In this document: positions 1-64,000 of the stretch, one piece after another | Layout: each line of letters starts with the position of its first letter | Numbering within the stretch: position 1 is the first letter of the stretch | Assembly: GCA_964458715.1 (NCBI GenBank) | Contig: CAYWJP010000001.1 | Coordinates: forward strand, 2,022 to 66,021 | Direction: 5' to 3' | DNA from: an uncultured Bdellovibrionales bacterium | GTDB taxonomy: Bacteria > Patescibacteriota > Minisyncoccia > Moranbacterales > DUUL01 | DNA: 64,000 nt | Notes under the pieces: generated by a model | What the model was told of the DNA's origin: nothing | Seen by the model: the letters and a program-made list of their open reading frames with translations, nothing else | Database searches by the model: none | Position numbers and translations under genes: made by a program

Positions 1-235
1 TCAGGTGTTAACTTTTGATCCTTATATATTGGAAAAATCTGATGTAAAATCATTAGAAGAATTATTAGAGAAATCAGAAGCGCTGATTTTAGTCACTAAT
101 CACAAAGATTTTCTGAATAAAGAAGCTGATTTTAAAAAGTTTAATATAAAAGCCATTGTCGACGGTGTAAATTGTTTAGACCAGGAAAAAATAAAAAAAT
201 TAAGAATCGAATATCACGGCATTGGAAGAAAATAG
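1..235 (+). CDS. Nucleotide-sugar (UDP-glucose/GDP-mannose type) dehydrogenase, C-terminal fragment; the gene starts upstream of the window
   Basis: Open frame from nt 2. The C-terminal motifs (LILVTNHKDF ... IVDGVNCLD) resemble the UDPG/MGDP dehydrogenase C-terminal domain. It sits at the head of a glycosyltransferase locus. Confidence 0.4.
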   Translation, partial: QVLTFDPYILEKSDVKSLEELLEKSEALILVTNHKDFLNKEADFKKFNIKAIVDGVNCLDQEKIKKLRIEYHGIGRK

Positions 236-303
236 ATTTTTAAACAAATGATCTATAATAAAATCAGTTTAATGAAAAATCTACTAATTATTTAGAAAAA
301 TAA

Positions 304-1287
304 ATGAGACTAATTGTCAATATTCCAGCCTACAACGAGGAGACTGTAATCGGAAAAACTATAACTAGAATCAAAGAAAGCTTTAAAAATGATTTTTACA
401 AAAATCAAGAAGGACGGCTTATCCAAGAAAAATTAATTCAGGTTGTTAACGACGGTTCAAGAGACAAAACTGTCAACGTGTCAAAAAAAGCCGGAGCTGA
501 TATCATAATTTCTCACGAAACCAACAGAAGATTAGGCGCTGTTTTCGGAACCAGCGTTGGTTCAGCTCTAAAAAACAGAGCAGATTTAATGATAAATATT
601 GATGCTGATGGCCAATTTGACCCCGAAGATATTCCCAAACTTTTAAAGCCCATTCTAATCGGAGAAGCTGATCTAGTAATTGCTAACCGATTCGGCGGAA
701 TTAAAGCTACTGACATTCCTTGGTTTAAAAACTTTCTTAATCAATTTGCCGCTAAAATTATTAGTTTTTTCTTAGATTATAAAATTGAAGATTTGACTTG
801 TGGTTTTAGGGCTCACAATCGGGAAGCCTTGTTAAGACTAAATTTAACCAATAATTTTACCTACACCCAAGAAACTATTATTGATGCCATTGGAAAAAAT
901 TTAAAACTCAAATGGGTACCAATTCAGGTAATTTATTTTGCCGATCGAAAATCTAAAATAGTTAAATCTATTTGGAAATTTATTAGTAATGGATTTAAAA
1001 TAATTTTAAAAGCTATCCGAGACGCTCGCCCCTTAAAATTTTTTGGAGTACCAGCCTTATTTTTTATTATAATTGCCTTAACTGGATATGGTTGGTTTTT
1101 GTTTAATTATTTACAAGAATTTAAAATTTCTCCTTTTATAAATTATGTAATCTTCTCTTCCCTGTCTTTAATTCTGGGAATTCAATTATTAATTTTTGCT
1201 TTAATAGCTGATATGATTAAATCTAACCGAAAAATAACTGAGGAACTTAGTTATCAACACAAAAAAAGTAAATACTACAACCTCTAA
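304..1287 (+). CDS. Family 2 glycosyltransferase, polyprenol-phosphate sugar transferase-like (DPM1/GtrB type), with C-terminal transmembrane helices
   Basis: N-terminal IPAYNEE... DxD-type GT2 fold motifs (NIDADGQ), two C-terminal hydrophobic helices, ATG start, 327 aa. Confidence 0.7.
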   Translation: MRLIVNIPAYNEETVIGKTITRIKESFKNDFYKNQEGRLIQEKLIQVVNDGSRDKTVNVSKKAGADIIISHETNRRLGAVFGTSVGSALKNRADLMINIDADGQFDPEDIPKLLKPILIGEADLVIANRFGGIKATDIPWFKNFLNQFAAKIISFFLDYKIEDLTCGFRAHNREALLRLNLTNNFTYTQETIIDAIGKNLKLKWVPIQVIYFADRKSKIVKSIWKFISNGFKIILKAIRDARPLKFFGVPALFFIIIALTGYGWFLFNYLQEFKISPFINYVIFSSLSLILGIQLLIFALIADMIKSNRKITEELSYQHKKSKYYNL

Positions 1288-1293
1288 GACTTT

Positions 1294-1325
1294 TTCCGCC
1301 ATAGGCGGATCCGCCTATGGCGGAA
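1294..1325. promoter_or_regulatory. Perfect 32-bp palindrome between the GT2 and GT4 genes
   Basis: TTCCGCCATAGGCGGATCCGCCTATGGCGGAA is exactly self-complementary. No U-tract follows on either strand. Confidence 0.5.
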
Positions 1326-1350
1326 ACTTTACTAACTTTCTAAATAAATT

Positions 1351-2469
1351 ATGAAAATCTTATTCATTTCGCACTCTTTTCCTCCTATTGTAGGAGGGGT
1401 AGAAAATCAAAATTTTCAATTAGCTGAAGCGCTTAAAAAATCAGCTCAAGTTAGAATTATAAAAAATACTCGAGGAAAAATTTGGCTACCAATATTTGTT
1501 CCATTAACTTTTTTAAAAGCTTTCTTTCTGATGAACCGCTATGACGTTTGTTTATTAGGAAGTGGTGTTTTAGCTCCACTAGGAAGCGCCATAAGCTTTT
1601 TCCATCCAAAGAAAAAGTTTTTTTGTGTTACTCACGCCCTCGATATTATTTTTGCCGAAAAAAAGGGTTGGTTATCTAAAATTTATAAAACCGTAAACAT
1701 CCCTTCTCTGGAAAAAATGAACAAACTTTTTATGGTAGGAAATGCCACCATTGAAGAAGCGGTAAAATTGGGAATTAGCAAAAAAAAATGCAAATTTATT
1801 CCTAACGGAATTAACAAAGATGATTTAAAAGAAAAACACCTCCGAAAAGAACTTTCTCAAATATTCGGGAAAAATATTCAAGACAAGAAAGTGATTCTTC
1901 GCTTAGGACGATTTGTTCCCCATAAAGGAACCAGTTGGTTTATTGAAAATGTAATGCCTAAATTGCCTGAAAATGTTGTTATGATCGCCGCCGGTGGAAG
2001 AGTGGCTAAAAATACTGCTGGGGACAAAGATGATTTCCTTAATTCCGAAAAAGCTATTATTAAAAACAAACTAGAAAATCGAGTTCGATTATGCCCTACT
2101 ATCCCCCAAAAAGATTTAAAAATATTGCTAAACACTGTTGATCTTGTAGTATCTCCTAATCTTAAAATCCCCGGATCAATGGAAGGATTTGGAATTAATG
2201 CTATTGAAGCTGGCGTTTGCGAACGAATTGTTTTTGTTTCAAACATTGAAGGTCTATTAGATGCAGTTAAGGATGGAAAAAATGGAAAATTAATAGAAAG
2301 TGGCAACGAAAAAGCTTGGGTGAGTGAAATTAAAAAAATAATTAAGCTCAAGAAAAAGACCCTTTTAAAACAAGGTCAAGAAGCTGGTAAATATGTCGAA
2401 AAAAATTATTCCTGGAATAAAATTTCCAAGAAATATCTAAAGGAAATGAATAATACCATCTCCAACTAA
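1351..2469 (+). CDS. Family 4 (GT-B) glycosyltransferase
   Basis: EX7E-type motif (MEGFGINAIEAGVCERIVFVS) typical of GT4 retaining glycosyltransferases; 372 aa. Confidence 0.65.
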   Translation: MKILFISHSFPPIVGGVENQNFQLAEALKKSAQVRIIKNTRGKIWLPIFVPLTFLKAFFLMNRYDVCLLGSGVLAPLGSAISFFHPKKKFFCVTHALDIIFAEKKGWLSKIYKTVNIPSLEKMNKLFMVGNATIEEAVKLGISKKKCKFIPNGINKDDLKEKHLRKELSQIFGKNIQDKKVILRLGRFVPHKGTSWFIENVMPKLPENVVMIAAGGRVAKNTAGDKDDFLNSEKAIIKNKLENRVRLCPTIPQKDLKILLNTVDLVVSPNLKIPGSMEGFGINAIEAGVCERIVFVSNIEGLLDAVKDGKNGKLIESGNEKAWVSEIKKIIKLKKKTLLKQGQEAGKYVEKNYSWNKISKKYLKEMNNTISN

Positions 2470-2620
2470 CCACTGCCCACCAACTCTTGCAAATTTTAAT
2501 TTATACTTGCTTCAAAAAGTTCAGTGATACTATGACATCACTTCACTTTTTTTACCATCGTCTAAATTAAAATTTACCGTGACTTATGAGTAGTGGCTAA
2601 TTGAAAATGATATAAATAAA

Positions 2621-4555
2621 ATGATTTTAGACTTATTAAAAATTGATTTGAGCTTGGGATTATTACTTTTTATTCCAGGCTATTCAATTCTAATCGCATT
2701 ACTTCGAACCAGGAATCCACTGGGAATTTTGGGAACGCTAGTAGTTTCAATGGTTTTAAGTTTGGGAATTGTTGATTTCAGTTTGATTTTAATTGATAAA
2801 ATCGGGATGAGATTGACCTCATTAACCATTATTCTCACTTTATTAATAATCTCTTTCTTGGGATTTGTTTTCTACGGAATATTTCGAAAAAAGGAAATAA
2901 AAGCGATTTCCGAAAATAATTCAGGTTGGTTAATATTTATATTAATTGTAGCTTTCTCGATTTTTCTTAGACTAGTTTATTTAGTACCCAAGATAATTCC
3001 CCATACCACTGATTTAGGTCATCATATGTATTGGGTTAATTTTATTATCAGATTTCAGGAACTTCCTATTTATGGAATTCCAGATGTTGTTATCGGCGAA
3101 CACGTTATTTTTGCTGCCGCTTCAATATTAACTGGAATTGGAATAATTTCGGCTCTTCCGGTGGCCATTTTATTTATTATAAATATCTTTTCTCTTCTAG
3201 CCGTTTTTTTGTTAACCAAAGAATTAGCCAAAATATTATTCAAAAAAAGCTCCGCTAATAAAATTAGCCTTCTGTCGTTAATCTCGATCGGAATTTTCTA
3301 CGCCGTTGCTTCTCCTCAAGCCACTTACATAAGCGGAGGAGTAATTGGAAATTTATTGGGAAATTTACTAATGCCTACTATTTTTTATTTATTCATCAAG
3401 GCCTTTAAAGACAAAAACTCTACTTTGGTAGGATTAGGAATATTTTTATTGAGTGTTTTAATTTACACTCATCATCTTTCGGCTTTCATCCTTCTCTATT
3501 CTCTGGCAGGTTTTTTGCTATTTTTCTTTATCTTGTTAGGAACAACTCGTTTTATTTTTAAAAAAAGCGAGGCCAAAATCATCCCTTTTTTAAAAATTTT
3601 TATCAATCTCAAGACTATCCTAACTAGTTTATTTTTAATTTTATTTGTTTTTCTCATAAGAGTTCCTTCTTATTTAAATTTATCGGCTATCGGTACGGCT
3701 GTAGGCTCACCTTCCAAGGAAACTCGAGTGGGATTAACTATTAATAATCTCCTTGATTCCACCGGCTCCTGGAGAATGTTTTACTCGGCTATCGGAATTA
3801 TTTTTTTAATTTTTATATTTTGGCAAATCTTGAAAAAAAATTCTGCTTTTCGAAAAATATACTCCTTGAAAATCTCCAATTTGTCACTAGTCTTGGCCGC
3901 TATCTCGTTGCCATCAGCTTGGTTTATTACAATTTTCGCTATGAGCCATTGGCCAGCTTTACTAAAAATTGATATTATTTCAAGTAGAATTGCTAATTAT
4001 CTAACTTATCCCTCGGCCATTTTAGCCGCTTTTGGAGTTTATGCTATTTTACAACCAATTTTTTATAAAACTCGGGGAGTGATCGCCCTAACAATTTTTA
4101 TGATAGTTTTTATTCCAGGCGTTATCTCTGGTTTATTTGATGTTTCTGAAACCTACCCCGAAGATGGTGACAATATGAAAAAAACTGTCCAAACGTTTAA
4201 AGGCTCTAAATACTTAAACGAAAAAACTGATTCTAAACAAAAAATTCTCAGAGATCATATTTACTTAATTGGCGACACTTGGATAAAAAATTTCTTAATG
4301 CGAGATTATGAAGAGCCAATCTCTAGAACTTTTTTAAAAAAATACGAGGATCCGATTAAAGAACGAGAAACTTGTAGTCGAGATATGATCGCTATTCCAG
4401 AAACTGAAGTTGGTAGAAACTGCTTCCAAGAAACTGGCGTTGAATTTTTAATTCTCCGCAATGGCTATGACACTTATCAATTCGAAACTTCTAATAATTT
4501 TTCTAAAATATTTACCACAAAAGAAGTTATAATTTTCCAAAGAAATAATCTTTAA
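2621..4555 (+). CDS. Polytopic membrane protein, GT-C-like (ArnT/PMT/oligosaccharyltransferase-like) candidate glycosyltransferase
   Basis: 644 aa: about 12-13 predicted TM helices over 500 residues, then a soluble C-terminal domain. Embedded between GT2, GT4 and Wzx-like genes. Confidence 0.4.
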   Translation: MILDLLKIDLSLGLLLFIPGYSILIALLRTRNPLGILGTLVVSMVLSLGIVDFSLILIDKIGMRLTSLTIILTLLIISFLGFVFYGIFRKKEIKAISENNSGWLIFILIVAFSIFLRLVYLVPKIIPHTTDLGHHMYWVNFIIRFQELPIYGIPDVVIGEHVIFAAASILTGIGIISALPVAILFIINIFSLLAVFLLTKELAKILFKKSSANKISLLSLISIGIFYAVASPQATYISGGVIGNLLGNLLMPTIFYLFIKAFKDKNSTLVGLGIFLLSVLIYTHHLSAFILLYSLAGFLLFFFILLGTTRFIFKKSEAKIIPFLKIFINLKTILTSLFLILFVFLIRVPSYLNLSAIGTAVGSPSKETRVGLTINNLLDSTGSWRMFYSAIGIIFLIFIFWQILKKNSAFRKIYSLKISNLSLVLAAISLPSAWFITIFAMSHWPALLKIDIISSRIANYLTYPSAILAAFGVYAILQPIFYKTRGVIALTIFMIVFIPGVISGLFDVSETYPEDGDNMKKTVQTFKGSKYLNEKTDSKQKILRDHIYLIGDTWIKNFLMRDYEEPISRTFLKKYEDPIKERETCSRDMIAIPETEVGRNCFQETGVEFLILRNGYDTYQFETSNNFSKIFTTKEVIIFQRNNL

Positions 4556-4557
4556 TT

Positions 4558-4953
4558 ATGAATAAAAATATTGCCATTTTAATAGTCTTAATTCTAACTT
4601 TTTTAACTTCTTACTTTTTATATTGGAAAGGAGAATTAGCCCTAGAGGATGCTGCTAAGGATTTTACTGTTTTAGCCTTCGAAAATACCAGTTTAGTTTG
4701 TGATTATAATTCTTTAACTTTCTTTATCGAGAATAATCTAGAAGAAGAACTTCCCTATCAAATTTCCATCAGCGCCGATGATAAAACGCTAGAGACTCTA
4801 GCAGTTTCAGTTTTGGCTCAAAATAAAAAACTAATCCAACCTAAATCAGAAACGCTAGAATTTCTATGCGCTCAATCTCAAAAAATCAAATATGAAGTTA
4901 TGATTGAGAATAAAACAAATAAACAATCTATCTATAAACTAATCAATCCGTAA
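4558..4953 (+). CDS. Hypothetical protein with an N-terminal membrane anchor or signal
   Basis: 131 aa with an N-terminal hydrophobic helix. Its ATG overlaps the upstream stop (TAATTATG). Confidence 0.35.
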   Translation: MNKNIAILIVLILTFLTSYFLYWKGELALEDAAKDFTVLAFENTSLVCDYNSLTFFIENNLEEELPYQISISADDKTLETLAVSVLAQNKKLIQPKSETLEFLCAQSQKIKYEVMIENKTNKQSIYKLINP

Positions 4954-4957
4954 ACTT

Positions 4958-6115
4958 ATGCTCAAGAAAAAAATTCTCCTTTATACACGACCAATCGTTC
5001 CGCCTTGGGATGAAGCCTCCAAAAATTTAGCTTATGACATTGCCATTAACCTGCCAAAAAATCAATTTGACATTACTCTTTTAACTCCTCGAAAAAACTC
5101 ATTCAATCAGCAATTAATCAAACAACACTCCAATATAATCCCTGAAGAAATTTATTCTTCAATCGATCTTAATTTAAAAGGAAAAATCAAATTATTAAGC
5201 AGACTATTCAAAACTAAATTAAACGCCGATCTAATTCATTTTCTTTTTACTCCAAGGTCAATTACGTCCCTCTTAGTTAGATTAAGATTAAAATTTAGTA
5301 AAATTAAGACTGTTCAAACAGTTGCTACTTTATCAAAAGAAAATCTAACTAATGCCAAAAAATTAAATAAAATTTTATTTGCCGATGTCGTTGTCGTTCA
5401 ATCAAAACATACCTTCGAAAAATTAAAAAATAAAACTATTAAAAATATAAAATTAATTTATCCAGGAATTAATTTAGAAAAATATAGACAGAAAAGAAAA
5501 GACGCCTCACTTTTGAAAGAATTAAAATTAAAAGATAGCGATTTTGTTGTTTTGTATGGAGGCGAGTACACTCGACTGAAAGCTATTGATGATATTTTAG
5601 AAGCCTTAAAAATACTATTCAACGAATACAAAGAAGTTGAAAATTTAAAATTCATTTTTGCTTGTCGATTAAAATCCAAGAAAGATAAAATCAAAAAAGA
5701 AGCTGTTATTAAAACTCTCGAAAAAGAATCTCTCAGAGACAAGGTTGTTTTTTTGGATACTTTTGCGGAAGTAGACAAACTTTACAACTTATCAAATATC
5801 AGTATTTTTCCTGTTCGTGAAATGGCTGGTAAGTTCGACATTCCCTTGGTATTAGTTGAATCGATGGCTTGCGGAAAACCGATTATTGTTTCCAAGTTAA
5901 AAAACTTGAAAGAATTAATCGGAAAAAATACTTATGGATTAGTTTGTAAAAGAAAATCTCCCAGAGATCTAGCTCAAAAAATATATCTTCTAAAAACTGA
6001 TAAAAAACTGTACAATAAAATAGCTGAAAATGCCTTAGTTTTTGTTAAAAATAATTTTGATATTAAGAAAAATATCAAAGAATACGATAATATTTATAAA
6101 GAATTACTCCAATAA
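4958..6115 (+). CDS. Family 4 (GT-B) glycosyltransferase
   Basis: C-terminal EMAGKFDIPLVLVESMACGKPII matches the GT4 EX7E nucleotide-sugar binding motif; 385 aa. Confidence 0.65.
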   Translation: MLKKKILLYTRPIVPPWDEASKNLAYDIAINLPKNQFDITLLTPRKNSFNQQLIKQHSNIIPEEIYSSIDLNLKGKIKLLSRLFKTKLNADLIHFLFTPRSITSLLVRLRLKFSKIKTVQTVATLSKENLTNAKKLNKILFADVVVVQSKHTFEKLKNKTIKNIKLIYPGINLEKYRQKRKDASLLKELKLKDSDFVVLYGGEYTRLKAIDDILEALKILFNEYKEVENLKFIFACRLKSKKDKIKKEAVIKTLEKESLRDKVVFLDTFAEVDKLYNLSNISIFPVREMAGKFDIPLVLVESMACGKPIIVSKLKNLKELIGKNTYGLVCKRKSPRDLAQKIYLLKTDKKLYNKIAENALVFVKNNFDIKKNIKEYDNIYKELLQ

Positions 6116-6119
6116 TCTA

Positions 6120-7613
6120 ATGTATAAAATAATTAAAAAGGGACCATTTCAAAATATAATGCAACCCAACGACTCGAAAAGCATTCCGGTTCATTTTAAT
6201 ATGAGCGATGAATTAATGCCGGGAGACGACAGTTATGAAAAATTATTGAATATCGCCAAAGACAAAAGAGTCTTTCATCATATTGCCGCCTTAACTGACA
6301 TTCATTCCAAACCTGGCCGAAAAAATCCAACTGGATCGGTAGTAGCGACCGAAAAAGAAATCCTCCCCCAGCTAACTGATTCAGCTCCTAACTGCGGAAT
6401 GCGTTTAATTAAAACGCCTTTTTTCAAAGGAGATCTTTCCGATCAACAATTGGATGATTTATTTAAAGAATACACCAGAACAATTCCTACCAGGACTTAT
6501 TTTGGCACTTATTTCTCCCATAAAGATATTCTGGAGATCTCGAAACGAGGCTCTGAACCCGTGCTAGAGCGATTTGATAAAAGCAAAAAAGAACTAGACA
6601 ACACCATGATGCGAGGAAATATGTTTGGTAATCAAAAAGTCACCAATCAAGAACTTTTTGAGTCTATTCCTTCTCTATTTTTTAGAATTGCCCAACTTCG
6701 CTTGGGAATTTTAGGAGAAGCTGGTAACCACTTCTTGGACTTGCTTTTAGTTGATGATATTATAGACCAAAAAACTGCTCATAAATTAGGAATTCAAAAG
6801 GATCAGTATGTTTTTCTTCTTCATACTGGATCAGGAATGTTTGGACAATATTCTAGTTATTTCTATATGCCTAAAAAGAAAGAGCACCTCAGTCAAAAAT
6901 TTATAAATATTCTGAGCCGAGCCACTTTTTTAAAAAAAGACATTGAATGGCACCAAATTTTACAGAAAAAACTACCTCTTTACGAAAATAGCGATGAACT
7001 TTGGGGAATAAAAGAAAATTCTGAATTATATAAACATTTTATGATTGCTAATCGAGCTTCGGCTAATCACGCTTTCGCCAATCGAACTTTGCTTCAAATT
7101 AAAATTGAACAAGGAATCGAAAAAATATTAGGGAAAAAACTGGAACTACCCATTGTCTATGATATGAGTCACATTACGGTAATGAAGGAAAATCATTACA
7201 ACAAGGATCTCTGGATCCACCGAAACGGCTCCGTCAGAGCTTTCGGTCCCAAAAGAATGAAAGGTATTAAAACCTATGAAGAAACTGGCGAACCAGTCTT
7301 CTTACCATCTTCAATGAGCACTCCGGTTTATCTCGGAGTAGGTACTGATGAAAATGAAACTACTTTCTTTTCTGCCCCGCACGGAACTGGGAAATCCAAA
7401 AATAAAACTTCGGAAGTACCCGTTGACAAAAACGCCTTAAAGACCAAAATGGAAAAAAGAAATGTTCGCCTTTACAACGCCAAATCTAAAGGAATTTTAG
7501 AACAAGATGCCTCCCATTATAAGGATGTAGAACCAGCAATTAAAGGAATGACTGAAAATGGGGTTATTAAACCAGTGGCTAAAATGCACCCCGTCTCAGT
7601 TTTAATGGCGTAG
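6120..7613 (+). CDS. rtcB: RtcB family RNA 3'-phosphate ligase
   Basis: All RtcB signature blocks are present: APNCGMRLIKT (Cys), EAGNHFLDLLLV (Asn-His), LLHTGSGMFGQ (His), ASANHAFANR, IVYDMSHI (His), HRNGSVRAF, PVFLPSSMSTPVYL, SAPHGTGKS (guanylylated His). The start is moved to the internal ATG at 6120 to avoid overlap with the upstream gene. Confidence 0.7.
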   Translation: MYKIIKKGPFQNIMQPNDSKSIPVHFNMSDELMPGDDSYEKLLNIAKDKRVFHHIAALTDIHSKPGRKNPTGSVVATEKEILPQLTDSAPNCGMRLIKTPFFKGDLSDQQLDDLFKEYTRTIPTRTYFGTYFSHKDILEISKRGSEPVLERFDKSKKELDNTMMRGNMFGNQKVTNQELFESIPSLFFRIAQLRLGILGEAGNHFLDLLLVDDIIDQKTAHKLGIQKDQYVFLLHTGSGMFGQYSSYFYMPKKKEHLSQKFINILSRATFLKKDIEWHQILQKKLPLYENSDELWGIKENSELYKHFMIANRASANHAFANRTLLQIKIEQGIEKILGKKLELPIVYDMSHITVMKENHYNKDLWIHRNGSVRAFGPKRMKGIKTYEETGEPVFLPSSMSTPVYLGVGTDENETTFFSAPHGTGKSKNKTSEVPVDKNALKTKMEKRNVRLYNAKSKGILEQDASHYKDVEPAIKGMTENGVIKPVAKMHPVSVLMA

Positions 7614-7658
7614 AACAAGTTAAAAAGTTTGAAAGTTTATAAAGTTAGAAAACAAGAT

Positions 7659-8267
7659 ATGAAACTAATAACAATTTCGGGATTAGACGGATGTGGAAAA
7701 ACCACCCAATTAGATTTGATTGAAAAAGAATTACAAAAAAATCATAAGGTGAAAAGATTTCATATGATTGGTTTTTCAATTGCCAACAAACTTATTAAAC
7801 AAAAAAAAGAGGCTAGAACTAGCAAAATTAAAGCCAAAACTAACGCCACCTGGGGAGCTATTTTAATGAGAAAAATTGCGATAGTAATTGATGTTTTTAG
7901 ATTTCGCTTATATTATTTGGTAAAATCTAGCGAACATAAAACTGACTATCTTATAATAGACCGCTATTTCTACGATCAAATAATTAATATTAAATATCTT
8001 GATAAGCAAAACGATTGGAAAAATAAACCTTTTTGGCAAAATTTTATCGAAAACCATTTAATCCAACCTAATTTAAAAATTTATTTAAAAATAACGCCTG
8101 AAAAAATTCTAGAGAGAAATGCTAAAATTGAACAAGGAAAACAATATCTCTTAGAAAAAAATGGATTGTACAATCATTTCTCTAAAAAATGGAAACTAAT
8201 CACCATCGACGGTAGTGGCAAGGAAAAAGAAATTCAACAGAAAATTAAAAAACAATTAAATGTCTAA
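7659..8267 (+). CDS. Thymidylate kinase-like P-loop nucleoside monophosphate kinase
   Basis: MKLITISGLDGCGKTTQ Walker A and IIDRYFYDQ resemble the dTMP kinase DRY/lid region. The track starts at a TTG at 7629; the ATG at 7659 is the preferred start. Confidence 0.55.
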   Translation: MKLITISGLDGCGKTTQLDLIEKELQKNHKVKRFHMIGFSIANKLIKQKKEARTSKIKAKTNATWGAILMRKIAIVIDVFRFRLYYLVKSSEHKTDYLIIDRYFYDQIINIKYLDKQNDWKNKPFWQNFIENHLIQPNLKIYLKITPEKILERNAKIEQGKQYLLEKNGLYNHFSKKWKLITIDGSGKEKEIQQKIKKQLNV

Positions 8268-9729
8268 TCTTTTTAAATCTTCAATTTTAATATCTTTATC
8301 CGAATTAGCTTTTAATTTTTCCGGGTATGTCACCCAAGCGCTAATTGGAAGAATGTTTACACCTGCTGAATATGGTCGTTTTAGCATTATAGTCACTTTT
8401 GCTACCATGATAATAGTTTTAATCGGCAGAGGAATACCAATTTCAACTAGTAAACATTTGAGTGAAATAAACAGAAAGGATTTTAATGGTCGTTACGCTA
8501 TCAAGAAAGCGGCCCTAACTATCCAAATTTTAATAATTGCAGTCATCTCTTTTGCTTATTTTATGTTAGCCTCTGTTTTTGCTAACATCCTAAAAGATCC
8601 TAGTTTGACTCCCTTATTTCAAATCTCTTCTTTGATTATTCCAACTTTTGCCCTGGCTAGTTTTTACGCTTATTATTTTACTGGAATTCAAGACTTTAAA
8701 AGATCTTCTACTTTAAAATTTCTACGATCAATTTTCAAAATAATTTGCATCGTCGGATTAGGTTATTTTTTCAAGTTAACTGGAGCTATTATCGGACAAG
8801 CATTAGCTCCCTTGCTAGTTTTCTTAAGTGGTTATTTGATGGATCCTTTTAATAAATTCAAACTAAAAAAACGAAAAGATTTCAAAAATGCTCCCGTTAA
8901 CATTGCTTTGATGAAAAAATTAAGTATTTTCGCTGGACCAATTGTAATCTTTATGCTTTTTTACGAATTCATGCTTTCAATGAACCTGTATTTCGTAAAA
9001 GCCCTTCTTGGTCAAGATGATTTAGTCGGAATTTACAGCGCTGCTTCTACGGTTAGTCGTATTCCTTATTATCTGTTTTTCTTTATGACGATTATCCTGT
9101 TACCAAAAATTTCCGAACTAATCACCAATAAGGAACACAATAAAACTAAAGAATTATTGGAAAAGGCTTTCAAGTATTTATTTATCACTTTAGTGCCCAT
9201 GACAGTTCTACTCTCATTGTTTTCCGAATCGGCTGTCCGTTTTTTCTACGGCAGTCGCTATACTTCGGCCGGTTCAATAATGAGTATTTTAATTTTTGGA
9301 TTTGCCTTTTTAACAGTTTTCTACATTATCACTTTTGTTTTAAATGGCGCTGGAAAAAACAAATTTCCCGTTTGGGCTTCAATAATCGGAACTATCCTAA
9401 ACGGAATTTTAAATTGGATACTTCTCAAAAGAATGGGCCTACCGGGATCAGCTATTGCCACTACCATAACGGCTTTCGTAATAATGATTTGGGCGCTTAT
9501 TTACTCTAACCAGAAAATTACTCATTTTATTAATATTTGGTCAATCATTAAATATTTATTAACAGGATTGTTTATATATCTTCTAGGGAGCCTGTTTTTC
9601 AGCCAAGGAAGATTTATTTTTATTTTATGGTCATTTCTATTGTTGATAATTTACTTCTTTATTATGATTCTTTTTAAAGAACTAAAAATCGACGATTGGA
9701 AATATTTAGTAAAATCTTTTAAGAAATAA
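8260..9729 (+). CDS. Wzx-like polysaccharide/oligosaccharide flippase (MOP superfamily)
   Basis: 489 aa with about 14 TM helices. Length, topology and position downstream of the GT genes fit a polysaccharide-biosynthesis flippase. Confidence 0.55.
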   Translation: MSNLFKSSILISLSELAFNFSGYVTQALIGRMFTPAEYGRFSIIVTFATMIIVLIGRGIPISTSKHLSEINRKDFNGRYAIKKAALTIQILIIAVISFAYFMLASVFANILKDPSLTPLFQISSLIIPTFALASFYAYYFTGIQDFKRSSTLKFLRSIFKIICIVGLGYFFKLTGAIIGQALAPLLVFLSGYLMDPFNKFKLKKRKDFKNAPVNIALMKKLSIFAGPIVIFMLFYEFMLSMNLYFVKALLGQDDLVGIYSAASTVSRIPYYLFFFMTIILLPKISELITNKEHNKTKELLEKAFKYLFITLVPMTVLLSLFSESAVRFFYGSRYTSAGSIMSILIFGFAFLTVFYIITFVLNGAGKNKFPVWASIIGTILNGILNWILLKRMGLPGSAIATTITAFVIMIWALIYSNQKITHFINIWSIIKYLLTGLFIYLLGSLFFSQGRFIFILWSFLLLIIYFFIMILFKELKIDDWKYLVKSFKK

Positions 9730-9793
9730 TTTTTAATTATCTTCTATTTGAGCTATAATAAAAATAATCAATTTTAATATTTCATAAAAACAA

Positions 9794-10837
9794 ATGCAAA
9801 AACATCCTCACTTTTTACTCTTTTTAATCATCCTGTCTGCCATCGGGACTTTCTTTGTAATGAAACCGTTTCTTTTATCAATTTTTCTAGCTTTTATTTT
9901 ATCCACCCTATTTAGTAAAACCAATAAAAAATTAGCCAAAAAATTAAATGGACACAAATCCTGGTCATCATTAATTATGTGTCTTTGGGTGATGCTAATT
10001 TTAATCATTCCATTTTTTATAATTACTGCGCTAATGATTTCTGAAGCGGATTCCCTAATCAAAGAAATGCAAAATAAAAATATTTCTTTTGACATTAGTA
10101 CCCTTAAAAATCTACCGATTGTGAATACTTTTAACTTAGATCAAACGTTACAATCGAACGAAGGAATCAGTCAAATAGCCAAGAGTACTCAAAATATCAG
10201 CAACTACCTATTCACCGCCATAAAAGCTGTTTATACCAGCGCTAGTAATTTTATTTTTATTTTAGTTGTTTGTTTTTTTGCTCTTTATTATTTTTTTAAA
10301 GACGGTGATTCAATTATCAAAAAAATAATGGATTTAAGTCCACTTCCTTCCAACCAAGAAAAAGAACTTTTTGAAAAATTTAACACTATGACTATTGCCA
10401 CCATTAAAGGAACTTTGATCATTGCCTTAATTCAAGGAATTTTAATGGGAATTACCTTTTGGATAGCCGGAGTTCAAGCTCCAACTCTATGGGGACTACT
10501 GACTGCTTTAATTTCGATTATTCCTCTGCTGGGCGCTTTTCTGATTTGGCTTCCGGTTGGTTTAGTTTTATTAGCTTTAAGCTATTATTGGCAAGGAATT
10601 TTTGTTCTAATTATAGGAGCGGTTATTATTAGTAGTATTGATAATTTTTTAAGACCGAAATTAATAGAGGGCCAAACTAGCCTACATCCATTATTAGTAT
10701 TTCTCGCCACAATTGGAGGAATTGTTTTTTTCGGGCCATTAGGTTTCGTAGTTGGACCAGTTTTGGTAACTTTATTAATATCATTATTAGAAATCTATCA
10801 AACGGGTCATGTTCAAAATCCCGTTCTTGAAAAATAA
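9794..10837 (+). CDS. AI-2E family transporter (PerM/YhhT-like)
   Basis: 8-TM protein with the characteristic C-terminal region LHPLLVFLATIGGIVFFGPLGFVVGPV. Confidence 0.65.
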   Translation: MQKHPHFLLFLIILSAIGTFFVMKPFLLSIFLAFILSTLFSKTNKKLAKKLNGHKSWSSLIMCLWVMLILIIPFFIITALMISEADSLIKEMQNKNISFDISTLKNLPIVNTFNLDQTLQSNEGISQIAKSTQNISNYLFTAIKAVYTSASNFIFILVVCFFALYYFFKDGDSIIKKIMDLSPLPSNQEKELFEKFNTMTIATIKGTLIIALIQGILMGITFWIAGVQAPTLWGLLTALISIIPLLGAFLIWLPVGLVLLALSYYWQGIFVLIIGAVIISSIDNFLRPKLIEGQTSLHPLLVFLATIGGIVFFGPLGFVVGPVLVTLLISLLEIYQTGHVQNPVLEK

Positions 10838-10856
10838 ATTATAAATAAAATAAATT

Positions 10857-11300
10857 ATGGAAATCAATTATTTATATATTCTAATCCCAGTTTTAGTCGG
10901 AGGAATAACTCAGATAACAAAATTTGCCATCTTCACCTACAGACACGGCTTACAATGGAAATATTTATTTGCTCACGGTCATATGCCTTCCACCCACAGT
11001 GCTTTCGTGGCTGCTTTGGTTATAACTGCTGGTCGCTCAGCCGGTTTTGGTAGTGGTGTCTTTTTGATCGCCTTCTCTCTTAGCATAATAATAATTGACG
11101 ACGCCTTAAGACTCCGAATGTACTTAGGTGACCAAGGCCGTTATCTAAATATGCTGATTGAAACCTTAAAAATGGACGCCAAGGAATTTCCCAAACTAAA
11201 AGAACGAGTTGGACACCGTTCTTCAGAAGTTTTAGTTGGAATAATTTATGGAATACTTTTGGCTAATTTATTCTTCTACCTTTTTTCAAAATTAAATTAA
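10857..11300 (+). CDS. Divergent PAP2 / YuiD family membrane protein
   Basis: GHMPSTHSAFVAALVITAG motif typical of the acid phosphatase/vanadium haloperoxidase-related (YuiD) family. Confidence 0.55.
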   Translation: MEINYLYILIPVLVGGITQITKFAIFTYRHGLQWKYLFAHGHMPSTHSAFVAALVITAGRSAGFGSGVFLIAFSLSIIIIDDALRLRMYLGDQGRYLNMLIETLKMDAKEFPKLKERVGHRSSEVLVGIIYGILLANLFFYLFSKLN

Positions 11301-11337
11301 ATCATTTAGAATATTTTTTTATCATTTCTGATTAAAT

Positions 11338-11781
11338 ATGCCAGAAAAAATTATAATCAAAAACGCCCCGATAGAAGACGTTGTATTTGTAAATTCAACA
11401 ATTACTGAATTTGATAAACCTTATAAAAAAGAATATTTTAAAGAAAGATATGAGGGTAAAGATAATTTAATAATCGTTGCTTATATCAGCAACAAACCTG
11501 TTGGTTATGTTGTTTGGTACAATCGAGATAATGATAATTCTTTCTATTGCTGGATGGCTGGTGTTAATCCCGAGTATAGACGTCTTGGTATTTTAAAAAA
11601 ATTAATGGATTATGGATTTAATTGGGCAAAAAATAAAGGTTATCAAAAAATAAAAATAAAAACGAGAAACAACCGACGTGAAATGCTTACATATTTAGTT
11701 AGATATGGCTTTCAATTTACAAATATAGTCCAATATCCAAATGTCGATGACAATAGAATCGAACTTGAAAAATCAACATAA
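11338..11781 (+). CDS. GNAT family N-acetyltransferase
   Basis: Motif A-like RRLGILKKLMDYGFNWAKNKGY in a 147 aa protein. Confidence 0.6.
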   Translation: MPEKIIIKNAPIEDVVFVNSTITEFDKPYKKEYFKERYEGKDNLIIVAYISNKPVGYVVWYNRDNDNSFYCWMAGVNPEYRRLGILKKLMDYGFNWAKNKGYQKIKIKTRNNRREMLTYLVRYGFQFTNIVQYPNVDDNRIELEKST

Positions 11782-11782
11782 T

Positions 11783-13060
11783 TTAGTTATTCAAGATATC
11801 TTGAATAACTTTTTTATCGTTCCAGAGAATAGTTTTAGATCCAATCATCATTGTTTCTTCAGCGCCTTTCCCTGTTACTAAAACAATATCCCTTTTTTCT
11901 GCAATTTCAAGAGCCTTTTCTAAGGCTTTTTTTCGATCCTCAACTCTTAAAAGTTTTTTAATGTTTTTAACCCCCTTTTCAATCTCTTCCATAATTTTAA
12001 CCGGATCTTCGGTATAAGAGTCTTCATTAGTTACAATTATTTTATCAGCAAACCGAGAAACTATTTCTCCCATAATTGGACGCTTCCCTCGATCTCGATC
12101 CCCGCAACTACCAAAAACCCAAATTAATTTGGCCTGATTTTTCTTTTTAAAATCCTCCATCATTTTGCCCAACTTCTCCATCGAATCAGGAGTCAAAGCA
12201 TAATCAATAATTATTTTTATTCCTTTTTTATTTTCCACAAAATCCATTCTTCCTGGAATATTCTTAATTTCTTTTAATTTATTACTAATATTATTCATTG
12301 ACACTCCTTCTGAAACACCCACACAAATAGCGGCTAAAGCATTTTCAATATTAAACTTACCTGGTAAATTTAATTTAAAACTAACCCCGTCCACCACAAA
12401 ACCACTTTTAAAATTTTCCAGTTTTATATCTTCTGCTTTCCAAGTTGGACAATTTTTTGAAATTTTTTCTTTAAAATCAATCCCATACAAATAATTTTTA
12501 TCCATTCCCGGCAAAACAAATTCTTGAAATTTTTCCATATCTCGATTGATAATTCCCACTCGCTTGGTTCTTCGCCAAGAATTAGAAGTTATTTGAAATA
12601 ATTTTAATTTAGTTTTTCGATAATCATCCATATTCAAGTGATAATCTAAATGTTCCCGTGTAATATTAGTTACCACCGCCGTATTATAATCCACGCCCCA
12701 AATTCGAAATTGATCCAAGGCATGAGAAGAAGTTTCCAAAACTAAATATTCGCAACCATCTCCGAGAGCTTTACTGATAAATTTTTGTAACTGCCAAGCT
12801 GATTGAGTCGTAAATTTAGTTCTGTTAACTTCCTCCTGGTCTCCAATTTTAAAATTAATAGTCGAATAAATTGCCACTTTTTTGCCAGTAGCTTCTAATA
12901 CTTTTCCAATCATTTGAACCGTCGTAGTTTTTCCATTAGTTCCAGTTACGCCAATCACAATTATTTTCCGAGAAGGAAACATAAATCTAAAATTAGCTGC
13001 AATTGCCATCTTTAAATGATAAATATTTTTAATTTTTTGAACAATTCTTTTAATCTTCAT
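11783..13060 (-). CDS. murE: Mur ligase, MurE-like, with a shortened N-terminal domain
   Basis: P-loop GVTGTNGKTTT plus the MurE-type C-terminal block FGSCGDRDRGKRPIMGEI..VTNEDSYTEDP. The P-loop lies at residue about 38, so the UDP-binding N-domain is largely absent. Confidence 0.55.
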   Translation of the reverse strand: MKIKRIVQKIKNIYHLKMAIAANFRFMFPSRKIIVIGVTGTNGKTTTVQMIGKVLEATGKKVAIYSTINFKIGDQEEVNRTKFTTQSAWQLQKFISKALGDGCEYLVLETSSHALDQFRIWGVDYNTAVVTNITREHLDYHLNMDDYRKTKLKLFQITSNSWRRTKRVGIINRDMEKFQEFVLPGMDKNYLYGIDFKEKISKNCPTWKAEDIKLENFKSGFVVDGVSFKLNLPGKFNIENALAAICVGVSEGVSMNNISNKLKEIKNIPGRMDFVENKKGIKIIIDYALTPDSMEKLGKMMEDFKKKNQAKLIWVFGSCGDRDRGKRPIMGEIVSRFADKIIVTNEDSYTEDPVKIMEEIEKGVKNIKKLLRVEDRKKALEKALEIAEKRDIVLVTGKGAEETMMIGSKTILWNDKKVIQDILNN

Positions 13061-13072
13061 TCTAGTTTATTA

Positions 13073-14026
13073 TTAGCGTTTTAATAATTGTAAAATTCTA
13101 TAAATCCAATATTTAAGTGGACATAAAATTAAATCGTAACAACCAGGAAATACAACCGGCGCGCAATTAGGACGAAATCCTTTTTTAAATCGAGTTATTC
13201 CTGCCCATTTTTTCTTGTTCAATTCAACTGCTATACCAAAAAAATCATATTTTATGGCACCTTTCTCCTTGGCTCTTTTAATAGCTTCCCATTGTAAAAA
13301 ATAATTAGCCATAAGATTTCGATCTTTATCTGAAGAAGCTCCATGTAAATAAGTGGCTACTCCGCCAAAATAACTAACAATAATCGCTCCGACAGGTTGC
13401 TCTCCACTAGAAGCCACTAGAAGCTCCAAATTATCCCTTGGAACAGCTTTGAACATCTTTTTGTAGTATCCACTATTATGAAAAGATACACCATCTCTAA
13501 TGGCTGTTTCTTGGGTTAATTTCCAAAAAATGTCTAGGTCTTCAAGATTTTCCGAAATTCTGACTTCGACCTCCTTTTTTTCAGCCAAGCGAATATTATA
13601 GCGAGTCTTTGATTTCATTTCAGCTAAAATTTGGTCCAAATCTTTTTTCAAGTCAATTACTAAAGTTTCCGAAGATTGATGATTTTTCCTCGCTTTAACT
13701 ATCCAACCTTTGAATTTTTTCAAATCTTCTTTTCTCTGAGGCTCCACTCTAATCCAACTCGCCCTATTTTTAATTGCAATTTTCTTAATATTCTCTAGCA
13801 ATAATTGATTGTCTTCCTCATCGTCGCTAAAGACAGGACCGCGAGGAATATAAAAATACTTACCAACAACTGGCAGTTTGTTTTCAATAACCAAAGTTTT
13901 GTTTTTTGAACTTTCTGTCAAATAGAAAGTTTTTCCCAATTCACGCTGAAAAGCCACCCAATGCACAGATTGTAAAAAACCCCCGTCTAAACTATTTTCT
14001 TCTAAAAATCTCTCTTTTTTATCCAT
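13073..14026 (-). CDS. FemAB family peptidyltransferase (lipid II amino-acid bridge synthase-like)
   Basis: 317 aa, FemX/FemAB-like length and N-terminal region. Immediately downstream of the murE-like gene on the same strand. Confidence 0.5.
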   Translation of the reverse strand: MDKKERFLEENSLDGGFLQSVHWVAFQRELGKTFYLTESSKNKTLVIENKLPVVGKYFYIPRGPVFSDDEEDNQLLLENIKKIAIKNRASWIRVEPQRKEDLKKFKGWIVKARKNHQSSETLVIDLKKDLDQILAEMKSKTRYNIRLAEKKEVEVRISENLEDLDIFWKLTQETAIRDGVSFHNSGYYKKMFKAVPRDNLELLVASSGEQPVGAIIVSYFGGVATYLHGASSDKDRNLMANYFLQWEAIKRAKEKGAIKYDFFGIAVELNKKKWAGITRFKKGFRPNCAPVVFPGCYDLILCPLKYWIYRILQLLKR

Positions 14027-14202
14027 TTTAAAAATATTATTATTCTAAATATTGTCAATATCCGCCTAGCACGACAGGGATTAGATATTTAAGTGTAGTT
14101 TGAGGAAAATTTAATCACGATTAAATCAGATTCTTCATCTCAATATTCTCTTAATATAACAGAAATCCTATATTTGAGCACAGTTGAAAAACACCAAGAA
14201 TT

Positions 14203-14310
14203 ATAAGTTTGAGTGCAATTCGAGGAAAAACCGGAGTTGTCGTCTGGGGCGTATGAATAATACAGCGAAGTCGACACGATGGTTTTAACAAAGAAGTGCG
14301 CCAAACTTAT
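14203..14310 (+). repeat. Family-1 structured intergenic repeat, copy A (a degenerate half-copy lies just upstream at about 14171-14200)
   Basis: Outer stem ATAAGTTTG/CAAACTTAT encloses the core TTTGAGTGCAATTCGAGG…GCGTATGAATAA…AACAAAGAAGTGCGCCAAAC. Ends 10 nt before the ruvA stop codon. Confidence 0.7.
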
Positions 14311-14319
14311 AGCTCTTGT

Positions 14320-14889
14320 CTATTGGCGCATGGATTTAAGGGCAAGCTTTATCCTTTCCGAAATATCTTCAATCCCACTTTCAACACTTTTCGACGCTTC
14401 CCTCGCCTCACTGATATTGTACCCCATTGACACCAAAGCTTCGATAACATCTTGATCACCTTGAGCAGTTTGTTGAATAGCAGCTGAAAAGTTTTTAATC
14501 TTATTCTGAAGCTCTAAAACTACTCTCTCGGCAATTTTCTTCCCAATTCCTGATACTTGAGTCAAAATACTTATATCACGATTAACAATAGCAGTTTTAA
14601 TCACATCCGGTGAGGCAATATTAAGAATATTCAAAGCTGCTTTTGGTCCAATCCCCGAGACTGAAATTAGCAACTCAAACAACTCCAATTCTCCTTGAGT
14701 TTCAAATCCAATTAACATTAGTTGGTCTTCTTTTACGTGAGTATGAATAAATAATTCCAAAATTTCCTGACTAGAAGCCTTACCAATAGTTGCTTCATTG
14801 CAAAAAACCTTATAACCCACGCCGTTAACGTCAACTACTAAATATCCCACTCCGAAATAATTCACTAATCCTTTTAATTTTCCAATCAT
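14320..14889 (-). CDS. ruvA: Holliday junction DNA helicase RuvA
   Basis: OB-fold N-terminus MIGKLKG, two helix-hairpin-helix motifs (GIGPKAA, GIGKKIAER), C-terminal domain III. Confidence 0.8.
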   Translation of the reverse strand: MIGKLKGLVNYFGVGYLVVDVNGVGYKVFCNEATIGKASSQEILELFIHTHVKEDQLMLIGFETQGELELFELLISVSGIGPKAALNILNIASPDVIKTAIVNRDISILTQVSGIGKKIAERVVLELQNKIKNFSAAIQQTAQGDQDVIEALVSMGYNISEAREASKSVESGIEDISERIKLALKSMRQ

Positions 14890-14898
14890 CTTTTTATC

Positions 14899-15031
14899 TT
14901 AATTTTGAATTTTAAATTTTGAATTTTGATTCAATTTAGAATGACTTAATTTATAATTTCAGTAATTTTTTAGAAAATTAATTCATTAAAAATTAGAATT
15001 TGATTCAAAATTCAAAATTTAAAATTAATTT
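14899..15031. promoter_or_regulatory. Large imperfect inverted repeat built from two AT-rich heptamer modules in the divergent ruvA/rpsT intergenic region
   Basis: Forward arm 14899-14952 (TTAATTTTGAATTTTAAATTTTGAATTTTGATTCAATTTAGAATGACTTAATTT) and reverse arm 14990-15031 (AAAATTAGAATTTGATTCAAAATTCAAAATTTAAAATTAATT), between divergently transcribed genes. Confidence 0.45.
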
Positions 15032-15117
15032 CATTGTGTTTATAATATCATTATCTTTACAAATTTTCCAGACCGTGCTAATATTGTGCAATAAACTATT
15101 AAATTAAGTTAAAAATT

Positions 15118-15387
15118 ATGCCAATATTAGACGCCGCCAAAAAATACGTGAAAGTAACTGCTAGAAAAAACGCTTTCAATAAAAAAACCAAACTTACAAT
15201 GAAAAACGCTATTCGAAAAGTAAGCGATGCTATTCTAGTTAAAGATGTTACTGGAGCTGAAAAATTATTCAAATCCGCTCAACAAGCCATCGACAAAGCT
15301 ATGAAAAAAGGAATTCTAAAGAAAAACACTGCTGCTCGAAGAAAATCAGTTTTAGTCAAAAAAATTGTCGCTTTGAAAAGCAAATAG
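15118..15387 (+). CDS. rpsT: 30S ribosomal protein S20
   Basis: 89 aa basic helical protein with an S20-like N-terminus (AKKYVKVTARKNAFNKK). Followed by a bidirectional terminator. Confidence 0.7.
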   Translation: MPILDAAKKYVKVTARKNAFNKKTKLTMKNAIRKVSDAILVKDVTGAEKLFKSAQQAIDKAMKKGILKKNTAARRKSVLVKKIVALKSK

Positions 15388-15424
15388 AATTTTCCACTTA
15401 CCACCGAATAATTTACACCATTTT

Positions 15425-15458
15425 AAAAACGTCACTCTCGAGTGACGTTTTTTATTTT
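15425..15458. terminator. Bidirectional rho-independent terminator (rpsT and the convergent small gene)
   Basis: AAAAACGTCACTCTCGAGTGACGTTTTTTATTTTT: GC stem flanked by an A-run and a T-run. Confidence 0.7.
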
Positions 15459-15478
15459 TATTGTAGAAAATTATTTTG

Positions 15479-15712
15479 CTACACTCCCAGAAATTTGAGC
15501 AACTCAAACACCAAGAATGCCGGCCAGATAATTGCCTTCAAAAGACCAACTACTCCAGACCAGAAACCGGCTGCGACTGAGATATAATAAACCACAGCAC
15601 CAATCGCTCCAAGTACATAGAAAACGCCTTCGCAATCCTCAGTATCACAACACATTTCCCTTTTTATAAAATTCCCCACCCAAATATTAACAATCTCGAA
15701 ACTACTCCCCAA
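15479..15712 (-). CDS. Small two-TM membrane protein with an acidic Cys-rich head (MCCDTEDCEG), hypothetical
   Basis: The track ORF uses a TTG start; an internal ATG gives a 58 aa product. No clear SD. A 12-bp palindrome TAGACGCGTCTA sits at the start. Confidence 0.25.
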   Translation of the reverse strand: MGSSFEIVNIWVGNFIKREMCCDTEDCEGVFYVLGAIGAVVYYISVAAGFWSGVVGLLKAIIWPAFLVFELLKFLGV

Positions 15713-15865
15713 AAATAGACGCGTCTATAAAAACTGCTACCAACCTCTATTCATATTTTTGAGATAATCTTTAATTTATAACTTATCTCTTGATTTTATC
15801 TTCGCAATTAGCTAGACTAATTCATCGATTAACCAACAGCAACTTAACAGCCCGAGGAGAATATC

Positions 15866-16315
15866 ATGCTTCAATCATTCATGAAAAAACTTGCCGAAGT
15901 CGAACCATTCACTACCATCGCCGCTTTTATCATCCTCATTGACGAACCAAACACCTTTGAAATTCTTCAAAAATTCATTGCTACTTGCAAAACGAAACCC
16001 TGGAAAATTGATGGGATTAAAAGAGCTCTTTCTGGAAAACACCGTCAAGAAACACCTTGCGGTCCCAACGGGGGAACAATAACAATCAAAGCCCTCTATC
16101 CCAAGGATATATTACTCAGCCAAGGGATAGGCAAGCCCTTTGAAGTTCTCAAATACCTAGAAAAAACTTCTGAGTGCGAAGAAGGTGAAATTGCATATGC
16201 AATAAAATCAACTTTTGTCGGCTCTACCGAAGAAACGCTTTGTTGCAAAAAAACTCCTGAAGGGCTTGTAATTTCTGGCTACAAAAAGCACACTCCTCGA
16301 TCTAAATTTGATTAA
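15866..16315 (+). CDS. Hypothetical protein (149 aa, 5 Cys), no recognisable family
   Basis: Strong SD GAGGAG 6 nt upstream of the ATG. Followed by a bidirectional hairpin terminator. Confidence 0.45.
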   Translation: MLQSFMKKLAEVEPFTTIAAFIILIDEPNTFEILQKFIATCKTKPWKIDGIKRALSGKHRQETPCGPNGGTITIKALYPKDILLSQGIGKPFEVLKYLEKTSECEEGEIAYAIKSTFVGSTEETLCCKKTPEGLVISGYKKHTPRSKFD

Positions 16316-16342
16316 CCCAACTCGAAATAAACCTATTTCAAA

Positions 16343-16378
16343 AAGCCTGTTACGCTATCATGTGAACAGGCTTTTTGA
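16343..16378. terminator. Bidirectional rho-independent terminator between the 15866 ORF and the GIY-YIG gene
   Basis: AAGCCTGTT-ACGCTATCATGTG-AACAGGCTT followed by TTTTG, with an A-run on the other side. Confidence 0.7.
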
Positions 16379-16393
16379 CTCCCTGAATAATTT

Positions 16394-16636
16394 TTATTCT
16401 ACAATCAATTCCAACTTTTGAGATTTAGTTAGTTTTTTAATCCGAAATTCTTCCGCGGAAGCCTTGGCTCTGTTTTTAAAATTAGCCGAATAAACCATTT
16501 TTACTGGCCGTCGAGACGAGGTGTACTTTGCTCCCAGCTTAGAATCATTATGCTCGGCAATTCTCCGCTTTAAATCCGTAGTAATCCCCGCATACAAACT
16601 TCCGTCTGCACACTCAACAATATAGACGTAATACAT
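16394..16636 (-). CDS. GIY-YIG nuclease domain protein (UPF0213/YhbQ-like)
   Basis: MYYVYIVECADGSLYAGITTDLKRRIAEHN is the canonical GIY-YIG stand-alone domain. Confidence 0.7.
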   Translation of the reverse strand: MYYVYIVECADGSLYAGITTDLKRRIAEHNDSKLGAKYTSSRRPVKMVYSANFKNRAKASAEEFRIKKLTKSQKLELIVE

Positions 16637-16852
16637 ATTTCACTTTCAAAATAAAAATTTCAATTAATTATTATTATACCACTCTTTTGAATTTTAATAT
16701 TCTTTAGTATATCTTTATTCAAAAATCTTTCTAAAAATAGATACCTGTTATTAAAACATTGTAAATTAAGTAATTGAAAATTTTTTGGATAGCATAAAAG
16801 GGTTTGATTAGATTACCAAACCCTTTTAATTTTTTGTTGATGAAAATTTAAC

Positions 16853-17044
16853 TTATTTCCCTCCTCCCAAAGGACGACAAGCAATTTTTTCTATTTGACG
16901 TTTGATCTCCCTTACAGAAGACAATATCGTCAATAATTCATCGGACTTAGAATTTTGAATTATCAGATTTTTATTTCTATAAATTTTTCTGGATAATTCT
17001 TCAGATACAAACGCAATTTTTTCAACGATGCCCACTTCAGCCAT
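16853..17044 (-). CDS. Small hypothetical protein (63 aa)
   Basis: SD GGGAGG 8 nt upstream of the ATG. No recognisable motif. Confidence 0.3.
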   Translation of the reverse strand: MAEVGIVEKIAFVSEELSRKIYRNKNLIIQNSKSDELLTILSSVREIKRQIEKIACRPLGGGK

Positions 17045-17157
17045 AATTTCCTCCCAAAAATCATTTATAGTTTAATTTTCCAATTTTTTAACTATAGCAC
17101 AAAAACAGTAAAATGTCAATAGAATAGTATTGACATTTTCCTAATATTGTTCAGCTT

Positions 17158-18474
17158 TTATTTACTTTTGATCTCTTTAATTCCTCCTGGCATATATTTC
17201 TGTAAAACTTCAGGTATTTTGACTGAACCATCGGCTTGTTGGAAATTTTCCAAAATCGCGATGATAAACCGCGGAGATGGAATTGCCGTATTATTCAACA
17301 TAAACACATATTTCCTGTTTCCTTCTTCATCTTTATATTTAACCTTCAATCTACGAGCTTGCCAATCCAAGAAATTTGAAGCACTTCCAGTCTCGCCATA
17401 ACCGTTTCTTGATGGCAACCAAGCTTCTAAATCGAACATTCGATACTTACCCGCTCCCATATCACCAGTGCAAATTTCCAAGACCCTGTAGGGTAAACCA
17501 ATTTCTCGATGAAGTTCTTTGGAGATTTCCAGCATTTCTCGATGTAATTCCTCGGCTGCTTTGATATTAGCTTCACACAAACAAACCTGTTCGACTTTCA
17601 TAAACTCATGAACTCGATACAGTCCTTTGGTATCTTTTCCATAAGAGCCAATCTCGCTCCTATAGCAAGGAGAAAATCCACACAATTTCAAAGGCAATTG
17701 TTTGATGTCCAAAGTCTCGCCAGAATGATAAGCCAACAAAGAAGGCTCAGCTGTTCCAATTAAAAATTTATCTTCTTTATTAGATTCTCCGTCGACTTCC
17801 ACTTCTTTATTGGCGATTTTATAAACTTCGTCTTTTTCTTCATCAAAACTCTTTCCGGCAAAATAACCGCTACCAAATAAAACGTATTCTTTGACCAAGG
17901 TTGGTGGAATCATTGGCGAAAATCCCTTAGCAATTAATTTTTCCAAAGCATACATCATTAAAGCCATTTGCAAACTAACTCCCTCATTTTTCATATAGTA
18001 ACCTCTATACCCAGAAACTTTTACGCCTCGTTCAAAATCAACAATATCTAAATCTTTCCCTAGCTGTAGATGATCTTTAGGCTCAAAATCGAACTTAGTC
18101 GGTTCGCCTTCCTTCTCCACTTCCAAATTCTCGCTTTCATCTTTTCCAACTGGAACATCACTAGCGGTAATTACTGGAACTTGAACCATTAAGTTCATAT
18201 ATTCATCTTCCATTCCTTTTAATTCTTTTTCGATTTTCCCGACTTTTTCTTTCAATTCTTTTCCTTCAGAAATTTGTTCATCGGTTGGTCGATTGCCTTG
18301 AGTAGACTTAGCTAATTCATTTCTTTGAGATCGAAGTTTGTCCAATTCAGTCATCAAAGCTCGTCGCTCTTGATCAATTTCTAAAAGTCGATCTAAATCA
18401 AGATCTATATTTTTATTTTTTGCCGCCTTGGCTATGGCCTCAGCATTTTCTCGAATAAATTTTATGTCTAACAT
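17158..18474 (-). CDS. serS: Seryl-tRNA synthetase
   Basis: N-terminal coiled-coil tRNA-binding arm (MLDIKFIRENAEAI...) and class II core motifs. Confidence 0.9.
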   Translation of the reverse strand: MLDIKFIRENAEAIAKAAKNKNIDLDLDRLLEIDQERRALMTELDKLRSQRNELAKSTQGNRPTDEQISEGKELKEKVGKIEKELKGMEDEYMNLMVQVPVITASDVPVGKDESENLEVEKEGEPTKFDFEPKDHLQLGKDLDIVDFERGVKVSGYRGYYMKNEGVSLQMALMMYALEKLIAKGFSPMIPPTLVKEYVLFGSGYFAGKSFDEEKDEVYKIANKEVEVDGESNKEDKFLIGTAEPSLLAYHSGETLDIKQLPLKLCGFSPCYRSEIGSYGKDTKGLYRVHEFMKVEQVCLCEANIKAAEELHREMLEISKELHREIGLPYRVLEICTGDMGAGKYRMFDLEAWLPSRNGYGETGSASNFLDWQARRLKVKYKDEEGNRKYVFMLNNTAIPSPRFIIAILENFQQADGSVKIPEVLQKYMPGGIKEIKSK

Positions 18475-18524
18475 GATAAATTTTATAATTTTTAATTTTG
18501 TAATTTTTAAATAAATATTAAATG

Positions 18525-18977
18525 CTAATTTTTAATTTTATCTAAATCTCCGTTTAAGATTATCGTTTTCATCGCCATGATTTCATCCTTATAACCCATT
18601 TCAGGAATTTCATTTAATAAAAATATTTTTTTATTCAAAACATGAGCAAAGCCCATTTCAAGGAAAGTATTTCCACCGATGTAACCTAAAATTCCTTTTT
18701 TCTCCATGTTTAAAATAAGAATAGCATCCATTTCCTTAATTTTCTTATAATAAAGCCTGATGACATCGTCGTTAATTTTCCGCAAAGCGCTTTCTCGAAA
18801 TTTCTTATCACCGTTAACATCTTTTTCTTTTAAAAAATCTTCCATTGTCAATTCTCCATCAATGATTCGCTTGCTAGTCAAAGGAATATCGACTACGTGC
18901 CCAACCTTAACTAATTTATCATTAGCCTCTTTTATGTCATAAGTAAAATCTATACTTCCACAAATTGCAATCTTCAT
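18525..18977 (-). CDS. Hypothetical protein, possibly a nucleoside 2-deoxyribosyltransferase-like Rossmann fold
   Basis: MKIAICGS N-terminus and a GYIGGNTFLEMGFAHVLNKKIFLL block. Weak assignment. Confidence 0.3.
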   Translation of the reverse strand: MKIAICGSIDFTYDIKEANDKLVKVGHVVDIPLTSKRIIDGELTMEDFLKEKDVNGDKKFRESALRKINDDVIRLYYKKIKEMDAILILNMEKKGILGYIGGNTFLEMGFAHVLNKKIFLLNEIPEMGYKDEIMAMKTIILNGDLDKIKN

Positions 18978-19600
18978 AAACTCGATCTTGAAAGATACAA
19001 AACTTTTCTATCGATAAAATATTCTTCCGAAAAATACTTTCCAATTTTATATTCCACTACTTTTTCTAAAATATTTTTATCTTTAATGTTGGCCGTTTCG
19101 CCAAAATACAAAATTCCATTTTCCAATTCATGCCGGCTTTCTTTACGCAGATTTTTTCGAACTAATCCCGCAAATTTATCCAAAGAACAAACCGAGCGAC
19201 CAACCACAAAATCGAATTGACCCTCTAATTCTTCTCCTCGAAGATTTCTAGTTCCGACATTAGTTAGCTCTAGTCCTTTGACAATCTCTTCAATTACTTT
19301 AATTTTCTTTCCGATTGAATCGACTAAACTAAATTTCACTTTTGGAAAAAGAATCGCCAAAGGAATTCCGGGAAATCCTCCACCAGTTCCCAAATCCAGA
19401 ACGGTTGTCTCGGGTTTAAAATCAATAATTTTAGCAATTGCCAAAGCATTCAGGATGTGTCGTTCATAGAGATTTTCGATGTCCTTTCGGGAGATCAAAT
19501 TTACTTTCTCATTCCATTCGGCATAAAGTTTCCCGGCTTTTTCAAATTGCTCTTTTTGCTTTTCCGTCAAGTCGGGAAAATACTTTAAAATTAAATCCAT
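18974..19600 (-). CDS. rsmG: 16S rRNA (guanine527-N7)-methyltransferase RsmG
   Basis: SAM-binding VLDLGTGGGFPGIPLAI, GidB-like length. Confidence 0.8.
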   Translation of the reverse strand: MDLILKYFPDLTEKQKEQFEKAGKLYAEWNEKVNLISRKDIENLYERHILNALAIAKIIDFKPETTVLDLGTGGGFPGIPLAILFPKVKFSLVDSIGKKIKVIEEIVKGLELTNVGTRNLRGEELEGQFDFVVGRSVCSLDKFAGLVRKNLRKESRHELENGILYFGETANIKDKNILEKVVEYKIGKYFSEEYFIDRKVLYLSRSSL

Positions 19601-19714
19601 ATTTAAGTTAGTTTACAATTTACAATTTTCCTCACCGCGGCGAGTCATTCAATTTTAAAATGATTTAATTTTCAATGACTCCAGACTTTACGAACTTTCT
19701 AACTTTCCAACTTT

Positions 19715-21151
19715 CTACTTCCGTGGCTTCATCAAAGGAAATATTTGACACTCCCTGGCAGTTTTATTCATCAAAAAAGAAAATACCCGTTCACTCATCC
19801 CAAACCCACAGGTAGGAGGCATACCATACTCCAGGGCCTCAACAAAATCTCGGTCATGCATTTGAGCTTCGTCATCTCCAGCATCTCGCATTTTTTGCTG
19901 CTCTTCAAATCTCTCGGCTTGATCAATCGGATCATTTAATTCAGAATAACCATTTCCCAATTCACTACCAGCTATTAAAACATGGAATCTTTCCACTAAA
20001 TTAGGATTGTCTTTTTTCTTTTTAGCTAAAGGAGAAACCTCTAGTGGTTCATTAACCAAGAATCCTGGCCCAGCAATTTGCTTTCGACAATATTTCCAAA
20101 GATTATCTACGGCTCGCGCTCGATTTAAATCTTTTTCATATTTAACTCCTAATTCCTCAAGCTTAGCTTCGATTTCTTTTATATCGGCCGTAACAATATC
20201 TACTCCTGTTTTTTCTTTAATAGTCTCAGCATAGTCATACTGTTTCCACTCAGCGCCTAAATCCACTTCAAAATCTCTAATTTTAAACTTCAAAGTTCCA
20301 AAAGTCTCTTTAGCCACATATTGATAAAGCTCTTTCACCAATTCCATTCCTTTTTCATAATTAGCATAAGCCCAATAAAATTCCATCTGAGTATAATCTT
20401 GGAGATGTTCATAATCCATTCCCTCATTTCGAAATTGTCGACCAATTTCAAAAGTTTTTTCAAGTCCAGCCACCATCAATCTTTTTTGCCAAAGCTCTCC
20501 CATCGAAATTCGAAGATAAACATCCATATCCAAAGCTTTATGATGAGTAGCAAAAGGATCAGCATCCGCTCCACCCGGAGTAGTTTCTAATACTGGAGTC
20601 TCCACTTCAATAAATTTTCTTTTCTTCAAAAAATCTCGAGTAGCATTCCAAAATTTGTCCTTCTTAATTATCATCTCTCGAACGTCATCATTAAAAAGAA
20701 TATCCAAATATCTTTTTCGGAATTTTTCCTCTTCATCTTGCAAGGCCTTGTGTTTATCTGGCAATGGCAAAATTGATTTAGAAAGTAGAGTTATTTTTTT
20801 AATCAAAATCGACTTCTCTTCCTTTTTAGTATCGAATCTTTCTCCCTCCACTCCAACAAAATCTCCAATGTCTAAATTTTTGACCCAAAATTTATAATCT
20901 CCGTCAAATTCTTTTTTATTGAAAACCACCTGAATTCTTCCACAAACATCTTGAATATGAAGAAAAGCGATGTTTCCCATGTCTCGAAACAACATAATTC
21001 TTCCAGCAATTTTGGCCGATTCTCCAAATTCCTTTTTTAAAACATCTTTAGAGCATTCTTTTTCGAATGGCCCCGCTGGATAAGGATCAATTCCGGTTTC
21101 CACAAAATTCTGTAATTTTTTAATTTTTTCTTGTTTTATATCTTCAAGCAT
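19715..21151 (-). CDS. lysS: Lysyl-tRNA synthetase (class II)
   Basis: N-terminal OB anticodon-binding domain and class II motifs (FRNEGMDYEHLQDYTQMEFYWAY; GFGMSERVFSFLM). Confidence 0.9.
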   Translation of the reverse strand: MLEDIKQEKIKKLQNFVETGIDPYPAGPFEKECSKDVLKKEFGESAKIAGRIMLFRDMGNIAFLHIQDVCGRIQVVFNKKEFDGDYKFWVKNLDIGDFVGVEGERFDTKKEEKSILIKKITLLSKSILPLPDKHKALQDEEEKFRKRYLDILFNDDVREMIIKKDKFWNATRDFLKKRKFIEVETPVLETTPGGADADPFATHHKALDMDVYLRISMGELWQKRLMVAGLEKTFEIGRQFRNEGMDYEHLQDYTQMEFYWAYANYEKGMELVKELYQYVAKETFGTLKFKIRDFEVDLGAEWKQYDYAETIKEKTGVDIVTADIKEIEAKLEELGVKYEKDLNRARAVDNLWKYCRKQIAGPGFLVNEPLEVSPLAKKKKDNPNLVERFHVLIAGSELGNGYSELNDPIDQAERFEEQQKMRDAGDDEAQMHDRDFVEALEYGMPPTCGFGMSERVFSFLMNKTARECQIFPLMKPRK

Positions 21152-21298
21152 TTTCTTGTTTACAAGTTAATAGTATTTTGGTTACGATAAAGGCATTGTA
21201 ACAAATGAATAGGCCTAAGTCTAGATAATACAATTTTATAAATTATTTTAACTTATATCTTTAAATTCTTCTCGACTTCCTTGATTTTTAATAATAAT

Positions 21299-21829
21299 TT
21301 AGAATTTTTTTAATTTCCAAAAATAACCTCTCCTCTCCATAAAATAATCAATTAATAAGCCATTTAAAATTGAAAATAATATTATATATACAGAAAGTAT
21401 TAAAGTAAATATTGGACCGAAATAATAAATGGTTATTGGTAAAAAGGGTATTTTAACATTTCGATTATAAAGAAAAACTGCTATTAAAGACTCTTTCATT
21501 CCTTTTTCTTTTAAGTCTTTAAGAAGCGGAAATAAAAGATAGGGTGGACCTGAAACCAATATTCCAAAAATAATTGAATAAAATAATCCTTTTTTTCCAG
21601 AGTTTTCTCCTAAATATCTAACAACTTTATTAATTTTAAAATATCTATTAACCAAAAAAGTTATCAATAAAATTAATAAAAAAATCGGAAATATTTTTAT
21701 CAGAACTGTTATGGTGTTTTGAATTCCAGTCCTAGCAAAATTTGCATTAAAAAAACTAACGACTAAATAAACTGCCGAAACTATTAATAAAAACTTATAG
21801 CTATTTTTTATTTTTGCAAAAGAAATCAT
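21299..21829 (-). CDS. Integral membrane protein, putative permease subunit
   Basis: 176 aa, 5-6 TM helices. Overlaps the upstream membrane gene by 4 nt (ATGA). Confidence 0.4.
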   Translation of the reverse strand: MISFAKIKNSYKFLLIVSAVYLVVSFFNANFARTGIQNTITVLIKIFPIFLLILLITFLVNRYFKINKVVRYLGENSGKKGLFYSIIFGILVSGPPYLLFPLLKDLKEKGMKESLIAVFLYNRNVKIPFLPITIYYFGPIFTLILSVYIILFSILNGLLIDYFMERRGYFWKLKKF

Positions 21830-22248
21830 AAAGAATCAATAAAATTTAAAGTACCAACCGTTAAAATAGCAATAATAATAGCAAAAAAGAAGCATATCAA
21901 ATTTCTTACAATGGCAAATTTCTTGCCTAAATTAAAAATCTCCAAAGGTAGCATAGCCACTCCAACCGTTGACCAAGCCAAAATAAAAGCAGTAACTGCT
22001 ATCAAACTAACTCCCTGATTCATTAATTCTCCGCCCACGATAAAACTAGTAATTGGTATTCCGAAAGAAACACTTCCAGCTAAAGCTCCTGCTAGAGGAT
22101 CTAAAAATAAATTTCCAGTAAAAATAGTTGGCGCATATTTTTCTAATACAGGACTAAGTAAATTAACCAATAACAAAATCCCTATCATTATTGGCAATGA
22201 GGTTTTAAGCGAATCAAAGGATTTTAAAAAAGCTTGCTTGGTATCCAT
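21826..22248 (-). CDS. Integral membrane protein, putative permease subunit
   Basis: 140 aa, 4 TM helices. Translationally coupled to the downstream membrane gene. Confidence 0.4.
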   Translation of the reverse strand: MDTKQAFLKSFDSLKTSLPIMIGILLLVNLLSPVLEKYAPTIFTGNLFLDPLAGALAGSVSFGIPITSFIVGGELMNQGVSLIAVTAFILAWSTVGVAMLPLEIFNLGKKFAIVRNLICFFFAIIIAILTVGTLNFIDSL

Positions 22249-22253
22249 ATTTT

Positions 22254-22826
22254 TTATATTTTTCTTAATTTCCTCGATTTTTTACGATAATCAGGAATTC
22301 GTTGAGCCACTAACGCCCAAAAATTTTGAGAATGATTCATCTCTTGCAAATGACAAAGTTCGTGAGCAATTAAATAATCCACTAAATCATCTGGCAAAAA
22401 CAAAATTCGATAATTAAAATTCAAATTATTCTGACTAGAACAACTTCCCCAGCGAGTTTTTTGATCACGAATAGCAATTTTATTAAGTGGAAAATTATAG
22501 AACTGATTTATTTCCTGCACTCGCTCTTTCACTAAAGCTCGAGCTCGTTCTTTATTTCTCAAATAATCGTTTCTGCTACCCCAACCCAAAAGATTGGAAA
22601 TTTTTTTAGATTTTAAGACTTCTAAATTTTTTAAAACCCAATCTTTGTTTTTTAAAAAAAACTTTTCCGCCTTTCTTTGGCTAACAAACCAAGGATGCGT
22701 TACTAAAAAATCATGATTGTTTTTCAGAGTAATTTTAATTCCCTTGGACTGTTTATTTTTTTTAAAAACACATTCAATTTGATGGCCCTCCAGTTCAATT
22801 TTTATTTTCATAAATCTTTTTAACAA
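22254..22826 (-). CDS. YgjP/DUF45-like metal-dependent hydrolase
   Basis: C-terminal HEXXH motif (IAHELCHLQEMNHS) characteristic of the YgjP family. Confidence 0.65.
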   Translation of the reverse strand: MLKRFMKIKIELEGHQIECVFKKNKQSKGIKITLKNNHDFLVTHPWFVSQRKAEKFFLKNKDWVLKNLEVLKSKKISNLLGWGSRNDYLRNKERARALVKERVQEINQFYNFPLNKIAIRDQKTRWGSCSSQNNLNFNYRILFLPDDLVDYLIAHELCHLQEMNHSQNFWALVAQRIPDYRKKSRKLRKI

Positions 22827-22883
22827 AAGAGCATGAAATCATGCTCAATTTAATTTTAATGTCTTTACTGACATAACACTAGT

Positions 22884-23669
22884 TTATTTATACAACCAAA
22901 ATAACAAAATTAAACCTGCTAAAATTAATCGATACCAAAAGAACCACTTATAGCTAACCTTTTCGACTAATTTTATCAAAACAGCGATGGCAACATAACC
23001 GCTAATAGCAGCCAACAAAATTCCTAATATCTGAATTATTCCTACTTTCATGGACAGAAAATCGTTTAATTTAAAAATCGCCGCTCCAAAAATAATCGGG
23101 GTTGCCATTAAAAAAGAAAATCGGGCCGCGCTCTTTCGAGTTAACCCCATTTTCAATCCAGCAGTAATAGTTATTCCAGAACGGGAAGTTCCGGGAATAA
23201 TAGCAATAGCCTGAGCGATTCCAATGTAAATAGCATCTTTAAGAGAAATATTTTTTTCATCTTTATTTTTTGATCCAATTTTATCAAAATAATATAGCCA
23301 AAATCCAAAGAAAACTAGAGCAAAGGCTATAATCAAAGGATTTCGAAGTGTTGTTTCAGCTAAATCATTCAAGAAAAAACCGGCCGAAGCCCCGGGAACA
23401 CTAGCTATAACTAAAATCCATAAAAAATTAGCTGGGTATAGGCCTTTCTTTTTAGTTAAAGCAGTTTGAAAAATATCCAGCCAATCTCGCCAAAAATAAG
23501 CGACCACTGCTAAAAGTGTTCCAAAATGCAAAGCTACATCCAAAGATAAACCTTGATATTCCCAATCAAAAAACCAAGGAATCGAAACCAAATGACCAGA
23601 AGAAGAAATTGGTAAAAATTCAGTTAAACCCTGAATTATTCCTAATAATGATAATTGAATAAAATCCAT
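22884..23669 (-). CDS. uppP: Undecaprenyl-diphosphatase
   Basis: GLTEFLPISSSGHL motif at the N-terminus, 8 TM helices. Confidence 0.85.
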   Translation of the reverse strand: MDFIQLSLLGIIQGLTEFLPISSSGHLVSIPWFFDWEYQGLSLDVALHFGTLLAVVAYFWRDWLDIFQTALTKKKGLYPANFLWILVIASVPGASAGFFLNDLAETTLRNPLIIAFALVFFGFWLYYFDKIGSKNKDEKNISLKDAIYIGIAQAIAIIPGTSRSGITITAGLKMGLTRKSAARFSFLMATPIIFGAAIFKLNDFLSMKVGIIQILGILLAAISGYVAIAVLIKLVEKVSYKWFFWYRLILAGLILLFWLYK

Positions 23670-23858
23670 TATTGTTTAATTTAAAATTAAATTAAAAAAT
23701 TTCAAAGCTCAAATTATTTCAAATTGTTCCAAATAAAATTCAAAATCTAAAATTCGAATGACAAAATTTAGATTTTGAAAATTTTAATTTTAATCATTGG
23801 CGCTTATTTGATATTTGTAATTTTAAATTTGTGATTTACTTATAAAAAACTTTGTTTT

Positions 23859-25181
23859 TTATAAGTCATCATATCCATCCTTCAAATTCTGAATCCCCGG
23901 CGCATAATTAGTCAAAGCATAACAAGACCAACCCAAATATTTCATCGCCGCATAATCTTCCCAATCAACCTTAATCTTCTCGTCTCTATCACAAGGATTT
24001 ATAATTCTAACTCTTCCATCTTCGGCTGCTCCATCTTCTTCTAATTTAAGTGCCATCGCCATCACTCCGTCAAACAAATCCCAAGGATCGGGCGGATTTT
24101 TACCAGTAGCGCTGGCGATTCTACTCTTCCAGCCAGCCCAGGTATCCGGCATAAATTGAGCCACTCCCATCGCCCCGCCAGTTCCAGAATAGCCGCTTGG
24201 GGGACAAGACACTTTTTTCTTTTTATAATTATAATCCAAATCTTTACAAATTTCTTTAAAATACTTCTTTCTCGTATCATTCATATTACTTTCCTTGTAA
24301 TAACAACCACCAGTATATCGCCCCAAACCAGATTCCATCGACAACATTCCGAATAAAAATCCTTTGCTAACTCCAGTTTTTTTATTGGCATATTTAATAG
24401 CATCTTTAATATCATCAGTATCATAACCTTCACCCAGCAAAGCCGACAACTCAGTTTTCAACTTAGAGATTTTACTTTTTACCTCACTAATTGACGACTT
24501 CGTTCTAGCTAAGACGGCTTGTTTTTGATTTTCTTGATAAACTAAGTGTTGTTTTTGTTCTTCTTGCGTTTCCAATGCTACTTCTTTTTCGTCCTTTTTT
24601 TCTTCAACTTTTACTTTTTCTTCAACTACTTCTTCTTTTTCTTTTTCGATAGCACTCAAAGCTTCTTTAATTTTAGACTGAAAGCCTTCAAAACTTTCCA
24701 CTTCTCTCAAATAATCTCCTAAATCGCGATTAAAATCAAAAGTAATCAAGCCGATTTCCAAGCTATTTCGTCGAAATAATCTCAGGTATTCAGCTAAAAT
24801 TTCTTGTTTAAATTTAATATTTTCTTCTTTGGTTTTTATTTTTTTCTCTTTCTCTTTAATTTCTGATTCATATTGTTCAATGGTTTGATTAGTTTTTTGA
24901 ATAACCGCTTGAGTACTTAAGATTGCTTGATCAACTACTTCTATTTCACTTTGAATTTTATTGGCATCTTTTTCTAAATCCTTTAATTCATCTTCCTGTT
25001 TATCAATGTCATCTTTTGTTTCTTCCACTTCATCAGCCGCCCGAACCAACGAAAACTGAACCATAAAAAAAACAATTAAAATCACTAATAAAAATTTAAA
25101 AAATAAAATCACACTGCCATCAACAGGTGTGATCTTATTTAAAACACTTTTTATTAAATTGTTTTTATTTGTTTTCTTCAT
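23859..25181 (-). CDS. Membrane-anchored coiled-coil protein with a C-terminal lytic transglycosylase (SLT) domain
   Basis: N-terminal TM helix, about 250 aa of E/K-rich coiled coil, then SLT motifs MESGLGRY (catalytic ES) and GAMGVAQFMPDTW. Confidence 0.55.
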   Translation of the reverse strand: MKKTNKNNLIKSVLNKITPVDGSVILFFKFLLVILIVFFMVQFSLVRAADEVEETKDDIDKQEDELKDLEKDANKIQSEIEVVDQAILSTQAVIQKTNQTIEQYESEIKEKEKKIKTKEENIKFKQEILAEYLRLFRRNSLEIGLITFDFNRDLGDYLREVESFEGFQSKIKEALSAIEKEKEEVVEEKVKVEEKKDEKEVALETQEEQKQHLVYQENQKQAVLARTKSSISEVKSKISKLKTELSALLGEGYDTDDIKDAIKYANKKTGVSKGFLFGMLSMESGLGRYTGGCYYKESNMNDTRKKYFKEICKDLDYNYKKKKVSCPPSGYSGTGGAMGVAQFMPDTWAGWKSRIASATGKNPPDPWDLFDGVMAMALKLEEDGAAEDGRVRIINPCDRDEKIKVDWEDYAAMKYLGWSCYALTNYAPGIQNLKDGYDDL

Positions 25182-25214
25182 CTATGCCTTTTAGAACTAT
25201 TTTAAATAGTTTCC

Positions 25215-25946
25215 TTATTCTTTTTTGTCGTTTTGACTAGCTGATTGATTTTTTTCTTCATTTTTATTATTACTCTTCTCATCTTCATTTTTTTCTTCTC
25301 CTCCTCCTTCTTCTTCAGTTTTTTCGCCTTTTTCTACCTCAATTTTGTCAACATCCATTTCAACTTTTTCGTCTAATTTTTCTAATTCTTCTTCTGAACG
25401 AGCCATATCAAGAGAAGCTACTGAAATTTCTGGATTAGTGATTACTTCGATAGTAGCCGGAATTTTTAAATCTTTAACATAAATACAATCCTCCATAGTT
25501 TTTAGTTCTCCTAAATCAACCTCAATTGATCCAATTAAATCTCGAGGGAAACATCGAACATCCAAAGAATCTTGACCCTTAATTAAGATACCGCCCAATT
25601 CTTTAACCGCTGGAGATTCTCCAATGAAATTAAGTTCAATTTCAGTATCAATTTTTTCTCCCATTTTAACTTTATAAAAATCGATGTGTTTTAAAGCTTC
25701 AGTTAAACTATCGTATTGAATTTCATTAAATAGCACTGAATAATCCTGATCATCTCCTTCAATTTTAAAATCCACCAAAGTACTTCCGCCCGCTTCTTTG
25801 TGAACTTTTTTAAATTCTTGTCTTAAAACCCAAACTGATTTACTCTCTTTCATTTCCGGACCATATATAACTCCCTTTACCCAAAGACTAAGGTCTCTTT
25901 TCTCTTTTTCAGCTCTAGGCTTAGCATTTAAAATTATTTTTTTCAT
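25215..25946 (-). CDS. rplY: 50S ribosomal protein L25 / general stress protein Ctc, with an acidic C-terminal tail
   Basis: L25 N-terminal beta-barrel (LNAKPRAEKEKRDLSLWVKGVIYG) and Ctc-like extension. Confidence 0.7.
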   Translation of the reverse strand: MKKIILNAKPRAEKEKRDLSLWVKGVIYGPEMKESKSVWVLRQEFKKVHKEAGGSTLVDFKIEGDDQDYSVLFNEIQYDSLTEALKHIDFYKVKMGEKIDTEIELNFIGESPAVKELGGILIKGQDSLDVRCFPRDLIGSIEVDLGELKTMEDCIYVKDLKIPATIEVITNPEISVASLDMARSEEELEKLDEKVEMDVDKIEVEKGEKTEEEGGGEEKNEDEKSNNKNEEKNQSASQNDKKE

Positions 25947-25986
25947 TTCTGATTATTTAATTATTGTAAAATTAACCACTCAATAT

Positions 25987-26130
25987 TAGAAATTTATTAT
26001 TTGAGCAAAGTTCAAGGAAAAACCGAGCAATGCAACGCAATTTACTAAATTGGTAAATGAAGTAAATCGTGGAGGTGGCGCCTGCCCGCCTTTGGCGGGA
26101 CAAAGAAATTTGCCAAATAATAAATTTCTA
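25987..26130 (+). repeat. Family-1 structured intergenic repeat, copy B (with an internal insertion)
   Basis: 22-23 bp outer stem TAGAAATTTATTATTTGAGCAAA/TTTGCCAAATAATAAATTTCTA. Core TTTGAGCAAAGTTCAAGG…GACAAAGAAATTTGCCAAAT. Its terminal CTA is the complement of the upstream gene's TAG stop. Confidence 0.7.
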
Positions 26131-26445
26131 GCCTTCATACAAGTCTAAGACTTCGTCAAACGAAATAGGATCCCTTTTAAAAACATTACAAGCTTCCTCA
26201 TAGTCTAAGTCAGTTAAAATCCCCAAAGTAACGATATTATCATTATTTTGAAGACCTTTGCTAATAACTGCCAAAGAAGCACTGCGACAAAAATTACAGT
26301 TAACATGAACTAACATTGCATCTTTCTTGTTTTGAACAATTTTAATACTCTGTTTGCCGTATTTTCTACCGCAAATAGAACACTTCATCAAAAGATTAAC
26401 TTCATTCATAAGCTTGATATTAACAATTATTCCCCCTTTAGTCAA
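26128..26445 (-). CDS. Hypothetical Cys-rich (zinc-ribbon-like) protein
   Basis: CSICGRKYGK ... HVNCNFC pairs. The stop codon is part of the terminal stem of a family-1 repeat. Confidence 0.35.
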   Translation of the reverse strand: MTKGGIIVNIKLMNEVNLLMKCSICGRKYGKQSIKIVQNKKDAMLVHVNCNFCRSASLAVISKGLQNNDNIVTLGILTDLDYEEACNVFKRDPISFDEVLDLYEG

Positions 26446-26602
26446 TGGATAAGTTCGTAAAGTTAGAAAGTCTATAAAGTCAAAAAGAGTTCTTTCTTAA
26501 CAACAGATTTACGATCTATCTATAGCATATTAATAAATTAAATCAACTTTTCATTTTTCAAACCCTGTAAAATTTATGGGCTTTACAGACTTTATAAACT
26601 TT

Positions 26603-27715
26603 CTAACTAAGTTCCATTATCTTTTCCGCTAGAATTTCGGCTGACTTAGGATAGTAAAATTTTTCAATATTTTGGGCTAAAACAAATCTGTAATCACGAC
26701 TGTTGGTAATTTTATCTAAATAATGCATCAACATATTGGGATTAAAATTTCCTTCTTCTAGCACGATAGCAGCTTTTTCTCGAGATAACTCAAAAGCGTT
26801 CATTCGTTGATGGTCATTAGCGCTTCTACTTATTGGCACCAAAATAGTAGCCTTTCTATTAGCAGCTAACTCTGCGATAAAAGTAGCTCCTGCTCGAGAA
26901 ACTACCACATCTGCTAAAGCTAAAATATTACCCAACTCTTTTCCAATAAAAGGTAACGGATAATAATCGCTATGACCAATCTTGTAGCCTTTCTTTTGGG
27001 CTTGATTTTTAATTATTTCAAAATGACTCGCTCCTGTTTGATGAATAACTTGGAATTTTTTAGTCAACTCATTAATAGCATTAATCACTATTTCGTTGAT
27101 AGCAAAAGCTCCTTGAGAACCTCCCAAAAATAAAACTGTCGGCTTCACTTCCTTTTTCATACCTAAAAACTCCCGCGCTCGATTTTTATCGCCACCAATT
27201 GACTCTTCTTTCACCGGAATTCCAGCAAAAAAAACTTTTCTATCTGGGAAATAACGCTTAGCTTTTTCAAAATTAATTCCAATGACGTTAGCTAGTGACC
27301 CTAAAAATTTATTAGCAATTCCAGGAACAGCATCAGATTCATGTATTACGACTGGAATTCGATAAAATTTTGCTGCTATAACTACTGGAACTGAAGCAAA
27401 ACCACCTTTGGCAAAAATCACATCCGGCATAAAAAGCAATAAATGCCATAAAGACTGAAAAAACCCGATTGGCATTTTTATAAAATCACCAAAATATTTC
27501 AAAGAAAAATATCTTCTTAACTTACCACAAATAATAACTTTTGAAGGAATATCATTTTCCGCCATTATCTTTCCGTCAAAATCTCCCTTGGGTCCAATAA
27601 AGAGAAATTCAAAATTGCTTTCCCCATAATTTTTTTTCAAATATTTGACGACTGTTACTAATGGGAAAATATGCCCACCCGAACCACCACCACACAAAAC
27701 AACTCTTTTCGCCAT
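26603..27715 (-). CDS. murG: UDP-GlcNAc:MurNAc-pentapeptide-undecaprenol GlcNAc transferase
   Basis: N-terminal G-loop VLCGGGSGGHIFPL and GT28 C-terminal domain. Confidence 0.85.
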   Translation of the reverse strand: MAKRVVLCGGGSGGHIFPLVTVVKYLKKNYGESNFEFLFIGPKGDFDGKIMAENDIPSKVIICGKLRRYFSLKYFGDFIKMPIGFFQSLWHLLLFMPDVIFAKGGFASVPVVIAAKFYRIPVVIHESDAVPGIANKFLGSLANVIGINFEKAKRYFPDRKVFFAGIPVKEESIGGDKNRAREFLGMKKEVKPTVLFLGGSQGAFAINEIVINAINELTKKFQVIHQTGASHFEIIKNQAQKKGYKIGHSDYYPLPFIGKELGNILALADVVVSRAGATFIAELAANRKATILVPISRSANDHQRMNAFELSREKAAIVLEEGNFNPNMLMHYLDKITNSRDYRFVLAQNIEKFYYPKSAEILAEKIMELS

Positions 27716-27798
27716 TTAATTAAATTATTTTTAATTTATTCATCTACTTCTTTTAAATTTTAGCACTTACTCACAAATCTCGCAAACCCTTTCTTCCG

Positions 27799-27852
27799 AA
27801 AATTTTGAATTTTGAATTTTGAATTTCGATTCAATTTTCAATGATTTAATTC
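27799..27852. repeat. AT-rich heptamer-repeat module (opposite orientation) upstream of murG
   Basis: AAAATTTTGAATTTTGAATTTTGAATTTCGATTCAATTTTCAATGATTTAATTC is the reverse complement of the dcw-type module. Confidence 0.55.
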
Positions 27853-28147
27853 CCGCCTACTCGCCTCGATTCGACGAAGCGGGCCTGCAGGCAGATTCAA
27901 TGACCTAATTTTTTAAAATCATCTTTAAGCGACGTTTGTCATTAAATGGTGAATAAGAAAATTCTTCAAAAATAGTTTTTTTCTCAACAAAACGGTCTAA
28001 TGAGTTATCCACCCTGTATAAATAGCACTTCGTAATTTAACAGGGTAAAGAATATCTCCGCTAAAGGCGGACACAGTTTTGCACCCTAAAAACAATAAAA
28101 TAACCCCTTTCGAGGTTATTTTTGAATTTATATATAAAACACGTGGA

Positions 28148-28260
28148 CTTGGGAGGTTGAGTACAATTCGAGGAGAAGTTGAGTACCGAGCGAGATGGAC
28201 TTAATGGTCCATTGAGCGAGTAACGGAAACTTCGACAAAGAAATCTACCAAACTCTCAAG
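28148..28260 (+). repeat. Family-1 structured intergenic repeat, copy C
   Basis: Core TTGAGTACAATTCGAGG…GAGCGAGATG-GGAC..GTCC hairpin…CGACAAAGAAATCTACCAAAC. Imperfect outer stem. Ends 12 nt before the tuf stop. Confidence 0.65.
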
Positions 28261-28272
28261 TCTTAAATAGTT

Positions 28273-29466
28273 TTATTTGGTAATTTTAGTAAGAACACCA
28301 GCTCCTACGGTTTTGCCTCCTTCTCTAATAGCAAATCTCATTCCATCTTCCATTGCCACCGGAGCTCCTAATTTAATGTTCAAACTAACGGTATCCCCAG
28401 GCATTACCATCTCCACTCCTTCTGGCAAAATAACTTCACCAGTTACATCAGTAGTTCGAATGTAAAATTGAGGTTTATACCCTTTAAAGAAAGGAGTATG
28501 TCGTCCGCCTTCTTCTTTAGTCAAAATATAAACTTCACCTTCGAATTCGGTGTGAGGAGTAATACTTCCTGTTTTAGCTAAAACTTGACCTCGTTCAATT
28601 TCTTCTTTTTTGGTTCCTCGAAGAAGAATTCCGGCATTATCTCCGGCTTCACCTCGATCTAATGTTTTATTAAACATTTCGATTCCAGTAACGACTGATT
28701 TAGCGGTTGCTTTAATTCCAATAATTTCGATTTCATCTCCAACATTAACAACTCCTCGTTCGATTCGTCCAGTAACTACAGTTCCTCGACCTTCAATTGA
28801 GAAAATATCTTCGATTGGCAATAAAAATGGTTTATCAACATCCCTTTTTGGTTCTGGAATATTTTCATCAAGAGCATCCATTAATTCCATAATTGGTTTA
28901 ATGGCCTCATCATCTTTACTGGTAGCTTCTAAAGCTTTCAAGGCTGAACCTTTAATAACAATAGCATTTTCACCATCATATTTATATTGAGTAAGAAGTT
29001 CTCGAACTTCTTCTTCTACTAAATCAATCAGTTCCTCGTCATCAACCATATCAACTTTATTCAAGAAAACTACAATTTGAGGGACACCTACTTGGTAAGC
29101 CAATAAAATGTGCTCTCGAGTTTGTGGCATAGGACCATCAGTAGCAGAAACCACTAAAACAGCTCCGTCCATTTGAGCAGCGCCAGTGATCATATTTTTA
29201 ATATAATCAGCATGTCCTGGACAATCAACGTGAGCATAATGTCGCTTATCAGTTTCGTACTCAACATGAGCAGTCGCAATTGTAATTCCTCGTTCTCTTT
29301 CTTCTGGAGCTTTATCAATCTCTCCTACAGATTTACTTGAAGCCATTTTTCCCATTAAAGTCATGGAATGTAAAATAGCCGCCGTTAAAGTAGTTTTACC
29401 ATGATCAACATGACCAATAGTTCCTACATTTACATGGGTTTTACCCCGTTCAAATTTTTCACTCAT
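28273..29466 (-). CDS. tuf: Elongation factor Tu
   Basis: [19 protein letters not shown] GTPase motifs, 397 aa. Confidence 0.97.
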
Positions 29467-29747
29467 AACAACTTTTTTATTATTTCAAAGGATTATCCAC
29501 CCAAGAAATAATTATTAATTTTATTAAACTTATTCTTTTTATTATAATCAGGAAACTATTTTAATATAGTATCCCTACAATAAAACATCATTAGAATATT
29601 ACCAGAAATTAGCTATTTGTCAAACAGACAAAGTGAGAAAGTCTATAAAGTTAAAAGTCAGAAAGTATTCGATACTTGTACTCTTGCACTTTTAAAAAGA
29701 TCTGTCTTTTTATACTTTATACTTAATACTTACAGCTTAATACTTTT

Positions 29748-31835
29748 TTAAACTTCTCCGTCCTTAATTTTCTGAGCAACACTAATTGGCACTTCCGAAT
29801 AATGATCAAATTCCATTGAATAATTAGCTCTTCCTTGAGTCATAGATCTTAACTGGGTGGAATATCCAAATAAAGAAGCTAACGGGACTTCAGCGTGAAT
29901 TATCTTATTTTTAATTCTCTCATCACCTTGATCTTCCATTTCTTTAATTTGCCCTCGTTTAGCGTTCAAATCTCCCACTACGTCTCCCATAAACTCTTCT
30001 GGAGTGATTACTTCAACTTTCATAATTGGTTCCAAAATCACAGGACCGGCATTCCGACAACCCTCCTTAAAAGCCATTGAACTAGCAATTTTAAAGGCCC
30101 CTTCAGATGAATCTACATCGTGAAAAGAACCATCGAAAACCGTGACCACAATATCAACCATTGGATAACCAGCCTGAACCCCTTTAGCTATAGCTCCTTC
30201 AACTCCTTTTTTAATAGCCGGAATATACTCGCTAGGAATAACCCCACCCTTAATTTCATTCTTAAATTCAAAACCAGCACCTTCTTCGGCAGGTTCAACT
30301 TTCAACCAACAATGACCATATTGACCTCGACCACCAGATTGTCTGATGTATTTCCCCTCGGCTTCGGCTGGTTTTCGAATAGTCTCTCGATAAGCTACTT
30401 GAGGTTGACCAATATTAGCTTCAACTTTAAATTCTCTACGCATCCGATCCACAATAATATCAAGATGTAATTCACCCATTCCGGAAATAATAGTCTGTGA
30501 AGTTTCTTCATCGGTCCGAACTGTAAAAGTCGGATCTTCTTCAGCCAATTTCTTCAAAGCAATCGCCATTTTTTCTTGATCAACTTTAGTTTTTGGTTCA
30601 ATCGAAATAGAGATAACTGTCTCAGGAAATTTAATATTTTCTAAAACAATTTGCTCTTTCTCATCACAAAGAGTATCGCCAGTAGTAGTATCTTTCATTC
30701 CTACTAAAGCTCCGATTCCGCCTGCGTAAATTTCTTCGATTTCTTCTCTATTATTAGCATGCATTTGAAGAATTCGTCCAATTCGTTCTTTCTTGCCTTT
30801 AGTAGAATTATGAACATAAGAACCGGCTTTTAATGTTCCAGAATAAACCCGGAAAAAAACTAATTGACCCACATAAGGATCAGTAGCCACCTTAAAGGCC
30901 AAAGCCGAGAAAGGTTCATCATCCAAAGCTTTTCGAGTAACTTTAACTTCTTCATTATCTACTTCGCAACCTTCTACATCAGAGATATCAGCTGGCGAAG
31001 GAAGGTAATCAACTACCGCATCTAAAACTTTCTGAACTCCTTTATTTTGAAGAGCGGTTCCAGTTAGAACTGGTTGAATTTCTCCAGTAATAGTTCCTTT
31101 TCGAAGAGCCCTTTTAATTTGTTCGTTAGTAACTTCCCCGCCTTCTAAATAAACCTCCAATAATTCATCATCTAATTCGGCTACTCTTTCAATCATTTTG
31201 TCTCTCCACTCTTGAGCTTTTTCTTTTAATTCTTCTGGAATTTCTTTTTCTTCTACCACTTCTCCCATATCGCCAGAAAAAATGTAAGCTTTCATTGTAA
31301 TTAAATCAATAATGCCTTGATGTTCGCCTTCTTCTCCGATTGGCAATTGAATCGCCACTGCATTCGAAGATAATCGAACATGAATAGACTCTAATGATCT
31401 TTCAAAACTAGCCCCATCTTTATCAATTTTATTAATAAAGCAGATTCTAGGCACTTTATATTTGTCTGCTTGTCGCCAAACAGTTTCAGATTGAGGCTCT
31501 ACTCCTTCTTTTCCATCAAAAATAACTACTCCACCGTCTAAGACTCGCAAAGCACGTTCTACTTCTACTGTAAAATCAACATGTCCTGGAGTATCAATAA
31601 TATTAATTTGATTTTCCTTCCAAAAGCAAGTAGTTGCAGCAGAAGTAATCGTAATTCCTCGTTCTCGTTCTTGCTCCATCCAATCCATAACAGCAGCTCC
31701 CTCATGAACTTCTCCGATTTTGTGAGAAATTCCAGTATAAAATAAAACTCTCTCAGTAACAGTAGTTTTACCAGCATCAATGTGAGCAATTATTCCAATG
31801 TTTCTATTTTTTTCAATAGGATATTTCCTAGCCAT
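29748..31835 (-). CDS. fusA: Elongation factor G
   Basis: [21 protein letters not shown] motifs and five-domain length (695 aa). Confidence 0.97.
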
Positions 31836-31970
31836 ATACTTAAAATTATATTTTATATACTTATATATTTTTTATAATGTAACTCATCTACCGATAGAAC
31901 CTGAATAAATTTAAAAAATTAAACAAAGCTTTTTATTTAGATCGTCTTTTAAATTAACCTCTTGAAAGCA

Positions 31971-32094
31971 ACAGAAATTAAATGTTTGAGTGCAGTTCGA
32001 GGCAAATTTTCAATTGCGTATGAGATGTGCTGAAATGGCACGTTGAAAAGCAACTGAAAATTTAACAAAGAAATGTACCAAACATTTAATTTCT
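31971..32094 (+). repeat. Family-1 structured intergenic repeat, copy D (best preserved)
   Basis: Perfect 17-bp outer stem CAGAAATTAAATGTTTG/CAAACATTTAATTTCTG. Core TTTGAGTGCAGTTCGAGG…GCGTATGAGATG-GTGC..GCAC hairpin…AACAAAGAAATGTACCAAAC. Lies between the rpsG stop and the fusA 5' UTR. Confidence 0.8.
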
Positions 32095-32099
32095 GACAT

Positions 32100-32567
32100 T
32101 TAGGCGAAGTGGGCAAAAGCTTTATTGGCCTCAGCCATTCGATGTGTATCTTCTCGTTTTTTCATAGCTGCTCCTTTTTTCTCAGCCGCATCCATCAATT
32201 CATCAGCTAATCGAATTGCCATTTTTTTTCCTTTTTTATTTTTGATAGAATCTTTAATCCAACGCATAGCTAAAGTAGTTCTTTTAATGCCAATAACCGG
32301 AACTGGAACCTGGTAATTAGCGCCACCGATTCTTCGTCCTTTTAATTCCATCAAAGGAGAAACATTTTTAATAGCTTGTTCAAAAACATTTAAACCGCCC
32401 CGATTAGTTCTTTTATGAATTTCATCAAAAGCATCATAAATGATTTTTTCAGCAACCGTTCTTTTTCCTTTTACTAATAAGTGGCCCACGAATCGACCTA
32501 CTAAAAGTGAATCATAAACAGAATCTGGCAGCCAATTTTTTTTGTAAATTTTATTCTTTCTGGACAT
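32100..32567 (-). CDS. rpsG: 30S ribosomal protein S7
   Basis: The S7 fold begins at MSRKNKIYKK...PDSVYDSLLV. The track ORF begins at an upstream GTG; the internal ATG at 32567 is preferred. Confidence 0.9.
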   Translation of the reverse strand: MSRKNKIYKKNWLPDSVYDSLLVGRFVGHLLVKGKRTVAEKIIYDAFDEIHKRTNRGGLNVFEQAIKNVSPLMELKGRRIGGANYQVPVPVIGIKRTTLAMRWIKDSIKNKKGKKMAIRLADELMDAAEKKGAAMKKREDTHRMAEANKAFAHFA

Positions 32568-32690
32568 GTTATTTAAATTTCTTAATATAATTTCTTGTTT
32601 ATAAATAAACACTCAACAACTAACATTCAACCTCCATTCAACTCTCAACTTCAAAACATTCAACTCCAGCAAAACTCATATTACGCAATA

Positions 32691-32813
32691 CAGAAATTAA
32701 ATATTCGAGTGCAGTTCGAGGCGAAATTAAAAATTTTATTGAGACGCACTAAATTGGTGCGGCGAAATAGAATTTTTGATTTCAACAAAGAAATGTACCG
32801 AATAGTTAATTTT
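32691..32813 (+). repeat. Family-1 structured intergenic repeat, copy E
   Basis: Same 5' end CAGAAATTAAAT, but the stem is changed compensatorily (ATTCG/CGAAT versus GTTTG/CAAAC in copy D). Internal hairpin GCGCAC..GTGCG. Lies between the rpsL stop and rpsG. Confidence 0.8.
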
Positions 32814-32817
32814 AAAC

Positions 32818-33234
32818 CTATTGTTTTTTAGGACGTTTAGTTCCATACCTAGATCTACTCTTAATTCGATTTTCAACACCAGCCGCATCCAAAACACCCC
32901 GAACTACTTGGTATCGAACACCAGGAAGATCTGGAGTACGACCACCTCTGATTACTACAATTGAATGTTCTTGCAAATTGTGCCCAACTCCTGGAATATA
33001 AGCAGTAACTTCCTTTCCGTTAGTAAGTCTAACTCTAGCAATCTTCCGAAGAGCAGAGTTTGGTTTTTTAGGACTAGTTGTACCAATTTTTATACACACC
33101 CCTCGCTTAAAGCAAGACGGATAATAAACTGGTTTATTCTTGATAGAATTAAAACCAAAATCCAAAGCAGTGGTTTTAGATTTTTTGACTACTTTTTTTC
33201 TGGGATTTTTAATAAGCTGGTTAATGGTCGGCAC
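32818..33234 (-). CDS. rpsL: 30S ribosomal protein S12
   Basis: MPTINQLIK ... [10 protein letters not shown] signature. Confidence 0.95.
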
Positions 33235-33432
33235 GTTTTTTTTAAAATTAATGGTTTATAAATTTATAATCCTCAAAATTTTAGACAATTACTAACAAAA
33301 AGCCAAACAAAACAATATTGTCTAGCGACATATTAACTTTTTTTAATTCTACACAAAGAGAAGCGCTGTGTCAATACCTCTCCTAGAAATTATCTAGGAT
33401 TTCGCATTTCTCTAAAATGCTTAAATTATAAA

Positions 33433-33465
33433 CCTCGCTTACTCATTTCAATTCAGCGAAGCAGG
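33433..33465 (-). terminator. Candidate terminator hairpin downstream of ftsZ (end of the dcw operon)
   Basis: On the minus-strand RNA: CCUGCUUCGCUGAAUUGAAAUGAGUAAGCGAGG then UUUAUAAUUU. The stem needs a G-U pair that is only possible on the minus-strand transcript. Confidence 0.35.
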
Positions 33466-33554
33466 TTGACCGACAGAAAAAAACGAGTTGAAAGTCAAAA
33501 TGTATTGAAATATTCTAAAACTGAAACAAATTTTTATAAGACAATTTTTTGTCT

Positions 33555-34787
33555 TTATTTTCCCATTTTTTTTCTAATAAAAGCTGGGATCTCAATATCT
33601 TCGTCCATATCGTCTAATGGACTTTCGTCTTCTTTAAACAATTTAGAATCAAATTTGTCCTCTTTCTTTTTAAAATTATTTTCACTTCCGAAGTCATTCT
33701 TTGAATCAATTTCAGCTTCTACATCGTCCTCTAGAAAAGAAGATATCTCATTTTCTTTGAAGCTATTTTCTTCTTCAGAATCGCTCTCTTCTCCATCTGA
33801 ATTAAGAGCAAAATCTCCCTGTAAATCTCCGCTATTATCAAATCCAGTTGCTACGACGGTAATCTTGATTTCATCTTTTTTGATAGTTTCATCTGAAGTT
33901 GCTCCAAATATTATTCTAGCATTAGAATCAATATTTTCAGTGATAATTCCAGCAGCTTCATTAATCTCCATCATAGTTAAATCTAATCCACCAGTAATAT
34001 TAAATAAGATACCCTTGGCACCATCAATTGAAATATCCAAAAGAGGTGATTTAATGGCTTGTTTGGCTGCTTTTTGAGCTCGATCTTCTCCTGAAGCTAC
34101 TCCCACTCCCATCAAAGCTGAACCGCTATCTTGAATAACAGATTTAATATCAGCAAAATCAACATTGATAATTCCTGGCTTAGTAATTAAATCAGAAATA
34201 CCTTGTACGCCTTGTCTTAAAACATCATCAACAATTTTAAAAGCATTTAAAAGCGATGTTTGTCTATCTACAATTTGTAAAAGTTTATCATTTTGAACAG
34301 TAATTGAGGTATCTACTCGATCTCTAAGATTTTCCAAAGATTCTTCGGCAATGGCCATTCGTTGTTTTCCTTCAAAAGAAAAAGGTTTAGTGGCAACACC
34401 AACAGTTAAAGCTCCTGCTTCCCTAGCCGCTTCAGCCACCACTGGTCCAGCTCCCGATCCAGTCCCTCCTCCAGCTCCATAAACCACGAAAACCATATCG
34501 CAACCCTTAAAAGCTTCTTGAATTTCATCTCGATTTTCTTCAGCAGCTTGACGTCCCAATTCAGGATTCATTCCCGCTCCTAAACCTCGAGTTAAATTTT
34601 TTCCGATATGAATCTTTTCTCCAGCCGCACAAGCATGCAAATCTTGAGCATCGGTATTGATTGCAACAAAATCAACTCCGGTCAATTTACAATCAATCAT
34701 CCGGGTAATAGCATTGCCTCCAGAGCCACCAACTCCTGCAACTTTTATTTTTGCAAATGTTTCTACTTCCGGTTTTACTTCTGCCAT
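33555..34787 (-). CDS. ftsZ: Cell division GTPase FtsZ
   Basis: GVGGSGGNAI tubulin signature and T7 loop; acidic C-terminal tail. Confidence 0.95.
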   Translation of the reverse strand: MAEVKPEVETFAKIKVAGVGGSGGNAITRMIDCKLTGVDFVAINTDAQDLHACAAGEKIHIGKNLTRGLGAGMNPELGRQAAEENRDEIQEAFKGCDMVFVVYGAGGGTGSGAGPVVAEAAREAGALTVGVATKPFSFEGKQRMAIAEESLENLRDRVDTSITVQNDKLLQIVDRQTSLLNAFKIVDDVLRQGVQGISDLITKPGIINVDFADIKSVIQDSGSALMGVGVASGEDRAQKAAKQAIKSPLLDISIDGAKGILFNITGGLDLTMMEINEAAGIITENIDSNARIIFGATSDETIKKDEIKITVVATGFDNSGDLQGDFALNSDGEESDSEEENSFKENEISSFLEDDVEAEIDSKNDFGSENNFKKKEDKFDSKLFKEDESPLDDMDEDIEIPAFIRKKMGK

Positions 34788-34878
34788 TTGTATTTAAATT
34801 ACGTTTAATAAAAAAGACGTTATGTAATTCTATCAAGTTTTTAAAAAAAGTCAAATGTTAAATCTTTTTTTATCAAAA

Positions 34879-36132
34879 TTAGCTTCCTGGCAATAAATCT
34901 TTTAGCCATTTTTTAGCAATATTAAGTATTTCTATATATTTTTTTTGACTATTTTTGACTAAATAGGAAGAATTAATTGGTTGATCTTCCTCTTCCATTA
35001 TCCATAAAATCGCCCCTGCAGAAACAGAACAAGAAGGATCATCAACTTTATCAACCAATCCTGATAATCCGTTAGGAAAGCCAACTTGAGCAGGAAGTTT
35101 TAGATTTTCTTTAGCCAAATCAACCATTCCGTAAAGACAAGATCCGCCGCCAGTCAAGACTGCTCCAGCTGGTAACAAGGCCGATCGATTTATTTTATTA
35201 AGTTCTTTTTCAACTAATTGAAAAATTTCTTCAACTCGAGCTTCAATAATTTCCGCCACATGATGACGAGAAATAACGCCCTCTTCATCCGAACAAATAT
35301 TAGCTAAATTAATTTTTTCTTTTTTATCAATTTCTCCTGGAATGGCTGAGCCATATTTCAGTTTGGCTTTTTCAGCTACATCGATAGCTGTTCTCATTCC
35401 AATGGCGACATCATTGGTAATATGATTAGCGCCAATTGGTAATACTGATAAATAAACTAATTCTCTTTCTTCGAAAACTGCAATTGAGGTGGTTTCCCCT
35501 CCAATATCGATTGAAACAACCCCGAGTTCTCTTTGTCTTTTATTAAGAACTGCCTTAGAAGAAGCCAAGGGAGCCGCCACAAAACCGTTAAAATCAAGAT
35601 TAGCTCGATTAATACATTGAGCAATATTTCGAAGATAAGGAGTGAAACCAGCAATTACCACGCCTCTCATTTCCAATCTAACTCCGGTCATTCCCACTGG
35701 TTCCCGAATTCCTTTTTGATCATCTAGAGAAAAACTTTGAGGGATAGTGTGTAAAATTTCATAATTGTGATCAACGTTAATAGCCTGACTAGAATCTATA
35801 ACTCTCTCCACATCATCTTCGGTCACCTCACCATCAGCTTTACTAACTCCGATCACTCCTTTAGTGGGAATACATCTCAAATGACTGCCACCAACTGCTA
35901 CATAAACATCATCAACCTTAACGCCTGACATTCTTTCGGCTTTCTCTACTGAAAACTGAACTGATTTAGTTACATCTTCAAGATCGATTATAACACCCTT
36001 TCTCATTCCAGAAGATTCAGTTTTTCCAACCCCAACAACCCTAGGTTTTTCACCTGGAATTATTTCAGCAACTACAACTCTGACAAATGAAGAGCCAATG
36101 TCTAAAACTGTTATGTATTTTTGTTTAACCAT
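34879..36132 (-). CDS. ftsA: Cell division protein FtsA
   Basis: Actin-like ATPase (LDIGSSFVRVVVAE ... DIGGETT) adjacent to ftsZ. Confidence 0.9.
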   Translation of the reverse strand: MVKQKYITVLDIGSSFVRVVVAEIIPGEKPRVVGVGKTESSGMRKGVIIDLEDVTKSVQFSVEKAERMSGVKVDDVYVAVGGSHLRCIPTKGVIGVSKADGEVTEDDVERVIDSSQAINVDHNYEILHTIPQSFSLDDQKGIREPVGMTGVRLEMRGVVIAGFTPYLRNIAQCINRANLDFNGFVAAPLASSKAVLNKRQRELGVVSIDIGGETTSIAVFEERELVYLSVLPIGANHITNDVAIGMRTAIDVAEKAKLKYGSAIPGEIDKKEKINLANICSDEEGVISRHHVAEIIEARVEEIFQLVEKELNKINRSALLPAGAVLTGGGSCLYGMVDLAKENLKLPAQVGFPNGLSGLVDKVDDPSCSVSAGAILWIMEEEDQPINSSYLVKNSQKKYIEILNIAKKWLKDLLPGS

Positions 36133-36243
36133 TTTCTATAAAAAAATATAAACCAAAACTGACTTAATCGAGAATATCTCAATTTGTAGTTTCTCAATCT
36201 AAGTGTAGAACACTTTTGACAAATTCGGAACACTTCCATTAAA

Positions 36244-36624
36244 TTAATTCACTAAGCAATTGCCGTCACCTGAGACACTGCAATCTATTCTAAAAGTAGG
36301 ACTCGCGCTAGTACCACCGCACCAAGCGCTTAAAGTTCCAGTACTTGGATTAGTAGTGTAATAACTGCAGTCTCCCAATCCAGGATAATTGATAGCGCCA
36401 CAAAGGAGTCCTTCTCCTGTAGCAGTTGGTGCAGTAATAGATGCTCCAGTGATAAAACACTCTACCGCATAAGGCAAAACAGCATTCATAGACTCTAAAG
36501 CCCTTGCAGTCCTTGCTTTCTCCCTTTGACCAGAAACGCCCACTAAAATAGTTCCAGCTAAAATTCCAATAATAGCCATGACTAAAAGTAACTCAATTAA
36601 AGTAAATCCTTTTTGTTTCTCCAT
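36244..36624 (-). CDS. Type IV pilin / pseudopilin-like protein
   Basis: Prepilin leader and N-methylation motif KGFTLIELLLVMAIIGILAG; C-terminal Cys pairs. Confidence 0.7.
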   Translation of the reverse strand: MEKQKGFTLIELLLVMAIIGILAGTILVGVSGQREKARTARALESMNAVLPYAVECFITGASITAPTATGEGLLCGAINYPGLGDCSYYTTNPSTGTLSAWCGGTSASPTFRIDCSVSGDGNCLVN

Positions 36625-36791
36625 TGTTTTTTTTATTTTTAAGATACTCTTTATTATATTATATTCTGTTTATTTTATAATACTACTTTTTAATAAATTT
36701 TGCAAAATATATTTTCGAAAGATTGTTTGAAAAGATCTTTTCTATCATAATTTTACATTTAATGAAAAAATTATGGTCAGAAAAAATCTTA

Positions 36792-38027
36792 TTAAATTCT
36801 CAAAACCTTCACTATTTCTTCTAGTTTTATTCCCCTAGAACCTTTAATTAATATTAAATCACCTGGTTGAATTAATTCTTTTATTAAATCTCTGGCTTCT
36901 AGCGAATTTCCAAAAACCATCACATTTTCTTGATTCTCGGAATTTTTTAAATAAGATTGAACTGCTTCTTCCATTTGATGCCCAATCGCAATAAAATAAT
37001 CTGGCCGAATTTGAGCAACTTTTTTTCCGATAAGTTTATGACTTTTTATTTCTTCCTCTCCTAGCTCCAACATGTCTCCTAAAATCAAAATCTTGCGAAC
37101 CGCTTTAACTTCTGTAACTAAATCCAAGGCTAAATTTAAACTAGCTGGAGCACTATTGTAAGTGTCATCAATGATTACTGAATTATTAATTCCTTTGGTT
37201 AAGCTCATCCGACCAGAACAAGATTTAAAATCTTTTAAAGTTTCAATCATTTCGATCAAATTCAAGTCAAAATATCTGCCTACTGCTAAAGCGGCCAAAA
37301 TTGAATAAACGCTTCCCTTTCCCACACAACTCTTTAAACGAACTGGCAAAACCTTATCTTGATAATTTAATTTGAAATTAAGACCATCAATTTTTTGAAT
37401 ATTTTCACTTATTTCTATTTTAGAAATAATATCTGTAGCTCTCATCTCCGCTTCGTTTTCCAGACCATAGCTAATAATATTTACAGAAAGTTTTTCTCCG
37501 ATATTCCGAATTGTTTTATTATCCCAATTGCAAATTGCTATTCCTTTTTCAAGAATACTTCTTAATAAATGTCCTTTCTCTGTCGCTAAAGCTTGCTTAG
37601 TTTTAAAATTTTCCAAATGAGAAATTCCAATATTAGTTAAAACCCCGACTGTTATTGGAATAAAATCACAAAAATATTTTATATCGCCCGGTTTATCAGC
37701 TCCCATCTCTAAAACTAAAATTTCTGGATAATTCTTATCAAAAAACAAAGCTTTAATCCAAAAATAAAGAACTCCCCAAACTTGTAGAATTTTATTTCTA
37801 CTATAATCCACTCGACAACCTAAAATAGTCAAAGCTACTCCAATTTCATTATTGTAATTTTTGGCGCTACTTCGAACTTTAAAATTAGAACTTAAGACCT
37901 TGTTAATAGCCTCTTTGGTGGTTGTTTTTCCGACACTTCCCGTAATAGCAATCACAATTGGATTTTGTTTTTTTAAAACCCCTTTAGCCATTAGCTTTAA
38001 GATGATTTGGATAATGCTAGCTTTCAT
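36792..38027 (-). CDS. murF: UDP-MurNAc-tripeptide--D-Ala-D-Ala ligase (MurF-like Mur ligase)
   Basis: IAITGSVGKTTTKE P-loop and MurF-like C-terminus (LILIKGSRGIKLEEIVKVL). Position between ftsI and ftsA/Z in the dcw cluster. Confidence 0.6.
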   Translation of the reverse strand: MKASIIQIILKLMAKGVLKKQNPIVIAITGSVGKTTTKEAINKVLSSNFKVRSSAKNYNNEIGVALTILGCRVDYSRNKILQVWGVLYFWIKALFFDKNYPEILVLEMGADKPGDIKYFCDFIPITVGVLTNIGISHLENFKTKQALATEKGHLLRSILEKGIAICNWDNKTIRNIGEKLSVNIISYGLENEAEMRATDIISKIEISENIQKIDGLNFKLNYQDKVLPVRLKSCVGKGSVYSILAALAVGRYFDLNLIEMIETLKDFKSCSGRMSLTKGINNSVIIDDTYNSAPASLNLALDLVTEVKAVRKILILGDMLELGEEEIKSHKLIGKKVAQIRPDYFIAIGHQMEEAVQSYLKNSENQENVMVFGNSLEARDLIKELIQPGDLILIKGSRGIKLEEIVKVLRI

Positions 38028-38048
38028 AATTTTAATTAAACTTAAATA

Positions 38049-39914
38049 TTAATCATTACTTTCATCTTTTTTTGGCTCTTTACTATTTTCTTCCTCAGAA
38101 ACAAGATTTAAATAATCATGAGATTTATTAAATTTTTCTAATTGCTCTTTAGTATATTCCTCAGTCGGCTTGATCCCATAATGTTCAAACAAGAATTTTG
38201 CCATCTCCCCAAAAACTGGACCAGCCGTGCTTTCTGCCCACTCAACATCTTTAGGATTATCGATTATCACTAACATGGCAAATTTAGCATTATCTACCGG
38301 TCCAAAGCCAGCAAAAGAACCAACGGTTGCACCCTCAACATAGCCTCCTTTTTCTTTATCTGAAATTTGAGCCGTTCCAGTTTTTCCTGCTACTCGATAG
38401 CCCGGAACTCCAGCCAATTTACCATGCCCATTAACAACATTACTTTCTAACATCAAATCAATTTTATTGGAAGTATCTCTGGAAATAACTTTTCTCACTA
38501 CCTCCCTTTCAATTTCCCTTTTTTGTCCGTTAGAATCAATTCTAGCTTGAATGATTTTAGGCTTAACTAATTCCCCCCCGTTAGCTAAAGCCGCATAAGC
38601 AGTAGCTAATTGAAGAGGAGTAACTGATATCCCTTGCCCAAAAGAAGCCGTATAATATTCAATATCTCGATTGGTTTTTAGATTAGAAATATTTCCATTC
38701 ATTTCACCAAATAATCCAATTCCCGTTTTCTTTCCAAATCCAAACTTCTCAACATATTCTAAAAATTTATTATTGCCTAATTTTTTTTCAATATGAATAA
38801 CTCCAGTATTAATAGATTTTTCTATTATTTCGGTCATAGTTTGTTTACCATAAACTTTTTCTTCCGAGTTTTTAATGGTATAACCAGAAATTTCAACCGA
38901 ACCCGTATCAATATAGGTGTCATTGACTTCAATAACTCCAGCGTCCAAACCAGCCGCCATTGTAAAAGCTTTAAAAACTGATCCACATTCATAAACATTA
39001 GCTAAATTTGAGTTCATATAAACACTGGCATCTTCCACTTCCGAAAAACTATTCAGATCAAAAGTCGGCTCTTGAGCCATGGCCAAAATATCGCCAGAGT
39101 AAGGATCTATTATAATAATTCGACCTCCATCGGCATCGTGTTTCTTAATCGCATTTTTCAAAGTCAATTCTGCCTTAAATTGAATAGCATAATTAATTGA
39201 TAAAATTAAATCACTTCCATTTTGAGCTGGACTTAATAATCGCTCTCCAATTGAAATCCATCGTTTACCCGCATCTTTTTCTTGTTTTAGCCAACCTTTC
39301 TTCCCTAACAATAAATCATTATAAGATTTCTCAATTCCATATAAACCAACTCTTTCATTTTTTCCATTATAACCCTCAAATCCAATTACTTGAGATGCCA
39401 AAGAATTGTTAGGATAATAACGCCAACTTTCACTTTCTAGTTGAATTCCGTCATTATCTAATTCTTTTATTTTTTTAATTTCTTCTTCGGATATTTTTCT
39501 TTTTAAAGGCTCATAGACGTCATCCTTTTTTGATAATTTTAAAAAAACAATTTCCCGTTCCATCCCTAAAATTTCGCTCACTTTATAGGACAAAACTTCC
39601 ACATCATCATTTTTAATATTATCAGGCACTGCATAAACAGTAAACATATCTCTATTAGTAGCTACTGGCAATAAACCACTTCCTTCACTCAAAAAAATTC
39701 CGCCTCTTTTGGGCTCCAAAGTCGACAGAGAGAAGTGTTGATTATCGGCTTGGGCCTTATAAAGATCATAGCCTTTAATCTGTAAAACATATAATCTAAA
39801 AAAAACTACCCCAAATAAAAATAAAAGCAGGACGGAAAGAAAGTTTATCCTGTTTCTAAAAATCTTTTCTCGATTGTCGTTATCACTTTCTCTCGTTTTA
39901 CTATTATTTACCAT
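38049..39914 (-). CDS. ftsI: Peptidoglycan D,D-transpeptidase (class B PBP, FtsI-like)
   Basis: N-terminal TM anchor and the SxxK (GSVFK), SxN and KTGT (GKTGTAQ) motifs. Confidence 0.8.
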   Translation of the reverse strand: MVNNSKTRESDNDNREKIFRNRINFLSVLLLFLFGVVFFRLYVLQIKGYDLYKAQADNQHFSLSTLEPKRGGIFLSEGSGLLPVATNRDMFTVYAVPDNIKNDDVEVLSYKVSEILGMEREIVFLKLSKKDDVYEPLKRKISEEEIKKIKELDNDGIQLESESWRYYPNNSLASQVIGFEGYNGKNERVGLYGIEKSYNDLLLGKKGWLKQEKDAGKRWISIGERLLSPAQNGSDLILSINYAIQFKAELTLKNAIKKHDADGGRIIIIDPYSGDILAMAQEPTFDLNSFSEVEDASVYMNSNLANVYECGSVFKAFTMAAGLDAGVIEVNDTYIDTGSVEISGYTIKNSEEKVYGKQTMTEIIEKSINTGVIHIEKKLGNNKFLEYVEKFGFGKKTGIGLFGEMNGNISNLKTNRDIEYYTASFGQGISVTPLQLATAYAALANGGELVKPKIIQARIDSNGQKREIEREVVRKVISRDTSNKIDLMLESNVVNGHGKLAGVPGYRVAGKTGTAQISDKEKGGYVEGATVGSFAGFGPVDNAKFAMLVIIDNPKDVEWAESTAGPVFGEMAKFLFEHYGIKPTEEYTKEQLEKFNKSHDYLNLVSEEENSKEPKKDESND

Positions 39915-40050
39915 GATAATTGCCCGTTTAGGAATTTCTTTAAAATCATTCCAGGTTTTGAATTCGATCCATCTTTCCCCCTAGTAATACCGTTATATTG
40001 ATACTGTTCCTTAATTTCTAATTTTGAATTTTGAATGAATTTTTAATATC

Positions 40051-40141
40051 TGAATGTCTGAATTTTTAAAACTCCGTTTTAGTTTTAAAATTAAATCATT
40101 TGAAATTGAATCAAAATTCTAAATTCGAAATTCTAAATTTC
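40051..40141. repeat. AT-rich heptamer-repeat module (dcw type) between ftsL and ftsI
   Basis: GAATTTTTAAAACTCCGTTTTAGTTTTAAAATTAAATCATTTGAAATTGAATC followed by (AAAATTC/TAAATTC/GAAATTC) tandem heptamers. The same module occurs at 41584-41665 and 42186-42290. Confidence 0.6.
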
Positions 40142-40146
40142 TTAAT

Positions 40147-40524
40147 TTATTCAGTCATCATCGCCATCTCATCGCTTTTTTCAATTTCGACAAAACTAAC
40201 CTGATCAGGGCTTACTAAATTTAATCTTTCTCTTTCATTTTCAAAATGATAACTAGATTTTAACTGAGCTATCTGAATTTCCAAAGACTCGTTTTTATCT
40301 CTTAATTCTTCTAATAATTGTTCTTTGCTGTTAATCTCCTGCCCCATAGTCGCTAATTGATTTATCTGAAAAATATAACCCAGACTAGAAACTACTACCA
40401 TCATAAACAAACTCGAAAATATTAATTTAAGATTAAAAATTTGCGAAATATTTCTGGACTTCTTGCTTTTAGACTGTTGAGTACTAAAAGTTTGGCAATT
40501 TTTAACTAATAGTGATTTACTCAT
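40147..40524 (-). CDS. ftsL: FtsL/DivIC-like septum formation initiator (single TM plus coiled coil)
   Basis: 125 aa with one TM helix followed by a leucine-zipper-like coiled coil. Canonical position between rsmH and ftsI. Confidence 0.45.
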   Translation of the reverse strand: MSKSLLVKNCQTFSTQQSKSKKSRNISQIFNLKLIFSSLFMMVVVSSLGYIFQINQLATMGQEINSKEQLLEELRDKNESLEIQIAQLKSSYHFENERERLNLVSPDQVSFVEIEKSDEMAMMTE

Positions 40525-40577
40525 TTTTTTGTTTTTTATTTTTATTTGTTTTTGACATAAATTCCTTTTTCTTTAAA

Positions 40578-41504
40578 TTACCCTAACTTCTTGGCGACCC
40601 GAAGCTTAGCGCTTCGAGATCTTGTATTTTCTTTTAATTCTTCTTCTGATGGTCGAATGGGTTTTCGAGTAATTATCTCTAATATTTTTTTCTGATTACA
40701 AACGCAGACAGGAAGTTCTTTGGGACAAATACATCCCCCTGTATTTGCCCTAAAGAACTGTTTCACCAATCGATCTTCGAGAGAATGAAAACTTATTACC
40801 GCTAATCGACCTTCGTTATTTAAAACGCCAATTGATTCTTTTAAAAAAACTTCCAGATTATCTAATTCATTATTCACTGCAATCCTTAAGGCTTGAAAAA
40901 CTCTAGTAGCTGGATTCATTCCCCTCCTAGCCTTAGCATTACCAATTACTATTTCCTCTAGTTCTTTAGTCGTTTCAATCTTCTTTTCTTTACGTCGCTC
41001 CACTATTCTCTTGGCAATTTTTCTAGAATTTGATTCCTCTCCATATCGGAAAAATATATCCACCAACGATTCTTCTTTCCAGCTGTTGACAATGTGATAA
41101 GCCGTTCTAGTTCCTTCTTGTCCTAATCGCATATCCAGAGGAGCATCAATCTGAAAGCTCATCCCGTATTCCTTATTCTTCACCTGGTCTAATCGCCAAC
41201 CTAAATCAGCCATTATTCCATCTACTTTGTCAATTTTCAAATCTTTCAATATTTGCCGAATATTAATAAAATTGTCCTTTATTAAATAAACTTTCGGCCC
41301 TTTTTTATTTTCTCCTATTTTCTTTTTAAATTCGTCAATCGCCATCTGATCTAAATCAATTCCAATCAAAGTCCCCGTTTCTCCAATCTTCTCCATTGCT
41401 AACTGACTATGTCCTCCCCCACCTAAAGTTGCATCTACTATGGTCATTCCAGGTTTTATATTCAATCCTTCCACTGTTTCCCCCAGCAAAACTGTTATAT
41501 GCAT
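40578..41504 (-). CDS. rsmH: 16S rRNA m4C1402 methyltransferase RsmH (MraW)
   Basis: VDATLGGGGHS SAM motif and conserved C-terminal region. Confidence 0.9.
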   Translation of the reverse strand: MHITVLLGETVEGLNIKPGMTIVDATLGGGGHSQLAMEKIGETGTLIGIDLDQMAIDEFKKKIGENKKGPKVYLIKDNFINIRQILKDLKIDKVDGIMADLGWRLDQVKNKEYGMSFQIDAPLDMRLGQEGTRTAYHIVNSWKEESLVDIFFRYGEESNSRKIAKRIVERRKEKKIETTKELEEIVIGNAKARRGMNPATRVFQALRIAVNNELDNLEVFLKESIGVLNNEGRLAVISFHSLEDRLVKQFFRANTGGCICPKELPVCVCNQKKILEIITRKPIRPSEEELKENTRSRSAKLRVAKKLG

Positions 41505-41583
41505 AAATTAAAATTAATTTTCAATTTTTCCGCCTCGGCAAGCCTCCGGCGAGATGGGCAATCAATTTACAATGACTGAATGC

Positions 41584-41665
41584 CTGAATTTTTAATTTAA
41601 AAATTAAATCATTCAAAATTCGAAATTGATTCAAAATTCAGAATTCAAAATTCAAAATTTTAGTA
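41584..41665. repeat. AT-rich heptamer-repeat module upstream of rsmH
   Basis: AATTAAATCATTCAAAATTCGAAATTGATTCAAAATTCAGAATTCAAAATTCAAAATTTT; heptamer array GAATTCA AAATTCA AAATTTT. Confidence 0.6.
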
Positions 41666-41672
41666 TTTATTT

Positions 41673-42107
41673 TTAATAAATACCTAATCGTCCTAACTGC
41701 TCCGCAATTTTGTCTTGATCCTTCTCCGCCCCACTCTTATATTTATCCCAAACCCCTTCATCCCAAAGCTCCAATCGATTAAATAATCCGGCAACTGTCA
41801 CCGCTTTTTTCAATTTGGCATAATCTTTCAAATAATCCGGCACCACAATTCTGCCCTGAGAATCCAAATCCAAATCAATCGCTCCGGCTAACATTAAACG
41901 AACAAAACTTCGAGTAGACTTTTCTCCAACTGGCATATTCCCTAATTTCTCAGCAATTTTTTCCCATTCTTTCATCGGATAAACAAATAGACATTGATCC
42001 AATCCCCGAGTCACTACTACTCTCCCTTTAAAATCACCCCGAAACTTGGCTGGTAGCGCCAACCGTCTCTTGCTATCTATTGAATGTTTGTATTCTCCGA
42101 TGAACAT
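41673..42107 (-). CDS. mraZ: Transcriptional regulator MraZ
   Basis: MFIGEYKHSIDSKRRLALPAKFR and a second DxxxR repeat. Confidence 0.9.
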   Translation of the reverse strand: MFIGEYKHSIDSKRRLALPAKFRGDFKGRVVVTRGLDQCLFVYPMKEWEKIAEKLGNMPVGEKSTRSFVRLMLAGAIDLDLDSQGRIVVPDYLKDYAKLKKAVTVAGLFNRLELWDEGVWDKYKSGAEKDQDKIAEQLGRLGIY

Positions 42108-42185
42108 AATTGCAAATTATTATTTTATCAATGGATTTCTATTTATTTTTGTTTGCAAAATTTTGAATTTTTAATTTTTAATTTT

Positions 42186-42290
42186 GAATGAATTTTTAAA
42201 ACTCCATTTTAGTTTTAAAATTAAAAAATTAAATCATTCAAAATTGAATCAAAATTCGAAATTCGAAATTCGAAATTTACTCTAAATAAT
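42186..42290. promoter_or_regulatory. AT-rich heptamer-repeat module upstream of mraZ (candidate operator/promoter region)
   Basis: GAATTTTTAAAACTCCATTTTAGTTTTAAAATTAAAAAATTAAATCATTCAAAATTGAATCAAAATTCGAAATTCGAAATTCGAAATTT. Contains the 10-bp inverted repeat TTTTAAAACT/AGTTTTAAAA and four tandem CGAAATT heptamers, 80-180 nt upstream of the mraZ start. Confidence 0.45.
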
Positions 42291-42733
42291 CCCTTTATAT
42301 AAAATGAGCTTTAAGTATAAACAAAACCCATAATCCCAACAGCCTCATTTTTCTTTCCCCACTTTTCACCACGCAATACCATTTTAAACCACCAGTCAAC
42401 CCTTGTCAAACATTTCTCTCCATTTTTCCAATTTTCCCTAAAAACTAATCAAAAAAATGGCTTATTAATGACATTCGCGACTGCGTCCGCCCTTGGCGGA
42501 ACACACCATTTAATTTCATATCCTGTTGAGTTATACACAATTTGTTAACAGTTCTTTTAAATTAAAATTTAAAAGAAGATTTAGGATTTAAGAACTGCTT
42601 CCGACTTGCCTACTGACCTTTTTCGTCGAATCAAGACGAACAGGCAGGCTTTAAAATCTCCAAATATCTCTTATTTAAAATAAAAACAGGGTTATCGATA
42701 TTGTCAACAACCCCGTCTCTTAATATACTTTCA

Positions 42734-42952
42734 GAAAAAAGATCTTCTTCCGCATTCAGGACATACAAAAGCTCTGCACCCGTTTGGACAAACATCGGTT
42801 TTGATAGTCTGCATGTTAGCTCCCGTTAAATAAGCATTACAAGGATATCAATCACCGGCCTTCAAAACATTAGCTGGACACTTAATTTCTCCAAAAGGTT
42901 TTTTCAACGCAATTGGAATCGCCATATGAGTATAAATTTTTTCTTTAGCCAT
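42734..42952 (-). other. Cys-rich micro-ORF, translationally coupled to the upstream gene and interrupted by one in-frame TGA (34 aa + TGA + 37 aa)
   Basis: Read from the reverse complement: MAKEKIYTHMAIPIALKKPFGEIKCPANVLKAGD-TGA-YPCNAYLTGANMQTIKTDVCPNGCRAFVCPECGRRSFF. The first ATG follows the upstream TGA by 2 nt and has a G-rich SD. The second half has its own GGGAG SD. Confidence 0.2.
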
Positions 42953-42954
42953 TT

Positions 42955-43269
42955 TCACCCCCTGTTTGTTCTTTTATATTTAAGAACCATCAAAACCAAA
43001 GGCTCATCACTTTTATTCCAAAGATTAAAAGAGTGACTTCTAGGAAAAGCTCTTCCATCCAAACGCTCGATTGAGCTTATTTCTTGAAAACATTCCCCGC
43101 CCACAGTTTTGCTAATTTCTCCCTTGGATTCACCCAGAACTTCAGCCAATACAAACCAATCGATTCCATTAAAAATCATTTTTTCCCGAACCTCTCCCGG
43201 TTGCAATACTAATCTATCAATAAAAACAACTTCAGGAAAAAGATATTTAAAATAACCGTCGTCTTTCAT
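42955..43269 (-). CDS. Hypothetical protein (104 aa), possibly a small beta-barrel/cupin-like
   Basis: Separated by 1 nt from the upstream 217-aa gene. No recognisable motif. Confidence 0.4.
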   Translation of the reverse strand: MKDDGYFKYLFPEVVFIDRLVLQPGEVREKMIFNGIDWFVLAEVLGESKGEISKTVGGECFQEISSIERLDGRAFPRSHSFNLWNKSDEPLVLMVLKYKRTNRG

Positions 43270-43270
43270 T

Positions 43271-43924
43271 TTAATTACTCCTTTTTTGTTCTTCTATTTT
43301 TTTTGATTTAAAGACAACAAAATCCAGCTTAACGCCTTCAACATAAACATTTCTAACAAAATACTCTTTATCCGGTTTAAAGAAATTCGTATCAAGCGCT
43401 TCCCTCCCTGTTGCATCTAGAATAGCTCTTTCTAATTCAAAACAACAGTCCGGAAAAATTTTTCCCTTGCCCTGAAGCACCACTAGGCTAAAAATAAACC
43501 CTGGTGAATTCAAAACTATTCCTGGCGATGCCTCTCCTGGTTTCAAAGAAAAATTTTCCTGAAGATATTTATTTTCTTTTGGAAAATTTGACGAAAGCTC
43601 TCCTTCGATAATTCTTGGAGGAGGGATTATAACCGGAGTCTTTTCGTTTTTAGAAACCGAAATATATATCATCCCTTTGGTCAGATTCTCTACAAAAAGC
43701 TTTCCATAAAACGCTGATTCATAAAAAACCAGTTCTTCTGTTGGAGAAAATTCACCCAAGAAACATTTTTCGGTCCAAGCTTCTGCTGATTTTCGGAGCT
43801 CGCAAAAACCTCCCACAAAAGTCTTGAACGTGACTCCATGCAATGCTAAAGTTGTTATTTCGACTGTCTCTCTACCTTTGAGCCTTATCGACATCCTATC
43901 TTCAGTTAATTGAAACGTTTTCAT
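43271..43924 (-). CDS. Hypothetical protein (217 aa)
   Basis: SD AGGGAGG 6 nt upstream of the ATG. No recognisable family. Confidence 0.45.
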   Translation of the reverse strand: MKTFQLTEDRMSIRLKGRETVEITTLALHGVTFKTFVGGFCELRKSAEAWTEKCFLGEFSPTEELVFYESAFYGKLFVENLTKGMIYISVSKNEKTPVIIPPPRIIEGELSSNFPKENKYLQENFSLKPGEASPGIVLNSPGFIFSLVVLQGKGKIFPDCCFELERAILDATGREALDTNFFKPDKEYFVRNVYVEGVKLDFVVFKSKKIEEQKRSN

Positions 43925-44220
43925 AAAAGCCTCCCTCTATTCTTGAAAAATATTAAAGTCAATCTTTATAATTCTATTGATGTAAAAGTACTGAAAAAAT
44001 ATTCTAACCCAAATCATCTGTATTATCAAGACCATCCTAAAAATTTAATATATATTAAAATAGTGATTTTATTTACATTTAACTGTTTTTTTGATATTCT
44101 ATCTAGCAAACATTTTAATCAATAAAATCGAAAATGTTTGTTGTACTTTTCACTGATTAGAAAACTGGGAAGGACCCACGCTTCTGATTTTAATATTTTT
44201 TAGACAGATAGGAGGATATC

Positions 44221-44970
44221 ATGTCAAAAAAAATCACCGAATTTACCTTGAAGGATTTTGTTTGCCCGACCGTCGGGAAAAAATTTATTGATCTTTCACG
44301 AAAAACTTCCTTTTTAGTCACTTTTGAGACTGGGGCTACTGAAGATGGTCACAATACCTGGCTCAAAGAAAAATTTGAATGCTGGAAAAGAGAAATCGAA
44401 GAAACAACTAATCTCGTCGTAAATTCTATGGGCTTCAAAAAAAAGAACTTTTTTAAGAAAAACAGTCAAGGATCAGTTTCTGTCGGGATTGACATAAAGG
44501 GAGTCTTTAAACCAGGAGTAGCTGGTAATTCAACTTTCAACGCAAATCTATCAAGTATGATCAGAAAATTTCTAGCTGAAAACCTCATTATGGCAAAATT
44601 TCGCCCAGATTTCAATCTGAAAAATCCACTTTTCGATGCCCTGCATATCCACAAATGCATATTTTCTCTCGGTGCTTCAGACTGGAAAAAAGCTCAGAAA
44701 GAAATAGATTCGCTCTGTCTTGATACTTTCGATTTAAGTTTGTTAATTGATGACTGCGGAGCCATGCTCATAGAACCCAATTTCGAAATAATAAAAGGTA
44801 GGAATCCTCTTGATAATGTAAGATTTGCAATAACCCTTAGATGGAAAAGTGATGCTTCCGATGACAAAAGAGACACTCTCAAAAAAGTTATCGATGCTTA
44901 CTTCAAGGGAAAAAAACTTCACATCGGAAATTGGAGAATTGAGTCAATCGGCCAACAACAACCAGAATAA
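44221..44970 (+). CDS. Hypothetical protein (249 aa)
   Basis: Strong SD AGGAGG upstream of the ATG. No recognisable catalytic motif. Confidence 0.5.
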   Translation: MSKKITEFTLKDFVCPTVGKKFIDLSRKTSFLVTFETGATEDGHNTWLKEKFECWKREIEETTNLVVNSMGFKKKNFFKKNSQGSVSVGIDIKGVFKPGVAGNSTFNANLSSMIRKFLAENLIMAKFRPDFNLKNPLFDALHIHKCIFSLGASDWKKAQKEIDSLCLDTFDLSLLIDDCGAMLIEPNFEIIKGRNPLDNVRFAITLRWKSDASDDKRDTLKKVIDAYFKGKKLHIGNWRIESIGQQQPE

Positions 44971-44982
44971 GGAGAAAAGATT

Positions 44983-45279
44983 ATGGGAGAAATCTTAAAC
45001 AAGTGCAATAAAGGCGGTTGTCAATTATGCATTGATGCTGAAGTTGAATTTGAAGAACTACTCTGGCGTCTCAGCCAAATTCACAAAGGTGGCAGTTTTA
45101 ATTCCGAGACTCTCTGTAAAGCCAGCCTAGAAGATTTCAATTCTAAACATCCTGATTATAAAAAAGTTCCTCAATTACAAAAAGCAATCTTCAAAATTGC
45201 CTACGATAGCATGCTTTTCTGGGCCAGAAAACTGGTCCACGAAAAAACAATCCCGCCTTTTATCCTAATAAAAGACTAA
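44983..45279 (+). CDS. Hypothetical protein (98 aa) with an N-terminal CNKGGCQLC cluster
   Basis: SD AAGGAG, 12 nt after the upstream gene. Followed by a bidirectional terminator. Confidence 0.45.
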   Translation: MGEILNKCNKGGCQLCIDAEVEFEELLWRLSQIHKGGSFNSETLCKASLEDFNSKHPDYKKVPQLQKAIFKIAYDSMLFWARKLVHEKTIPPFILIKD

Positions 45280-45296
45280 AAGGCCCGCCAGAAAAC

Positions 45297-45345
45297 CAAA
45301 AAGCCGTTACAACACCAATCGTTGCAGCGGCTTTTTTGAACTTTT
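45297..45345. terminator. Bidirectional terminator between the 44983 ORF and the NUDIX gene
   Basis: AAAAGCCGTTACAAC-ACCAATC-GTTGCAGCGGCTTTTTTG. Confidence 0.6.
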
Positions 45346-45348
45346 AAA

Positions 45349-45780
45349 TTATCTTTCTAGATATTTCTCAAAGGCGGAACGGGGTTGGTCCATGAGATTG
45401 TGGTTGAGATAGTCTTCGATTTCGATCCATTTGAATGAATCATGCTCATGACTTAATTTCACTTCGCTGGTGTCGTCTTTCAATCGACATTCATAATAGA
45501 TGCCAATAATTTGCCACTGCTCGCCATGAACAACTGGTTGCCATTCGGTAACATGAAAAGGTTTTATAATTTCAATTTCGAATCTGGTTTCTTCTTTAAC
45601 TTCTCTTATTAGAGAATCTTCTGGTTTTTCTCCTCGCTCCATTTTTCCTCCTGAAAAATCAAACTTTCCTGGGTTTGTCCCAGTGTCTTTATCCTGCGCT
45701 TCTTCCAAAATCAAAACCTTCCCCTCCCTCACAATAAACGCCTTCACCGCCACAAATAATTTCTCTATTTTTTTATCCAT
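45349..45780 (-). CDS. NUDIX hydrolase
   Basis: Nudix box GGKMERGEKPEDSLIREVKEETRFE. Confidence 0.75.
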   Translation of the reverse strand: MDKKIEKLFVAVKAFIVREGKVLILEEAQDKDTGTNPGKFDFSGGKMERGEKPEDSLIREVKEETRFEIEIIKPFHVTEWQPVVHGEQWQIIGIYYECRLKDDTSEVKLSHEHDSFKWIEIEDYLNHNLMDQPRSAFEKYLER

Positions 45781-45821
45781 ATATACAAAATACGATTAAA
45801 ACTCTTGGGGCTATTTGAGGT

Positions 45822-45931
45822 TTATGAGTTTGAGTAAAGTTCAAGGAAAATCCGAGTAGCGTATGAGATGTACTTGATGGTACATCAAAAAGCAACGGAG
45901 GATTTGACAAAGAAATTTGACAAACTCGTAA
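45822..45931 (+). repeat. Family-1 structured intergenic repeat, copy F
   Basis: Outer stem TTATGAGTTTGAG/GACAAACTCGTAA. Core TTTGAGTAAAGTTCAAGG…GCGTATGAGATG-GTAC..GTAC hairpin…GACAAAGAAATTTGACAAAC. Ends 4 nt before the stop of the 45936 gene. Confidence 0.75.
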
Positions 45932-45935
45932 GCCG

Positions 45936-46256
45936 CTACCTAAGCCCTAGTTGATTTTTAAGCTGGTCAGCCTCTTGTTTGGTCATTTGACCGGACTTAA
46001 CCGATTCGTCTAATTGTTTCAGAATTTTATCTTTCTCTTTCAAAATATTTTGCGGATTCATCATTTTCCGCATTGCTTCTTCTCGTTTAGATTGAGGCAA
46101 TTTCTTAAAAATTTTCAGAGCCCAACGCTCTTTTCTAGACAACTTTGAATCATCAACCTTTTCCAACATTTCATCCATTTTACCCATCATACCATCCACT
46201 TTTGGATTCTTAGATTGTTCATCATCATTTTTTTTACCAAAATTGAAAAATCCCAT
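45936..46256 (-). CDS. Hypothetical K/E-rich protein (106 aa)
   Basis: Low-complexity charged helical protein. Followed by a family-1 repeat. Confidence 0.35.
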   Translation of the reverse strand: MGFFNFGKKNDDEQSKNPKVDGMMGKMDEMLEKVDDSKLSRKERWALKIFKKLPQSKREEAMRKMMNPQNILKEKDKILKQLDESVKSGQMTKQEADQLKNQLGLR

Positions 46257-46421
46257 TTTGTTAAATTAATTCTTAATTTAAATAAATTACAAAGCTCAAA
46301 TTATTCCAAACTACTCAAATCAAATTCAAATGACAAATTCTTAAAATCCAAAACTATTTGATATTTAGATTTTAGTTTTCATTTGGAATTAATTTGGAAT
46401 AATTTGGATTTTGACATTTTT

Positions 46422-47852
46422 CTAGTAGTCTTTCAATTTTTCCATCCCTTTCATCAACCTAATTTTTTCCAACGCCTTGGCTTCAATCTGTCGGATTCGT
46501 TCTCGAGTTACACCAAATTCATTACCAACTTCCTCTAAAGTATGCATTATTCCGTCTTCTAATCCAAATCGAATTCGCAAAATCTTTTGTTCTCGCAAAG
46601 TTAATTGTTCTAAAACTTCGTTTAAATGTTTTTTCAACAAAGTCCTGGAAGCAATTTGACTGGGAGCGATTGAATCAGTATCCTCTACAAAATCACTCAA
46701 TACACTATCGCTATCATCTCCACCAATAGAAGTTTCCAGAGAAATAGTCTCCTGAGAAACCTTAATAATATGACGAACTTTTTTAACATCTAAATTCATT
46801 TCCACCGCGATTTCTTCCGGCAAAGGTTCTCTTCCTAACTCTTGAACTAAAGCTCGAACTACTTGAATATATTTATTAATAGTCTCTACCATATGAACTG
46901 GAATTCGAATTGTTCTTGATTGATCTGCAATCGCTCGGGTCACCGCCTGCCTAATCCACCAAGTCGCGTAAGTTGAAAATTTGTAACCTCGTCTATAATC
47001 AAATTTTTCCACTGCCCTAAAAAGACCAATATTCCCTTCTTGAATTAAATCCAAAAAAGAAAGGCTATGACTTCTACCAACATATTTTTTGGCAATTGAA
47101 ACTACTAATCTAAGATTGGCCTCAGTTAATCTCTGTCGTGCCATTTGATCTCCTTTCTCAATAGCTCTAGCCAAAGAAACTTCTTCTTCTTGGTTTAATA
47201 AAGCTACTTTGCCAATCTCTCTAAGATACATTTGAATAGAATCAGTGTCTTTGAAATCCACAGTTTCTTTTGAACGACTTTCGGCTTCTTCGGCCAATAT
47301 TGTAGCAGCTGCTTCTGCTTTATCAGCGGCTTTTTTGGAATAGCCTTTTTTGGCCTGATCCTTCTTCTTTTTGGCAGTAGCTTTCCTCTCATCTTCTTTG
47401 CCTTGAATTTCTTTTTCAATTTCAGCTTTAATAACATCTTCGGACGAAAGAATTTTTACTCCATATTTTTCCGCTCCATCATAAAAAATTTCTAAGTCCT
47501 CAATATTTTTTTCGACATCACCCAATTCGTGTAAAATTTCGTCCTCAGTCACAAACCCTCGCTGTTGTCCTCGTTTAATCAAACTCTCAATTTTTTGATT
47601 TTCAAATTTAGCCTCCTTGCTTTTCACTTTTTTTCGTTTAGAAATTTTCGGTTTTTCTGGTTTTTTCTCTAAAGGATGTTTTTTAACAACTTCTTTGACA
47701 GTTTTTTTAAACATCTTTTTAACTACTTTCTTGAATCCGCCAGTCTTTTTCTGAACTTTAACGTCAGTTTGTTTTTGACTAATCTTCTTCTTTTTTGTTT
47801 TTTTTACACTAGTAACTTGTTGCCTCTTCGGCGACTGAATTTTCTTTACCAT
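46422..47852 (-). CDS. rpoD: RNA polymerase sigma-70 factor RpoD
   Basis: Regions 2-4 ([29 protein letters not shown]; helix-turn-helix [19 protein letters not shown]). N-terminal lysine-rich extension. Confidence 0.9.
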
Positions 47853-47853
47853 A

Positions 47854-49638
47854 TTATTTTTTTAATTCTTCTAATTCTTTAGAAATTTTCGAAAACTCTT
47901 CCATCAATAAATTCAAACTACTTTCGTCATCTTTTTCCTCTGCTGTTTTAATATCTTTAATGATATTAGCTAATTCCCCCTCTTTTCTAAATAGTTGAAG
48001 TTTTGCACAAACCTCCCGCCAATCAGAAATGGGTTCAATAATATTTTCCTCTAGACCTTCGGCGTTATAATCATAATTAACCTGAGCTTCAAAACGATTT
48101 AATTTATCAGAAATTTTTTTAGTTTCGCCTTTTAAAATTTTTCCCCAAACATCTCGATATTCCTGATCTAGCAAATTAGAATCGAAATTTTTAATTTGTT
48201 TTGCCAATTGCTTAGAATACAAAACAACCAACCCCAAGATTCTTTCTTGTAATTGGATTATTTTTGGCTTATCAGTTTTTATCATTTCATCAGTCGAAGC
48301 TGTTCGCTTTTTCTGATTCACTTTATCTTCCTTTATTTTAACCCCTTCTAGCACTTCAGTCAACGTATCCTCCTTAACATCAATTACATCTGCTAGTTTT
48401 CGAATCCAATAACTTTGCTCAATTAAATCAGAAATATCTTTAATAATATTTAATAATTTATGAGCAATGATTTTTTTGCCCTTAGGATTTTCTTTATCCT
48501 GTTTTTCAAGAATAGATGAGAAAAAATAATCCATCACTTGTTGAGAATTTTTAATGGCCTTTTTCCAAGCTGGAATATCTTCAATTACTAAATCATTTAC
48601 GTCTTTGAAGCCCTTGGGTAATAAGATGATTTCTGCGTCGATATTTTCTACCAAACAAAGCTGAACACTTTTTGTCGCCGCTTTTTGTCCCGCTTCATCC
48701 ATATCAAAACAAAGTTTAAAATTTCTCGTATATCTCTTCAAAATATTAATTTGATCGATAGTTAAAGCCGTCCCCGAAACTGCCACGGTATTTTTAACTC
48801 CCGCGCTGAAAGAAGCCACTACATCCAAATTTCCTTCTACTATTATTACGAAATCCTGTTTTTTTATTTCCATTTTGGCTTGGCTTAGGCCGTAAATCAC
48901 GCGACTTTTATCGTAAATAGGTGATTGGGAAGTATTAATATACTTAGCATTTTTTTCGTCTCCGCCCGGCATTACTCGAGCTGAATAACCTACCACTCTA
49001 TCAGCCACATCAATCACCGGAAACATAATCCGATTTCGAAACCGGTCATAATAATCGTCTTTGGATGCTCCTGAAGTTCCATCTTTTTGGACCATCAAAC
49101 CAGAATGAGCAATGTCAGCTAAATTATGCTTTCGACTTAAAAGAAAATTTAATAAATTGCTCCACCCGTCCGGAGCAAAACCAATTCTAAAATTTTTAAA
49201 TTGAGCAGTTTTAATTGCTCGGTCAGTCAAATATTTTCTAATTGATTTGGCCTTATTAGATTTATCAAATTGATATTGATAAAATTTACTAGATAATTCT
49301 AAAATCTCATAAATTTTTTGTTTCTGATTTTTTTCTTTAGGATCAATTTTTTGAAACTTTGGTAAATCAACACCAGTTCGTTCTGCCAATCTCTCCAGAG
49401 CTTCTCTAAATTCCAATCCCTCAATCTCCATTAAAAAAGAAAAGATGTCGCCACCCTTTTGACAACCAAAACAATACCAAAAATTTCTCTCAGCATTAAC
49501 CATAAAGGAAGGGGTTTTTTCATTATGGAATGGACACAAAGCCTTATAGTTTGTACCAGATTTTTCCAACTTTAAATATTCTCCAATTAACTCCGAGACA
49601 TTTAACCGCTCCTTGACTTGATCAACAGCGTCAGCCAT
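47854..49638 (-). CDS. dnaG: DNA primase
   Basis: CHC2 zinc finger ([17 protein letters not shown]) and TOPRIM (IIVEGNLDV). Directly upstream of rpoD. Confidence 0.9.
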
Positions 49639-49671
49639 ATATTTAGGGATTACTGTAAAACCCAGTATAAA

Positions 49672-50190
49672 CTATAATTTCTCTTTATCCAAGAGTTTTT
49701 TCTTTTTTTCTTTTCCTGGTCCAAATTCACCGATTCCTCCAGAACGTGGAATCACACGATGACACGGAACGACTAATGGAACAGGATTAGTCGTGCAAGC
49801 ACTAGCTACGGCTCGATAGGACCTAGACTTTCCAATTGCTTCAGCAATTTGACTATAGAACTGAACTTCTCCAGCAGGAATGCTCTGCATGTATCGCCAA
49901 ACTTTCATTTTAAAATCAGTACTTTCAACATCAAAAGGCAACTTTCCCCATTCAGTTTTTCCCTCTAGATAGCCTATTAATTTTTTGAAATATTTGTTTT
50001 GGTCTCTAGCGACCTTTTGAATATTTTCAGTAACAAATTCTTTTTTGAAATCTGCTAACAGCTTTTTCGAAGAATTGCCTATTTCCACCCAACAAAAACC
50101 TTTGGAAGTTGTTGCCATCAAAACATAGCCAATGAAAGATTTATGAACTAGATAGTCTATCTGCATATTAATCTTCTTTAGGTCGATCAA
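49672..50190 (-). CDS. ogt: Methylated-DNA--protein-cysteine methyltransferase family protein
   Basis: Active-site PCHRVI motif (VPLVVPCHRVIPRSGGIGEF) at the C-terminus. Confidence 0.65.
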   Translation of the reverse strand: MIDLKKINMQIDYLVHKSFIGYVLMATTSKGFCWVEIGNSSKKLLADFKKEFVTENIQKVARDQNKYFKKLIGYLEGKTEWGKLPFDVESTDFKMKVWRYMQSIPAGEVQFYSQIAEAIGKSRSYRAVASACTTNPVPLVVPCHRVIPRSGGIGEFGPGKEKKKKLLDKEKL

Positions 50191-51307
50191 TTATTGGTCG
50201 GTCCACCGCTTCGATGATTTTTTTATCAGCAATTCGCAAAACATCTTTATCTATTTTGGTCAATTCCTTGCTAGCGTGATTGTAGTGGTTGACAGTAGTC
50301 GACAAAGAATTGCCAACTTTCCCAAAAAATTCATCATAACTTTTCAAATGACGCCCCAATTTTTCCACATTTTTTTGAATATTTTTTGCTGATTCTTCAA
50401 TCTGAAGAGACCGAAGTCCCTGCAAAACCGTTTGAAGATAAGCCAAAAAAGAAGTCGGGGAAACAATTACTACGTGTTTTTCTTTGAAAGCGTATTCAAC
50501 TAAATCTCGATGAGCTGAACCTACTCTTTTGATTAACAAATCATAATAAATTGATTCAGAAGGGATAAACATAAAAGCAAAATCCATGGTCTTTTCTTTG
50601 GGTCGAATGTATTTGGAAGTTTCATCAATCCGATTTTTCAAATCTTGATTGAAATCTTTTATCAGACCTGGTCGATCTTCTTTTTTACATTTCAAAAGTT
50701 TTTCATATTTTTCCAAAGAAAATTTAGAGTCAACTGGGATTATCTTGTCTTTAACAAAAATGACCGCATCGACTGCCTCCCCATTTTTAAATCGATACTG
50801 CATTTGAAAATTATGGGGTGGCAAAACATTCTTCAAAGTTTCCTCCAAGAAATACTCGCCCAAAACTCCCCGTTGTTTTGGATTTTTCAAAATATCCTGA
50901 AGGTCTTTCAATTGAGAAGAAAAATTAACCACCTGTTTATTGGTCTCATCTAATTTGGTTAATCTTTCAGTTACTTCTCTGATGGATCGGTTGGAATGTT
51001 TACTCATCTCATTGAATTGAGAATTAATCTGTTCAAATAAACTTCGACTTTCCTTAGAAATTCCCTTGGACATCTCTTGCATCACCTGACTGCTGTCTTT
51101 TAATTGGTTTTTAGTAATTTTATTTATTTCCGATAATTTATGATCCATAATTTCCGACATTTGCCCCATTCTTTGTTGCATCATCATCATCGATTTATCT
51201 TCGTTCGGACTTTTTTTCAAATCCGTTAACTTTTGATTCAATACAAAAATTGCTCCAGCTGCAAGGATTATTAAAACTATTAAAAATACGATTATTAAAA
51301 TATCCAT
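50168..51307 (-). CDS. rmuC: DNA recombination protein RmuC
   Basis: N-terminal TM helix, long coiled coil and C-terminal RmuC nuclease-like domain. Start moved to the internal ATG at 51307 to avoid overlap with porB. Confidence 0.7.
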   Translation of the reverse strand: MDILIIVFLIVLIILAAGAIFVLNQKLTDLKKSPNEDKSMMMMQQRMGQMSEIMDHKLSEINKITKNQLKDSSQVMQEMSKGISKESRSLFEQINSQFNEMSKHSNRSIREVTERLTKLDETNKQVVNFSSQLKDLQDILKNPKQRGVLGEYFLEETLKNVLPPHNFQMQYRFKNGEAVDAVIFVKDKIIPVDSKFSLEKYEKLLKCKKEDRPGLIKDFNQDLKNRIDETSKYIRPKEKTMDFAFMFIPSESIYYDLLIKRVGSAHRDLVEYAFKEKHVVIVSPTSFLAYLQTVLQGLRSLQIEESAKNIQKNVEKLGRHLKSYDEFFGKVGNSLSTTVNHYNHASKELTKIDKDVLRIADKKIIEAVDRPIIDRPKED

Positions 51308-51333
51308 AAGATTAATTTCTAATTTATACTTCC

Positions 51334-52257
51334 TCAAACTCTCACTCTTGTCTCCTCTAAATCCCCCACCCTCTCCCATTGCTCATCAACTTTATTTTGG
51401 ATGTCCTTTATTAGAGCATTTTTATTCTTACTCTTGAAAATGTGCTTGAATCTCCCCTGAGTTTGAATAAATTCTTCAATTTTAATTCTCTTTTGAGGCT
51501 TATAATTGATCTTGTATTCTCCATCAATAATTTCGTAAAGTGGCCAAAAATTAGTTTCTGTTCCTAATTTGGCAATTTCGATAGTTTTATAAGGAGCATG
51601 CACCCACTGATTAGGGCAAGGTGAAAAAACTAAAATGAACGAAGGACCTTTGGTAGCAAAAGCTTTTTTAACTTTGGCCTGAAAATCATCAATAAACCCC
51701 ACATTGGCAGTCGCCGCGTATTTAATATGATGAGCGGCTACAATCGCCATTAAATCTTTTCGAGCTACTTCTTTTCCAAAAGATTCTTTGCCAGCTGGGG
51801 TGGTTTCGGTTGAAGCGCCAAAGGGCGTAGCTCCGCTTCTCTGATTTCCAGTGTTCATATAAGCTCCATTATCATAACAAACATAAAGAAAATCGTGTTG
51901 TCGTTCCAAGGCTCCCGACAAAGCTTGCAATCCAATATCATAAGTCCCGCCATCTCCACCAAAAGCCACAAATTTAACTGGTTTTTTTGTTTTGATTTTT
52001 TTGCGTTTAAGTAAAGCTCTGTAGGCCGTTTCCGCTCCCGAAACCGTCGCTCCAGCATTTCCAAAAACACTATGAATATAGGGAACTTTCCAAGAAGTAT
52101 TCGGATAAATTGTGGTAGTCACTTCCATGCAACCGGTAGCATTAGTCACGACGATTGGATTATCAGTTCCATTCAAAACTGTTCGAGCAATTATCCCGAT
52201 TGGACAACCAGCACAAGTTCCAGAAGTAGTAAATTTTTGTTCTTTTTCTTTAAGCAT
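51334..52257 (-). CDS. porB: Pyruvate/2-oxoacid:ferredoxin oxidoreductase beta subunit (TPP-binding)
   Basis: GCMEVTT ... GGDGGTYDIG TPP-binding motifs. Confidence 0.85.
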   Translation of the reverse strand: MLKEKEQKFTTSGTCAGCPIGIIARTVLNGTDNPIVVTNATGCMEVTTTIYPNTSWKVPYIHSVFGNAGATVSGAETAYRALLKRKKIKTKKPVKFVAFGGDGGTYDIGLQALSGALERQHDFLYVCYDNGAYMNTGNQRSGATPFGASTETTPAGKESFGKEVARKDLMAIVAAHHIKYAATANVGFIDDFQAKVKKAFATKGPSFILVFSPCPNQWVHAPYKTIEIAKLGTETNFWPLYEIIDGEYKINYKPQKRIKIEEFIQTQGRFKHIFKSKNKNALIKDIQNKVDEQWERVGDLEETRVRV

Positions 52258-52455
52258 ATATAAATTGTTATTTAAAAAATATCAATAAATTCTAAATCCA
52301 AAATTTCAAATTCCAAATAAATTACAATTTTCAAAATCTCGATGCTCAAAAACTAGCTTCGAGAATGTTTTGAATTTAAAATATTGTTATTTGGTGCTTA
52401 TTTGTTATTTGTAATTTTAAATTTGGTGCTTATTTTCAAATTATTTAATTCAAAA

Positions 52456-53586
52456 TCACATCATAAAATATATTTCCTTCCTTTTTTTATTGAATATACC
52501 TTCAATATCTTTTTCAAAAATATCCCTCCCTCCCAAACCGTAAACTACACTTTCAGGTTCTTTTCCGGTGGATTTTTGAACCTCACCTACCAAAACCTGC
52601 CCTGTTCCAAAAGCCATATTCCGATCCATCACAACTACCCGTTTAATTCCTTTCAAGGCTTTTTGAACTTCTTTGCGAGGGAAAGGTCGGAATAGTCTAA
52701 TCTTTAATAATCCCACTTTTTTTCCTTCTGCTCGCATTTTATCAACTACGCTAGAAATTGTTCCACAAGTTGATCCCATTGCTACCATAACTATATTAGC
52801 GTCTTTTATTTTATAAGTTTCAATTTGTTCATATTTTCGCCCAGATATTTTTCCAAAATCTTTGACGACTTCATTGAATTTTTTCCCTGCCTCTTCCATT
52901 GCATCGTAAATTTGCTTCCTAAATTCAAAATAACTATCAGGCAAAGCAATTGAACCAAAAGTTTTAGGCTTATCAAAATCCAAAAGACTTTTTTTAGGTT
53001 TATATTCTCCAATAAATTTATAAACTATACCATCGTTCAAAAGTTCTAAATTCTCTACGCTATGAGAAAGAATGAAACCATCCAAGTTGATTATGGCTGG
53101 CAATAAAACTTTTTCGGCTAATTTTAGAGCGATAAAAGTATTATCATAAGCCTCTTGAGCATTTTCCGAAAAAATTTGAATCCAACCAGTATCTCTCATT
53201 GCCATAGCATCCGAATGATCGCAGTGAATATTTAGAGGACCAGAAATGGCTCGATTAGCTACTGCCATTACAATTGGCAACCGCATCGCGGAAGCCACTG
53301 GTAAAACTTCCATCATATACATAATTCCCTGAGAAGCCGAAGCTGTCATTGTTCGCGCCCCTGAAGCCGAAGCTCCAATACAAGCACTCATAGCGCTATG
53401 CTCTGATTCAACCTGAATCATTTCGGTATCAGCTTTTCCATCGACTACTTTCTTGGAAAAATATTCCACTATCGGAGTTTGGGGAGTAATCGGATAAACC
53501 GCCATCACGTCTGGATTGATTTGATTAATCGCTTCTCCGACAGCAAATCCGCCAGTCAAAGCTACTTTTTTATTTTTGCTTATCAT
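52456..53586 (-). CDS. porA: Pyruvate:ferredoxin oxidoreductase alpha subunit
   Basis: Typical PorA N-terminus (ALTGGFAVGEAINQINPDVMAVYPITPQT) and length. Confidence 0.85.
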   Translation of the reverse strand: MISKNKKVALTGGFAVGEAINQINPDVMAVYPITPQTPIVEYFSKKVVDGKADTEMIQVESEHSAMSACIGASASGARTMTASASQGIMYMMEVLPVASAMRLPIVMAVANRAISGPLNIHCDHSDAMAMRDTGWIQIFSENAQEAYDNTFIALKLAEKVLLPAIINLDGFILSHSVENLELLNDGIVYKFIGEYKPKKSLLDFDKPKTFGSIALPDSYFEFRKQIYDAMEEAGKKFNEVVKDFGKISGRKYEQIETYKIKDANIVMVAMGSTCGTISSVVDKMRAEGKKVGLLKIRLFRPFPRKEVQKALKGIKRVVVMDRNMAFGTGQVLVGEVQKSTGKEPESVVYGLGGRDIFEKDIEGIFNKKRKEIYFMM

Positions 53587-54256
53587 CTGTATTTTCTATA
53601 AATTTAATTACCTCACCAAAATTTTCAACTTTTTTATCAGCTAAATCTATTACATTTTTTCGAGACACATTTTCGGTATAAGCTAAAAAATAATCGGCTT
53701 CTTCTTCTCTTTTGATCTCATAATCAGTCCAACCATCCCCAACTGCAAAAATCATTCCTTTAAGGTCCAAGGCTTCCATTTGCTTAACTTTTCCGTAAGC
53801 TTTAGTCATAAAACCGCCCTCGTTAATTCCAGAAACCATTCCCTGATTATCGAACACGAATTCATTGGCTAAAATATTTTCTCGAGGAATTTTGAAATAA
53901 TCCGAAACTAGAAAAATACATTGCTTGAAACCGCCTGATATTACAAAAATTTGCTTATTGTTTTTCTCTAAAAAATCTTTATTCTCCAAAAAAGAATCTG
54001 AAATATTTTCTCTCATTTTTTGAGCTACTTTCTCCACTTCTTCGCGACTAGCTGAAAAAAGTTTTAATCGACTTCTTAAAGATTCAGCAAAGGAAATCTC
54101 GCCTCTCATTCCTTTTTTAGTAATTTCTTCAATTTTTTCTTGAATTTCATTTTTATTGGGATTGTCTTTTAAAGCCTCTCGAGCTATCTCCTCTAAAGCT
54201 TCTAATTTTACAAAAGTACTATCAAAATCTATCACTAAAAAATTAGTTGAGTTCAT
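53570..54256 (-). CDS. HAD-superfamily phosphoserine phosphatase-like hydrolase
   Basis: SerB-type motif I LVIDFDSTFVKLEALEEIAREA and motif IV GDGWTD. Inserted between porD and porA. Confidence 0.6.
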   Translation of the reverse strand: MNSTNFLVIDFDSTFVKLEALEEIAREALKDNPNKNEIQEKIEEITKKGMRGEISFAESLRSRLKLFSASREEVEKVAQKMRENISDSFLENKDFLEKNNKQIFVISGGFKQCIFLVSDYFKIPRENILANEFVFDNQGMVSGINEGGFMTKAYGKVKQMEALDLKGMIFAVGDGWTDYEIKREEEADYFLAYTENVSRKNVIDLADKKVENFGEVIKFIENTDDKQK

Positions 54257-54273
54257 CTATAAATCTTTATGGG

Positions 54274-54582
54274 TTATTTCGTATCCTTATTTATCATTTT
54301 TATGGCTTTAATTGGACAGATTTCAGCGCACAAACCACAACCTTTGCAATATTTATAATCCACCACAGATTTATTTTTACCGTCCACTTTTTTTATTCTT
54401 ATTGCATCTTCTGGACAAAATTTTACACATAAACCACAAGCGATACATTTGTCACTAATTTCTGGCGCCACTTGAGACCACTCACCAGTAGGTGGATAAT
54501 TTTTTTCATCATTTTCAATTACTCCCCCTAATTCTTGTCCTTTTTTATCATTATTATTCTTCATAAGCTGCCCTGATAGCAT
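54274..54582 (-). CDS. porD: Pyruvate:ferredoxin oxidoreductase delta subunit (2x[4Fe-4S] ferredoxin)
   Basis: CIACGLCVKFCP and CKGCGLCAEICP cluster motifs. Confidence 0.8.
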   Translation of the reverse strand: MLSGQLMKNNNDKKGQELGGVIENDEKNYPPTGEWSQVAPEISDKCIACGLCVKFCPEDAIRIKKVDGKNKSVVDYKYCKGCGLCAEICPIKAIKMINKDTK

Positions 54583-55111
54583 TAATATTTTTATTAGTTT
54601 TTTCTAAACCAATCTTCTCTCCGTATTTACTACGAAAAACTTTAACTAAATTTTCCAATTTAACCGCCTTAGTAACTACTGAAAATTTTCCTAGGATAAC
54701 GGTGTTGGGCCTATTTTCTCCTACTATTTTAGTTGAAAGACCCGAAGCATCAACAATGACCAGATTACCCTTGAAGGGAATCAAAGCTGAAATTTCCTCC
54801 TTAGTTTTCCGAGTATTTATTATTAAAAACGAATCTTTACTTAAATTTTCAAAACCTTCAAAAACCTCCAACAGAGTTTCATCCAAAACCATGAAACAAG
54901 CTGGGTTGGTAATCGGCTCTCGAGTTTTTATGGGCTTATCAAAAATTCGAACAAAAGTTTGAACTGGAGCGCCACTTCTCTCTGGACCAAATTCCGGAAA
55001 AGCTTGAACGTATTTGTCTTCCAACAAAGCCCCTTGGGCAATTATCTCAGCGGTCGTTTTAGCTCCTTGCCCGCCTCGTCCATAAATTATAATTTCAAAT
55101 ATCTTTTTCAT
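54554..55111 (-). CDS. porG: Pyruvate:ferredoxin oxidoreductase gamma subunit
   Basis: IIYGRGGQGAKTTAEIIAQGA N-terminus typical of PorG. Confidence 0.8.
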   Translation of the reverse strand: MKKIFEIIIYGRGGQGAKTTAEIIAQGALLEDKYVQAFPEFGPERSGAPVQTFVRIFDKPIKTREPITNPACFMVLDETLLEVFEGFENLSKDSFLIINTRKTKEEISALIPFKGNLVIVDASGLSTKIVGENRPNTVILGKFSVVTKAVKLENLVKVFRSKYGEKIGLEKTNKNINAIRAAYEE

Positions 55112-55134
55112 TTTTATTTTATTTTACAAATTTT

Positions 55135-56352
55135 CTATTCTAAATGTACTTTAACTATTTCAATAATATCTTCTTTTTGAAAAATTCCGTTCAAAAAATC
55201 TTCTCCCACGAATGAAGCTGGTGTTCCGGCAATTCCAAATTGGTTTCCTTGTTCAATGGATTCTAAAATTAAATCTCGGCTAGTCTCAGCGCTACTACAT
55301 TCATCAAATTCTATTTTATTTAAGCCTATCTGCAAAGCGTATTGATCAAAAATTTTAAAATCTTTACTAATAATCCATTTTTCTTGATTAGCAAACAATA
55401 AATCAGCCATTTCTTCAAATCGTCCTTGCTTATAAGCACACTGTCCAGCCAAAGCCGCACTAATAGCTTGTCCCTGCAAATCTAGAGGAAAATTTTTGTA
55501 AACCAGCGCTAACTGATCTCCAGTAAATTCATTTCGAGCCTGTTTAGCTGCTTCATAAAAAATTTTAGAATAAGAACATTGAAAATCAAAAAAGGTTATA
55601 ATTTTTACTTGAGCGCTTTTATTTCCAATAATAATATCTCCATCTTTTTCGGTAGGAATTTCTAAATATTTCCCTACTGGAATTCCTAAGGCGGTAGCGT
55701 TCAAGACAAACTTGTTATCTTTTTGATTAAAAATTTCTTGAACCTGATCTTCCTGGAAAAAATTGGCTTCTTGAATCTTTTTGTCAAAAACAAAAGAAGG
55801 GATACTTTTTAATTCATAATTTTTAATTAATTTTTTTCCTTCTTCTGAAGATTCAGAAACTTTATTAATAGCCATAGTAGGAATAAATTTCTTCATCCAA
55901 ACTAAAATATCATCAGCGTTACAAGCTATACATTCTTCTTCGTTATCAGCAATCAAAATATCAACTTTAATAGCAGGTTCTTTATAGGCCACCCAAGTTT
56001 TATCGCCTAACTCAAACACATCAGCTGTTCGTAAAGATCTTTCAGAATAACCATTCTTGGTAACAATTTGCATTACATCCACGAATAAACTCCCCACAAA
56101 AAGTCCCAAGATAAGAACAATGGCAGAAATTAAATTCTGAATTTTGCTATTCTCCTTTTTTTTATTTTCAATATCTCGCAAAGTCATCCCTCTTCGAGAC
56201 TTCTTGACCGTTTTCTGGCTAGAAGTAATTTTAACTTTTCTAATTTGACTCTTTTTCTGAACTTTTGCTCTAATTTTCTTTTGACGAATCTTTTTGATCA
56301 TCTTTTCAACAAACTTTGTCTTTCCCTCCTTATTTTTATTTTTTTTAGCCAT
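55135..56352 (-). CDS. Membrane-anchored thioredoxin-fold (DsbA-like) protein with two candidate redox motifs
   Basis: K-rich N-terminus, one TM helix, CIAC (CxxC) in the first domain and a CSYS (CxxS) thioredoxin-like region in the C-terminal domain. Confidence 0.45.
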   Translation of the reverse strand: MAKKNKNKEGKTKFVEKMIKKIRQKKIRAKVQKKSQIRKVKITSSQKTVKKSRRGMTLRDIENKKKENSKIQNLISAIVLILGLFVGSLFVDVMQIVTKNGYSERSLRTADVFELGDKTWVAYKEPAIKVDILIADNEEECIACNADDILVWMKKFIPTMAINKVSESSEEGKKLIKNYELKSIPSFVFDKKIQEANFFQEDQVQEIFNQKDNKFVLNATALGIPVGKYLEIPTEKDGDIIIGNKSAQVKIITFFDFQCSYSKIFYEAAKQARNEFTGDQLALVYKNFPLDLQGQAISAALAGQCAYKQGRFEEMADLLFANQEKWIISKDFKIFDQYALQIGLNKIEFDECSSAETSRDLILESIEQGNQFGIAGTPASFVGEDFLNGIFQKEDIIEIVKVHLE

Positions 56353-56387
56353 TTCAATTTGGTTTAAAAATAAGGTTTTAATTAATA

Positions 56388-56618
56388 TTAATATTCATTT
56401 TCGTTATTTGATTTAAAAACCTCTTGTTTAATTTGGATTTCATCACTTTTCAAAATTTTCTGATCATCATATCCAGAAACAATTGTTCGTAAAGCTTGTG
56501 ATTTAAACATTACTCCAATTAAAAATCCTAGCACAAATAACGCTCCTAATCTCAACCTACCTATAAAAATTTCATCTTTAATTATTTTTTCCCAATTGAT
56601 TTTTTTCTTGATTTTCAT
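56388..56618 (-). CDS. Small membrane protein (76 aa), hypothetical
   Basis: Single TM helix. No motif. Confidence 0.25.
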   Translation of the reverse strand: MKIKKKINWEKIIKDEIFIGRLRLGALFVLGFLIGVMFKSQALRTIVSGYDDQKILKSDEIQIKQEVFKSNNENEY

Positions 56619-56843
56619 ATTGCGTTTATTAATATTCTCCTATTCAACACCAAGAAACTATTTAAAATTTCACCATAATTTATAAAATTTTACTTATTTA
56701 TTAAAAAGACAGTTACTAATAAAATATCACATTAAAAACAGTTTCACAACTGTATCCTCAAGGTTATTTTTTCTTACTATGTTGATAATCTTTTTTAATT
56801 TGATATACTAAATTATAGAAACAACAAATTAAAATAAAATACG

Positions 56844-57185
56844 ATGCGAAAATTTTTCTATATATTCCCAACTTTGTCTTTAGCCTTATCTATGGGAAAT
56901 TTAATCAACGGGCGAATTTTCGAGTCCTTACTTTGGCTTTTAACAACAGTGCTAATCGCTTTAATTTTTGTTCCTTTGGCTGTTAGGGCTAATGAAAAAG
57001 ATGTTCCCGTTTATCAGGTTTTTGCTCCAATTTTATTAATACCTCTGTTTTTTTCAATTTTTTCCATTATGGATTTCCGCCGAATTGAACTTTTAACTGG
57101 TCCTCAAGCAATTATTTATGGTATAGTAACAGGCATACTAGGGCTAATCACTTTAATGTTATTGATTGGTTCTAATAAATACTAG
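56844..57185 (+). CDS. Hypothetical membrane protein (113 aa, 3-4 TM)
   Basis: Hydrophobic profile only. Confidence 0.3.
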   Translation: MRKFFYIFPTLSLALSMGNLINGRIFESLLWLLTTVLIALIFVPLAVRANEKDVPVYQVFAPILLIPLFFSIFSIMDFRRIELLTGPQAIIYGIVTGILGLITLMLLIGSNKY

Positions 57186-57239
57186 ACTTCACTATTTTTT
57201 ACCACAAGAATCTTTCCCTTAAGGGAGAGATTTTTATTT

Positions 57240-58502
57240 TTAACAACAATATAATTTATCAGGAATTTTTCCGTCGCTCTTTCCGCCAAAAGGATTGCCC
57301 TTCTTTTCTATTTTTTTCAACATTTCTTTATTATTCGAACTTTGGATTCCATTTTTTTCTTGTTCGACTCTAATTTGCTTTACCATTCGAGCTAGTCCTA
57401 TTTTCATCGGACAATTTTCAGAACAAGAATAACAAATAATACAGTCATGACTACCACTTTTTTTAGCTTTTTTGAGACCTTTTTGCACCGCTTCAAAGAT
57501 AATTCCTTTAGATCCGATATAACCATCATTTCCGTAATGACTTCCTTTTTGGTTATAAACCGGACAAAAATTAATGCAAGCTCCACAATTAATACAATGT
57601 AAAATATCACCGAATCCTTTTTTAATCATTTCTCGTCTTCCATTATCAACTAAAATTACATGGACTTCGTGAGCACCTTGAGCTCCCAACACTAGTTGAT
57701 TTTCAATATCGGCTGTTTTGGAGGGTCCAGAAATAATTGAAATATATTGAGTAATATCTTGACCAGTTCCAAAAAGAGCGGCTGTTTGACAAAGCTTCAC
57801 AGCATCTTCAACTGATTCGGTAATTTTATCAATTCCGCAAAGAACAATGTGTTTTTTTGGTAAACGAGAAACCAAAGAAATGTTACCCTCATTCTCTAGT
57901 AAAACTACTTGACCTTCTTCTGTAAAAAAATTAGCCCCAGTTACTCCAATCTCGGCTTCCAAAATCTTCTCTCGAATTTTCTGGCATAAATAATGAGTTA
58001 ATTTTTCTGGATCAATTCTAATATCATCTTTGTATGTTTGCTTAATTTTTTTAGCAATCATTTTTGCTGTTATATGAATAGACGGCAAAACAAAATGCTC
58101 GTCTGTTTCTTTGAACATTTTCACAATAAAATCTCCTAGATCAGTCTCGCTCCAATCATGTTTTTCAAAAACTTTTTTAATCTCAATTTCCCTCCCAGTA
58201 TTAGTTTTAGAGGAAATTATCTTTTTATTTTCCCCAATTATTTTCTCTAAAATTTTTCGAGCATCCTTATCGTCTCTCACTTCATAAACTTGAAACCCTC
58301 TTTTTTCAAAATTCTGTTTAGCTAATCTTAGATTTTTCTCAAAATCCGCAAAAGGCTTCTGCCGAATTTCAGTCATTTTGTCTTTATACTGATTTTCATC
58401 AATATCTTTACTTGCAAAAAATTTCCGCCGATTTTCTGCACCAAAATTAACCGCTTTCTTTATAGCTTCTCGACTTTCTGATTTTAGATAATCTTGTTTC
58501 AT
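57240..58502 (-). CDS. LUD (DUF162) domain-containing iron-sulfur protein, LutB/YkgF-like, with the Fe-S clusters at the C-terminus
   Basis: LUD-domain block GANFFTEEGQVVLLENEGN, then CINCGACINFCPVY and CIICYSCSENCPMK ferredoxin motifs. Confidence 0.5.
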   Translation of the reverse strand: MKQDYLKSESREAIKKAVNFGAENRRKFFASKDIDENQYKDKMTEIRQKPFADFEKNLRLAKQNFEKRGFQVYEVRDDKDARKILEKIIGENKKIISSKTNTGREIEIKKVFEKHDWSETDLGDFIVKMFKETDEHFVLPSIHITAKMIAKKIKQTYKDDIRIDPEKLTHYLCQKIREKILEAEIGVTGANFFTEEGQVVLLENEGNISLVSRLPKKHIVLCGIDKITESVEDAVKLCQTAALFGTGQDITQYISIISGPSKTADIENQLVLGAQGAHEVHVILVDNGRREMIKKGFGDILHCINCGACINFCPVYNQKGSHYGNDGYIGSKGIIFEAVQKGLKKAKKSGSHDCIICYSCSENCPMKIGLARMVKQIRVEQEKNGIQSSNNKEMLKKIEKKGNPFGGKSDGKIPDKLYCC

Positions 58503-58685
58503 AATTTTTCATAAATAAATCAACTCCATTTAATAAATATACCATGAATGTTAATCTCTTAATAATTTATAATATCATTTTCTAAAATAATCTGCAAAAA
58601 TTTATTTAATATTCTTTTAATGTTATAATTATGGAAAGTATTTTTACTCTTAATTCTAATAACAAAAAATAAAACTGGAAATATT

Positions 58686-59291
58686 ATGTTCAGACGATTA
58701 TACTCAGTTAAAATAAAAACTGGTGATTTATTAAAACACGAAACCAAAAGTCATGTTTTGTTTAAATTTTCTTTAGTCCTTTCTGTTTTTATTATTTACT
58801 TTTTGTTTATAGCCAAAAAATATGGAGTTCAACAAGGATTCATGGTTTCTATCTTAACTTGGTCATTTTTTGTACTGTGCACTCCAGTAGCCGATGCTGG
58901 TTTTTTAATTGACTTCCCCTTACGTTTAATTACAAATTTAAAAATGCTTATAGCAGAAGGCTTAGTTTGGCTACTTGCTATCAGTCTTAATATTTACGTC
59001 TTTTTCTTCAATCCTAATATTTACGAAAAAACAAAGTTGCTCAAACTTTTTAAGCATATCCTAGAAAATCCTCTTCCTTTTTGGAGTATTATTTTGATTT
59101 CTCTAATCGGAACTTTTGTCTCTATTAAATTTGGCGATGAACTTTTAGACAAAGTTCAACATAGAGAAAGAAAAATTTACCAAAAACACAAACTTAATCA
59201 CCAATTGATTACCATGATTTTTCTAATAGCAATCTCTCTGGTACTTTATGATTTTCTTCTAAAAAAACTTGGGATTAACTTACCGATTTAA
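58686..59291 (+). CDS. Hypothetical membrane protein (201 aa, about 6 TM)
   Basis: Hydrophobic profile only. Confidence 0.3.
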   Translation: MFRRLYSVKIKTGDLLKHETKSHVLFKFSLVLSVFIIYFLFIAKKYGVQQGFMVSILTWSFFVLCTPVADAGFLIDFPLRLITNLKMLIAEGLVWLLAISLNIYVFFFNPNIYEKTKLLKLFKHILENPLPFWSIILISLIGTFVSIKFGDELLDKVQHRERKIYQKHKLNHQLITMIFLIAISLVLYDFLLKKLGINLPI

Positions 59292-59348
59292 AAAACAAGA
59301 TAATCACAAATATTAAATTAATTTAAAAAACTTCTGAATCTGTATGTA

Positions 59349-59415
59349 ATTTGAGGAAGATTCGATTCGCCGCGGCAAAGGAAAACCTGACAAAGAAGTG
59401 TGCCAAATTTGAAAG
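59349..59415 (+). repeat. Family-1 repeat, degenerate short copy G
   Basis: Retains TTTGAGGAAGATTCGA…TGACAAAGAAGTGTGCCAAAT. Lies 12 nt before the stop of the DnaQ-like gene. Confidence 0.4.
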
Positions 59416-59426
59416 TTTTGCCAATC

Positions 59427-60170
59427 TTATTTTAAATAGTGTTTTAAGGTAAATATCCAATCCTCGTCCGTTCCCTCTTCCTCTTTTGTTTTTTTCAACC
59501 AATTTAAGTACTGTCGATCTTTTTGCACAATATCCTCAACTCTCTCTCCAGTATATTTCCCAAAAGGAAATTTTTTAATTAGGACTGGATTAGATGAAAT
59601 ATCAATCATCCGACCGATGATTTCTTCTTCTGAGGCCTTTGGTGCTTTTTCTTTAGCAACCTTTAATAAATGATTAAAAATCGCTTCCAGGACTATCACA
59701 TCGCCTTCAGCGCTATGAGGGGCGACTTCAACGTCAACTTCATAATAATATCGTAGAAATTGCAGATTATATTCAGGAATTTCTTGTTCAGAATCTAAAT
59801 AACGAGCTAATCGCAAAGTACAAATAGATTGAGAGGTTTTTAAATCCTCGTTGCTTAACATCGCAATATCAAATTTAGCATTGTGAGCCACTAAAATATT
59901 ATCCGGCAAAATCTTTTCCAAGTTTTTGGCAAATTTACTCCCTTGAAAAGCCTCCTCCTTCTCTACTGTTTTATTGGTAATATGAGTAATGCTCATCGCT
60001 TTGACAGAAATAGGGATAGGTGGTTTGAAATTCTTGACTTCAATTTTTCCTTCATCCGCCGTAGCCTTGGCGAAAACGGATCTTTTTCTATAAGCCACTT
60101 GACAAAGCCGATCTTTTTCCAAATCATTCCCCGTTGTTTCCGTATCTAAAAATATTAATTTCTTTTTCAT
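59427..60170 (-). CDS. DEDDh 3'-5' exonuclease (DnaQ/epsilon-like) with a C-terminal extension
   Basis: Exo I LIFLDTETTGND and Exo III HNAKFDIAML motifs. Confidence 0.7.
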   Translation of the reverse strand: MKKKLIFLDTETTGNDLEKDRLCQVAYRKRSVFAKATADEGKIEVKNFKPPIPISVKAMSITHITNKTVEKEEAFQGSKFAKNLEKILPDNILVAHNAKFDIAMLSNEDLKTSQSICTLRLARYLDSEQEIPEYNLQFLRYYYEVDVEVAPHSAEGDVIVLEAIFNHLLKVAKEKAPKASEEEIIGRMIDISSNPVLIKKFPFGKYTGERVEDIVQKDRQYLNWLKKTKEEEGTDEDWIFTLKHYLK

Positions 60171-60175
60171 TTTAT

Positions 60176-60610
60176 TTAATTATTATTTAAAAATTTTTCA
60201 TCAAAAGGATTAAAATTTTGTTTATTCAAATTTTGTTGAGGGATAAAAAGCGGACTTGGTTGTTTGCTATATTCAAACCACTCCCACTTCTCACATTTAT
60301 CTGGCTCCATGAGCTGCGATTCTCCGGAAACATAATCAGCCAGCATTATTATCGTAATATAATGCTTATTTTCTTTAACAAAAAAATCATTAGTAGCCGT
60401 AGCAAATCTTAAATTTTTAATTTCCAAACCGGTTTCTTCTATCGTTTCTCGTCTAGCACACTCCTCCCAAGTTTCGTTAAAATCTAAATGACCACCGGGA
60501 AAACACCAACTCCCCTCACCATGAGAATTTTTTCTTTTCCCAAATAAAACTTTATTGTCTCTTAAGATGCAAACTCCCAATCCAATCTTTGGTCTTTCTT
60601 TTTCACTCAT
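60176..60610 (-). CDS. NUDIX hydrolase (MutT-like)
   Basis: Nudix box GGHLDFNETWEECARRETIEETGLE. Confidence 0.75.
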   Translation of the reverse strand: MSEKERPKIGLGVCILRDNKVLFGKRKNSHGEGSWCFPGGHLDFNETWEECARRETIEETGLEIKNLRFATATNDFFVKENKHYITIIMLADYVSGESQLMEPDKCEKWEWFEYSKQPSPLFIPQQNLNKQNFNPFDEKFLNNN

Positions 60611-60752
60611 AAATTAGGAAAATTAGAATTATTTAAAATAGAACCCACTTTTAAAAACTTTATGAACTTTTGACTTTAAAAACTCACTGCTTCTTGCTTA
60701 AATCTTAAAATTATTGTATCATACATGGAATTGTTATCAAATAATCTTTTTT

Positions 60753-62042
60753 ATGAATAAAGGTAAGGAGCAACATTCTTTTGATATCGCCATTATCGGT
60801 GGAGGCGCTGCTGGTATGATGACGGCTTTTTGGGCCTCTGAACAAGGAGCTCAAGTTGTCTTGCTTGACAAGAATGAAGAACTTGGTCAAAAAGTTGCCA
60901 TGACCGGCAAAGGTCGTTGCAATATCACTCAAGAAAATTTTACCAAAGAAACGCTAATTGATGCTCTTGGGAAAAAAGGACGATTTTTATTTTCAGCTTT
61001 TCATAAATTTAATGTTGAAAAAACTAAAGAATTTTTTGAAAAATCTGGGATAGCTTTAAAAACCGAACGAGGTGGCCGAGTCTTCCCTCAATCTGATAGT
61101 GCCGAAGAAGTTATTTCCGTTTTAAAAAGAAAACTTATCCAAAACGGAGTAGTTTTGATGAGGAAAACTAAACCTCTATCTTTTGAAACTAAAGGCAACG
61201 TTATTAAAAAAATTATTACTAGAAAAAGGGAAATAACTGCCAATCAATTCATTTTTTGCACTGGAGGAAAATCTTATCCGACCACTGGCTCCACTGGCAA
61301 TGGTTATCAATGGGCTAAAAACTTTGGTCATAAAATCGTAAAACCTATTCCTGCTCTAACCCCAATAAAAACTATCAATAAATGGGCCCGGCAACTTCAA
61401 GGAGTTTCTTTAAAAAATGTTAAATTGAGTGTTTTTCAAAATAACAAAAAACAGACAGAGCGTTTTGGCGAAATGCTATTCACTCATTTTGGCCTTAGCG
61501 GTCCAATCATTTTAGATGTTAGCAAGGAAGTTGGAACACTATTGAAAAAAGGCCGAGTAAAAATTTCTATCGATTTGAAACCGGCTTTGGAATTGAAAGA
61601 ATTAGACCAACGAGTTCAAAAAGATTTTCAAAAATACCAAGGTCGAAAATTTATTAATGCCTTGGATGATTTACTTCCCCAAAAAATGATTTCAACTATG
61701 ATTGAAATTTCTAAAATTGATCCTGAAAAAAAAGTTGGGGAAATTTCCAAAGAAGATCGTAAACGATTTGTTTCTTTACTGAAAAATATAGTTTTAAACG
61801 TTGATGATTTAGTAGGTTTTGATAATGCTATCATCACTTCTGGTGGAATTGAACTAGGCGAAGTTGATCAAAAAACCATGAAATCAAAACTGATTAATAA
61901 TCTCTATTTCGCTGGAGAAATTTTGGACTTAGACGGTCCTTCTGGTGGTTACAATCTTCAAATTTGCTGGACTACTGGATATACTGCCGGAAATAGCGCC
62001 GCCGAAACTATTAACGACATTAAATACAATACAGAAAAATAA
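60753..62042 (+). CDS. HI0933/YhiN-like FAD-dependent flavoprotein (aminoacetone oxidase family)
   Basis: FAD Rossmann DIAIIGGGAAGMMTA and family-typical length. The internal ATG is preferred over the first ATG of the track ORF. Confidence 0.7.
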   Translation: MNKGKEQHSFDIAIIGGGAAGMMTAFWASEQGAQVVLLDKNEELGQKVAMTGKGRCNITQENFTKETLIDALGKKGRFLFSAFHKFNVEKTKEFFEKSGIALKTERGGRVFPQSDSAEEVISVLKRKLIQNGVVLMRKTKPLSFETKGNVIKKIITRKREITANQFIFCTGGKSYPTTGSTGNGYQWAKNFGHKIVKPIPALTPIKTINKWARQLQGVSLKNVKLSVFQNNKKQTERFGEMLFTHFGLSGPIILDVSKEVGTLLKKGRVKISIDLKPALELKELDQRVQKDFQKYQGRKFINALDDLLPQKMISTMIEISKIDPEKKVGEISKEDRKRFVSLLKNIVLNVDDLVGFDNAIITSGGIELGEVDQKTMKSKLINNLYFAGEILDLDGPSGGYNLQICWTTGYTAGNSAAETINDIKYNTEK

Positions 62043-62061
62043 TAAATAAGAAGCATAATAA

Positions 62062-62098
62062 AAAGGCTTTCGAATATTTAAAACGAAAGCCTTTTTGA
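62062..62098. terminator. Bidirectional terminator after the flavoprotein gene
   Basis: AAAGGCTTTCG-AATATTTAAAA-CGAAAGCCTTTTTG. Confidence 0.7.
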
Positions 62099-62129
62099 AT
62101 TCAGCATTAATCACAGCTTGACTCCTTTA

Positions 62130-62672
62130 TCAAGATAAAGTTTTTAAACAAAGGGCTGCTATCAGCCCATGTTTATTGCAATAATCCGAGCCAGGAACTA
62201 AGATTATTGCCAAGTTAAAATCTTCGACATAGATAATCATCATCTCCCGGATATGATTATTTATATTATAGACAACTTTCAAAATTTTTGCCTCATGAGA
62301 ACTCTTCTCTAAATAAGCAACAGCTATTTTCCCTGACCGCAAAGGAACGTAGCCCTCAAAATAACTGCTATTCTGAAAGTCTCTCAACCAATTATCGATA
62401 TCAGTAAGACTGTTAACTTCAATTGACTCCCTCTTTCCAGCATATCCGCCTGGCATCAAGAATGAGTGACCGGTTAAGGTTTTCATTCTAGATGTATTAC
62501 CAAGAGCCAATATTTTTTCAGCCTTTTTAAAATCACCGCCAGAGATGATGTCCGAAACGTCACTATCAGTAGGTATTTCTTTAACAGTTTTGAAACTTTT
62601 ACATCCGCTTAGAAAAAAAATACCGACAATTATCATAAACAACGAGATAACGAAAAAAATTGTTTTTTTCAT
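62130..62672 (-). CDS. Putative lipoprotein (180 aa)
   Basis: Signal peptide with lipobox LSGC. Confidence 0.4.
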   Translation of the reverse strand: MKKTIFFVISLFMIIVGIFFLSGCKSFKTVKEIPTDSDVSDIISGGDFKKAEKILALGNTSRMKTLTGHSFLMPGGYAGKRESIEVNSLTDIDNWLRDFQNSSYFEGYVPLRSGKIAVAYLEKSSHEAKILKVVYNINNHIREMMIIYVEDFNLAIILVPGSDYCNKHGLIAALCLKTLS

Positions 62673-62773
62673 AGTTTCTTCCTCCCTTTTTTTATTATAA
62701 ATTTCAAGTTGCTAATAAGTTTTCTAGTATACACTATTAAGATAGAAATGTCAATATCTATATCGTCTTTAAA

Positions 62774-63346
62774 TCAAATTTTACAAACTTTATATTCGCA
62801 TTCTTTTAATAGAACTAATTCTCGATTTTTATCATTTCTTAATTTTTCGAAAATTTCTGCAGGAACAGGACTATAAATTTCTGACTGATAATGAGTTATT
62901 AAATTAATTGAAATAATTTTCAGCCCTTTAATTATTTCATTATAATCTTGATCATAAAAGTTTTCTACCAAAAAAAGAGCTCCCGCTGAAGAACCCGAAA
63001 TGGTTTTTCTGTCTAGATTATTTTTAAATTCTGGATATTTTCTTAAAGCTTCTAATATTTTTAAGGTATCTCCTCCTCGAAAATGAACTGCATTTGCCCA
63101 TTTCAATTGCTCCATAAATTTATCCTTGTCGGCTAATTGAAATTCCAAATCATCTCGCTCTAAATTATCCACAAAATTTTTCTGCGCCCATTTATGTTCT
63201 TCTTCCCAACGCTCCTCATCAATAGAAAAAAGACAAATCAAAATTTTTGGGGGTTTTGGTAAATCTCTGGCAACCTCTTGATGAAATTTTTTATTACTTT
63301 CATTTTGCACACTCGTCATTCCTCCATGTAATATAAATTTGGTCAT
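62774..63346 (-). CDS. Peptidase S51 (dipeptidase E/cyanophycinase-like) family protein
   Basis: GGDTLKIL and nucleophile motif ISGSSAGALF match PepE GGNTF / GWSAGA. Confidence 0.5.
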   Translation of the reverse strand: MTKFILHGGMTSVQNESNKKFHQEVARDLPKPPKILICLFSIDEERWEEEHKWAQKNFVDNLERDDLEFQLADKDKFMEQLKWANAVHFRGGDTLKILEALRKYPEFKNNLDRKTISGSSAGALFLVENFYDQDYNEIIKGLKIISINLITHYQSEIYSPVPAEIFEKLRNDKNRELVLLKECEYKVCKI

Positions 63347-63351
63347 AAAAA

Positions 63352-63663
63352 CTAAATTACTTTTTTAATTCCCTTCAACCCTAAAATTAATAAAATTAAA
63401 ATTAAAATTTTTAAAAAATAGTGACCATCAAAATCAATAAAATCTCTAGTCATTGGAGTTAAATTTCCGACAATTAAATGAATTCCAATTCCAATCGGAA
63501 AAGTTAAAAATAACCAATTTATTTTGGGTATGTCGATTCCAATTTTAACAAAACCTTTCGATAACCACGGTGCTAATAAATACATCCCCAAAAATGCCGC
63601 CCCAAAATCAAAAATCGCATATCCATCCAAACGAAATTGTCTCAAAAATTCTATCGGAATCAT
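63352..63663 (-). CDS. Hypothetical membrane protein (103 aa)
   Basis: 3 TM helices. No motif. Confidence 0.3.
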   Translation of the reverse strand: MIPIEFLRQFRLDGYAIFDFGAAFLGMYLLAPWLSKGFVKIGIDIPKINWLFLTFPIGIGIHLIVGNLTPMTRDFIDFDGHYFLKILILILLILGLKGIKKVI

Positions 63664-63789
63664 ATAGTTATATTTTATGACAAAAGAATTTATTTTAATT
63701 AAGACTAGTTCCTATTATTATAACATTAAATATTTAATCTATTCAATTTTCTTTACAATCAAGAGAAAAGGCGCTATCTTTTTACTTAT

Positions 63790-63877
<88 letters not shown>

Positions 63878-63886
63878 ATGCTTTCT

Positions 63887-64000
63887 TAAATAAAACGCCG
63901 CTTGTTGATTGCAACCAAGCGGCGTAGAAGTTGGTGCGTTTCAGGACCGTGATAGTTACGGCCGCCGTTCAATGTCTTAAAGACAAAGCCGGGCCGGTGA
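63887..64000 (-). CDS. 3' end of a minus-strand ORF that begins beyond the window (Arg/Gly-rich C-terminus)
   Basis: A single frame is open across all 111 nt of the reverse complement (…GGRNYHGPETHQLLRRLVAINKRRFI-stop). Locally about 55% GC, unlike the rest of the window. Confidence 0.25.
63895..63925 (-). terminator. Hairpin with a U-run on the minus strand downstream of the tRNA; also overlaps the end of the partial minus-strand ORF
   Basis: CGCCGCTTG-GTTGCAATCAACAAG-CGGCG followed on the minus strand by TTTTATTTAA. Confidence 0.3.

Follow-up and report, generated by a model that had tools for sequence, protein, structure and literature searches.

The 64-kb window (the whole stretch of 64,000 nucleotides analysed here) contains seven copies of a structured repeat placed against stop codons. 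This repeat probably represents a new family of non-autonomous structured palindromic elements, of the same kind as the Rickettsia palindromic elements (RPE), REPINs, and ERIC, that has spread through the Patescibacteria, with a few copies in Neisseria weixii. The element behaves like a mobile element and like a structured RNA at once.

Copies in the window

A covariance model was built from 70 aligned copies and run filter-free across the whole window; it gave exactly seven significant matches, on the plus strand only (53.7–111.9 bits). These are the same seven copies, all on the plus strand, that a preliminary description of this DNA had reported from the letters of the window. The 3' block ACAAAGAAATGTACCAAAC has seven matches in the window at no more than 3 mismatches (shuffle expectation 0.03), and the 5' block TTTGAGTGCAGTTCGAGG has six at the same tolerance (shuffle expectation 0.01); both sets lie on the plus strand only. 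Fold z-scores for six of the window copies range from -5.2 to -9.1.

Copy A (14196..14317, plus strand; model match 14189–14323; 95.6 bits) has its 3' end 3 nt short of the stop codon of ruvA (14320–14889, minus strand; RuvA by Pfam) and a folding energy of -47.9 kcal/mol on the plus strand vs -35.9 kcal/mol on the minus strand. On its far side relative to the ruvA stop codon lies a decayed remnant, A0 (14069..14188, plus strand; model score only 9.5 bits), without a stable fold, in which the 5' block is recognisable as TTTAAGTGTAGTTTGAGG at 14088–14105 with 3 mismatches. Copy B (25988..26130, plus strand; model match 25983–26135; 58.3–64.5 bits) is about 20 nt longer than the other copies and has a nested GC-rich mini-hairpin, CCGCCTTTGGCGG, at 26086–26098; the final three bases of its stem, CTA, are the complement of the TAG stop codon of a 105-aa gene (26128–26445), an overlap that had been pointed out before and is seen at 26128.

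Copy C (28144..28264, plus strand; model match 28137–28270) is the best match of the window, at 111.9 bits. It lies within the 3' UTR of tuf (EF-Tu by Pfam; 28273–29466, minus strand), with the stop codon on one side and an intrinsic terminator on the other; the latter belongs to the EF-Tu transcript (28097..28122, minus strand; terminator scan), has an 11-pair stem followed by ATTGTTTTTA, and is located just beyond the copy. Copy D (31972..32095, plus strand; model match 31966–32100; 107.2 bits) is located between rpsG (S7; stop codon 32100–32102) and fusA, 4 nt from the S7 stop codon, and copy E (32692..32814, plus strand; model match 32685–32820; 110 bits) between rpsL (S12; stop codon 32818–32820) and rpsG. 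Folding energies on the plus and minus strands are -52.2 vs -42.7 kcal/mol for copy D and -46.3 vs -27.4 kcal/mol for copy E. Copy F (45817..45936, plus strand; model match 45810–45942; 107.8 bits; -42 vs -26.8 kcal/mol) directly adjoins the stop codon of a 106-aa gene (45936–46256), itself downstream of a sigma-70 gene (Pfam neighbours). Copy G (59327..59419, plus strand; model match 59320–59425), already described as degenerate, has the lowest score of the seven, 53.7 bits; it has an internal deletion and no stable fold, and lies between convergent genes, its end 8 nt short of the stop codon of a gene for an RNase T/ExoX-like exonuclease (59427–60170; Pfam).

The stop codons adjoining the seven copies are located at 14320, 26128, 28273, 32100, 32818, 45936, and 59427, all of them on the minus strand, and the element end is 0–9 nt away in seven of seven. 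Host genes in the window, according to Pfam, encode RuvA, EF-Tu, S7, S12, the RNase T/ExoX-like exonuclease, and two small proteins of unknown family. All seven copies share one orientation, as stated in the preliminary description; nearly all genes of the window are on the minus strand, and the uniformity is partly a by-product of that arrangement.

Fold, covariation, and folding strand

The ends of the element are sharp: conservation begins at Y-AGRAMTT and stops at AAKTYCT-R, with no signal outside. The consensus structure is one unbranched rod of about 55 bp with 41 consensus pairs. Read from the outside inward, an outer stem of about 17 bp, the middle of which is different in every copy, is followed by an invariant UUUG/CAAA and a bulged A; next come a 5-bp helix with a conserved U-G, a purine-purine pair, UUC/GAA, and an asymmetric loop with GAGG opposite ACAAA; on the tip side are a second variable stem, GA-rich loops (three or four subtypes), and an apical stem, GUAC/GUAC in almost all copies. 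The conserved asymmetric internal loops are purine-rich (GAG-UGCA-R-UUC-GAGG opposite ACAAA-GAA-R-UGUG-CC, plus the GA-rich loops near the tip). They were compared by eye with K-turn, sarcin-ricin, and T-loop motifs; their key positions are invariant. The ends always pair; only AGRAMTT and AAKTYCT are conserved there, and the next 5–8 bp vary and covary between copies.

Compensatory changes, with both sides altered and the pair kept, are found at 31 of the 41 consensus pairs. Pairing statistics were computed with 500 shuffles on a MAFFT alignment built without fitting to the structure. Standard pairs occupy 92.0% of cells, vs 71.0% in the shuffles and 32–43% with partners slid by 1–3 columns; double-change cells number 721, vs 236 in the shuffles; and none of the 500 shuffles matches the observed covariation on any measure. 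Because of these compensatory changes, and because no shuffle reaches the observed covariation, the folded structure is under selection, as the preliminary description had argued. Its observation of covariation in the outer stem and the apical hairpin is confirmed, and with 70–99 copies aligned the signal is much stronger.

Changes at paired positions were also counted between similar copies. The ten closest copy pairs have 40 double changes from Watson-Crick to Watson-Crick, 24 changes between Watson-Crick and G-U, 9 between Watson-Crick and A-C, and 11 mismatches; the three truly orthologous pairs among them have 8 double compensatory changes, 8 Watson-Crick/G-U, 2 A-C, and 6 mismatches. Such pairing-preserving changes point to selection on copies in place, or to gene conversion among copies. 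The two copies of one relative (L065) are about 95% alike, whereas the window's two copies at the corresponding sites are not, and this likeness is the one clear sign of gene conversion.

Several pairs distinguish the two strands. At columns 26/122, 46 copies have U-G and 23 have U-A; columns 27/121 have G-C (26), A-U (25), or G-U (19) and never A-C; columns 30/118 swap G-A (46) with A-G (19) and are never Watson-Crick. Over all pairs, G-U is counted 184 times vs 62 for A-C, or 138 vs 62 with the conserved wobble left out. Judged from the plus-strand GC skew of the window, about -0.25, the local mutation bias should favour A-C over G-T on this strand, so the excess of G-U would not be a mutational by-product. 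With RNA parameters, the plus strand is the more stable one in 86 of 92 copies (mean -45.0 vs -35.2 kcal/mol, p = 5e-16), and with DNA parameters in 89 of 92; the conserved loops are purine-rich as read on this strand. On the mRNA strand, 46 of 70 copies have a C-A mismatch in place of the conserved U-G, and pyrimidine loops stand where the plus strand has its conserved purine loops. The selected fold belongs to the plus strand, antisense to the adjacent genes. Counts of G-U vs A-C are 141 vs 46 in antisense copies and 30 vs 16 in sense copies; because the strand asymmetry is present in both alike, it is the element's own property and is not imposed by the host transcript. The view in the preliminary description that the element belongs to the mRNA and starts directly after the stop codon is thus borne out for the association with the stop codon and not for the strand of the selected fold.

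Distribution, placement, and turnover

A degenerate pattern derived from the two conserved blocks was scanned against one genome per species and gave 64 loci, nearly all in MAGs labelled as Patescibacteria/CPR or Parcubacteria-group phyla. Labels of the element-bearing MAGs include Moraniibacteriota and Kaiser-, Zambryski-, Doudna-, and Saccharibacteria; several others carry the labels Bdellovibrionales or Gammaproteobacteria, perhaps wrongly. In the pattern loci and the window together, the covariance model has 99 matches, distributed over about 35 Patescibacteria MAGs plus N. weixii, with up to nine copies per MAG within the locus pieces examined; element length is 106–155 nt, typically about 125 nt. 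The locus from the complete genome of N. weixii has two copies, one given by the pattern scan and a second, weaker one added by the model. They are located between the convergent core genes sulP/priA and dsbC/tsaD, and each follows an uptake-sequence hairpin terminator, with the convergent stop codon 23–36 nt away.

The family appears in none of the collections searched. The whole window, compared with Rfam 15 at gathering thresholds, gave tRNA only and no family for the element; Rfam scans by E-value (copies D and E; two GC-richer copies from locus L050) gave only far-sub-threshold generic hairpins (miRNA precursors, Thr leader). The preliminary description had taken the family to be uncatalogued, and the comparison with Rfam agrees at both kinds of threshold. 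The pattern scan of viral contigs and blastn against plasmid and phage records were without a match to the element, and a search of the literature for such elements in Patescibacteria found no description.

A convergent gene has its stop codon within -4 to +10 nt of the element's 3' end in 47 of 71 copies, and in about 15 of these 47 the final stem bases (CTA, TTA, or TCA) form the complement of that same stop codon. On the other side, the distance to the next gene varies from 7 to >400 nt. Because the stop side is tight and the other side loose, the element is placed against the stop codon, not merely within the spacer. The strand of the 3' neighbour, determined for 94 copies, is opposite in 56, the same in 14, and unclear in 24; the antisense orientation is strongly preferred (about 80%) without being obligatory. 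Genuine sense-oriented copies exist, for example between rpsF and ssb, and the two copies at locus L042 point in opposite absolute directions, both being antisense to their respective genes. As to replication or gene strand as the cause of orientation, GC-skew comparisons were ambiguous; sense-oriented copies tend toward spots where the skew suggests lagging-strand genes.

Host genes are diverse, and highly expressed ones are frequent among them (S10, L10, L7/L12, S12, S7, L3, EF-Tu, RpoC, NusG, SecY, ATP synthase; host-gene identities read by eye from translations), and further hosts are FtsZ and GyrB. Since a terminator lies beyond copy C, the reverse complement of the element is expected in the EF-Tu mRNA. 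From this locus, the only one at which a terminator beyond the element was checked, we infer that a reverse-complement hairpin of lower stability is carried by the mRNA of the adjacent gene, in its 3' UTR or in the spacer between cistrons.

Gain and loss were followed at the ribosomal protein S7 gene: 80 metagenomic loci around S7 were fetched and the best 56 scanned with the covariance model. At the S12/S7 and S7/EF-G junctions, the element is found only in the closest relatives (81–94% S7 identity). Both junctions are occupied in the relatives at 94% and 92% identity, the relative at 81% retains one intact copy and, at the second junction, only a decayed one, and neither junction has an element in the 53 more distant S7 loci. 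The junction of copy D (S7/EF-G) is also occupied in L012, L065, and L066, and that of copy E (S12/S7) in L012, L065, L066, and L067. Empty S7/EF-G junctions measure 9 nt (L071) and about 50 nt (L072); the junction in the window measures about 260 nt. Where a decayed and an intact copy occur together (L066, L067, and A0/A of the window), the intact one adjoins the stop codon. Seven of the ten most similar copy pairs are at non-homologous loci, five of these in different MAGs; within one genome, identity between copies has a maximum of 84% and a mean of 54%. Exact-protein look-up for strain-level empty sites returned nothing for EF-Tu and only the same arrangement for S12.

Three copies (about 3/94) lie inside long ORFs. 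One is in frame, on the sense strand, within TsaD (L054), another in frame within tRNA-dihydrouridine synthase (Dus; L031), in the same reading frame as in TsaD; the ORF reads through the element in both, and the two share an element-encoded peptide (..NLS[AE]VRG...FDKE[MI][RH]QIN..). In comparison with solved homologues, residues 244–319 of the TsaD query face chain residues 218–236, and residues 90–150 of the Dus query face chain residues 83–87, an extra segment in each case. The third, a probable antisense copy within a PMT_2-like membrane protein (L042), is a less secure case. Because it is absent at the same junctions in distant relatives, decayed beside intact copies, and present inside genes, the element is an insertion that has been gained and lost between relatives. 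The preliminary description had set a structured element against a MITE; that opposition has to be given up, as both sides of it hold, with covariation on the one side and gain and loss, decayed remnants, and in-frame insertions on the other.

Interpretation and known systems

For a palindromic element of the kind proposed here, a trans-acting protein would recognise the folded single strand through its conserved asymmetric loops and G-U, and would copy, move, or act on the element. The folded strand may be RNA or single-stranded DNA, the energy asymmetry being present with both parameter sets. Preferred placement and orientation would result either from insertion that is targeted or from survival of the arrangement that does least harm, the one in which the strongly folding strand stays out of the mRNA and off the strand that is most often exposed as single-stranded DNA. 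With the folding strand on the template strand, the mRNA would receive a weaker hairpin behind the stop codon, with C-A mismatches and pyrimidine loops. A very stable hairpin right after a stop codon is expected, from the literature on E. coli REP sequences, to interfere with termination. The inserted hairpin probably acts like other 3' hairpins, as a barrier at the mRNA 3' end or as an RNase III site, and the element may be retained for this effect.

Several results count against the palindromic-repeat reading. No mobilising enzyme is found among the neighbours (531 neighbouring ORFs, without a cluster of transposases, reverse transcriptases, or integrases, belong to housekeeping families only), and no target-site duplication, conserved dinucleotide, or target motif is found in the flanks of 71 copies, the closing Y-R pair aside. 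Half-elements bracketing an ORF, as a sign of an autonomous parent, are absent from 530 kb of loci. The tight proximity to stop codons, 0–10 nt, also counts against this reading, which offers no mechanism for it. Within-genome identity (84% maximum, 54% mean) is unlike that of an active MITE or REPIN population and would be more like that of an old, individually constrained RNA family; the in-place compensatory change in orthologous pairs also points away from a purely selfish element, which does not predict it. The copies could be regarded as about a hundred structured RNAs (or single-stranded DNA hairpins) per genome, each maintained on its own account, lying antisense at gene 3' boundaries and read by one conserved protein via the invariant purine-rich loops; we hold this to be doubtful. 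Were it true, it would mean genome-wide policing of antisense or read-in transcription, or a marking of gene ends, in ultrasmall Patescibacteria, by modules that would spread through an unprecedented mechanism of stop-codon-proximal insertion.

REP sequences in E. coli have roles in protection from 3' exonucleases, as RNase III sites, and in slowed termination. The element might similarly be a host cis-acting hairpin of the mRNA, serving exonuclease protection, as an RNase III processing mark, or in slowing termination from within the footprint of the terminating ribosome. The stop codon 0–10 nt away in 47 of 71 copies, the many highly expressed hosts, the position of copy C between the EF-Tu stop codon and the terminator, where it is expected in the transcript, the still stable minus-strand hairpin (mean -35.2 kcal/mol), and the compensatory changes between orthologous copies all agree with such a role. 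It is nevertheless unlikely, as the selected fold is on the other strand (with U-G turned to C-A in 46 of 70 copies and purine loops to pyrimidine loops), the strand asymmetry is not flipped in sense-oriented copies, and a generic hairpin needs no core sequence that is invariant across Patescibacteria classes; in addition, some copies lie within ORFs, and a U-tract is absent on both strands. No position after the hairpin exceeds about 0.5 T on either strand, and the 12 nt past it contain 3.8 T (plus sense) or 4.3 T (mRNA sense), about the level of the A+T-rich genome; an intrinsic terminator is rejected for this lack of a following U-tract.

A structured RNA family on the plus strand, serving as an antisense protein-binding scaffold at the 3' boundary of genes, is improbable too. 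Its possible roles would be to stop or mark antisense or divergent transcripts ahead of their entry into the gene, or to provide a handle before sequence antisense to the gene 3' end. It is favoured by RNA-like signs (G-U beside a bulged A, the G-A/A-G swap, tandem G-A loops, G-U far in excess of A-C), by copies that are old and diverged and yet 92% paired, by compensatory change between orthologous copies, and by a fold whose 3' end abuts the gene end; it is opposed by gain and loss between close relatives, by the frequency of decayed copies, by copies in ORFs or sense-oriented in operons (rpsF-ssb), and by the lack of a promoter at a fixed distance or a terminator signal. Over the 75 nt upstream, 68 copies show no conserved promoter, the information content being no higher than 0.45 bit at any position, and promoter-like matches in this region (33) are not above shuffles (25.6 +/- 4.5). 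For want of a promoter or terminator at a fixed distance, an independent small-RNA gene is not favoured either. The outer stem of the element is unrelated to the flanking DNA beyond chance; the longest match to the flanks averages 6.04 vs 5.83 +/- 0.11 in shuffles, and a guide-like stem taken from the flanks or complementary to them is not convincing. Both the mRNA hairpin and the plus-strand RNA overlap with domestication of the palindromic element.

An attC-like single-stranded-DNA recombination site, a hairpin read by a recombinase via unpaired bases, would likewise stand immediately after a stop codon, at times overlapping it, with similar length, a variable stem, conserved unpaired bases, and a folding strand antisense to the gene, and is very improbable here, where the elements are flanked not by cassettes but by core housekeeping genes of conserved operons (str operon, dcw cluster), the gene order S12-S7-EF-G is conserved across relatives, some copies lie within ORFs, no integrase was found among the neighbouring ORFs, and the stem base GTTTGAG/CCAAAC misfits the integron attC core consensus, GTTRRRY/RYYYAAC. 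An omega-RNA or right-end RNA of IS200/IS605 was rejected for the unbranched rod, the lack of an Rfam omega-RNA match, and the lack of a TnpB/IscB gene nearby.

Genomes of Patescibacteria are about 1 Mb in size and are regarded as streamlined. The window has one copy per 9 kb, and if this density holds genome-wide, the element would be among the most abundant non-coding features of these organisms. How full-length palindromic repeats (RPE, ERIC) are mobilised has, to our knowledge, been an open question for decades; since the invariant core of the present family is well defined and its folding strand clear, a partner protein could be found by phylogenetic profiling and tested in vitro. The elements lengthen the spacers of the str operon and add segments of about 45 residues to TsaD and Dus, which matters for annotation and for protein modelling, and the covariance model lets annotators mask or label them.

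Among known systems, RPE occur between genes and in frame in unrelated housekeeping genes, to which they add a peptide segment (PMC10969869). The present elements resemble them as full-length palindromic repeats of 100–150 bp that form a long hairpin and are dispersed in a small, reduced genome, and their in-frame copies in TsaD and Dus, in one common reading frame, recall what is the hallmark of RPE (PMC10969869). They differ in host phylum, the likeness being one of kind of element; in that only about 3 of 94 copies are in ORFs, the dominant site being antisense, 0–10 nt after a stop codon; and in a core whose conservation spans several Patescibacteria classes and reaches a Neisseria. With REP and REPIN, they share the nature of extragenic hairpin repeats at gene 3' ends, long persistence, vertical inheritance, recognition that is thought to be of the single-stranded form, and the absence of classical terminal repeats or target duplications. 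A REPIN is built of two inverted short REPs around a spacer, whereas the arms bear different conserved loops here; REPIN populations hold many identical copies, in contrast to at most 84% identity within a genome here; and no transposase-like cluster comparable to RAYT, the Y1 transposase that mobilises REP and REPIN, is present among the neighbouring ORFs (8-kb MAG pieces). The assignment to REPIN fails on the doublet architecture and the clusters of identical copies.

Bacterial MITEs (Correia/NEMIS, ERIC, RUP) can be substrates of RNase III or RNase E and alter the stability of neighbouring mRNA (PMC10969869); they are similar in being short, non-coding, and multicopy and in forming stable hairpins once transcribed. 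In these MITEs the terminal inverted repeats are conserved in sequence, and a duplicated target, TA or another, is usual, whereas just seven bases at the stem base are conserved here, the remaining stem covaries, and there is no duplication; a classical MITE fails on the last point, in 71 flanks. Sites of the attC type are alike in lying directly after an ORF, in having variable sequence with conserved folded features, and in a folding strand opposite the coding strand, and fail on core motifs and cassette context: neither cassette genes nor an integrase accompany the present elements, the core motifs misfit, and the neighbours are ribosomal, cell-division, and repair genes. We therefore file the element as a non-autonomous palindromic repeat in general kind, unusual in its stop-proximal antisense placement, in a core that extends across classes and into Neisseria, and in covariation that equals that of bona fide RNA families in strength.

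Copies of the palindromic element within ORFs and in Neisseria weixii

In three loci from other genomes, copies of the ~125-nt hairpin-forming palindromic element lie inside long ORFs (L031, 2332-2466; L054, 3164-3295; L042, 3495-3629). Dus (L031) and TsaD (L054) have each gained ~45 residues from the element, which is read in a common frame in both; the PMT_2-like membrane protein of L042 is probably also extended by it, in the antisense frame. The only occurrence found outside MAGs is on the chromosome of N. weixii (L062), where two diverged, mutually inverted copies (3511-3645, - strand; 6881-7009, + strand) flank priA and dsbC, each preceded by a DNA-uptake-sequence hairpin terminator.

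Gene strand and other repeats in the window

Gene strand changes from + to - at ~11.7 kb of the window, and the + strand has a GC skew close to 0 over 1-11700 versus about -0.25 over 11783-64000; no copy of the palindromic element is present within the + strand gene part (1-11700). A tRNA is located at 63790-63875. The GC-rich mini-hairpin CCGCC-N4-GGCGG occurs five times (0.41 expected), twice at 1296-1323 and once each at 26086-26098, 28058-28070, and 42487-42499; one is nested in copy B of the palindromic element (25988-26130) and accounts for the extra 20 nt of this copy.

A separate palindromic family, unrelated to the main element and with a total length of ~125 nt, is found at 14901-15027, 27801-27856, 40006-40140, 41607-41660, and 42159-42278, in intergenic or promoter regions such as the ruvA/rpsT interval; one arm consists of runs of the heptamer AATTTTG, the other of the complement (CAAAATT/ATTCAAA). 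An A+T-rich direct repeat of 73 nt (family D15) is present in two intergenic regions (23774-23846 and 52368-52440; identity 74%).

Adjacent copies on either side of the S7 gene

The S12/S7/EF-G region of a close relative (L065; S7 identity to the window 94%) carries the main element at both its S12/S7 and its S7/EF-G junction. These two copies (1219-1352 and 1967-2100) are ~95% identical to one another, whereas the interiors of the corresponding window copies (E at S12/S7, D at S7/EF-G) differ, which suggests gene conversion or replacement among adjacent copies.

Follow-up and report, generated by a model that had tools for sequence, protein, structure and literature searches.

ERIC and Correia are the MITEs closest in architecture and behaviour to the repeats described here. 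ERIC is a MITE of ~127 bp with TA at its termini, which is co-transcribed and has an orientation-dependent effect on the decay of upstream mRNA (PMC3184786). Compared by description, our element resembles ERIC in its near-equal size, its single long imperfect hairpin, its terminal inverted repeats (TIRs) with TA termini, and its location in transcribed intergenic regions and 3' gene ends. The two differ in host (Enterobacteriaceae for ERIC, Patescibacteria for our element). Our element is also more tightly positioned, the base of its stem lying 0-8 nt from a stop codon or containing it; it shows a strong folding asymmetry between strands, and its conserved core is in mid-stem and not only at the ends.

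The Correia (NEMIS) elements of Neisseria are co-transcribed MITEs of 104-157 bp (PMC3184786). They share with our element TA flanks, TIR boundaries, many copies near genes, and transcribed hairpins able to affect mRNA stability. De Gregorio and colleagues reportedly described both the TA flanks and RNase III processing of Correia. The Correia TIRs, however, carry promoter and IHF elements and their termini are well conserved, none of which is seen in our element, and there is no evident sequence similarity between the two.

Many REPs are found no more than 15 nt from a stop codon and stall ribosomes there (PMC12306157), and their evolution by gene conversion is an old proposal (Higgins 1988, reference 2 of PMC12306157). 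REPs are characterized as 20- to 40-nt G+C-rich palindromes with a GTAG or CGTC tag, and REPINs as doublets (PMC3733652, PMC3337134). Like REPs and REPINs, our elements are palindromic repeats in 3' UTRs, near stop codons, that form vertically persistent populations; unlike them, they are AT-rich and have arms (TTTGGYNNATTTCTTTGT and CCTCGAAYTNNRCTCAAA) that are not palindromes and lack the tag, and no gene for a RAYT transposase was identified.

Integron attC sites, as reportedly described by Bouvier and colleagues in 2005 and in later work, are imperfect palindromes of 57-141 nt (~123-126 nt for VCRs). They are said to lie directly after ORF stops, in one orientation, with the mRNA-complementary strand folding productively. 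The likeness to our element in placement, orientation, and bottom-strand folding is striking, and is a lead rather than a test. Our element differs in its ends (TAGRAMTT...AAKTYCTA) and inner boundary (TTTGG...CTCAAA), with no RYYYAAC/GTTRRRY; in its upstream genes, which are syntenic essential genes and not mobile cassettes, with no intI/attI context; and in that its young copies move as TIR-bounded units.

Here we analyze copies of this element in a 64-kb window (the whole stretch of DNA under study) and in related sequences. We consider it likely that the repeats are a non-autonomous DNA transposon, a MITE of ~128 bp of one Patescibacteria sub-lineage, and that the copies in the str operon are not a purpose-built regulator. 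The family is ERIC/Correia-like and previously undescribed; in the literature searched, we found no description of such a family in CPR/Patescibacteria.

The repeat in the str operon and beyond

A covariance model (CM R1), built from the window copies and used to score the window, finds seven full copies of the element, all on the minus strand: three in the str operon and four after unrelated genes (Table 1). An earlier note on this DNA had placed structured repeats after rpsL, rpsG, and tuf. The model recovers all three at 117-129 bits and within a few bases of the positions given there, as near-full-length hairpins of ~128 nt that lie 0-12 nt behind the respective stop codons. The statement in the same note that a repeat follows every gene of the operon was too strong, as fusA has no copy. 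The rpsL and rpsG copies do have their first 12 nt in common (the 12-mer CAGAAATTAAAT on the plus strand), and the compensatory differences that were reported between their stems are real. As to the spacers, ~260 nt for rpsG-fusA agrees with our 264 nt, but the ~210 nt given for rpsL-rpsG has to be replaced by 250 nt, measured to the S7 start. We take this start to be the ATG at 32567 because it gives a protein of the same length as all homologues.

In the str copies, the conserved blocks UUUGGYNNAUUUCUUUGU and CCUCGAAYUNNRCUCAAA sit within the long hairpin, and its outer and inner stems are variable. Two core motifs occur five times each in the window, against 0.2-0.5 occurrences expected by chance. 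One copy outside the operon (25984..26133) has an extra GC-rich hairpin (26099..26085) nested within the core. Other AT-rich hairpins of the window were considered as possible "empty" target palindromes and rejected, since they represent a different repeat family.

Table 1. Copies of the element, genes of the str operon, and putative transcription signals in the 64-kb window
Feature	Position	Strand	Score or remark
Promoter-like site TTGACA-17-TAGAAT upstream of rpsL	33346..33374	-	11/12 consensus matches
rpsL (S12)	33234..32818	-	Pfam Ribosom_S12_S23 in called genes of identical contigs
Element copy after rpsL stop (TAG 32820-32818)	32688..32818	-	CM R1 116.9 bits
rpsG (S7), 155 aa	32567..32100	-	Pfam Ribosomal_S7; every homologue 155 aa
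Element copy after rpsG stop (TAA 32102-32100)	31969..32098	-	CM R1 128.8 bits
fusA (EF-G)	31835..29748	-	No element copy after fusA in this genome
Promoter-like site TTGACA-16-TAATAT (with TG), fusA-tuf spacer	29596..29623	-	10/12 matches
tuf (EF-Tu)	29466..28273	-	Fourth gene of the str operon
Element copy 4-12 nt after tuf stop, upstream of operon terminator	28140..28268	-	CM R1 117.6 bits
Canonical intrinsic terminator, 11-bp stem and T-run	28097..28122	-	~20 nt downstream of tuf element copy
Element copy adjoining stop of 189-aa ORF (14320..14889)	14192..14321	-	CM R1 111.7 bits
Decayed 3' half-copy TTCAACTGTGCTCAAATATAGGATTTCTG, closely following the full copy at 14192-14321	14160..14188	-	Read from sequence
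Element copy with its 5' TAG serving as stop of a 105-aa ORF	25984..26133	-	CM R1 104.4 bits
Element copy overlapping stop of 106-aa ORF (45936..46256)	45813..45940	-	CM R1 122.1 bits
Shortened element copy 3 nt past stop of 247-aa ORF (59427..60170)	59323..59423	-	CM R1 73.1 bits

Strong promoter-like sites in the str operon occur only upstream of rpsL and before tuf, the TTGACA of the latter being conserved in sister loci, and no U-tract follows the hairpins. The description of the repeats as structured, located inside the transcription unit, and enlarging its spacers is thus borne out.

The window organism belongs to the Patescibacteria (CPR); in EF-G, the closest of 185,579 species representatives is a Moraniibacteriota MAG, at 72% identity. 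None of 37 CPR str loci from GTDB species representatives has the element. A motif scan of metagenome contigs gave 101 matching stretches, and with the covariance model we identified 109 distinct copies in the first 80 metagenome loci and ~30 more in the remaining loci (~140 in total). These copies are ~100-176 nt long and contain no ORF, and their flanks are unalignable in non-orthologous pairs. In the consensus structure, 93.7% of cells are paired, and both partners have changed in 30 of 33 pairs. We count 813 compensatory cells in this structure, compared with 270 in shuffles, and slid controls reduce the covariation score to about a tenth to a fifth of that observed.

Two possible identities of the element were tried and rejected. 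A known RNA family found no support in either mode of an Rfam search: At the gathering threshold, the whole window gave only a tRNA, and in E-value mode the segment 31900-32900 gave only chance miRNA/lncRNA matches far below threshold. A phage origin was dismissed since the viral contigs searched contained no match to the element.

Termini, mobile unit, and turnover among sister genomes

The boundaries of the element are clearest in three copies (L137, L157, and L145), located on two contigs of one sample, that are 98% identical over 170-176 nt and have unrelated flanks. All three end in TA-GGACTTACGGGC...GCCCGTAAGTCC-TA, that is, in a 14-bp perfect TIR with TA on both sides; the terminal inverted repeats of the element can be written TA-GGAMTTACG...CGTAAKTCC-TA. 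The outer stems of the window copies (CAGAAATTAAATG, TAGAAATTTATTA) are AT-decayed versions of this terminal repeat of the young subfamily. Over the whole family, the terminal consensus is YA-RRAM...KTYY-TR, and TA is enriched at the flanking positions, with T in 50-69% and A in 48-54% of cases. The mobile unit is the whole hairpin, including the outer stem. Examination of TA duplication on copies embedded in stop codons gave a mixed result, and since we found no pair of filled and empty sites with alignable flanks, the TA may be part of the TIR and not a target duplication.

Similarity within the family is unevenly distributed along the hairpin. An all-against-all blastn comparison suggested at first that the similarity between paralogues is confined to ~98 inner nt, TTTGG to CTCAAA, where identity reaches 97%; their outer stems differ. 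We considered a locus-specific outer stem, gained by insertion into existing palindromes or by inverted target duplication, and rejected it: The outer stem of the young subfamily is the TIR, and orthologous sites swap the inner part. The inner units do not follow site orthology. The window rpsL copy is 84% identical to the rpsG copy of the sister genome L186 and only 63%-69% identical to other rpsL-site copies, and in another sister (L185) the rpsL and rpsG copies are 95% identical to each other. Orthologous outer stems are kept where inner parts differ (for example, 70% identity between the rpsG copies of the window and L186). The failure of the central ~60-100 nt to track site ancestry is consistent with swaps of inner segments by ectopic gene conversion, which may have been anchored in the conserved core and have acted on top of occasional transposition.

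We retrieved str operons at graded distance through their S7 homologues (identities are those of S7 to the window). The rpsL site is filled in all six genomes with an S7 identity of at least 81%: the window itself, L185 (94%), L093 (92%), L186 (88%), L187 (86%), and L188 (81%). Among these six operons, the rpsG site is degenerate in L188 and has no copy in L187, where a 70-nt spacer contains an ordinary hairpin and T-run. At the fusA site, only L187 and L185 have a copy, which in L185 is inverted. The tuf site is filled in five of six, always upstream of a separate canonical terminator; the same order of stop, element, and terminator as in the window is found in L093, L185, L186, and L188, and L187 has the terminator without the element. 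Tuf sites also contain tandem or remnant copies: Behind the element come older, truncated copies and second terminators. Decayed half-copies lie downstream of full copies in L186, L188, L093, and L185, as at 14160-14188 in the window. In more distant relatives (L189-L192, S7 72%-76% identical), the element is absent and the rpsL-rpsG spacers are compact, at 14-95 nt. The elements are therefore neither universal nor brand-new but form a population that is turning over among sister genomes.

These comparisons bear on a rival explanation, in which the element is a dedicated cis-acting mRNA structure (a 3'-exonuclease barrier, a processing site, or a sensor of translation termination) that the host has selected because it sets the relative output of adjacent cistrons and that has spread by duplication. 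Gain and loss of sites among sisters, including the replacement of the rpsG copy in L187 by a plain hairpin with a T-run, are hard to reconcile with such a role, as is the lack of any theme beyond housekeeping among the upstream genes. The rpsL site points the other way: It is filled in six of six sister genomes, and orthologous stems change in a compensatory manner, as in the rpsG copy of L093, which has two compensatory stem changes relative to the window. Together, these two observations could equally mean that the host needs the element. The comparison of str operon spacing in sister genomes that the earlier note had suggested thus favors its view at rpsL and fails to do so at the other sites, where presence varies.

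The features that define a MITE are largely present. The copies are short, non-coding, and dispersed; their similarity is bounded by TIRs; and insertions are polymorphic among sister genomes. A cognate autonomous IS with the same TIRs was not found in the retrieved loci, in which no pair of TIRs 0.8-4 kb apart encloses a transposase-sized ORF.

Stop codons, orientation, and strand asymmetry of folding

We scored a stop codon as adjoining the element when it terminates an ORF of at least 60 codons and its end is no more than 20 nt from the 5' end of the element. A stop on the same strand adjoins 68 of 109 copies, compared with 8 of 109 for the other strand at the other end, and the orientation bias of the element is ~5-10:1. 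The UUCUUUG anchor follows the stop codon at a distance of 19-27 nt. The stop is at the base of the stem or within it, and in 36 of 59 cases at least one of its bases is paired there. TAG accounts for 51% of the adjoining stops (background, 24%), an over-representation that fits the element's own terminal consensus, TAG-RAMTT. The genes upstream are diverse housekeeping genes, among them those for S10 (rpsJ), S7, S12, EF-Tu, GyrB, ArgRS, MraZ, NusG, MraY, SecA, SecY, and DnaB. A mobile repeat that occurs genome-wide behind so many unrelated genes, with four window copies outside the operon, does not suit the proposed part of a str operon regulator.

The mRNA-structure explanation would account for several of these features. 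Copies are always in transcribed 3' regions, the stop is often paired in the stem base (36/59), and the orientation bias is strong (68:8). There are also precedents, since stop-proximal REPs stall ribosomes (PMC12306157) and ERICs alter the decay of upstream mRNA (PMC3184786). However, copies in the minority orientation adjoin stop codons too (8 of about 12-15). Furthermore, in gene regions on the lagging strand, as judged from a GC-skew proxy, orientation follows the gene in eight cases and the direction of replication in eight, and because of this tie an account of the orientation bias by mRNA selection is not secured.

A different proposal, that the elements are unconventional terminators or attenuators inside the operon, draws on the presence of long stable hairpins right behind genes and of the tuf copy at the operon end. 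We regard it as most improbable. At least eight U among the first 12 nt behind the stem are found in only ~5% of copies, whichever strand is taken (4.8%, and 4.7% on the other strand), and a terminator-like hairpin with a T-run begins within ~100 nt downstream in only eight of 104 copies. The tuf copies each have a separate canonical terminator behind them. Between 50 and 55 copies are located between co-directional genes, and 17 of 50 such operon-internal copies are separated from the next start codon by only 18-46 nt, which leaves no room for a promoter and requires read-through. Because they have no U-tract and are closely followed by start codons, the elements are transcribed through and are not terminators; the internal attenuators envisaged in the earlier note are contradicted by the same two observations.

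The two strands of the element differ markedly in folding. Mean MFE is -43.2 kcal/mol for the strand complementary to the mRNA, which in the window is the plus strand, and -33.1 kcal/mol for the mRNA-sense strand; the complement is the more stable in 103 of 109 copies and the sense strand in six. Dinucleotide-shuffle z-scores, computed on 55 copies (half the set), have a median of -6.25 for the complement and -4.47 for the sense strand and are lower for the complement in 43 of the 55 (P = 2e-5). With RNAalifold, the complement reaches -37.7 kcal/mol with 38 pairs and the sense strand -20.1 kcal/mol with 33 pairs, and DNA energy parameters give the same direction, the complement again folding better. 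In the str operon, the rpsL copy folds at -27.4 kcal/mol as sense RNA (z = -5.9) and at -46.3 kcal/mol as complement (z = -8.5), and the rpsG copy at -40.1 and -52.2 kcal/mol, respectively; for the tuf copy, z is only -2.7 for the sense strand and -6.1 for the complement.

The substitutions in the stems show the same asymmetry. At paired columns, the ratio of G·U to A·C is 199:74 on the complement and 68:120 on the sense strand. Pair 23-109, for example, follows a wobble path on the complement (UG in 46 copies, CG in 35, and UA in 17), and where it reads UG there, the mRNA strand has a C·A mismatch. The conserved internal loops are rich in purines on the complement, where they contain tandem G·A (UUC-GA-G-GA-AAAAUC over GGUUUU-GA-C-AAA-GAA), and become U·C and C·U in the mRNA. 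The sense strand of the element is C-rich (C 24%, G 15%). In the genome at large, G prevails on the sense strand (GC skew about 0.25), and mutation bias should therefore have given the opposite asymmetry.

A selected mRNA structure is expected to tolerate G·U and avoid A·C on the transcribed strand, and the sense strand of the element shows the converse, A·C exceeding G·U by 120 to 68. Although sense RNA does fold better than shuffled sequence overall (median z of -4.5), the tuf copy barely does so (z of -2.7), the sense loops are U·C and C·U, and both the wobble pairs and the tandem G·A are found on the other strand. The asymmetry in G·U and A·C, in MFE, and in z argues against a selected mRNA structure, and we consider this explanation unlikely. 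In silico folding with RNAalifold, another suggestion of the earlier note, thus confirms that the repeats are structured but places the marks of selection for structure, namely G·U wobble and tandem G·A, on the complement and not on the mRNA.

If folding is best on the complement, the complement might itself be the functional form, either as a single-stranded DNA substrate of recombination or transposition (in the manner of the bottom strand of integron attC/VCR, or of IS200/REP hairpins) or as an antisense RNA. In keeping with this are its greater stability (103 of 109 copies), covariation at pair 23-109 along the classical C-G / U·G / U-A path, the conserved purine loops with tandem G·A, and the location of this strand mostly on the leading-strand template by the GC-skew proxy. 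The placement is also attC-like: imperfect palindromes of ~60-140 nt after stops, in one orientation, with exchange of the inner part. Nevertheless, the attC core motifs RYYYAAC/GTTRRRY are absent, the neighbors are syntenic core genes rather than cassettes, and no recombinase or HUH transposase was identified. As for antisense RNA, a sigma-70-like promoter for transcription of the complement (score of at least 10) is present in only two of 102 copies, and in many spacers there would be no room for one. An antisense sRNA gene was accordingly rejected, no promoter having been found. Overall, a functional complement strand seems improbable. The specific version of the idea, in which the complement is a functional folded nucleic acid that docks at core-gene stops and exchanges an inner cassette, analogous to attC/VCR but on CPR housekeeping operons, is to us a long shot as well.

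We return to the MITE as the likely nature of the repeats. Covariation of the wobble type on one strand is not accounted for by a cut-and-paste DNA transposon alone. Compensatory changes in a long DNA palindrome can also arise by templated correction (quasipalindrome mutagenesis). The strand asymmetry is probably what lies behind the ~5-10:1 orientation bias.

The following course of events is suggested by the distribution and folding of the copies. A MITE would have colonized one sub-lineage of Patescibacteria, in which copies behind genes are seen to come and go, to stack up, and to decay. Copies may survive almost only between a stop codon and the next RBS, which would be the sole place in compact genomes where an insertion is harmless. 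With one strand folding ~10 kcal/mol better than the other, insertions that put the strong hairpin into the mRNA would be purged, presumably because that hairpin blocks ribosomes at the stop codon or attracts RNase III, and an orientation bias would result. Transcription of the str operon would run through its copies, which form imperfect hairpins beginning at the stop codon. Protection from 3' exonucleases, translational uncoupling, and effects on the ratio of S12, S7, and EF-G could then be side effects of the copies, as for ERIC, REP, and Correia elements, rather than the reason for their presence.

Implications for Patescibacteria genomes

The regulatory reading of the repeats from which this analysis started is partly supported. 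An effect of the str copies on mRNA stability or on cistron stoichiometry is possible, and would be a by-product of the kind known from ERIC and REP.

Patescibacteria genomes are usually seen as streamlined and repeat-poor, and the element adds to them a new mobile repeat family. It has invaded even the highly conserved str operon, where it has quadrupled the spacers. Among palindromic co-transcribed MITEs, it has two unusual traits: its position adjoining the stop codon and its pronounced strand asymmetry. The covariance model and the motif will let annotators mask or label these ~128-nt hairpins, which would otherwise be mistaken for novel ncRNAs or terminators. The family also illustrates cleanly that a long palindrome can, through its compensatory changes, pass for an mRNA structure under selection, an impression that a strand check of G·U against A·C corrects. 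If it is true that the copies modulate mRNA decay or translational coupling, they would provide a natural handle on expression control in uncultivated CPR.

Spacers of the str operon and its sisters

Downstream of the element copy that follows rpsL, we found that degenerate GTTGAATG repeats (GTTGAATGTTTTGAAGTTGAGAGTTGAATGGAGGTTGAATGTTAGTTGTTGAGTG) form a C-free, G/T-rich stretch situated between this copy and the start of rpsG (positions of features are collected in the table); in the sister loci this stretch is not conserved. The fusA-tuf spacer is 281 nt long and has no element copy. It contains short repeats of the AAGTAT type, a long-range inverted repeat (AGACAGA...TCTGTCT), and a promoter-like site for tuf, and parts of it are kept in L185, the sister str operon locus whose S7 is 94% identical to that of the window.

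L185, representing one sister genome, also has an element copy in reverse orientation, located between the promoter-like TTGACA of tuf and the tuf start. Since this copy is inverted, the better-folding strand would be in the mRNA, in the tuf 5′ UTR. In another sister locus, L187 (S7 86% identical), the rpsG-fusA spacer is only 70 nt long and lacks the rpsG element copy. It contains a 14-bp hairpin followed by GTTTTT, an ordinary terminator- or attenuator-like structure within the str operon.

Nested insertions and a second repeat family

The window element copy at 25984-26133 harbors an additional GC-rich hairpin, CCCGCCAAAGGCGGG, directly 3′ of UUCUUUGU (26085-26099, - strand). Likewise, the young element subfamily (L137, L145, and L157) has a 48-nt GC-rich hairpin between the TIR and TTTGG, the start of the conserved inner part. 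These extra hairpins are nested insertions within the element.

We also note a second intergenic repeat family in the window, unrelated to the element and lying directly 3′ of several genes. Each member is a short run of GAATTTT/TTTGAATT-type units repeated in tandem, with a conserved GATTCAATTTCAAATGATTTAATTTT tail after it.

Positions of features in the window and at other loci
Feature	Sequence	Positions	Strand	Basis
Second intergenic repeat family	window	41600-41690, 40080-40165, 42220-42300, 23720-23800, 27800-27850	-	
GTTGAATG-repeat stretch	window	32608-32667	-	
fusA-tuf spacer	window	29467-29747	-	
tRNA, 86 nt, long variable arm	window	63790-63875	+	Rfam, 55 bits
Inverted element copy	L185	9026-9154	-	
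rpsG-fusA spacer	L187	6469-6540		
Weak match	L099	4740-4868		model, 43 bits
Weak match	L099	4296-4371		model, 38 bits
Long hairpin	L022	15079-15207		model, 31 bits

Gene orientation and tRNA

Gene orientation flips at ∼11.78 kb (1-11781 vs. 11783-64000), where the genes are convergent. GC skew of the + strand is ∼0 over 1-12 kb and -0.2 to -0.3 beyond 12 kb. Together, the switch and the skew change suggest that the first 12 kb hold lagging-strand genes rather than mark a replication terminus. The tRNA is the sole Rfam match in the window.

Reach of the family

At L022, a str-region locus of Uhrbacteria, the covariance model matches a hairpin that is long but lacks the conserved core; this hairpin may be an unrelated palindromic repeat of another CPR lineage. 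Two weak matches were found at L099, one of them 35 nt after the rpsG of that locus; the genome is far more remote, sharing 51% identity with the window in S7 and 60% in EF-G. From these matches, either the element family itself or a cousin family may extend past the studied sub-lineage.

Follow-up and report, generated by a model that had tools for sequence, protein, structure and literature searches.

The dcw gene cluster carried by the 64-kb stretch of DNA analyzed here (referred to below as the window) starts with mraZ on the minus strand and follows the order mraZ-rsmH-ftsL-ftsI-mur ligase-ftsA-ftsZ. This order is confirmed by Pfam, which identifies, besides MraZ itself, rsmH, a DivIC-like protein, a PBP transpeptidase, a Mur ligase, FtsA and FtsZ. 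Immediately upstream of mraZ lies the widest ORF-free gap of the window (42108-42954; 847 bp, compared to a median gap of 69 bp at an 80-aa cutoff). The first-pass annotation, made from the sequence alone, had drawn attention to this region as ORF-poor, and indeed no frame contains an ORF of 60 aa or more, the longest having 54 aa. Among the ORFs of at least 20 aa present in the gap none shows a ribosome-binding context or conservation, and a 31-aa ORF (42445..42540) that traverses both hairpins was rejected as a gene. The gap is nevertheless not entirely empty, as its distal part (42734-42952) is a 73-codon Cys-rich frame with a single TGA; the truly non-coding part is therefore limited to ~42108-42733 (626 bp). 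All features of relevance within the gap are on the minus strand (Table 1).

Table 1. Features assigned to mraZ and to the gap upstream of it (window coordinates).
Feature	Position	Strand	Basis
mraZ, first gene of the cluster	41673..42107	-	Pfam MraZ, 1.1e-37
Predicted mraZ 5' UTR, ~265 nt	42108..42374	-	Predicted start site
AT-rich imperfect palindrome of heptamer repeats (AATTTTG arm and CGAAATT arm)	42143..42290		Tandem repeats, families D1-D3, D19
Putative MraZ operator, four direct boxes	42357..42392	-	Read from sequence
Sigma-70-type promoter Pmra: TTGACA (42409..42404), 17-nt spacer, TAAAAT (42386..42381)	42381..42409	-	Promoter scan
Small conserved terminator, ATGTC-loop-GCCAT followed by a T7 run	42451..42474	-	Alignments A1, A2, A4
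GC-rich 6-bp hairpin TCCGCCAAGGGCGGA	42486..42500	-	Pattern search
Two DnaA-box-like 9-mers, 11 nt apart	42531..42550	-	Motif and alignment
Imperfect hairpin, copy of a GC-richer repeat	42594..42655		Fold and alignment
Strong intrinsic terminator, 17-pair stem followed by a U-run	42682..42720	-	Terminator scan
Small Cys-rich ORF, zinc-ribbon-like (CPxxC...CPxC), 73 codons	42731..42952	-	Translation

The Cys-rich frame, interrupted at 42850..42848 and ending with a final stop at 42733..42731, has a full-length match that spans the in-frame TGA and covers the N-terminal portion of an ORF of 169 aa in the related loci L001/L082 (tblastn and BLASTP; 34% identity, E = 4e-8 in a pairwise comparison). 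A word-indexed search of 5.8 billion proteins yielded no homolog, and no match to Pfam was obtained. This frame (42952..42734) is probably a recently broken gene. Two other explanations of the internal TGA were considered and rejected. Its reading as selenocysteine is discarded because the respective position aligns with Phe, and not with Cys, in the L001 homolog. As to a genetic code with UGA as a sense codon, TGA is the stop codon of 14 out of 81 long ORFs, and 97% of the window is already covered under code 11. The strong intrinsic terminator next to this frame (-21.6 kcal/mol, z = -6.0, with none of 200 shuffled sequences equally stable) shares 83% identity with the equivalent site of a related locus (L002), and it is predicted to end the upstream operon of small genes.

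Closer to mraZ, the first-pass annotation had noted an atypically high GC content at 42300-42520. The values observed there (0.36-0.41) are elevated, but only relative to the flanks (0.13-0.28), the window as a whole being at 0.33. This "higher-GC" stretch is in fact the conserved promoter/operator block. Its segment 42348-42470 is the sole part of the gap matched by BLAST in many relatives, and the conserved regulatory block as a whole is compact (~42350-42550). A comparison of the spacer with related genomes, suggested at the first pass, was run and gave a split outcome: the compact block is kept, but neither the 42480-42680 segment nor the leader is, despite MraZ proteins that are 86-96% identical.

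The core of this block is the predicted promoter Pmra, which scores highest among the promoter matches of the region (11 of 12 positions), with a -35 element invariant in all aligned relatives and a -10 element conforming to TAnAAT in all of them. The spacing of these elements places the predicted mraZ start site near 42374. The small conserved terminator is located ~40 nt before the -35 element; 96% of its alignment cells are paired over 10 loci (compared to 10-70% in slid controls), with a T6-7 run and with compensatory changes in two of the five pairs (CG<->UA and GC<->AU). The window copy of this terminator has one mismatch and is weak. Termination at this site is predicted, and it would shield the mraZ promoter from read-through.

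Overlapping the promoter are four candidate MraZ boxes (GTGGTT, ATGGTA, GTGGTG and GTGGGG, starting at 42392, 42382, 42372 and 42362, respectively), which follow one another with an exact 10-bp period and cover the promoter spacer, the -10 element and the segment from +1 to ~+18. The second box deviates from the others in having ATGG instead of GTGG. An operator was defined as at least three direct GTG(G/T) repeats (GTGG[A/T]G, TGGGN) with a centre-to-centre distance of ~10 bp, and such an array is present, located as expected over the spacer and the -10 element of TTGACA-17-TAAAAT. The pattern GTGGN6GTGG occurs four times in the window against 0.22 expected, the operator copy being the only intergenic one; the matches at 13404, 51956 and 54468 are all within ORFs and were rejected as operators. 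The boxes are invariant in the aligned relatives (alignments A1, A2). On a broader scale, 106 of 155 Patescibacteria loci have GTGGN6GTGG on the mraZ strand in the 200 nt preceding mraZ. This interval contains 128 matches; the opposite strand has 0, and elsewhere the pattern is nearly absent. The array consensus, AAAGTGG(G/A/T)GAAA, agrees with the experimentally defined MraZ sites. Previous work on the MraZ-box operator concerned Proteobacteria, Firmicutes and Mollicutes; the present results extend it to Patescibacteria, where its architecture is conserved across many lineages. The MraZ protein encoded in the window keeps both DXXXR motifs, D11-S-K13-R-R15 (DSKRR) and D82-S-Q-G-R86 (DSQGR).

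The distal part of the block contains the two DnaA-box-like 9-mers. The upstream one, TGTTAACAA (42550..42542), is degenerate, with three mismatches, and the downstream one, TGTGTATAA (42539..42531; TTATACACA on the plus strand), fits the relaxed consensus TTATNCACA. By their number in the window, boxes of the TTATNCACA type are at the level of chance (11 found, 9.4 expected). The arrangement TGTnnAnnA-N2-TGTnnATAA is kept in position upstream of the terminator and promoter in 10 of 10 aligned relatives, and the second box is a perfect TGTGGATAA in four loci (L004, L005, L006 and L083). Matches to DnaA boxes found near 63.2 kb are inside ORFs and were set aside.

In a survey of Patescibacteria for perfect 9-mers (TTATCCACA/TGTGGATAA), 79 of 154 loci had at least one of them in the 500 nt preceding mraZ, and close to none occurred elsewhere within +/-3 kb; both orientations are represented. 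Because some of them (21 of 87) are in phase with the GTGG arrays and contain the GTGG core, the identity of the binding protein is ambiguous, and these particular 9-mers may simply be MraZ boxes; most of the perfect 9-mers are outside the MraZ arrays or inverted relative to them. As a tentative proposal, which we rate somewhat below even odds, the Patescibacteria dcw promoter may be under dual control of DnaA and MraZ, so that the replication initiator would directly gate the division operon, the version found in the window (42531-42550) being partly decayed. The co-occurrence of the 9-mers with the operator provides a testable hypothesis for the coupling of replication and division in organisms with very few regulators.

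Downstream of the promoter, most of the mraZ 5' leader is occupied by the AT-rich heptamer module (~145 nt). The repeat arrays described at the first pass are real (AAATTCG repeated 3.7 times at 42252-42277 and AATTTTG repeated 4.4 times at 42159-42189). A search of the window with an nhmmer profile revealed five copies of the module (14898-15030, 27797-27853, 40006-40143, 41560-41664 and 42139-42282), each matching on both strands. Among the relatives, L001, L003 and L083 carry it both in the leader and between mraZ and rsmH; the leaders of L084-L086 lack it. The module is a dispersed repeat of this genome and not a conserved leader. On the other hand, all five copies directly precede gene starts, so a promoter, attenuator or translation-enhancing role is conceivable. 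No description of this family was found in Rfam or in the literature searched. The leader itself is non-conserved, as is evident from the distance between the -35 element and the ATG codon: 80 nt in L084/L085, 133 nt in L086, 302 nt in the window and 601 nt in L001. The last MraZ box is separated from ATG by only ~20 nt in L084/L085 and by about 20 to 67 nt across L084-L086. The 5' UTR lacks a Shine-Dalgarno sequence. The suggestion of a long regulatory leader of the dcw operon, made at the first pass, therefore stands in part: the dcw promoter and MraZ operator are in place and imply a 5' UTR of ~265 nt, but the leader consists of lineage-specific repeat DNA.

Another repeat family, unrelated to the heptamer module, is a 125-nt covarying hairpin with seven copies in the window, adjoining stop codons; no remnant of it was detected in the mraZ region of the window with the search filters off. 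Together, the heptamer palindromes and the 125-nt hairpins account for much of the non-coding DNA of this compact genome. The stem of the short GC-rich hairpin TCCGCCAAGGGCGGA recurs twice at 1295-1324 (3 matches in a pattern search against 0 expected); this hairpin is confined to the window and was not found in the relatives.

Between the DnaA-box-like motifs and the strong terminator extends a non-conserved spacer of ~130 nt (42551-42680), which includes the imperfect hairpin pointed out in the first-pass annotation. The hairpin (42594-42645) exists, but it folds no better than shuffled sequences (z = -1.8 for the minus strand and -1.4 for the plus strand). Its part 42621-42654 aligns with the reverse complement of ~27845-27880 (27 of 34 positions identical; none of 300 shuffles reached this score), and this second copy, at ~27.85 kb, abuts the heptamer arm 27797-27853. 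No match to the hairpin was found among 160 related loci.

The suggestion that the gap harbors an unclassified RNA gene was abandoned upon this analysis. Rfam and ARAGORN agree with the earlier statement that hallmarks of RNase P, SRP, tmRNA or tRNA are absent from the gap: over the whole window, the only Rfam match at gathering score is a tRNA at 63790; relaxing the threshold to E<=10 for 41450-43050 gave nothing credible (the best E being at least 3, far under the gathering scores); six relatives produced no Rfam match; and ARAGORN detected neither tRNA nor tmRNA in the gap. A structured small RNA gene, located, for example, around the imperfect hairpin or between the two terminators (42680..42451), is a very improbable reading. 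The two terminator-like hairpins on the same strand, ~200 nt apart, could bracket a short transcript, and the 296-nt segment is more stable than its shuffles (z = -3.4). However, this stability is due to the terminator stems, the 148-nt core having z = -1.7, and the minus strand is devoid of a promoter-like site before the segment. Moreover, nothing of its sequence but the DnaA-like patch and the terminators is conserved in the 160 related loci, and in L004-L006 the terminator follows the conserved 9-mers at a distance of only ~20 nt, too short an interval to hold an RNA. RNAalifold applied upstream of the promoter proposed two helices, with compensatory changes only in the terminator stem (5-7 bp) and none in the other, a short helix spanning the two invariant 9-mers. 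With no Rfam match, a non-significant hairpin and a non-conserved spacer and leader, a separate RNA gene appears unsupported by the sequence, and a false ncRNA candidate is removed. The non-conserved parts of the gap could also be the decaying traces of genes that a variable region beside the dcw promoter has lost; this reading is unlikely as well, though less so. Close relatives differ in gene content upstream of the conserved block, the neighboring small ORF has a nonsense codon, a fragmented cupin-like ORF occupies the equivalent place in L003, and the gaps of L084 and L003 extend ~770-840 nt upstream of the promoter with no ORF of 70 aa or more. Yet the spacer is partly repeat DNA, and its tblastx comparison against the window and the 160 loci gave no protein-like match, returning only the spacer of L002 (E = 3e-4), a similarity that reflects collinear spacer DNA rather than a peptide, as stops break both frames.

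Two further readings assign a function of a different kind to the flanks of the promoter. The long 5' leader could be a regulatory RNA, with the AT-rich module serving as a cis-element for the stability or translation of the mraZ mRNA. The module does recur in three intergenic stretches of the cluster (the leader, the gap between mraZ and rsmH and that following ftsL) as well as at orthologous positions in L001, L003 and L083, and it can fold into long AU hairpins (z = -2.1 at mraZ and -4.9 for the 14.9-kb copy); a precedent, referred to in a preprint (bioRxiv 10.1101/2022.02.09.479790), is the RNase III control of mraZ mRNA in Corynebacterium. We nonetheless regard this possibility as rather doubtful, since the leader, taken as a whole, folds no better than expected (z = -0.57) and matches no riboswitch family in Rfam, relatives with an 86% identical MraZ have no module in the leader, and the module is also found at the unrelated 14.9-kb and 27.8-kb loci, matching in both orientations, like a selfish palindromic repeat. 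The interpretation of the DnaA-box-like motifs as a mark of oriC or of a DnaA-titrating cluster upstream of mraZ draws on the strong enrichment of perfect 9-mers in the 400 nt preceding mraZ across Patescibacteria, in both orientations, but it is extremely unlikely for this locus. There is a single TTATNCACA consensus box here; GC skew is negative on both sides; and no switch in gene orientation occurs, minus-strand genes flanking the locus on either side with the exception of a few ORFs of the plus strand at ~44.2-45.8 kb. The boxes are few and interleaved with the promoter and operator, an arrangement that by analogy would rather resemble DnaA acting as a transcription factor, and the overlap of some perfect 9-mers with the GTGG arrays also counts against this interpretation.

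Overall, we favor, with a probability of about 0.8, the reading of the ORF-free stretch 5' of mraZ as an ordinary Pmra promoter with an MraZ operator, lengthened by terminators and dispersed repeats. According to the ordinary-promoter reading, the upstream operon would close, on the minus strand, with the nonsense-interrupted zinc-ribbon-like gene and its strong intrinsic terminator, followed by the filler that carries the copy of the dispersed hairpin repeat, and then by the compact block, in which the DnaA-box-like pair and the short insulating terminator would precede a near-consensus sigma-70 promoter. In analogy to the systems of E. coli, B. subtilis and Mycoplasma, an MraZ oligomer would bind the four boxes at the spacer, -10 and start site and occlude RNA polymerase, so that the operon would be autorepressed. 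Transcription starting at ~42374 would produce the long 5' UTR, more than half of it made up by the heptamer palindrome. An apparently anomalous empty region of ~850 bp thereby becomes an annotated control region comprised of terminators, a promoter, an MraZ operator and repeat insertions.

In comparison with known repeat families (REP/BIME, ERIC, Correia/NEMIS and MITE-like elements), the heptamer module is likewise 100-150 nt long, imperfectly palindromic, multi-copy and strictly intergenic; also like them, it occurs inside operons and is carried by some close relatives but not by others. Unlike them, it consists of 7-nt units in tandem and has an extreme AT content (13-19% GC), and its ends blur into low-complexity AT-rich flanks, with neither terminal inverted repeats nor a target-site duplication defined. 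The putative DnaA sites have a parallel in the yllB(mraZ)-ftsL promoter of B. subtilis, for which DnaA binding is attributed to Goranov et al. 2005 by PMC2533591 and PMC8203912. In both cases TTATCCACA or near-TTATCCACA 9-mers adjoin the dcw promoter, here in a conserved position, although the boxes in the window are degenerate.

The type of the MraZ operator is already known, and what is new here is its Patescibacteria instance. Several features distinguish it from the Pmra promoters known in E. coli, B. subtilis, M. genitalium and M. gallisepticum: the host belongs to uncultivated Patescibacteria, with an operator read from sequence; the second box is ATGG; a conserved terminator and the two DnaA-box-like motifs are located just upstream; and the 5' UTR is far longer because of the repeat insertion. 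On the other hand, the correspondence of the boxes to the published ones is close. MraZ boxes have been described as GTG(G/T) with 6-nt spacers (PMC12957436), as three repeats of GTGG[A/T]G-N4 (bioRxiv 10.1101/2022.02.09.479790) and, in Mollicutes, as AAAGTG[T/G] (PMC8475190). The window operator matches the B. subtilis pattern with its GTGGTG-N4-GTGGGG segment and the Mollicutes motif with its AAAGTGG flanks, and it has the same number of boxes, four, as the operator of M. genitalium. Finally, K13, R15 and R86, which make contact with the GTG(G/T) boxes in the structure of M. genitalium MraZ (PMC12957436), are all retained in the MraZ protein encoded in the window.

The gap upstream of mraZ (42108-42954) is very probably the mraZ promoter (Pmra) with its MraZ operator in a Patescibacteria genome, lengthened by terminators and repeats. 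At 847 bp, versus a median of 69 bp at an 80-aa ORF cutoff, no other gap is as long in the window, whose GC content is 33% and which follows the standard bacterial code (TGA is the stop of 14 of 81 long ORFs). The genes around it are all on the minus strand and form the dcw (cell-division) cluster; the window MraZ is 94-96% identical to proteins of Patescibacteria-labelled MAGs and 67-78% to those of Candidatus Moraniibacteriota, which points to a Moraniibacteriota-like patescibacterium as the source. The first-pass annotation correctly reported that 42108-42954 is free of ORFs of at least 60 aa, but 42734-42952 is an interrupted reading frame, and the non-coding remainder amounts to 626 bp. 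Its AT-rich heptamer arrays are indeed present. The "atypically higher GC" that it described at 42300-42520 holds against the AT-rich flanks (0.36-0.41 versus 0.13-0.28) but is ordinary for the genome.

Features of the mraZ upstream gap, its dcw neighbors and the associated repeat families
Feature	Position	Strand	Details
mraZ	41673-42107	minus	Pfam MraZ, 1.1e-37
rsmH	40578-41504	minus	dcw cluster
DivIC/FtsL-like gene	40147-40524	minus	dcw cluster
PBP transpeptidase gene	38049-39914	minus	dcw cluster
Mur ligase, FtsA, FtsZ genes (in this order)	beyond PBP transpeptidase gene	minus	dcw cluster
Small zinc-ribbon-like ORF	42731-42952	minus	one in-frame TGA (42850..42848); MAKEKIYTHMAIPIALKKPFGEIKCPANVLKAGD*YPCNAYLTGANMQTIKTDVCPNGCRAFVCPECGRRSFF
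Strong intrinsic terminator after small ORF	42720..42682	minus	17 pairs, U-run, z = -6.0
Degenerate 9-mers	42550..42542; 42539..42531	minus	TGTTAACAA; TGTGTATAA; alignments
Short hairpin and T run	42474..42451	minus	ATGTC...GCCAT, one mismatch in window
-35	42409..42404	minus	TTGACA, invariant; alignments
-10	42386..42381	minus	TAnAAT, 17-nt spacer from -35; alignments
Boxes GTGGTT / ATGGTA / GTGGTG / GTGGGG	starts 42392, 42382, 42372, 42362	minus	exact 10-bp period
Heptamer module (n = 5)	14898-15030, 27797-27853 (half), 40006-40143, 41560-41664, 42139-42282	both	nhmmer profile
125-nt hairpin family, window (n = 7)	14194-14319, 25986-26131, 28142-28266, 31971-32096, 32690-32816, 45815-45938, 59325-59421	plus	repeat check
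125-nt hairpin family, related mraZ loci	L001:2465-2590, 3435-3559; L002:2755-2879; L003:2630-2754, 3438-3560; L086:2935-3055		repeat check

The whole of the small ORF, including the stretch beyond the TGA, aligns to the N-terminal portion of a 169-aa ORF in relative L001/L082 (34% identity, pairwise E = 4e-8). Pfam gave no match for it, and no homologs besides this one were found. Selenocysteine is not indicated at the TGA, since Phe stands opposite it in the L001 homolog; the TGA more probably stems from a recent nonsense mutation or from an assembly error.

When the gap was compared by BLAST with 160 mraZ loci of related Patescibacteria (L001-L160), ~42348-42470 was the sole segment recovered in many of them. 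The conserved block in the alignments comprises a 9-mer pair (42531-42550), the short hairpin with its T run, the promoter and the four boxes. Apart from the 9-mers, the spacer 42680-42475 is not conserved, being collinear in L002 only, and within the window it is repeated at one site only. The imperfect hairpin flagged earlier at 42594-42645 is present, but its stability is no better than that of shuffles (z = -1.8 and -1.4). Its 3' half (42621-42654) matches the reverse complement of ~27845-27880 (27 of 34 positions identical; 0 of 300 shuffles score as high), and, as this second copy adjoins a heptamer arm within the second-largest ORF-free gap of the window, the hairpin is likewise repeat DNA. 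RNAalifold on seven loci returned two helices upstream of the promoter. One is the stem of the short hairpin with the T run, a predicted terminator, and has compensatory changes; the other, over the invariant 9-mers, is short and has none. A conserved RNA between the 9-mers and this terminator is excluded by their distance of only ~20 nt in L004-L006. Known RNA families, tRNA and tmRNA were all without match in the gap, in agreement with the reported lack of RNase P, SRP, tmRNA and tRNA hallmarks. Given this result, the insignificant hairpin and the unconserved spacer, the proposal of an unclassified RNA gene is not sustained.

Similar elements were observed elsewhere in the window. The second-largest ORF-free gap (27716-28272, 557 bp) holds, within 27797-27900, a heptamer arm and a GC-richer hairpin homologous to the flagged one at 42621-42654, and farther on (28142-28266) a member of the 125-nt family; the same repeat families thus seem to make up the large gaps of this genome. 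Two plus-strand genes flank a perfect 30-nt palindrome (1295-1324, plus strand), formed by two adjacent TCCGCC-NNN-GGCGGA hairpins, whose stem recurs at 42486-42500 (3 matches versus 0 expected in the window).

The alternative proposal of a long regulatory dcw leader was right in that the promoter and operator lie inside the gap, but the long leader itself is not conserved. The 243 nt that separate the last box from the ATG are not conserved, and the -35-to-ATG distance is 80 nt in L084 and L085, 133 nt in L086, 182-237 nt in L004-L006, 302 nt in the window, 308 nt in L002, 435 nt in L003 and 601 nt in L001. In the alignment, the additional leader DNA of the window is the AT-rich heptamer module, which is palindromic, as every copy matches on both strands; three of its five copies are inside the mraZ-rsmH-ftsL cluster, with orthologous copies in L001, L003 and L083. 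The whole-leader fold showed no excess stability over shuffles (z = -0.57). Because of the variable lengths, the module origin of the extra DNA and this fold, we take the leader to be an ancestrally short UTR that a dispersed REP/MITE-like repeat has enlarged; the module may have a side effect in cis-regulation, but none is indicated. The mraZ-rsmH spacer (41505-41672, 168 nt) and the post-ftsL spacer (39915-40146, 232 nt) contain one module each, and a GC-rich segment of the former (41516-41560) recurs in L001 (2145-2222) and at two sites in L003.

The 125-nt hairpin family has no copy in the mraZ region of the window. In L001-L003 a copy occupies the mraZ leader, directly 3' of the MraZ boxes, and in L001, L003 and L086 a further one starts immediately after the stop codon of mraZ. 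In the window, at least six copies (those other than 45815-45938) are ~0-6 nt from a minus-strand gene's stop codon, including those after rpsL and after rpsG (e.g. between rpsL, rpsG and fusA), in constant orientation relative to that gene. Across the window copies and six from relatives, 91% of cells are paired, with compensatory changes in 26 of 41 pairs (0 of 500 shuffles as high) and the conserved motifs GTTTGAGTGCAGTTCGAGG and GACAAAGAAATGTGCCAAAC; Rfam gave no match. Folding of the copies is 10-19 kcal/mol more favorable when the strand antisense to the flanking genes is taken; on that strand, G·U pairs number 39 versus 16 A·C pairs.

The two 9-mers of the conserved block, 11 nt apart, have the consensus TGTGGAnAA-N2-TGTGGATAA, and on the opposite strand TGTGGATAA reads as the DnaA box TTATCCACA. 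Evidence for DnaA boxes in the window is weak: only one 9-mer fits TTATNCACA, and such boxes occur there at chance frequency. An oriC at the gap was rejected, as neither GC skew nor gene orientation switches. Among relatives, one or more perfect 9-mers (TGTGGATAA/TTATCCACA) occur within 400 nt upstream of mraZ in 79 of 154 loci, and two or more in 26; elsewhere in ±3 kb of L001-L160 there are ~0. Of 87 perfect 9-mers in 126 non-redundant upstream regions, 21 are in-phase members of GTGG arrays, 39 lie outside the arrays on the same strand, and 27 have the inverse orientation. Since MraZ arrays run strictly in one direction, the majority of these 9-mers constitute a motif class of their own. 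Putative DnaA-dependent control through them is a reasonable reading, because DnaA is reported to bind and repress the B. subtilis yllB(mraZ)-ftsL promoter (PMC2533591, PMC8203912). Alternatively, MraZ may be the protein binding the 9-mers, as they include a GTGG core.

In relatives the short hairpin reads ACGGC...GCCGT followed by a T6-7 run; across loci 96% of its cells are paired, with compensatory changes in two of five pairs. Downstream of it, TTGACA-17-TAnAAT is the top-scoring promoter match of the region, and the four boxes extend over its spacer and -10 as well as the start predicted at ~42374. GTGGN6GTGG occurs four times in the window versus 0.22 expected; the remaining three matches (13404-13417, 51956-51969 and 54468-54481, all minus) are inside ORFs and probably not MraZ operators. 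In the set of 160 loci, there are 128 matches within 200 nt before mraZ (106 of 155 loci), with none on the opposite strand and almost none elsewhere, and the array consensus is AAAGTGG(G/A/T)GAAA. Judged by sequence, the four window boxes are the MraZ operator. From their position, MraZ bound over the -10 and start site would occlude the promoter, giving autorepression. The window MraZ keeps K13, R15 and R86, the box-reading residues of the MraZ cryo-EM structure (PMC12957436). In published MraZ sites, direct GTG(G/T) boxes are set apart by 6-nt spacers; three boxes are the usual number, whereas M. genitalium has four, with its start site inside box 1 (PMC12957436); the B. subtilis site is GTGG[A/T]G-N4, three times (bioRxiv 10.1101/2022.02.09.479790), and the Mollicutes motif is AAAGTG[T/G] (PMC8475190). 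The window array, GTGGTGAAAAGTGGGG, agrees with the M. genitalium-type, B. subtilis and Mollicutes descriptions alike.
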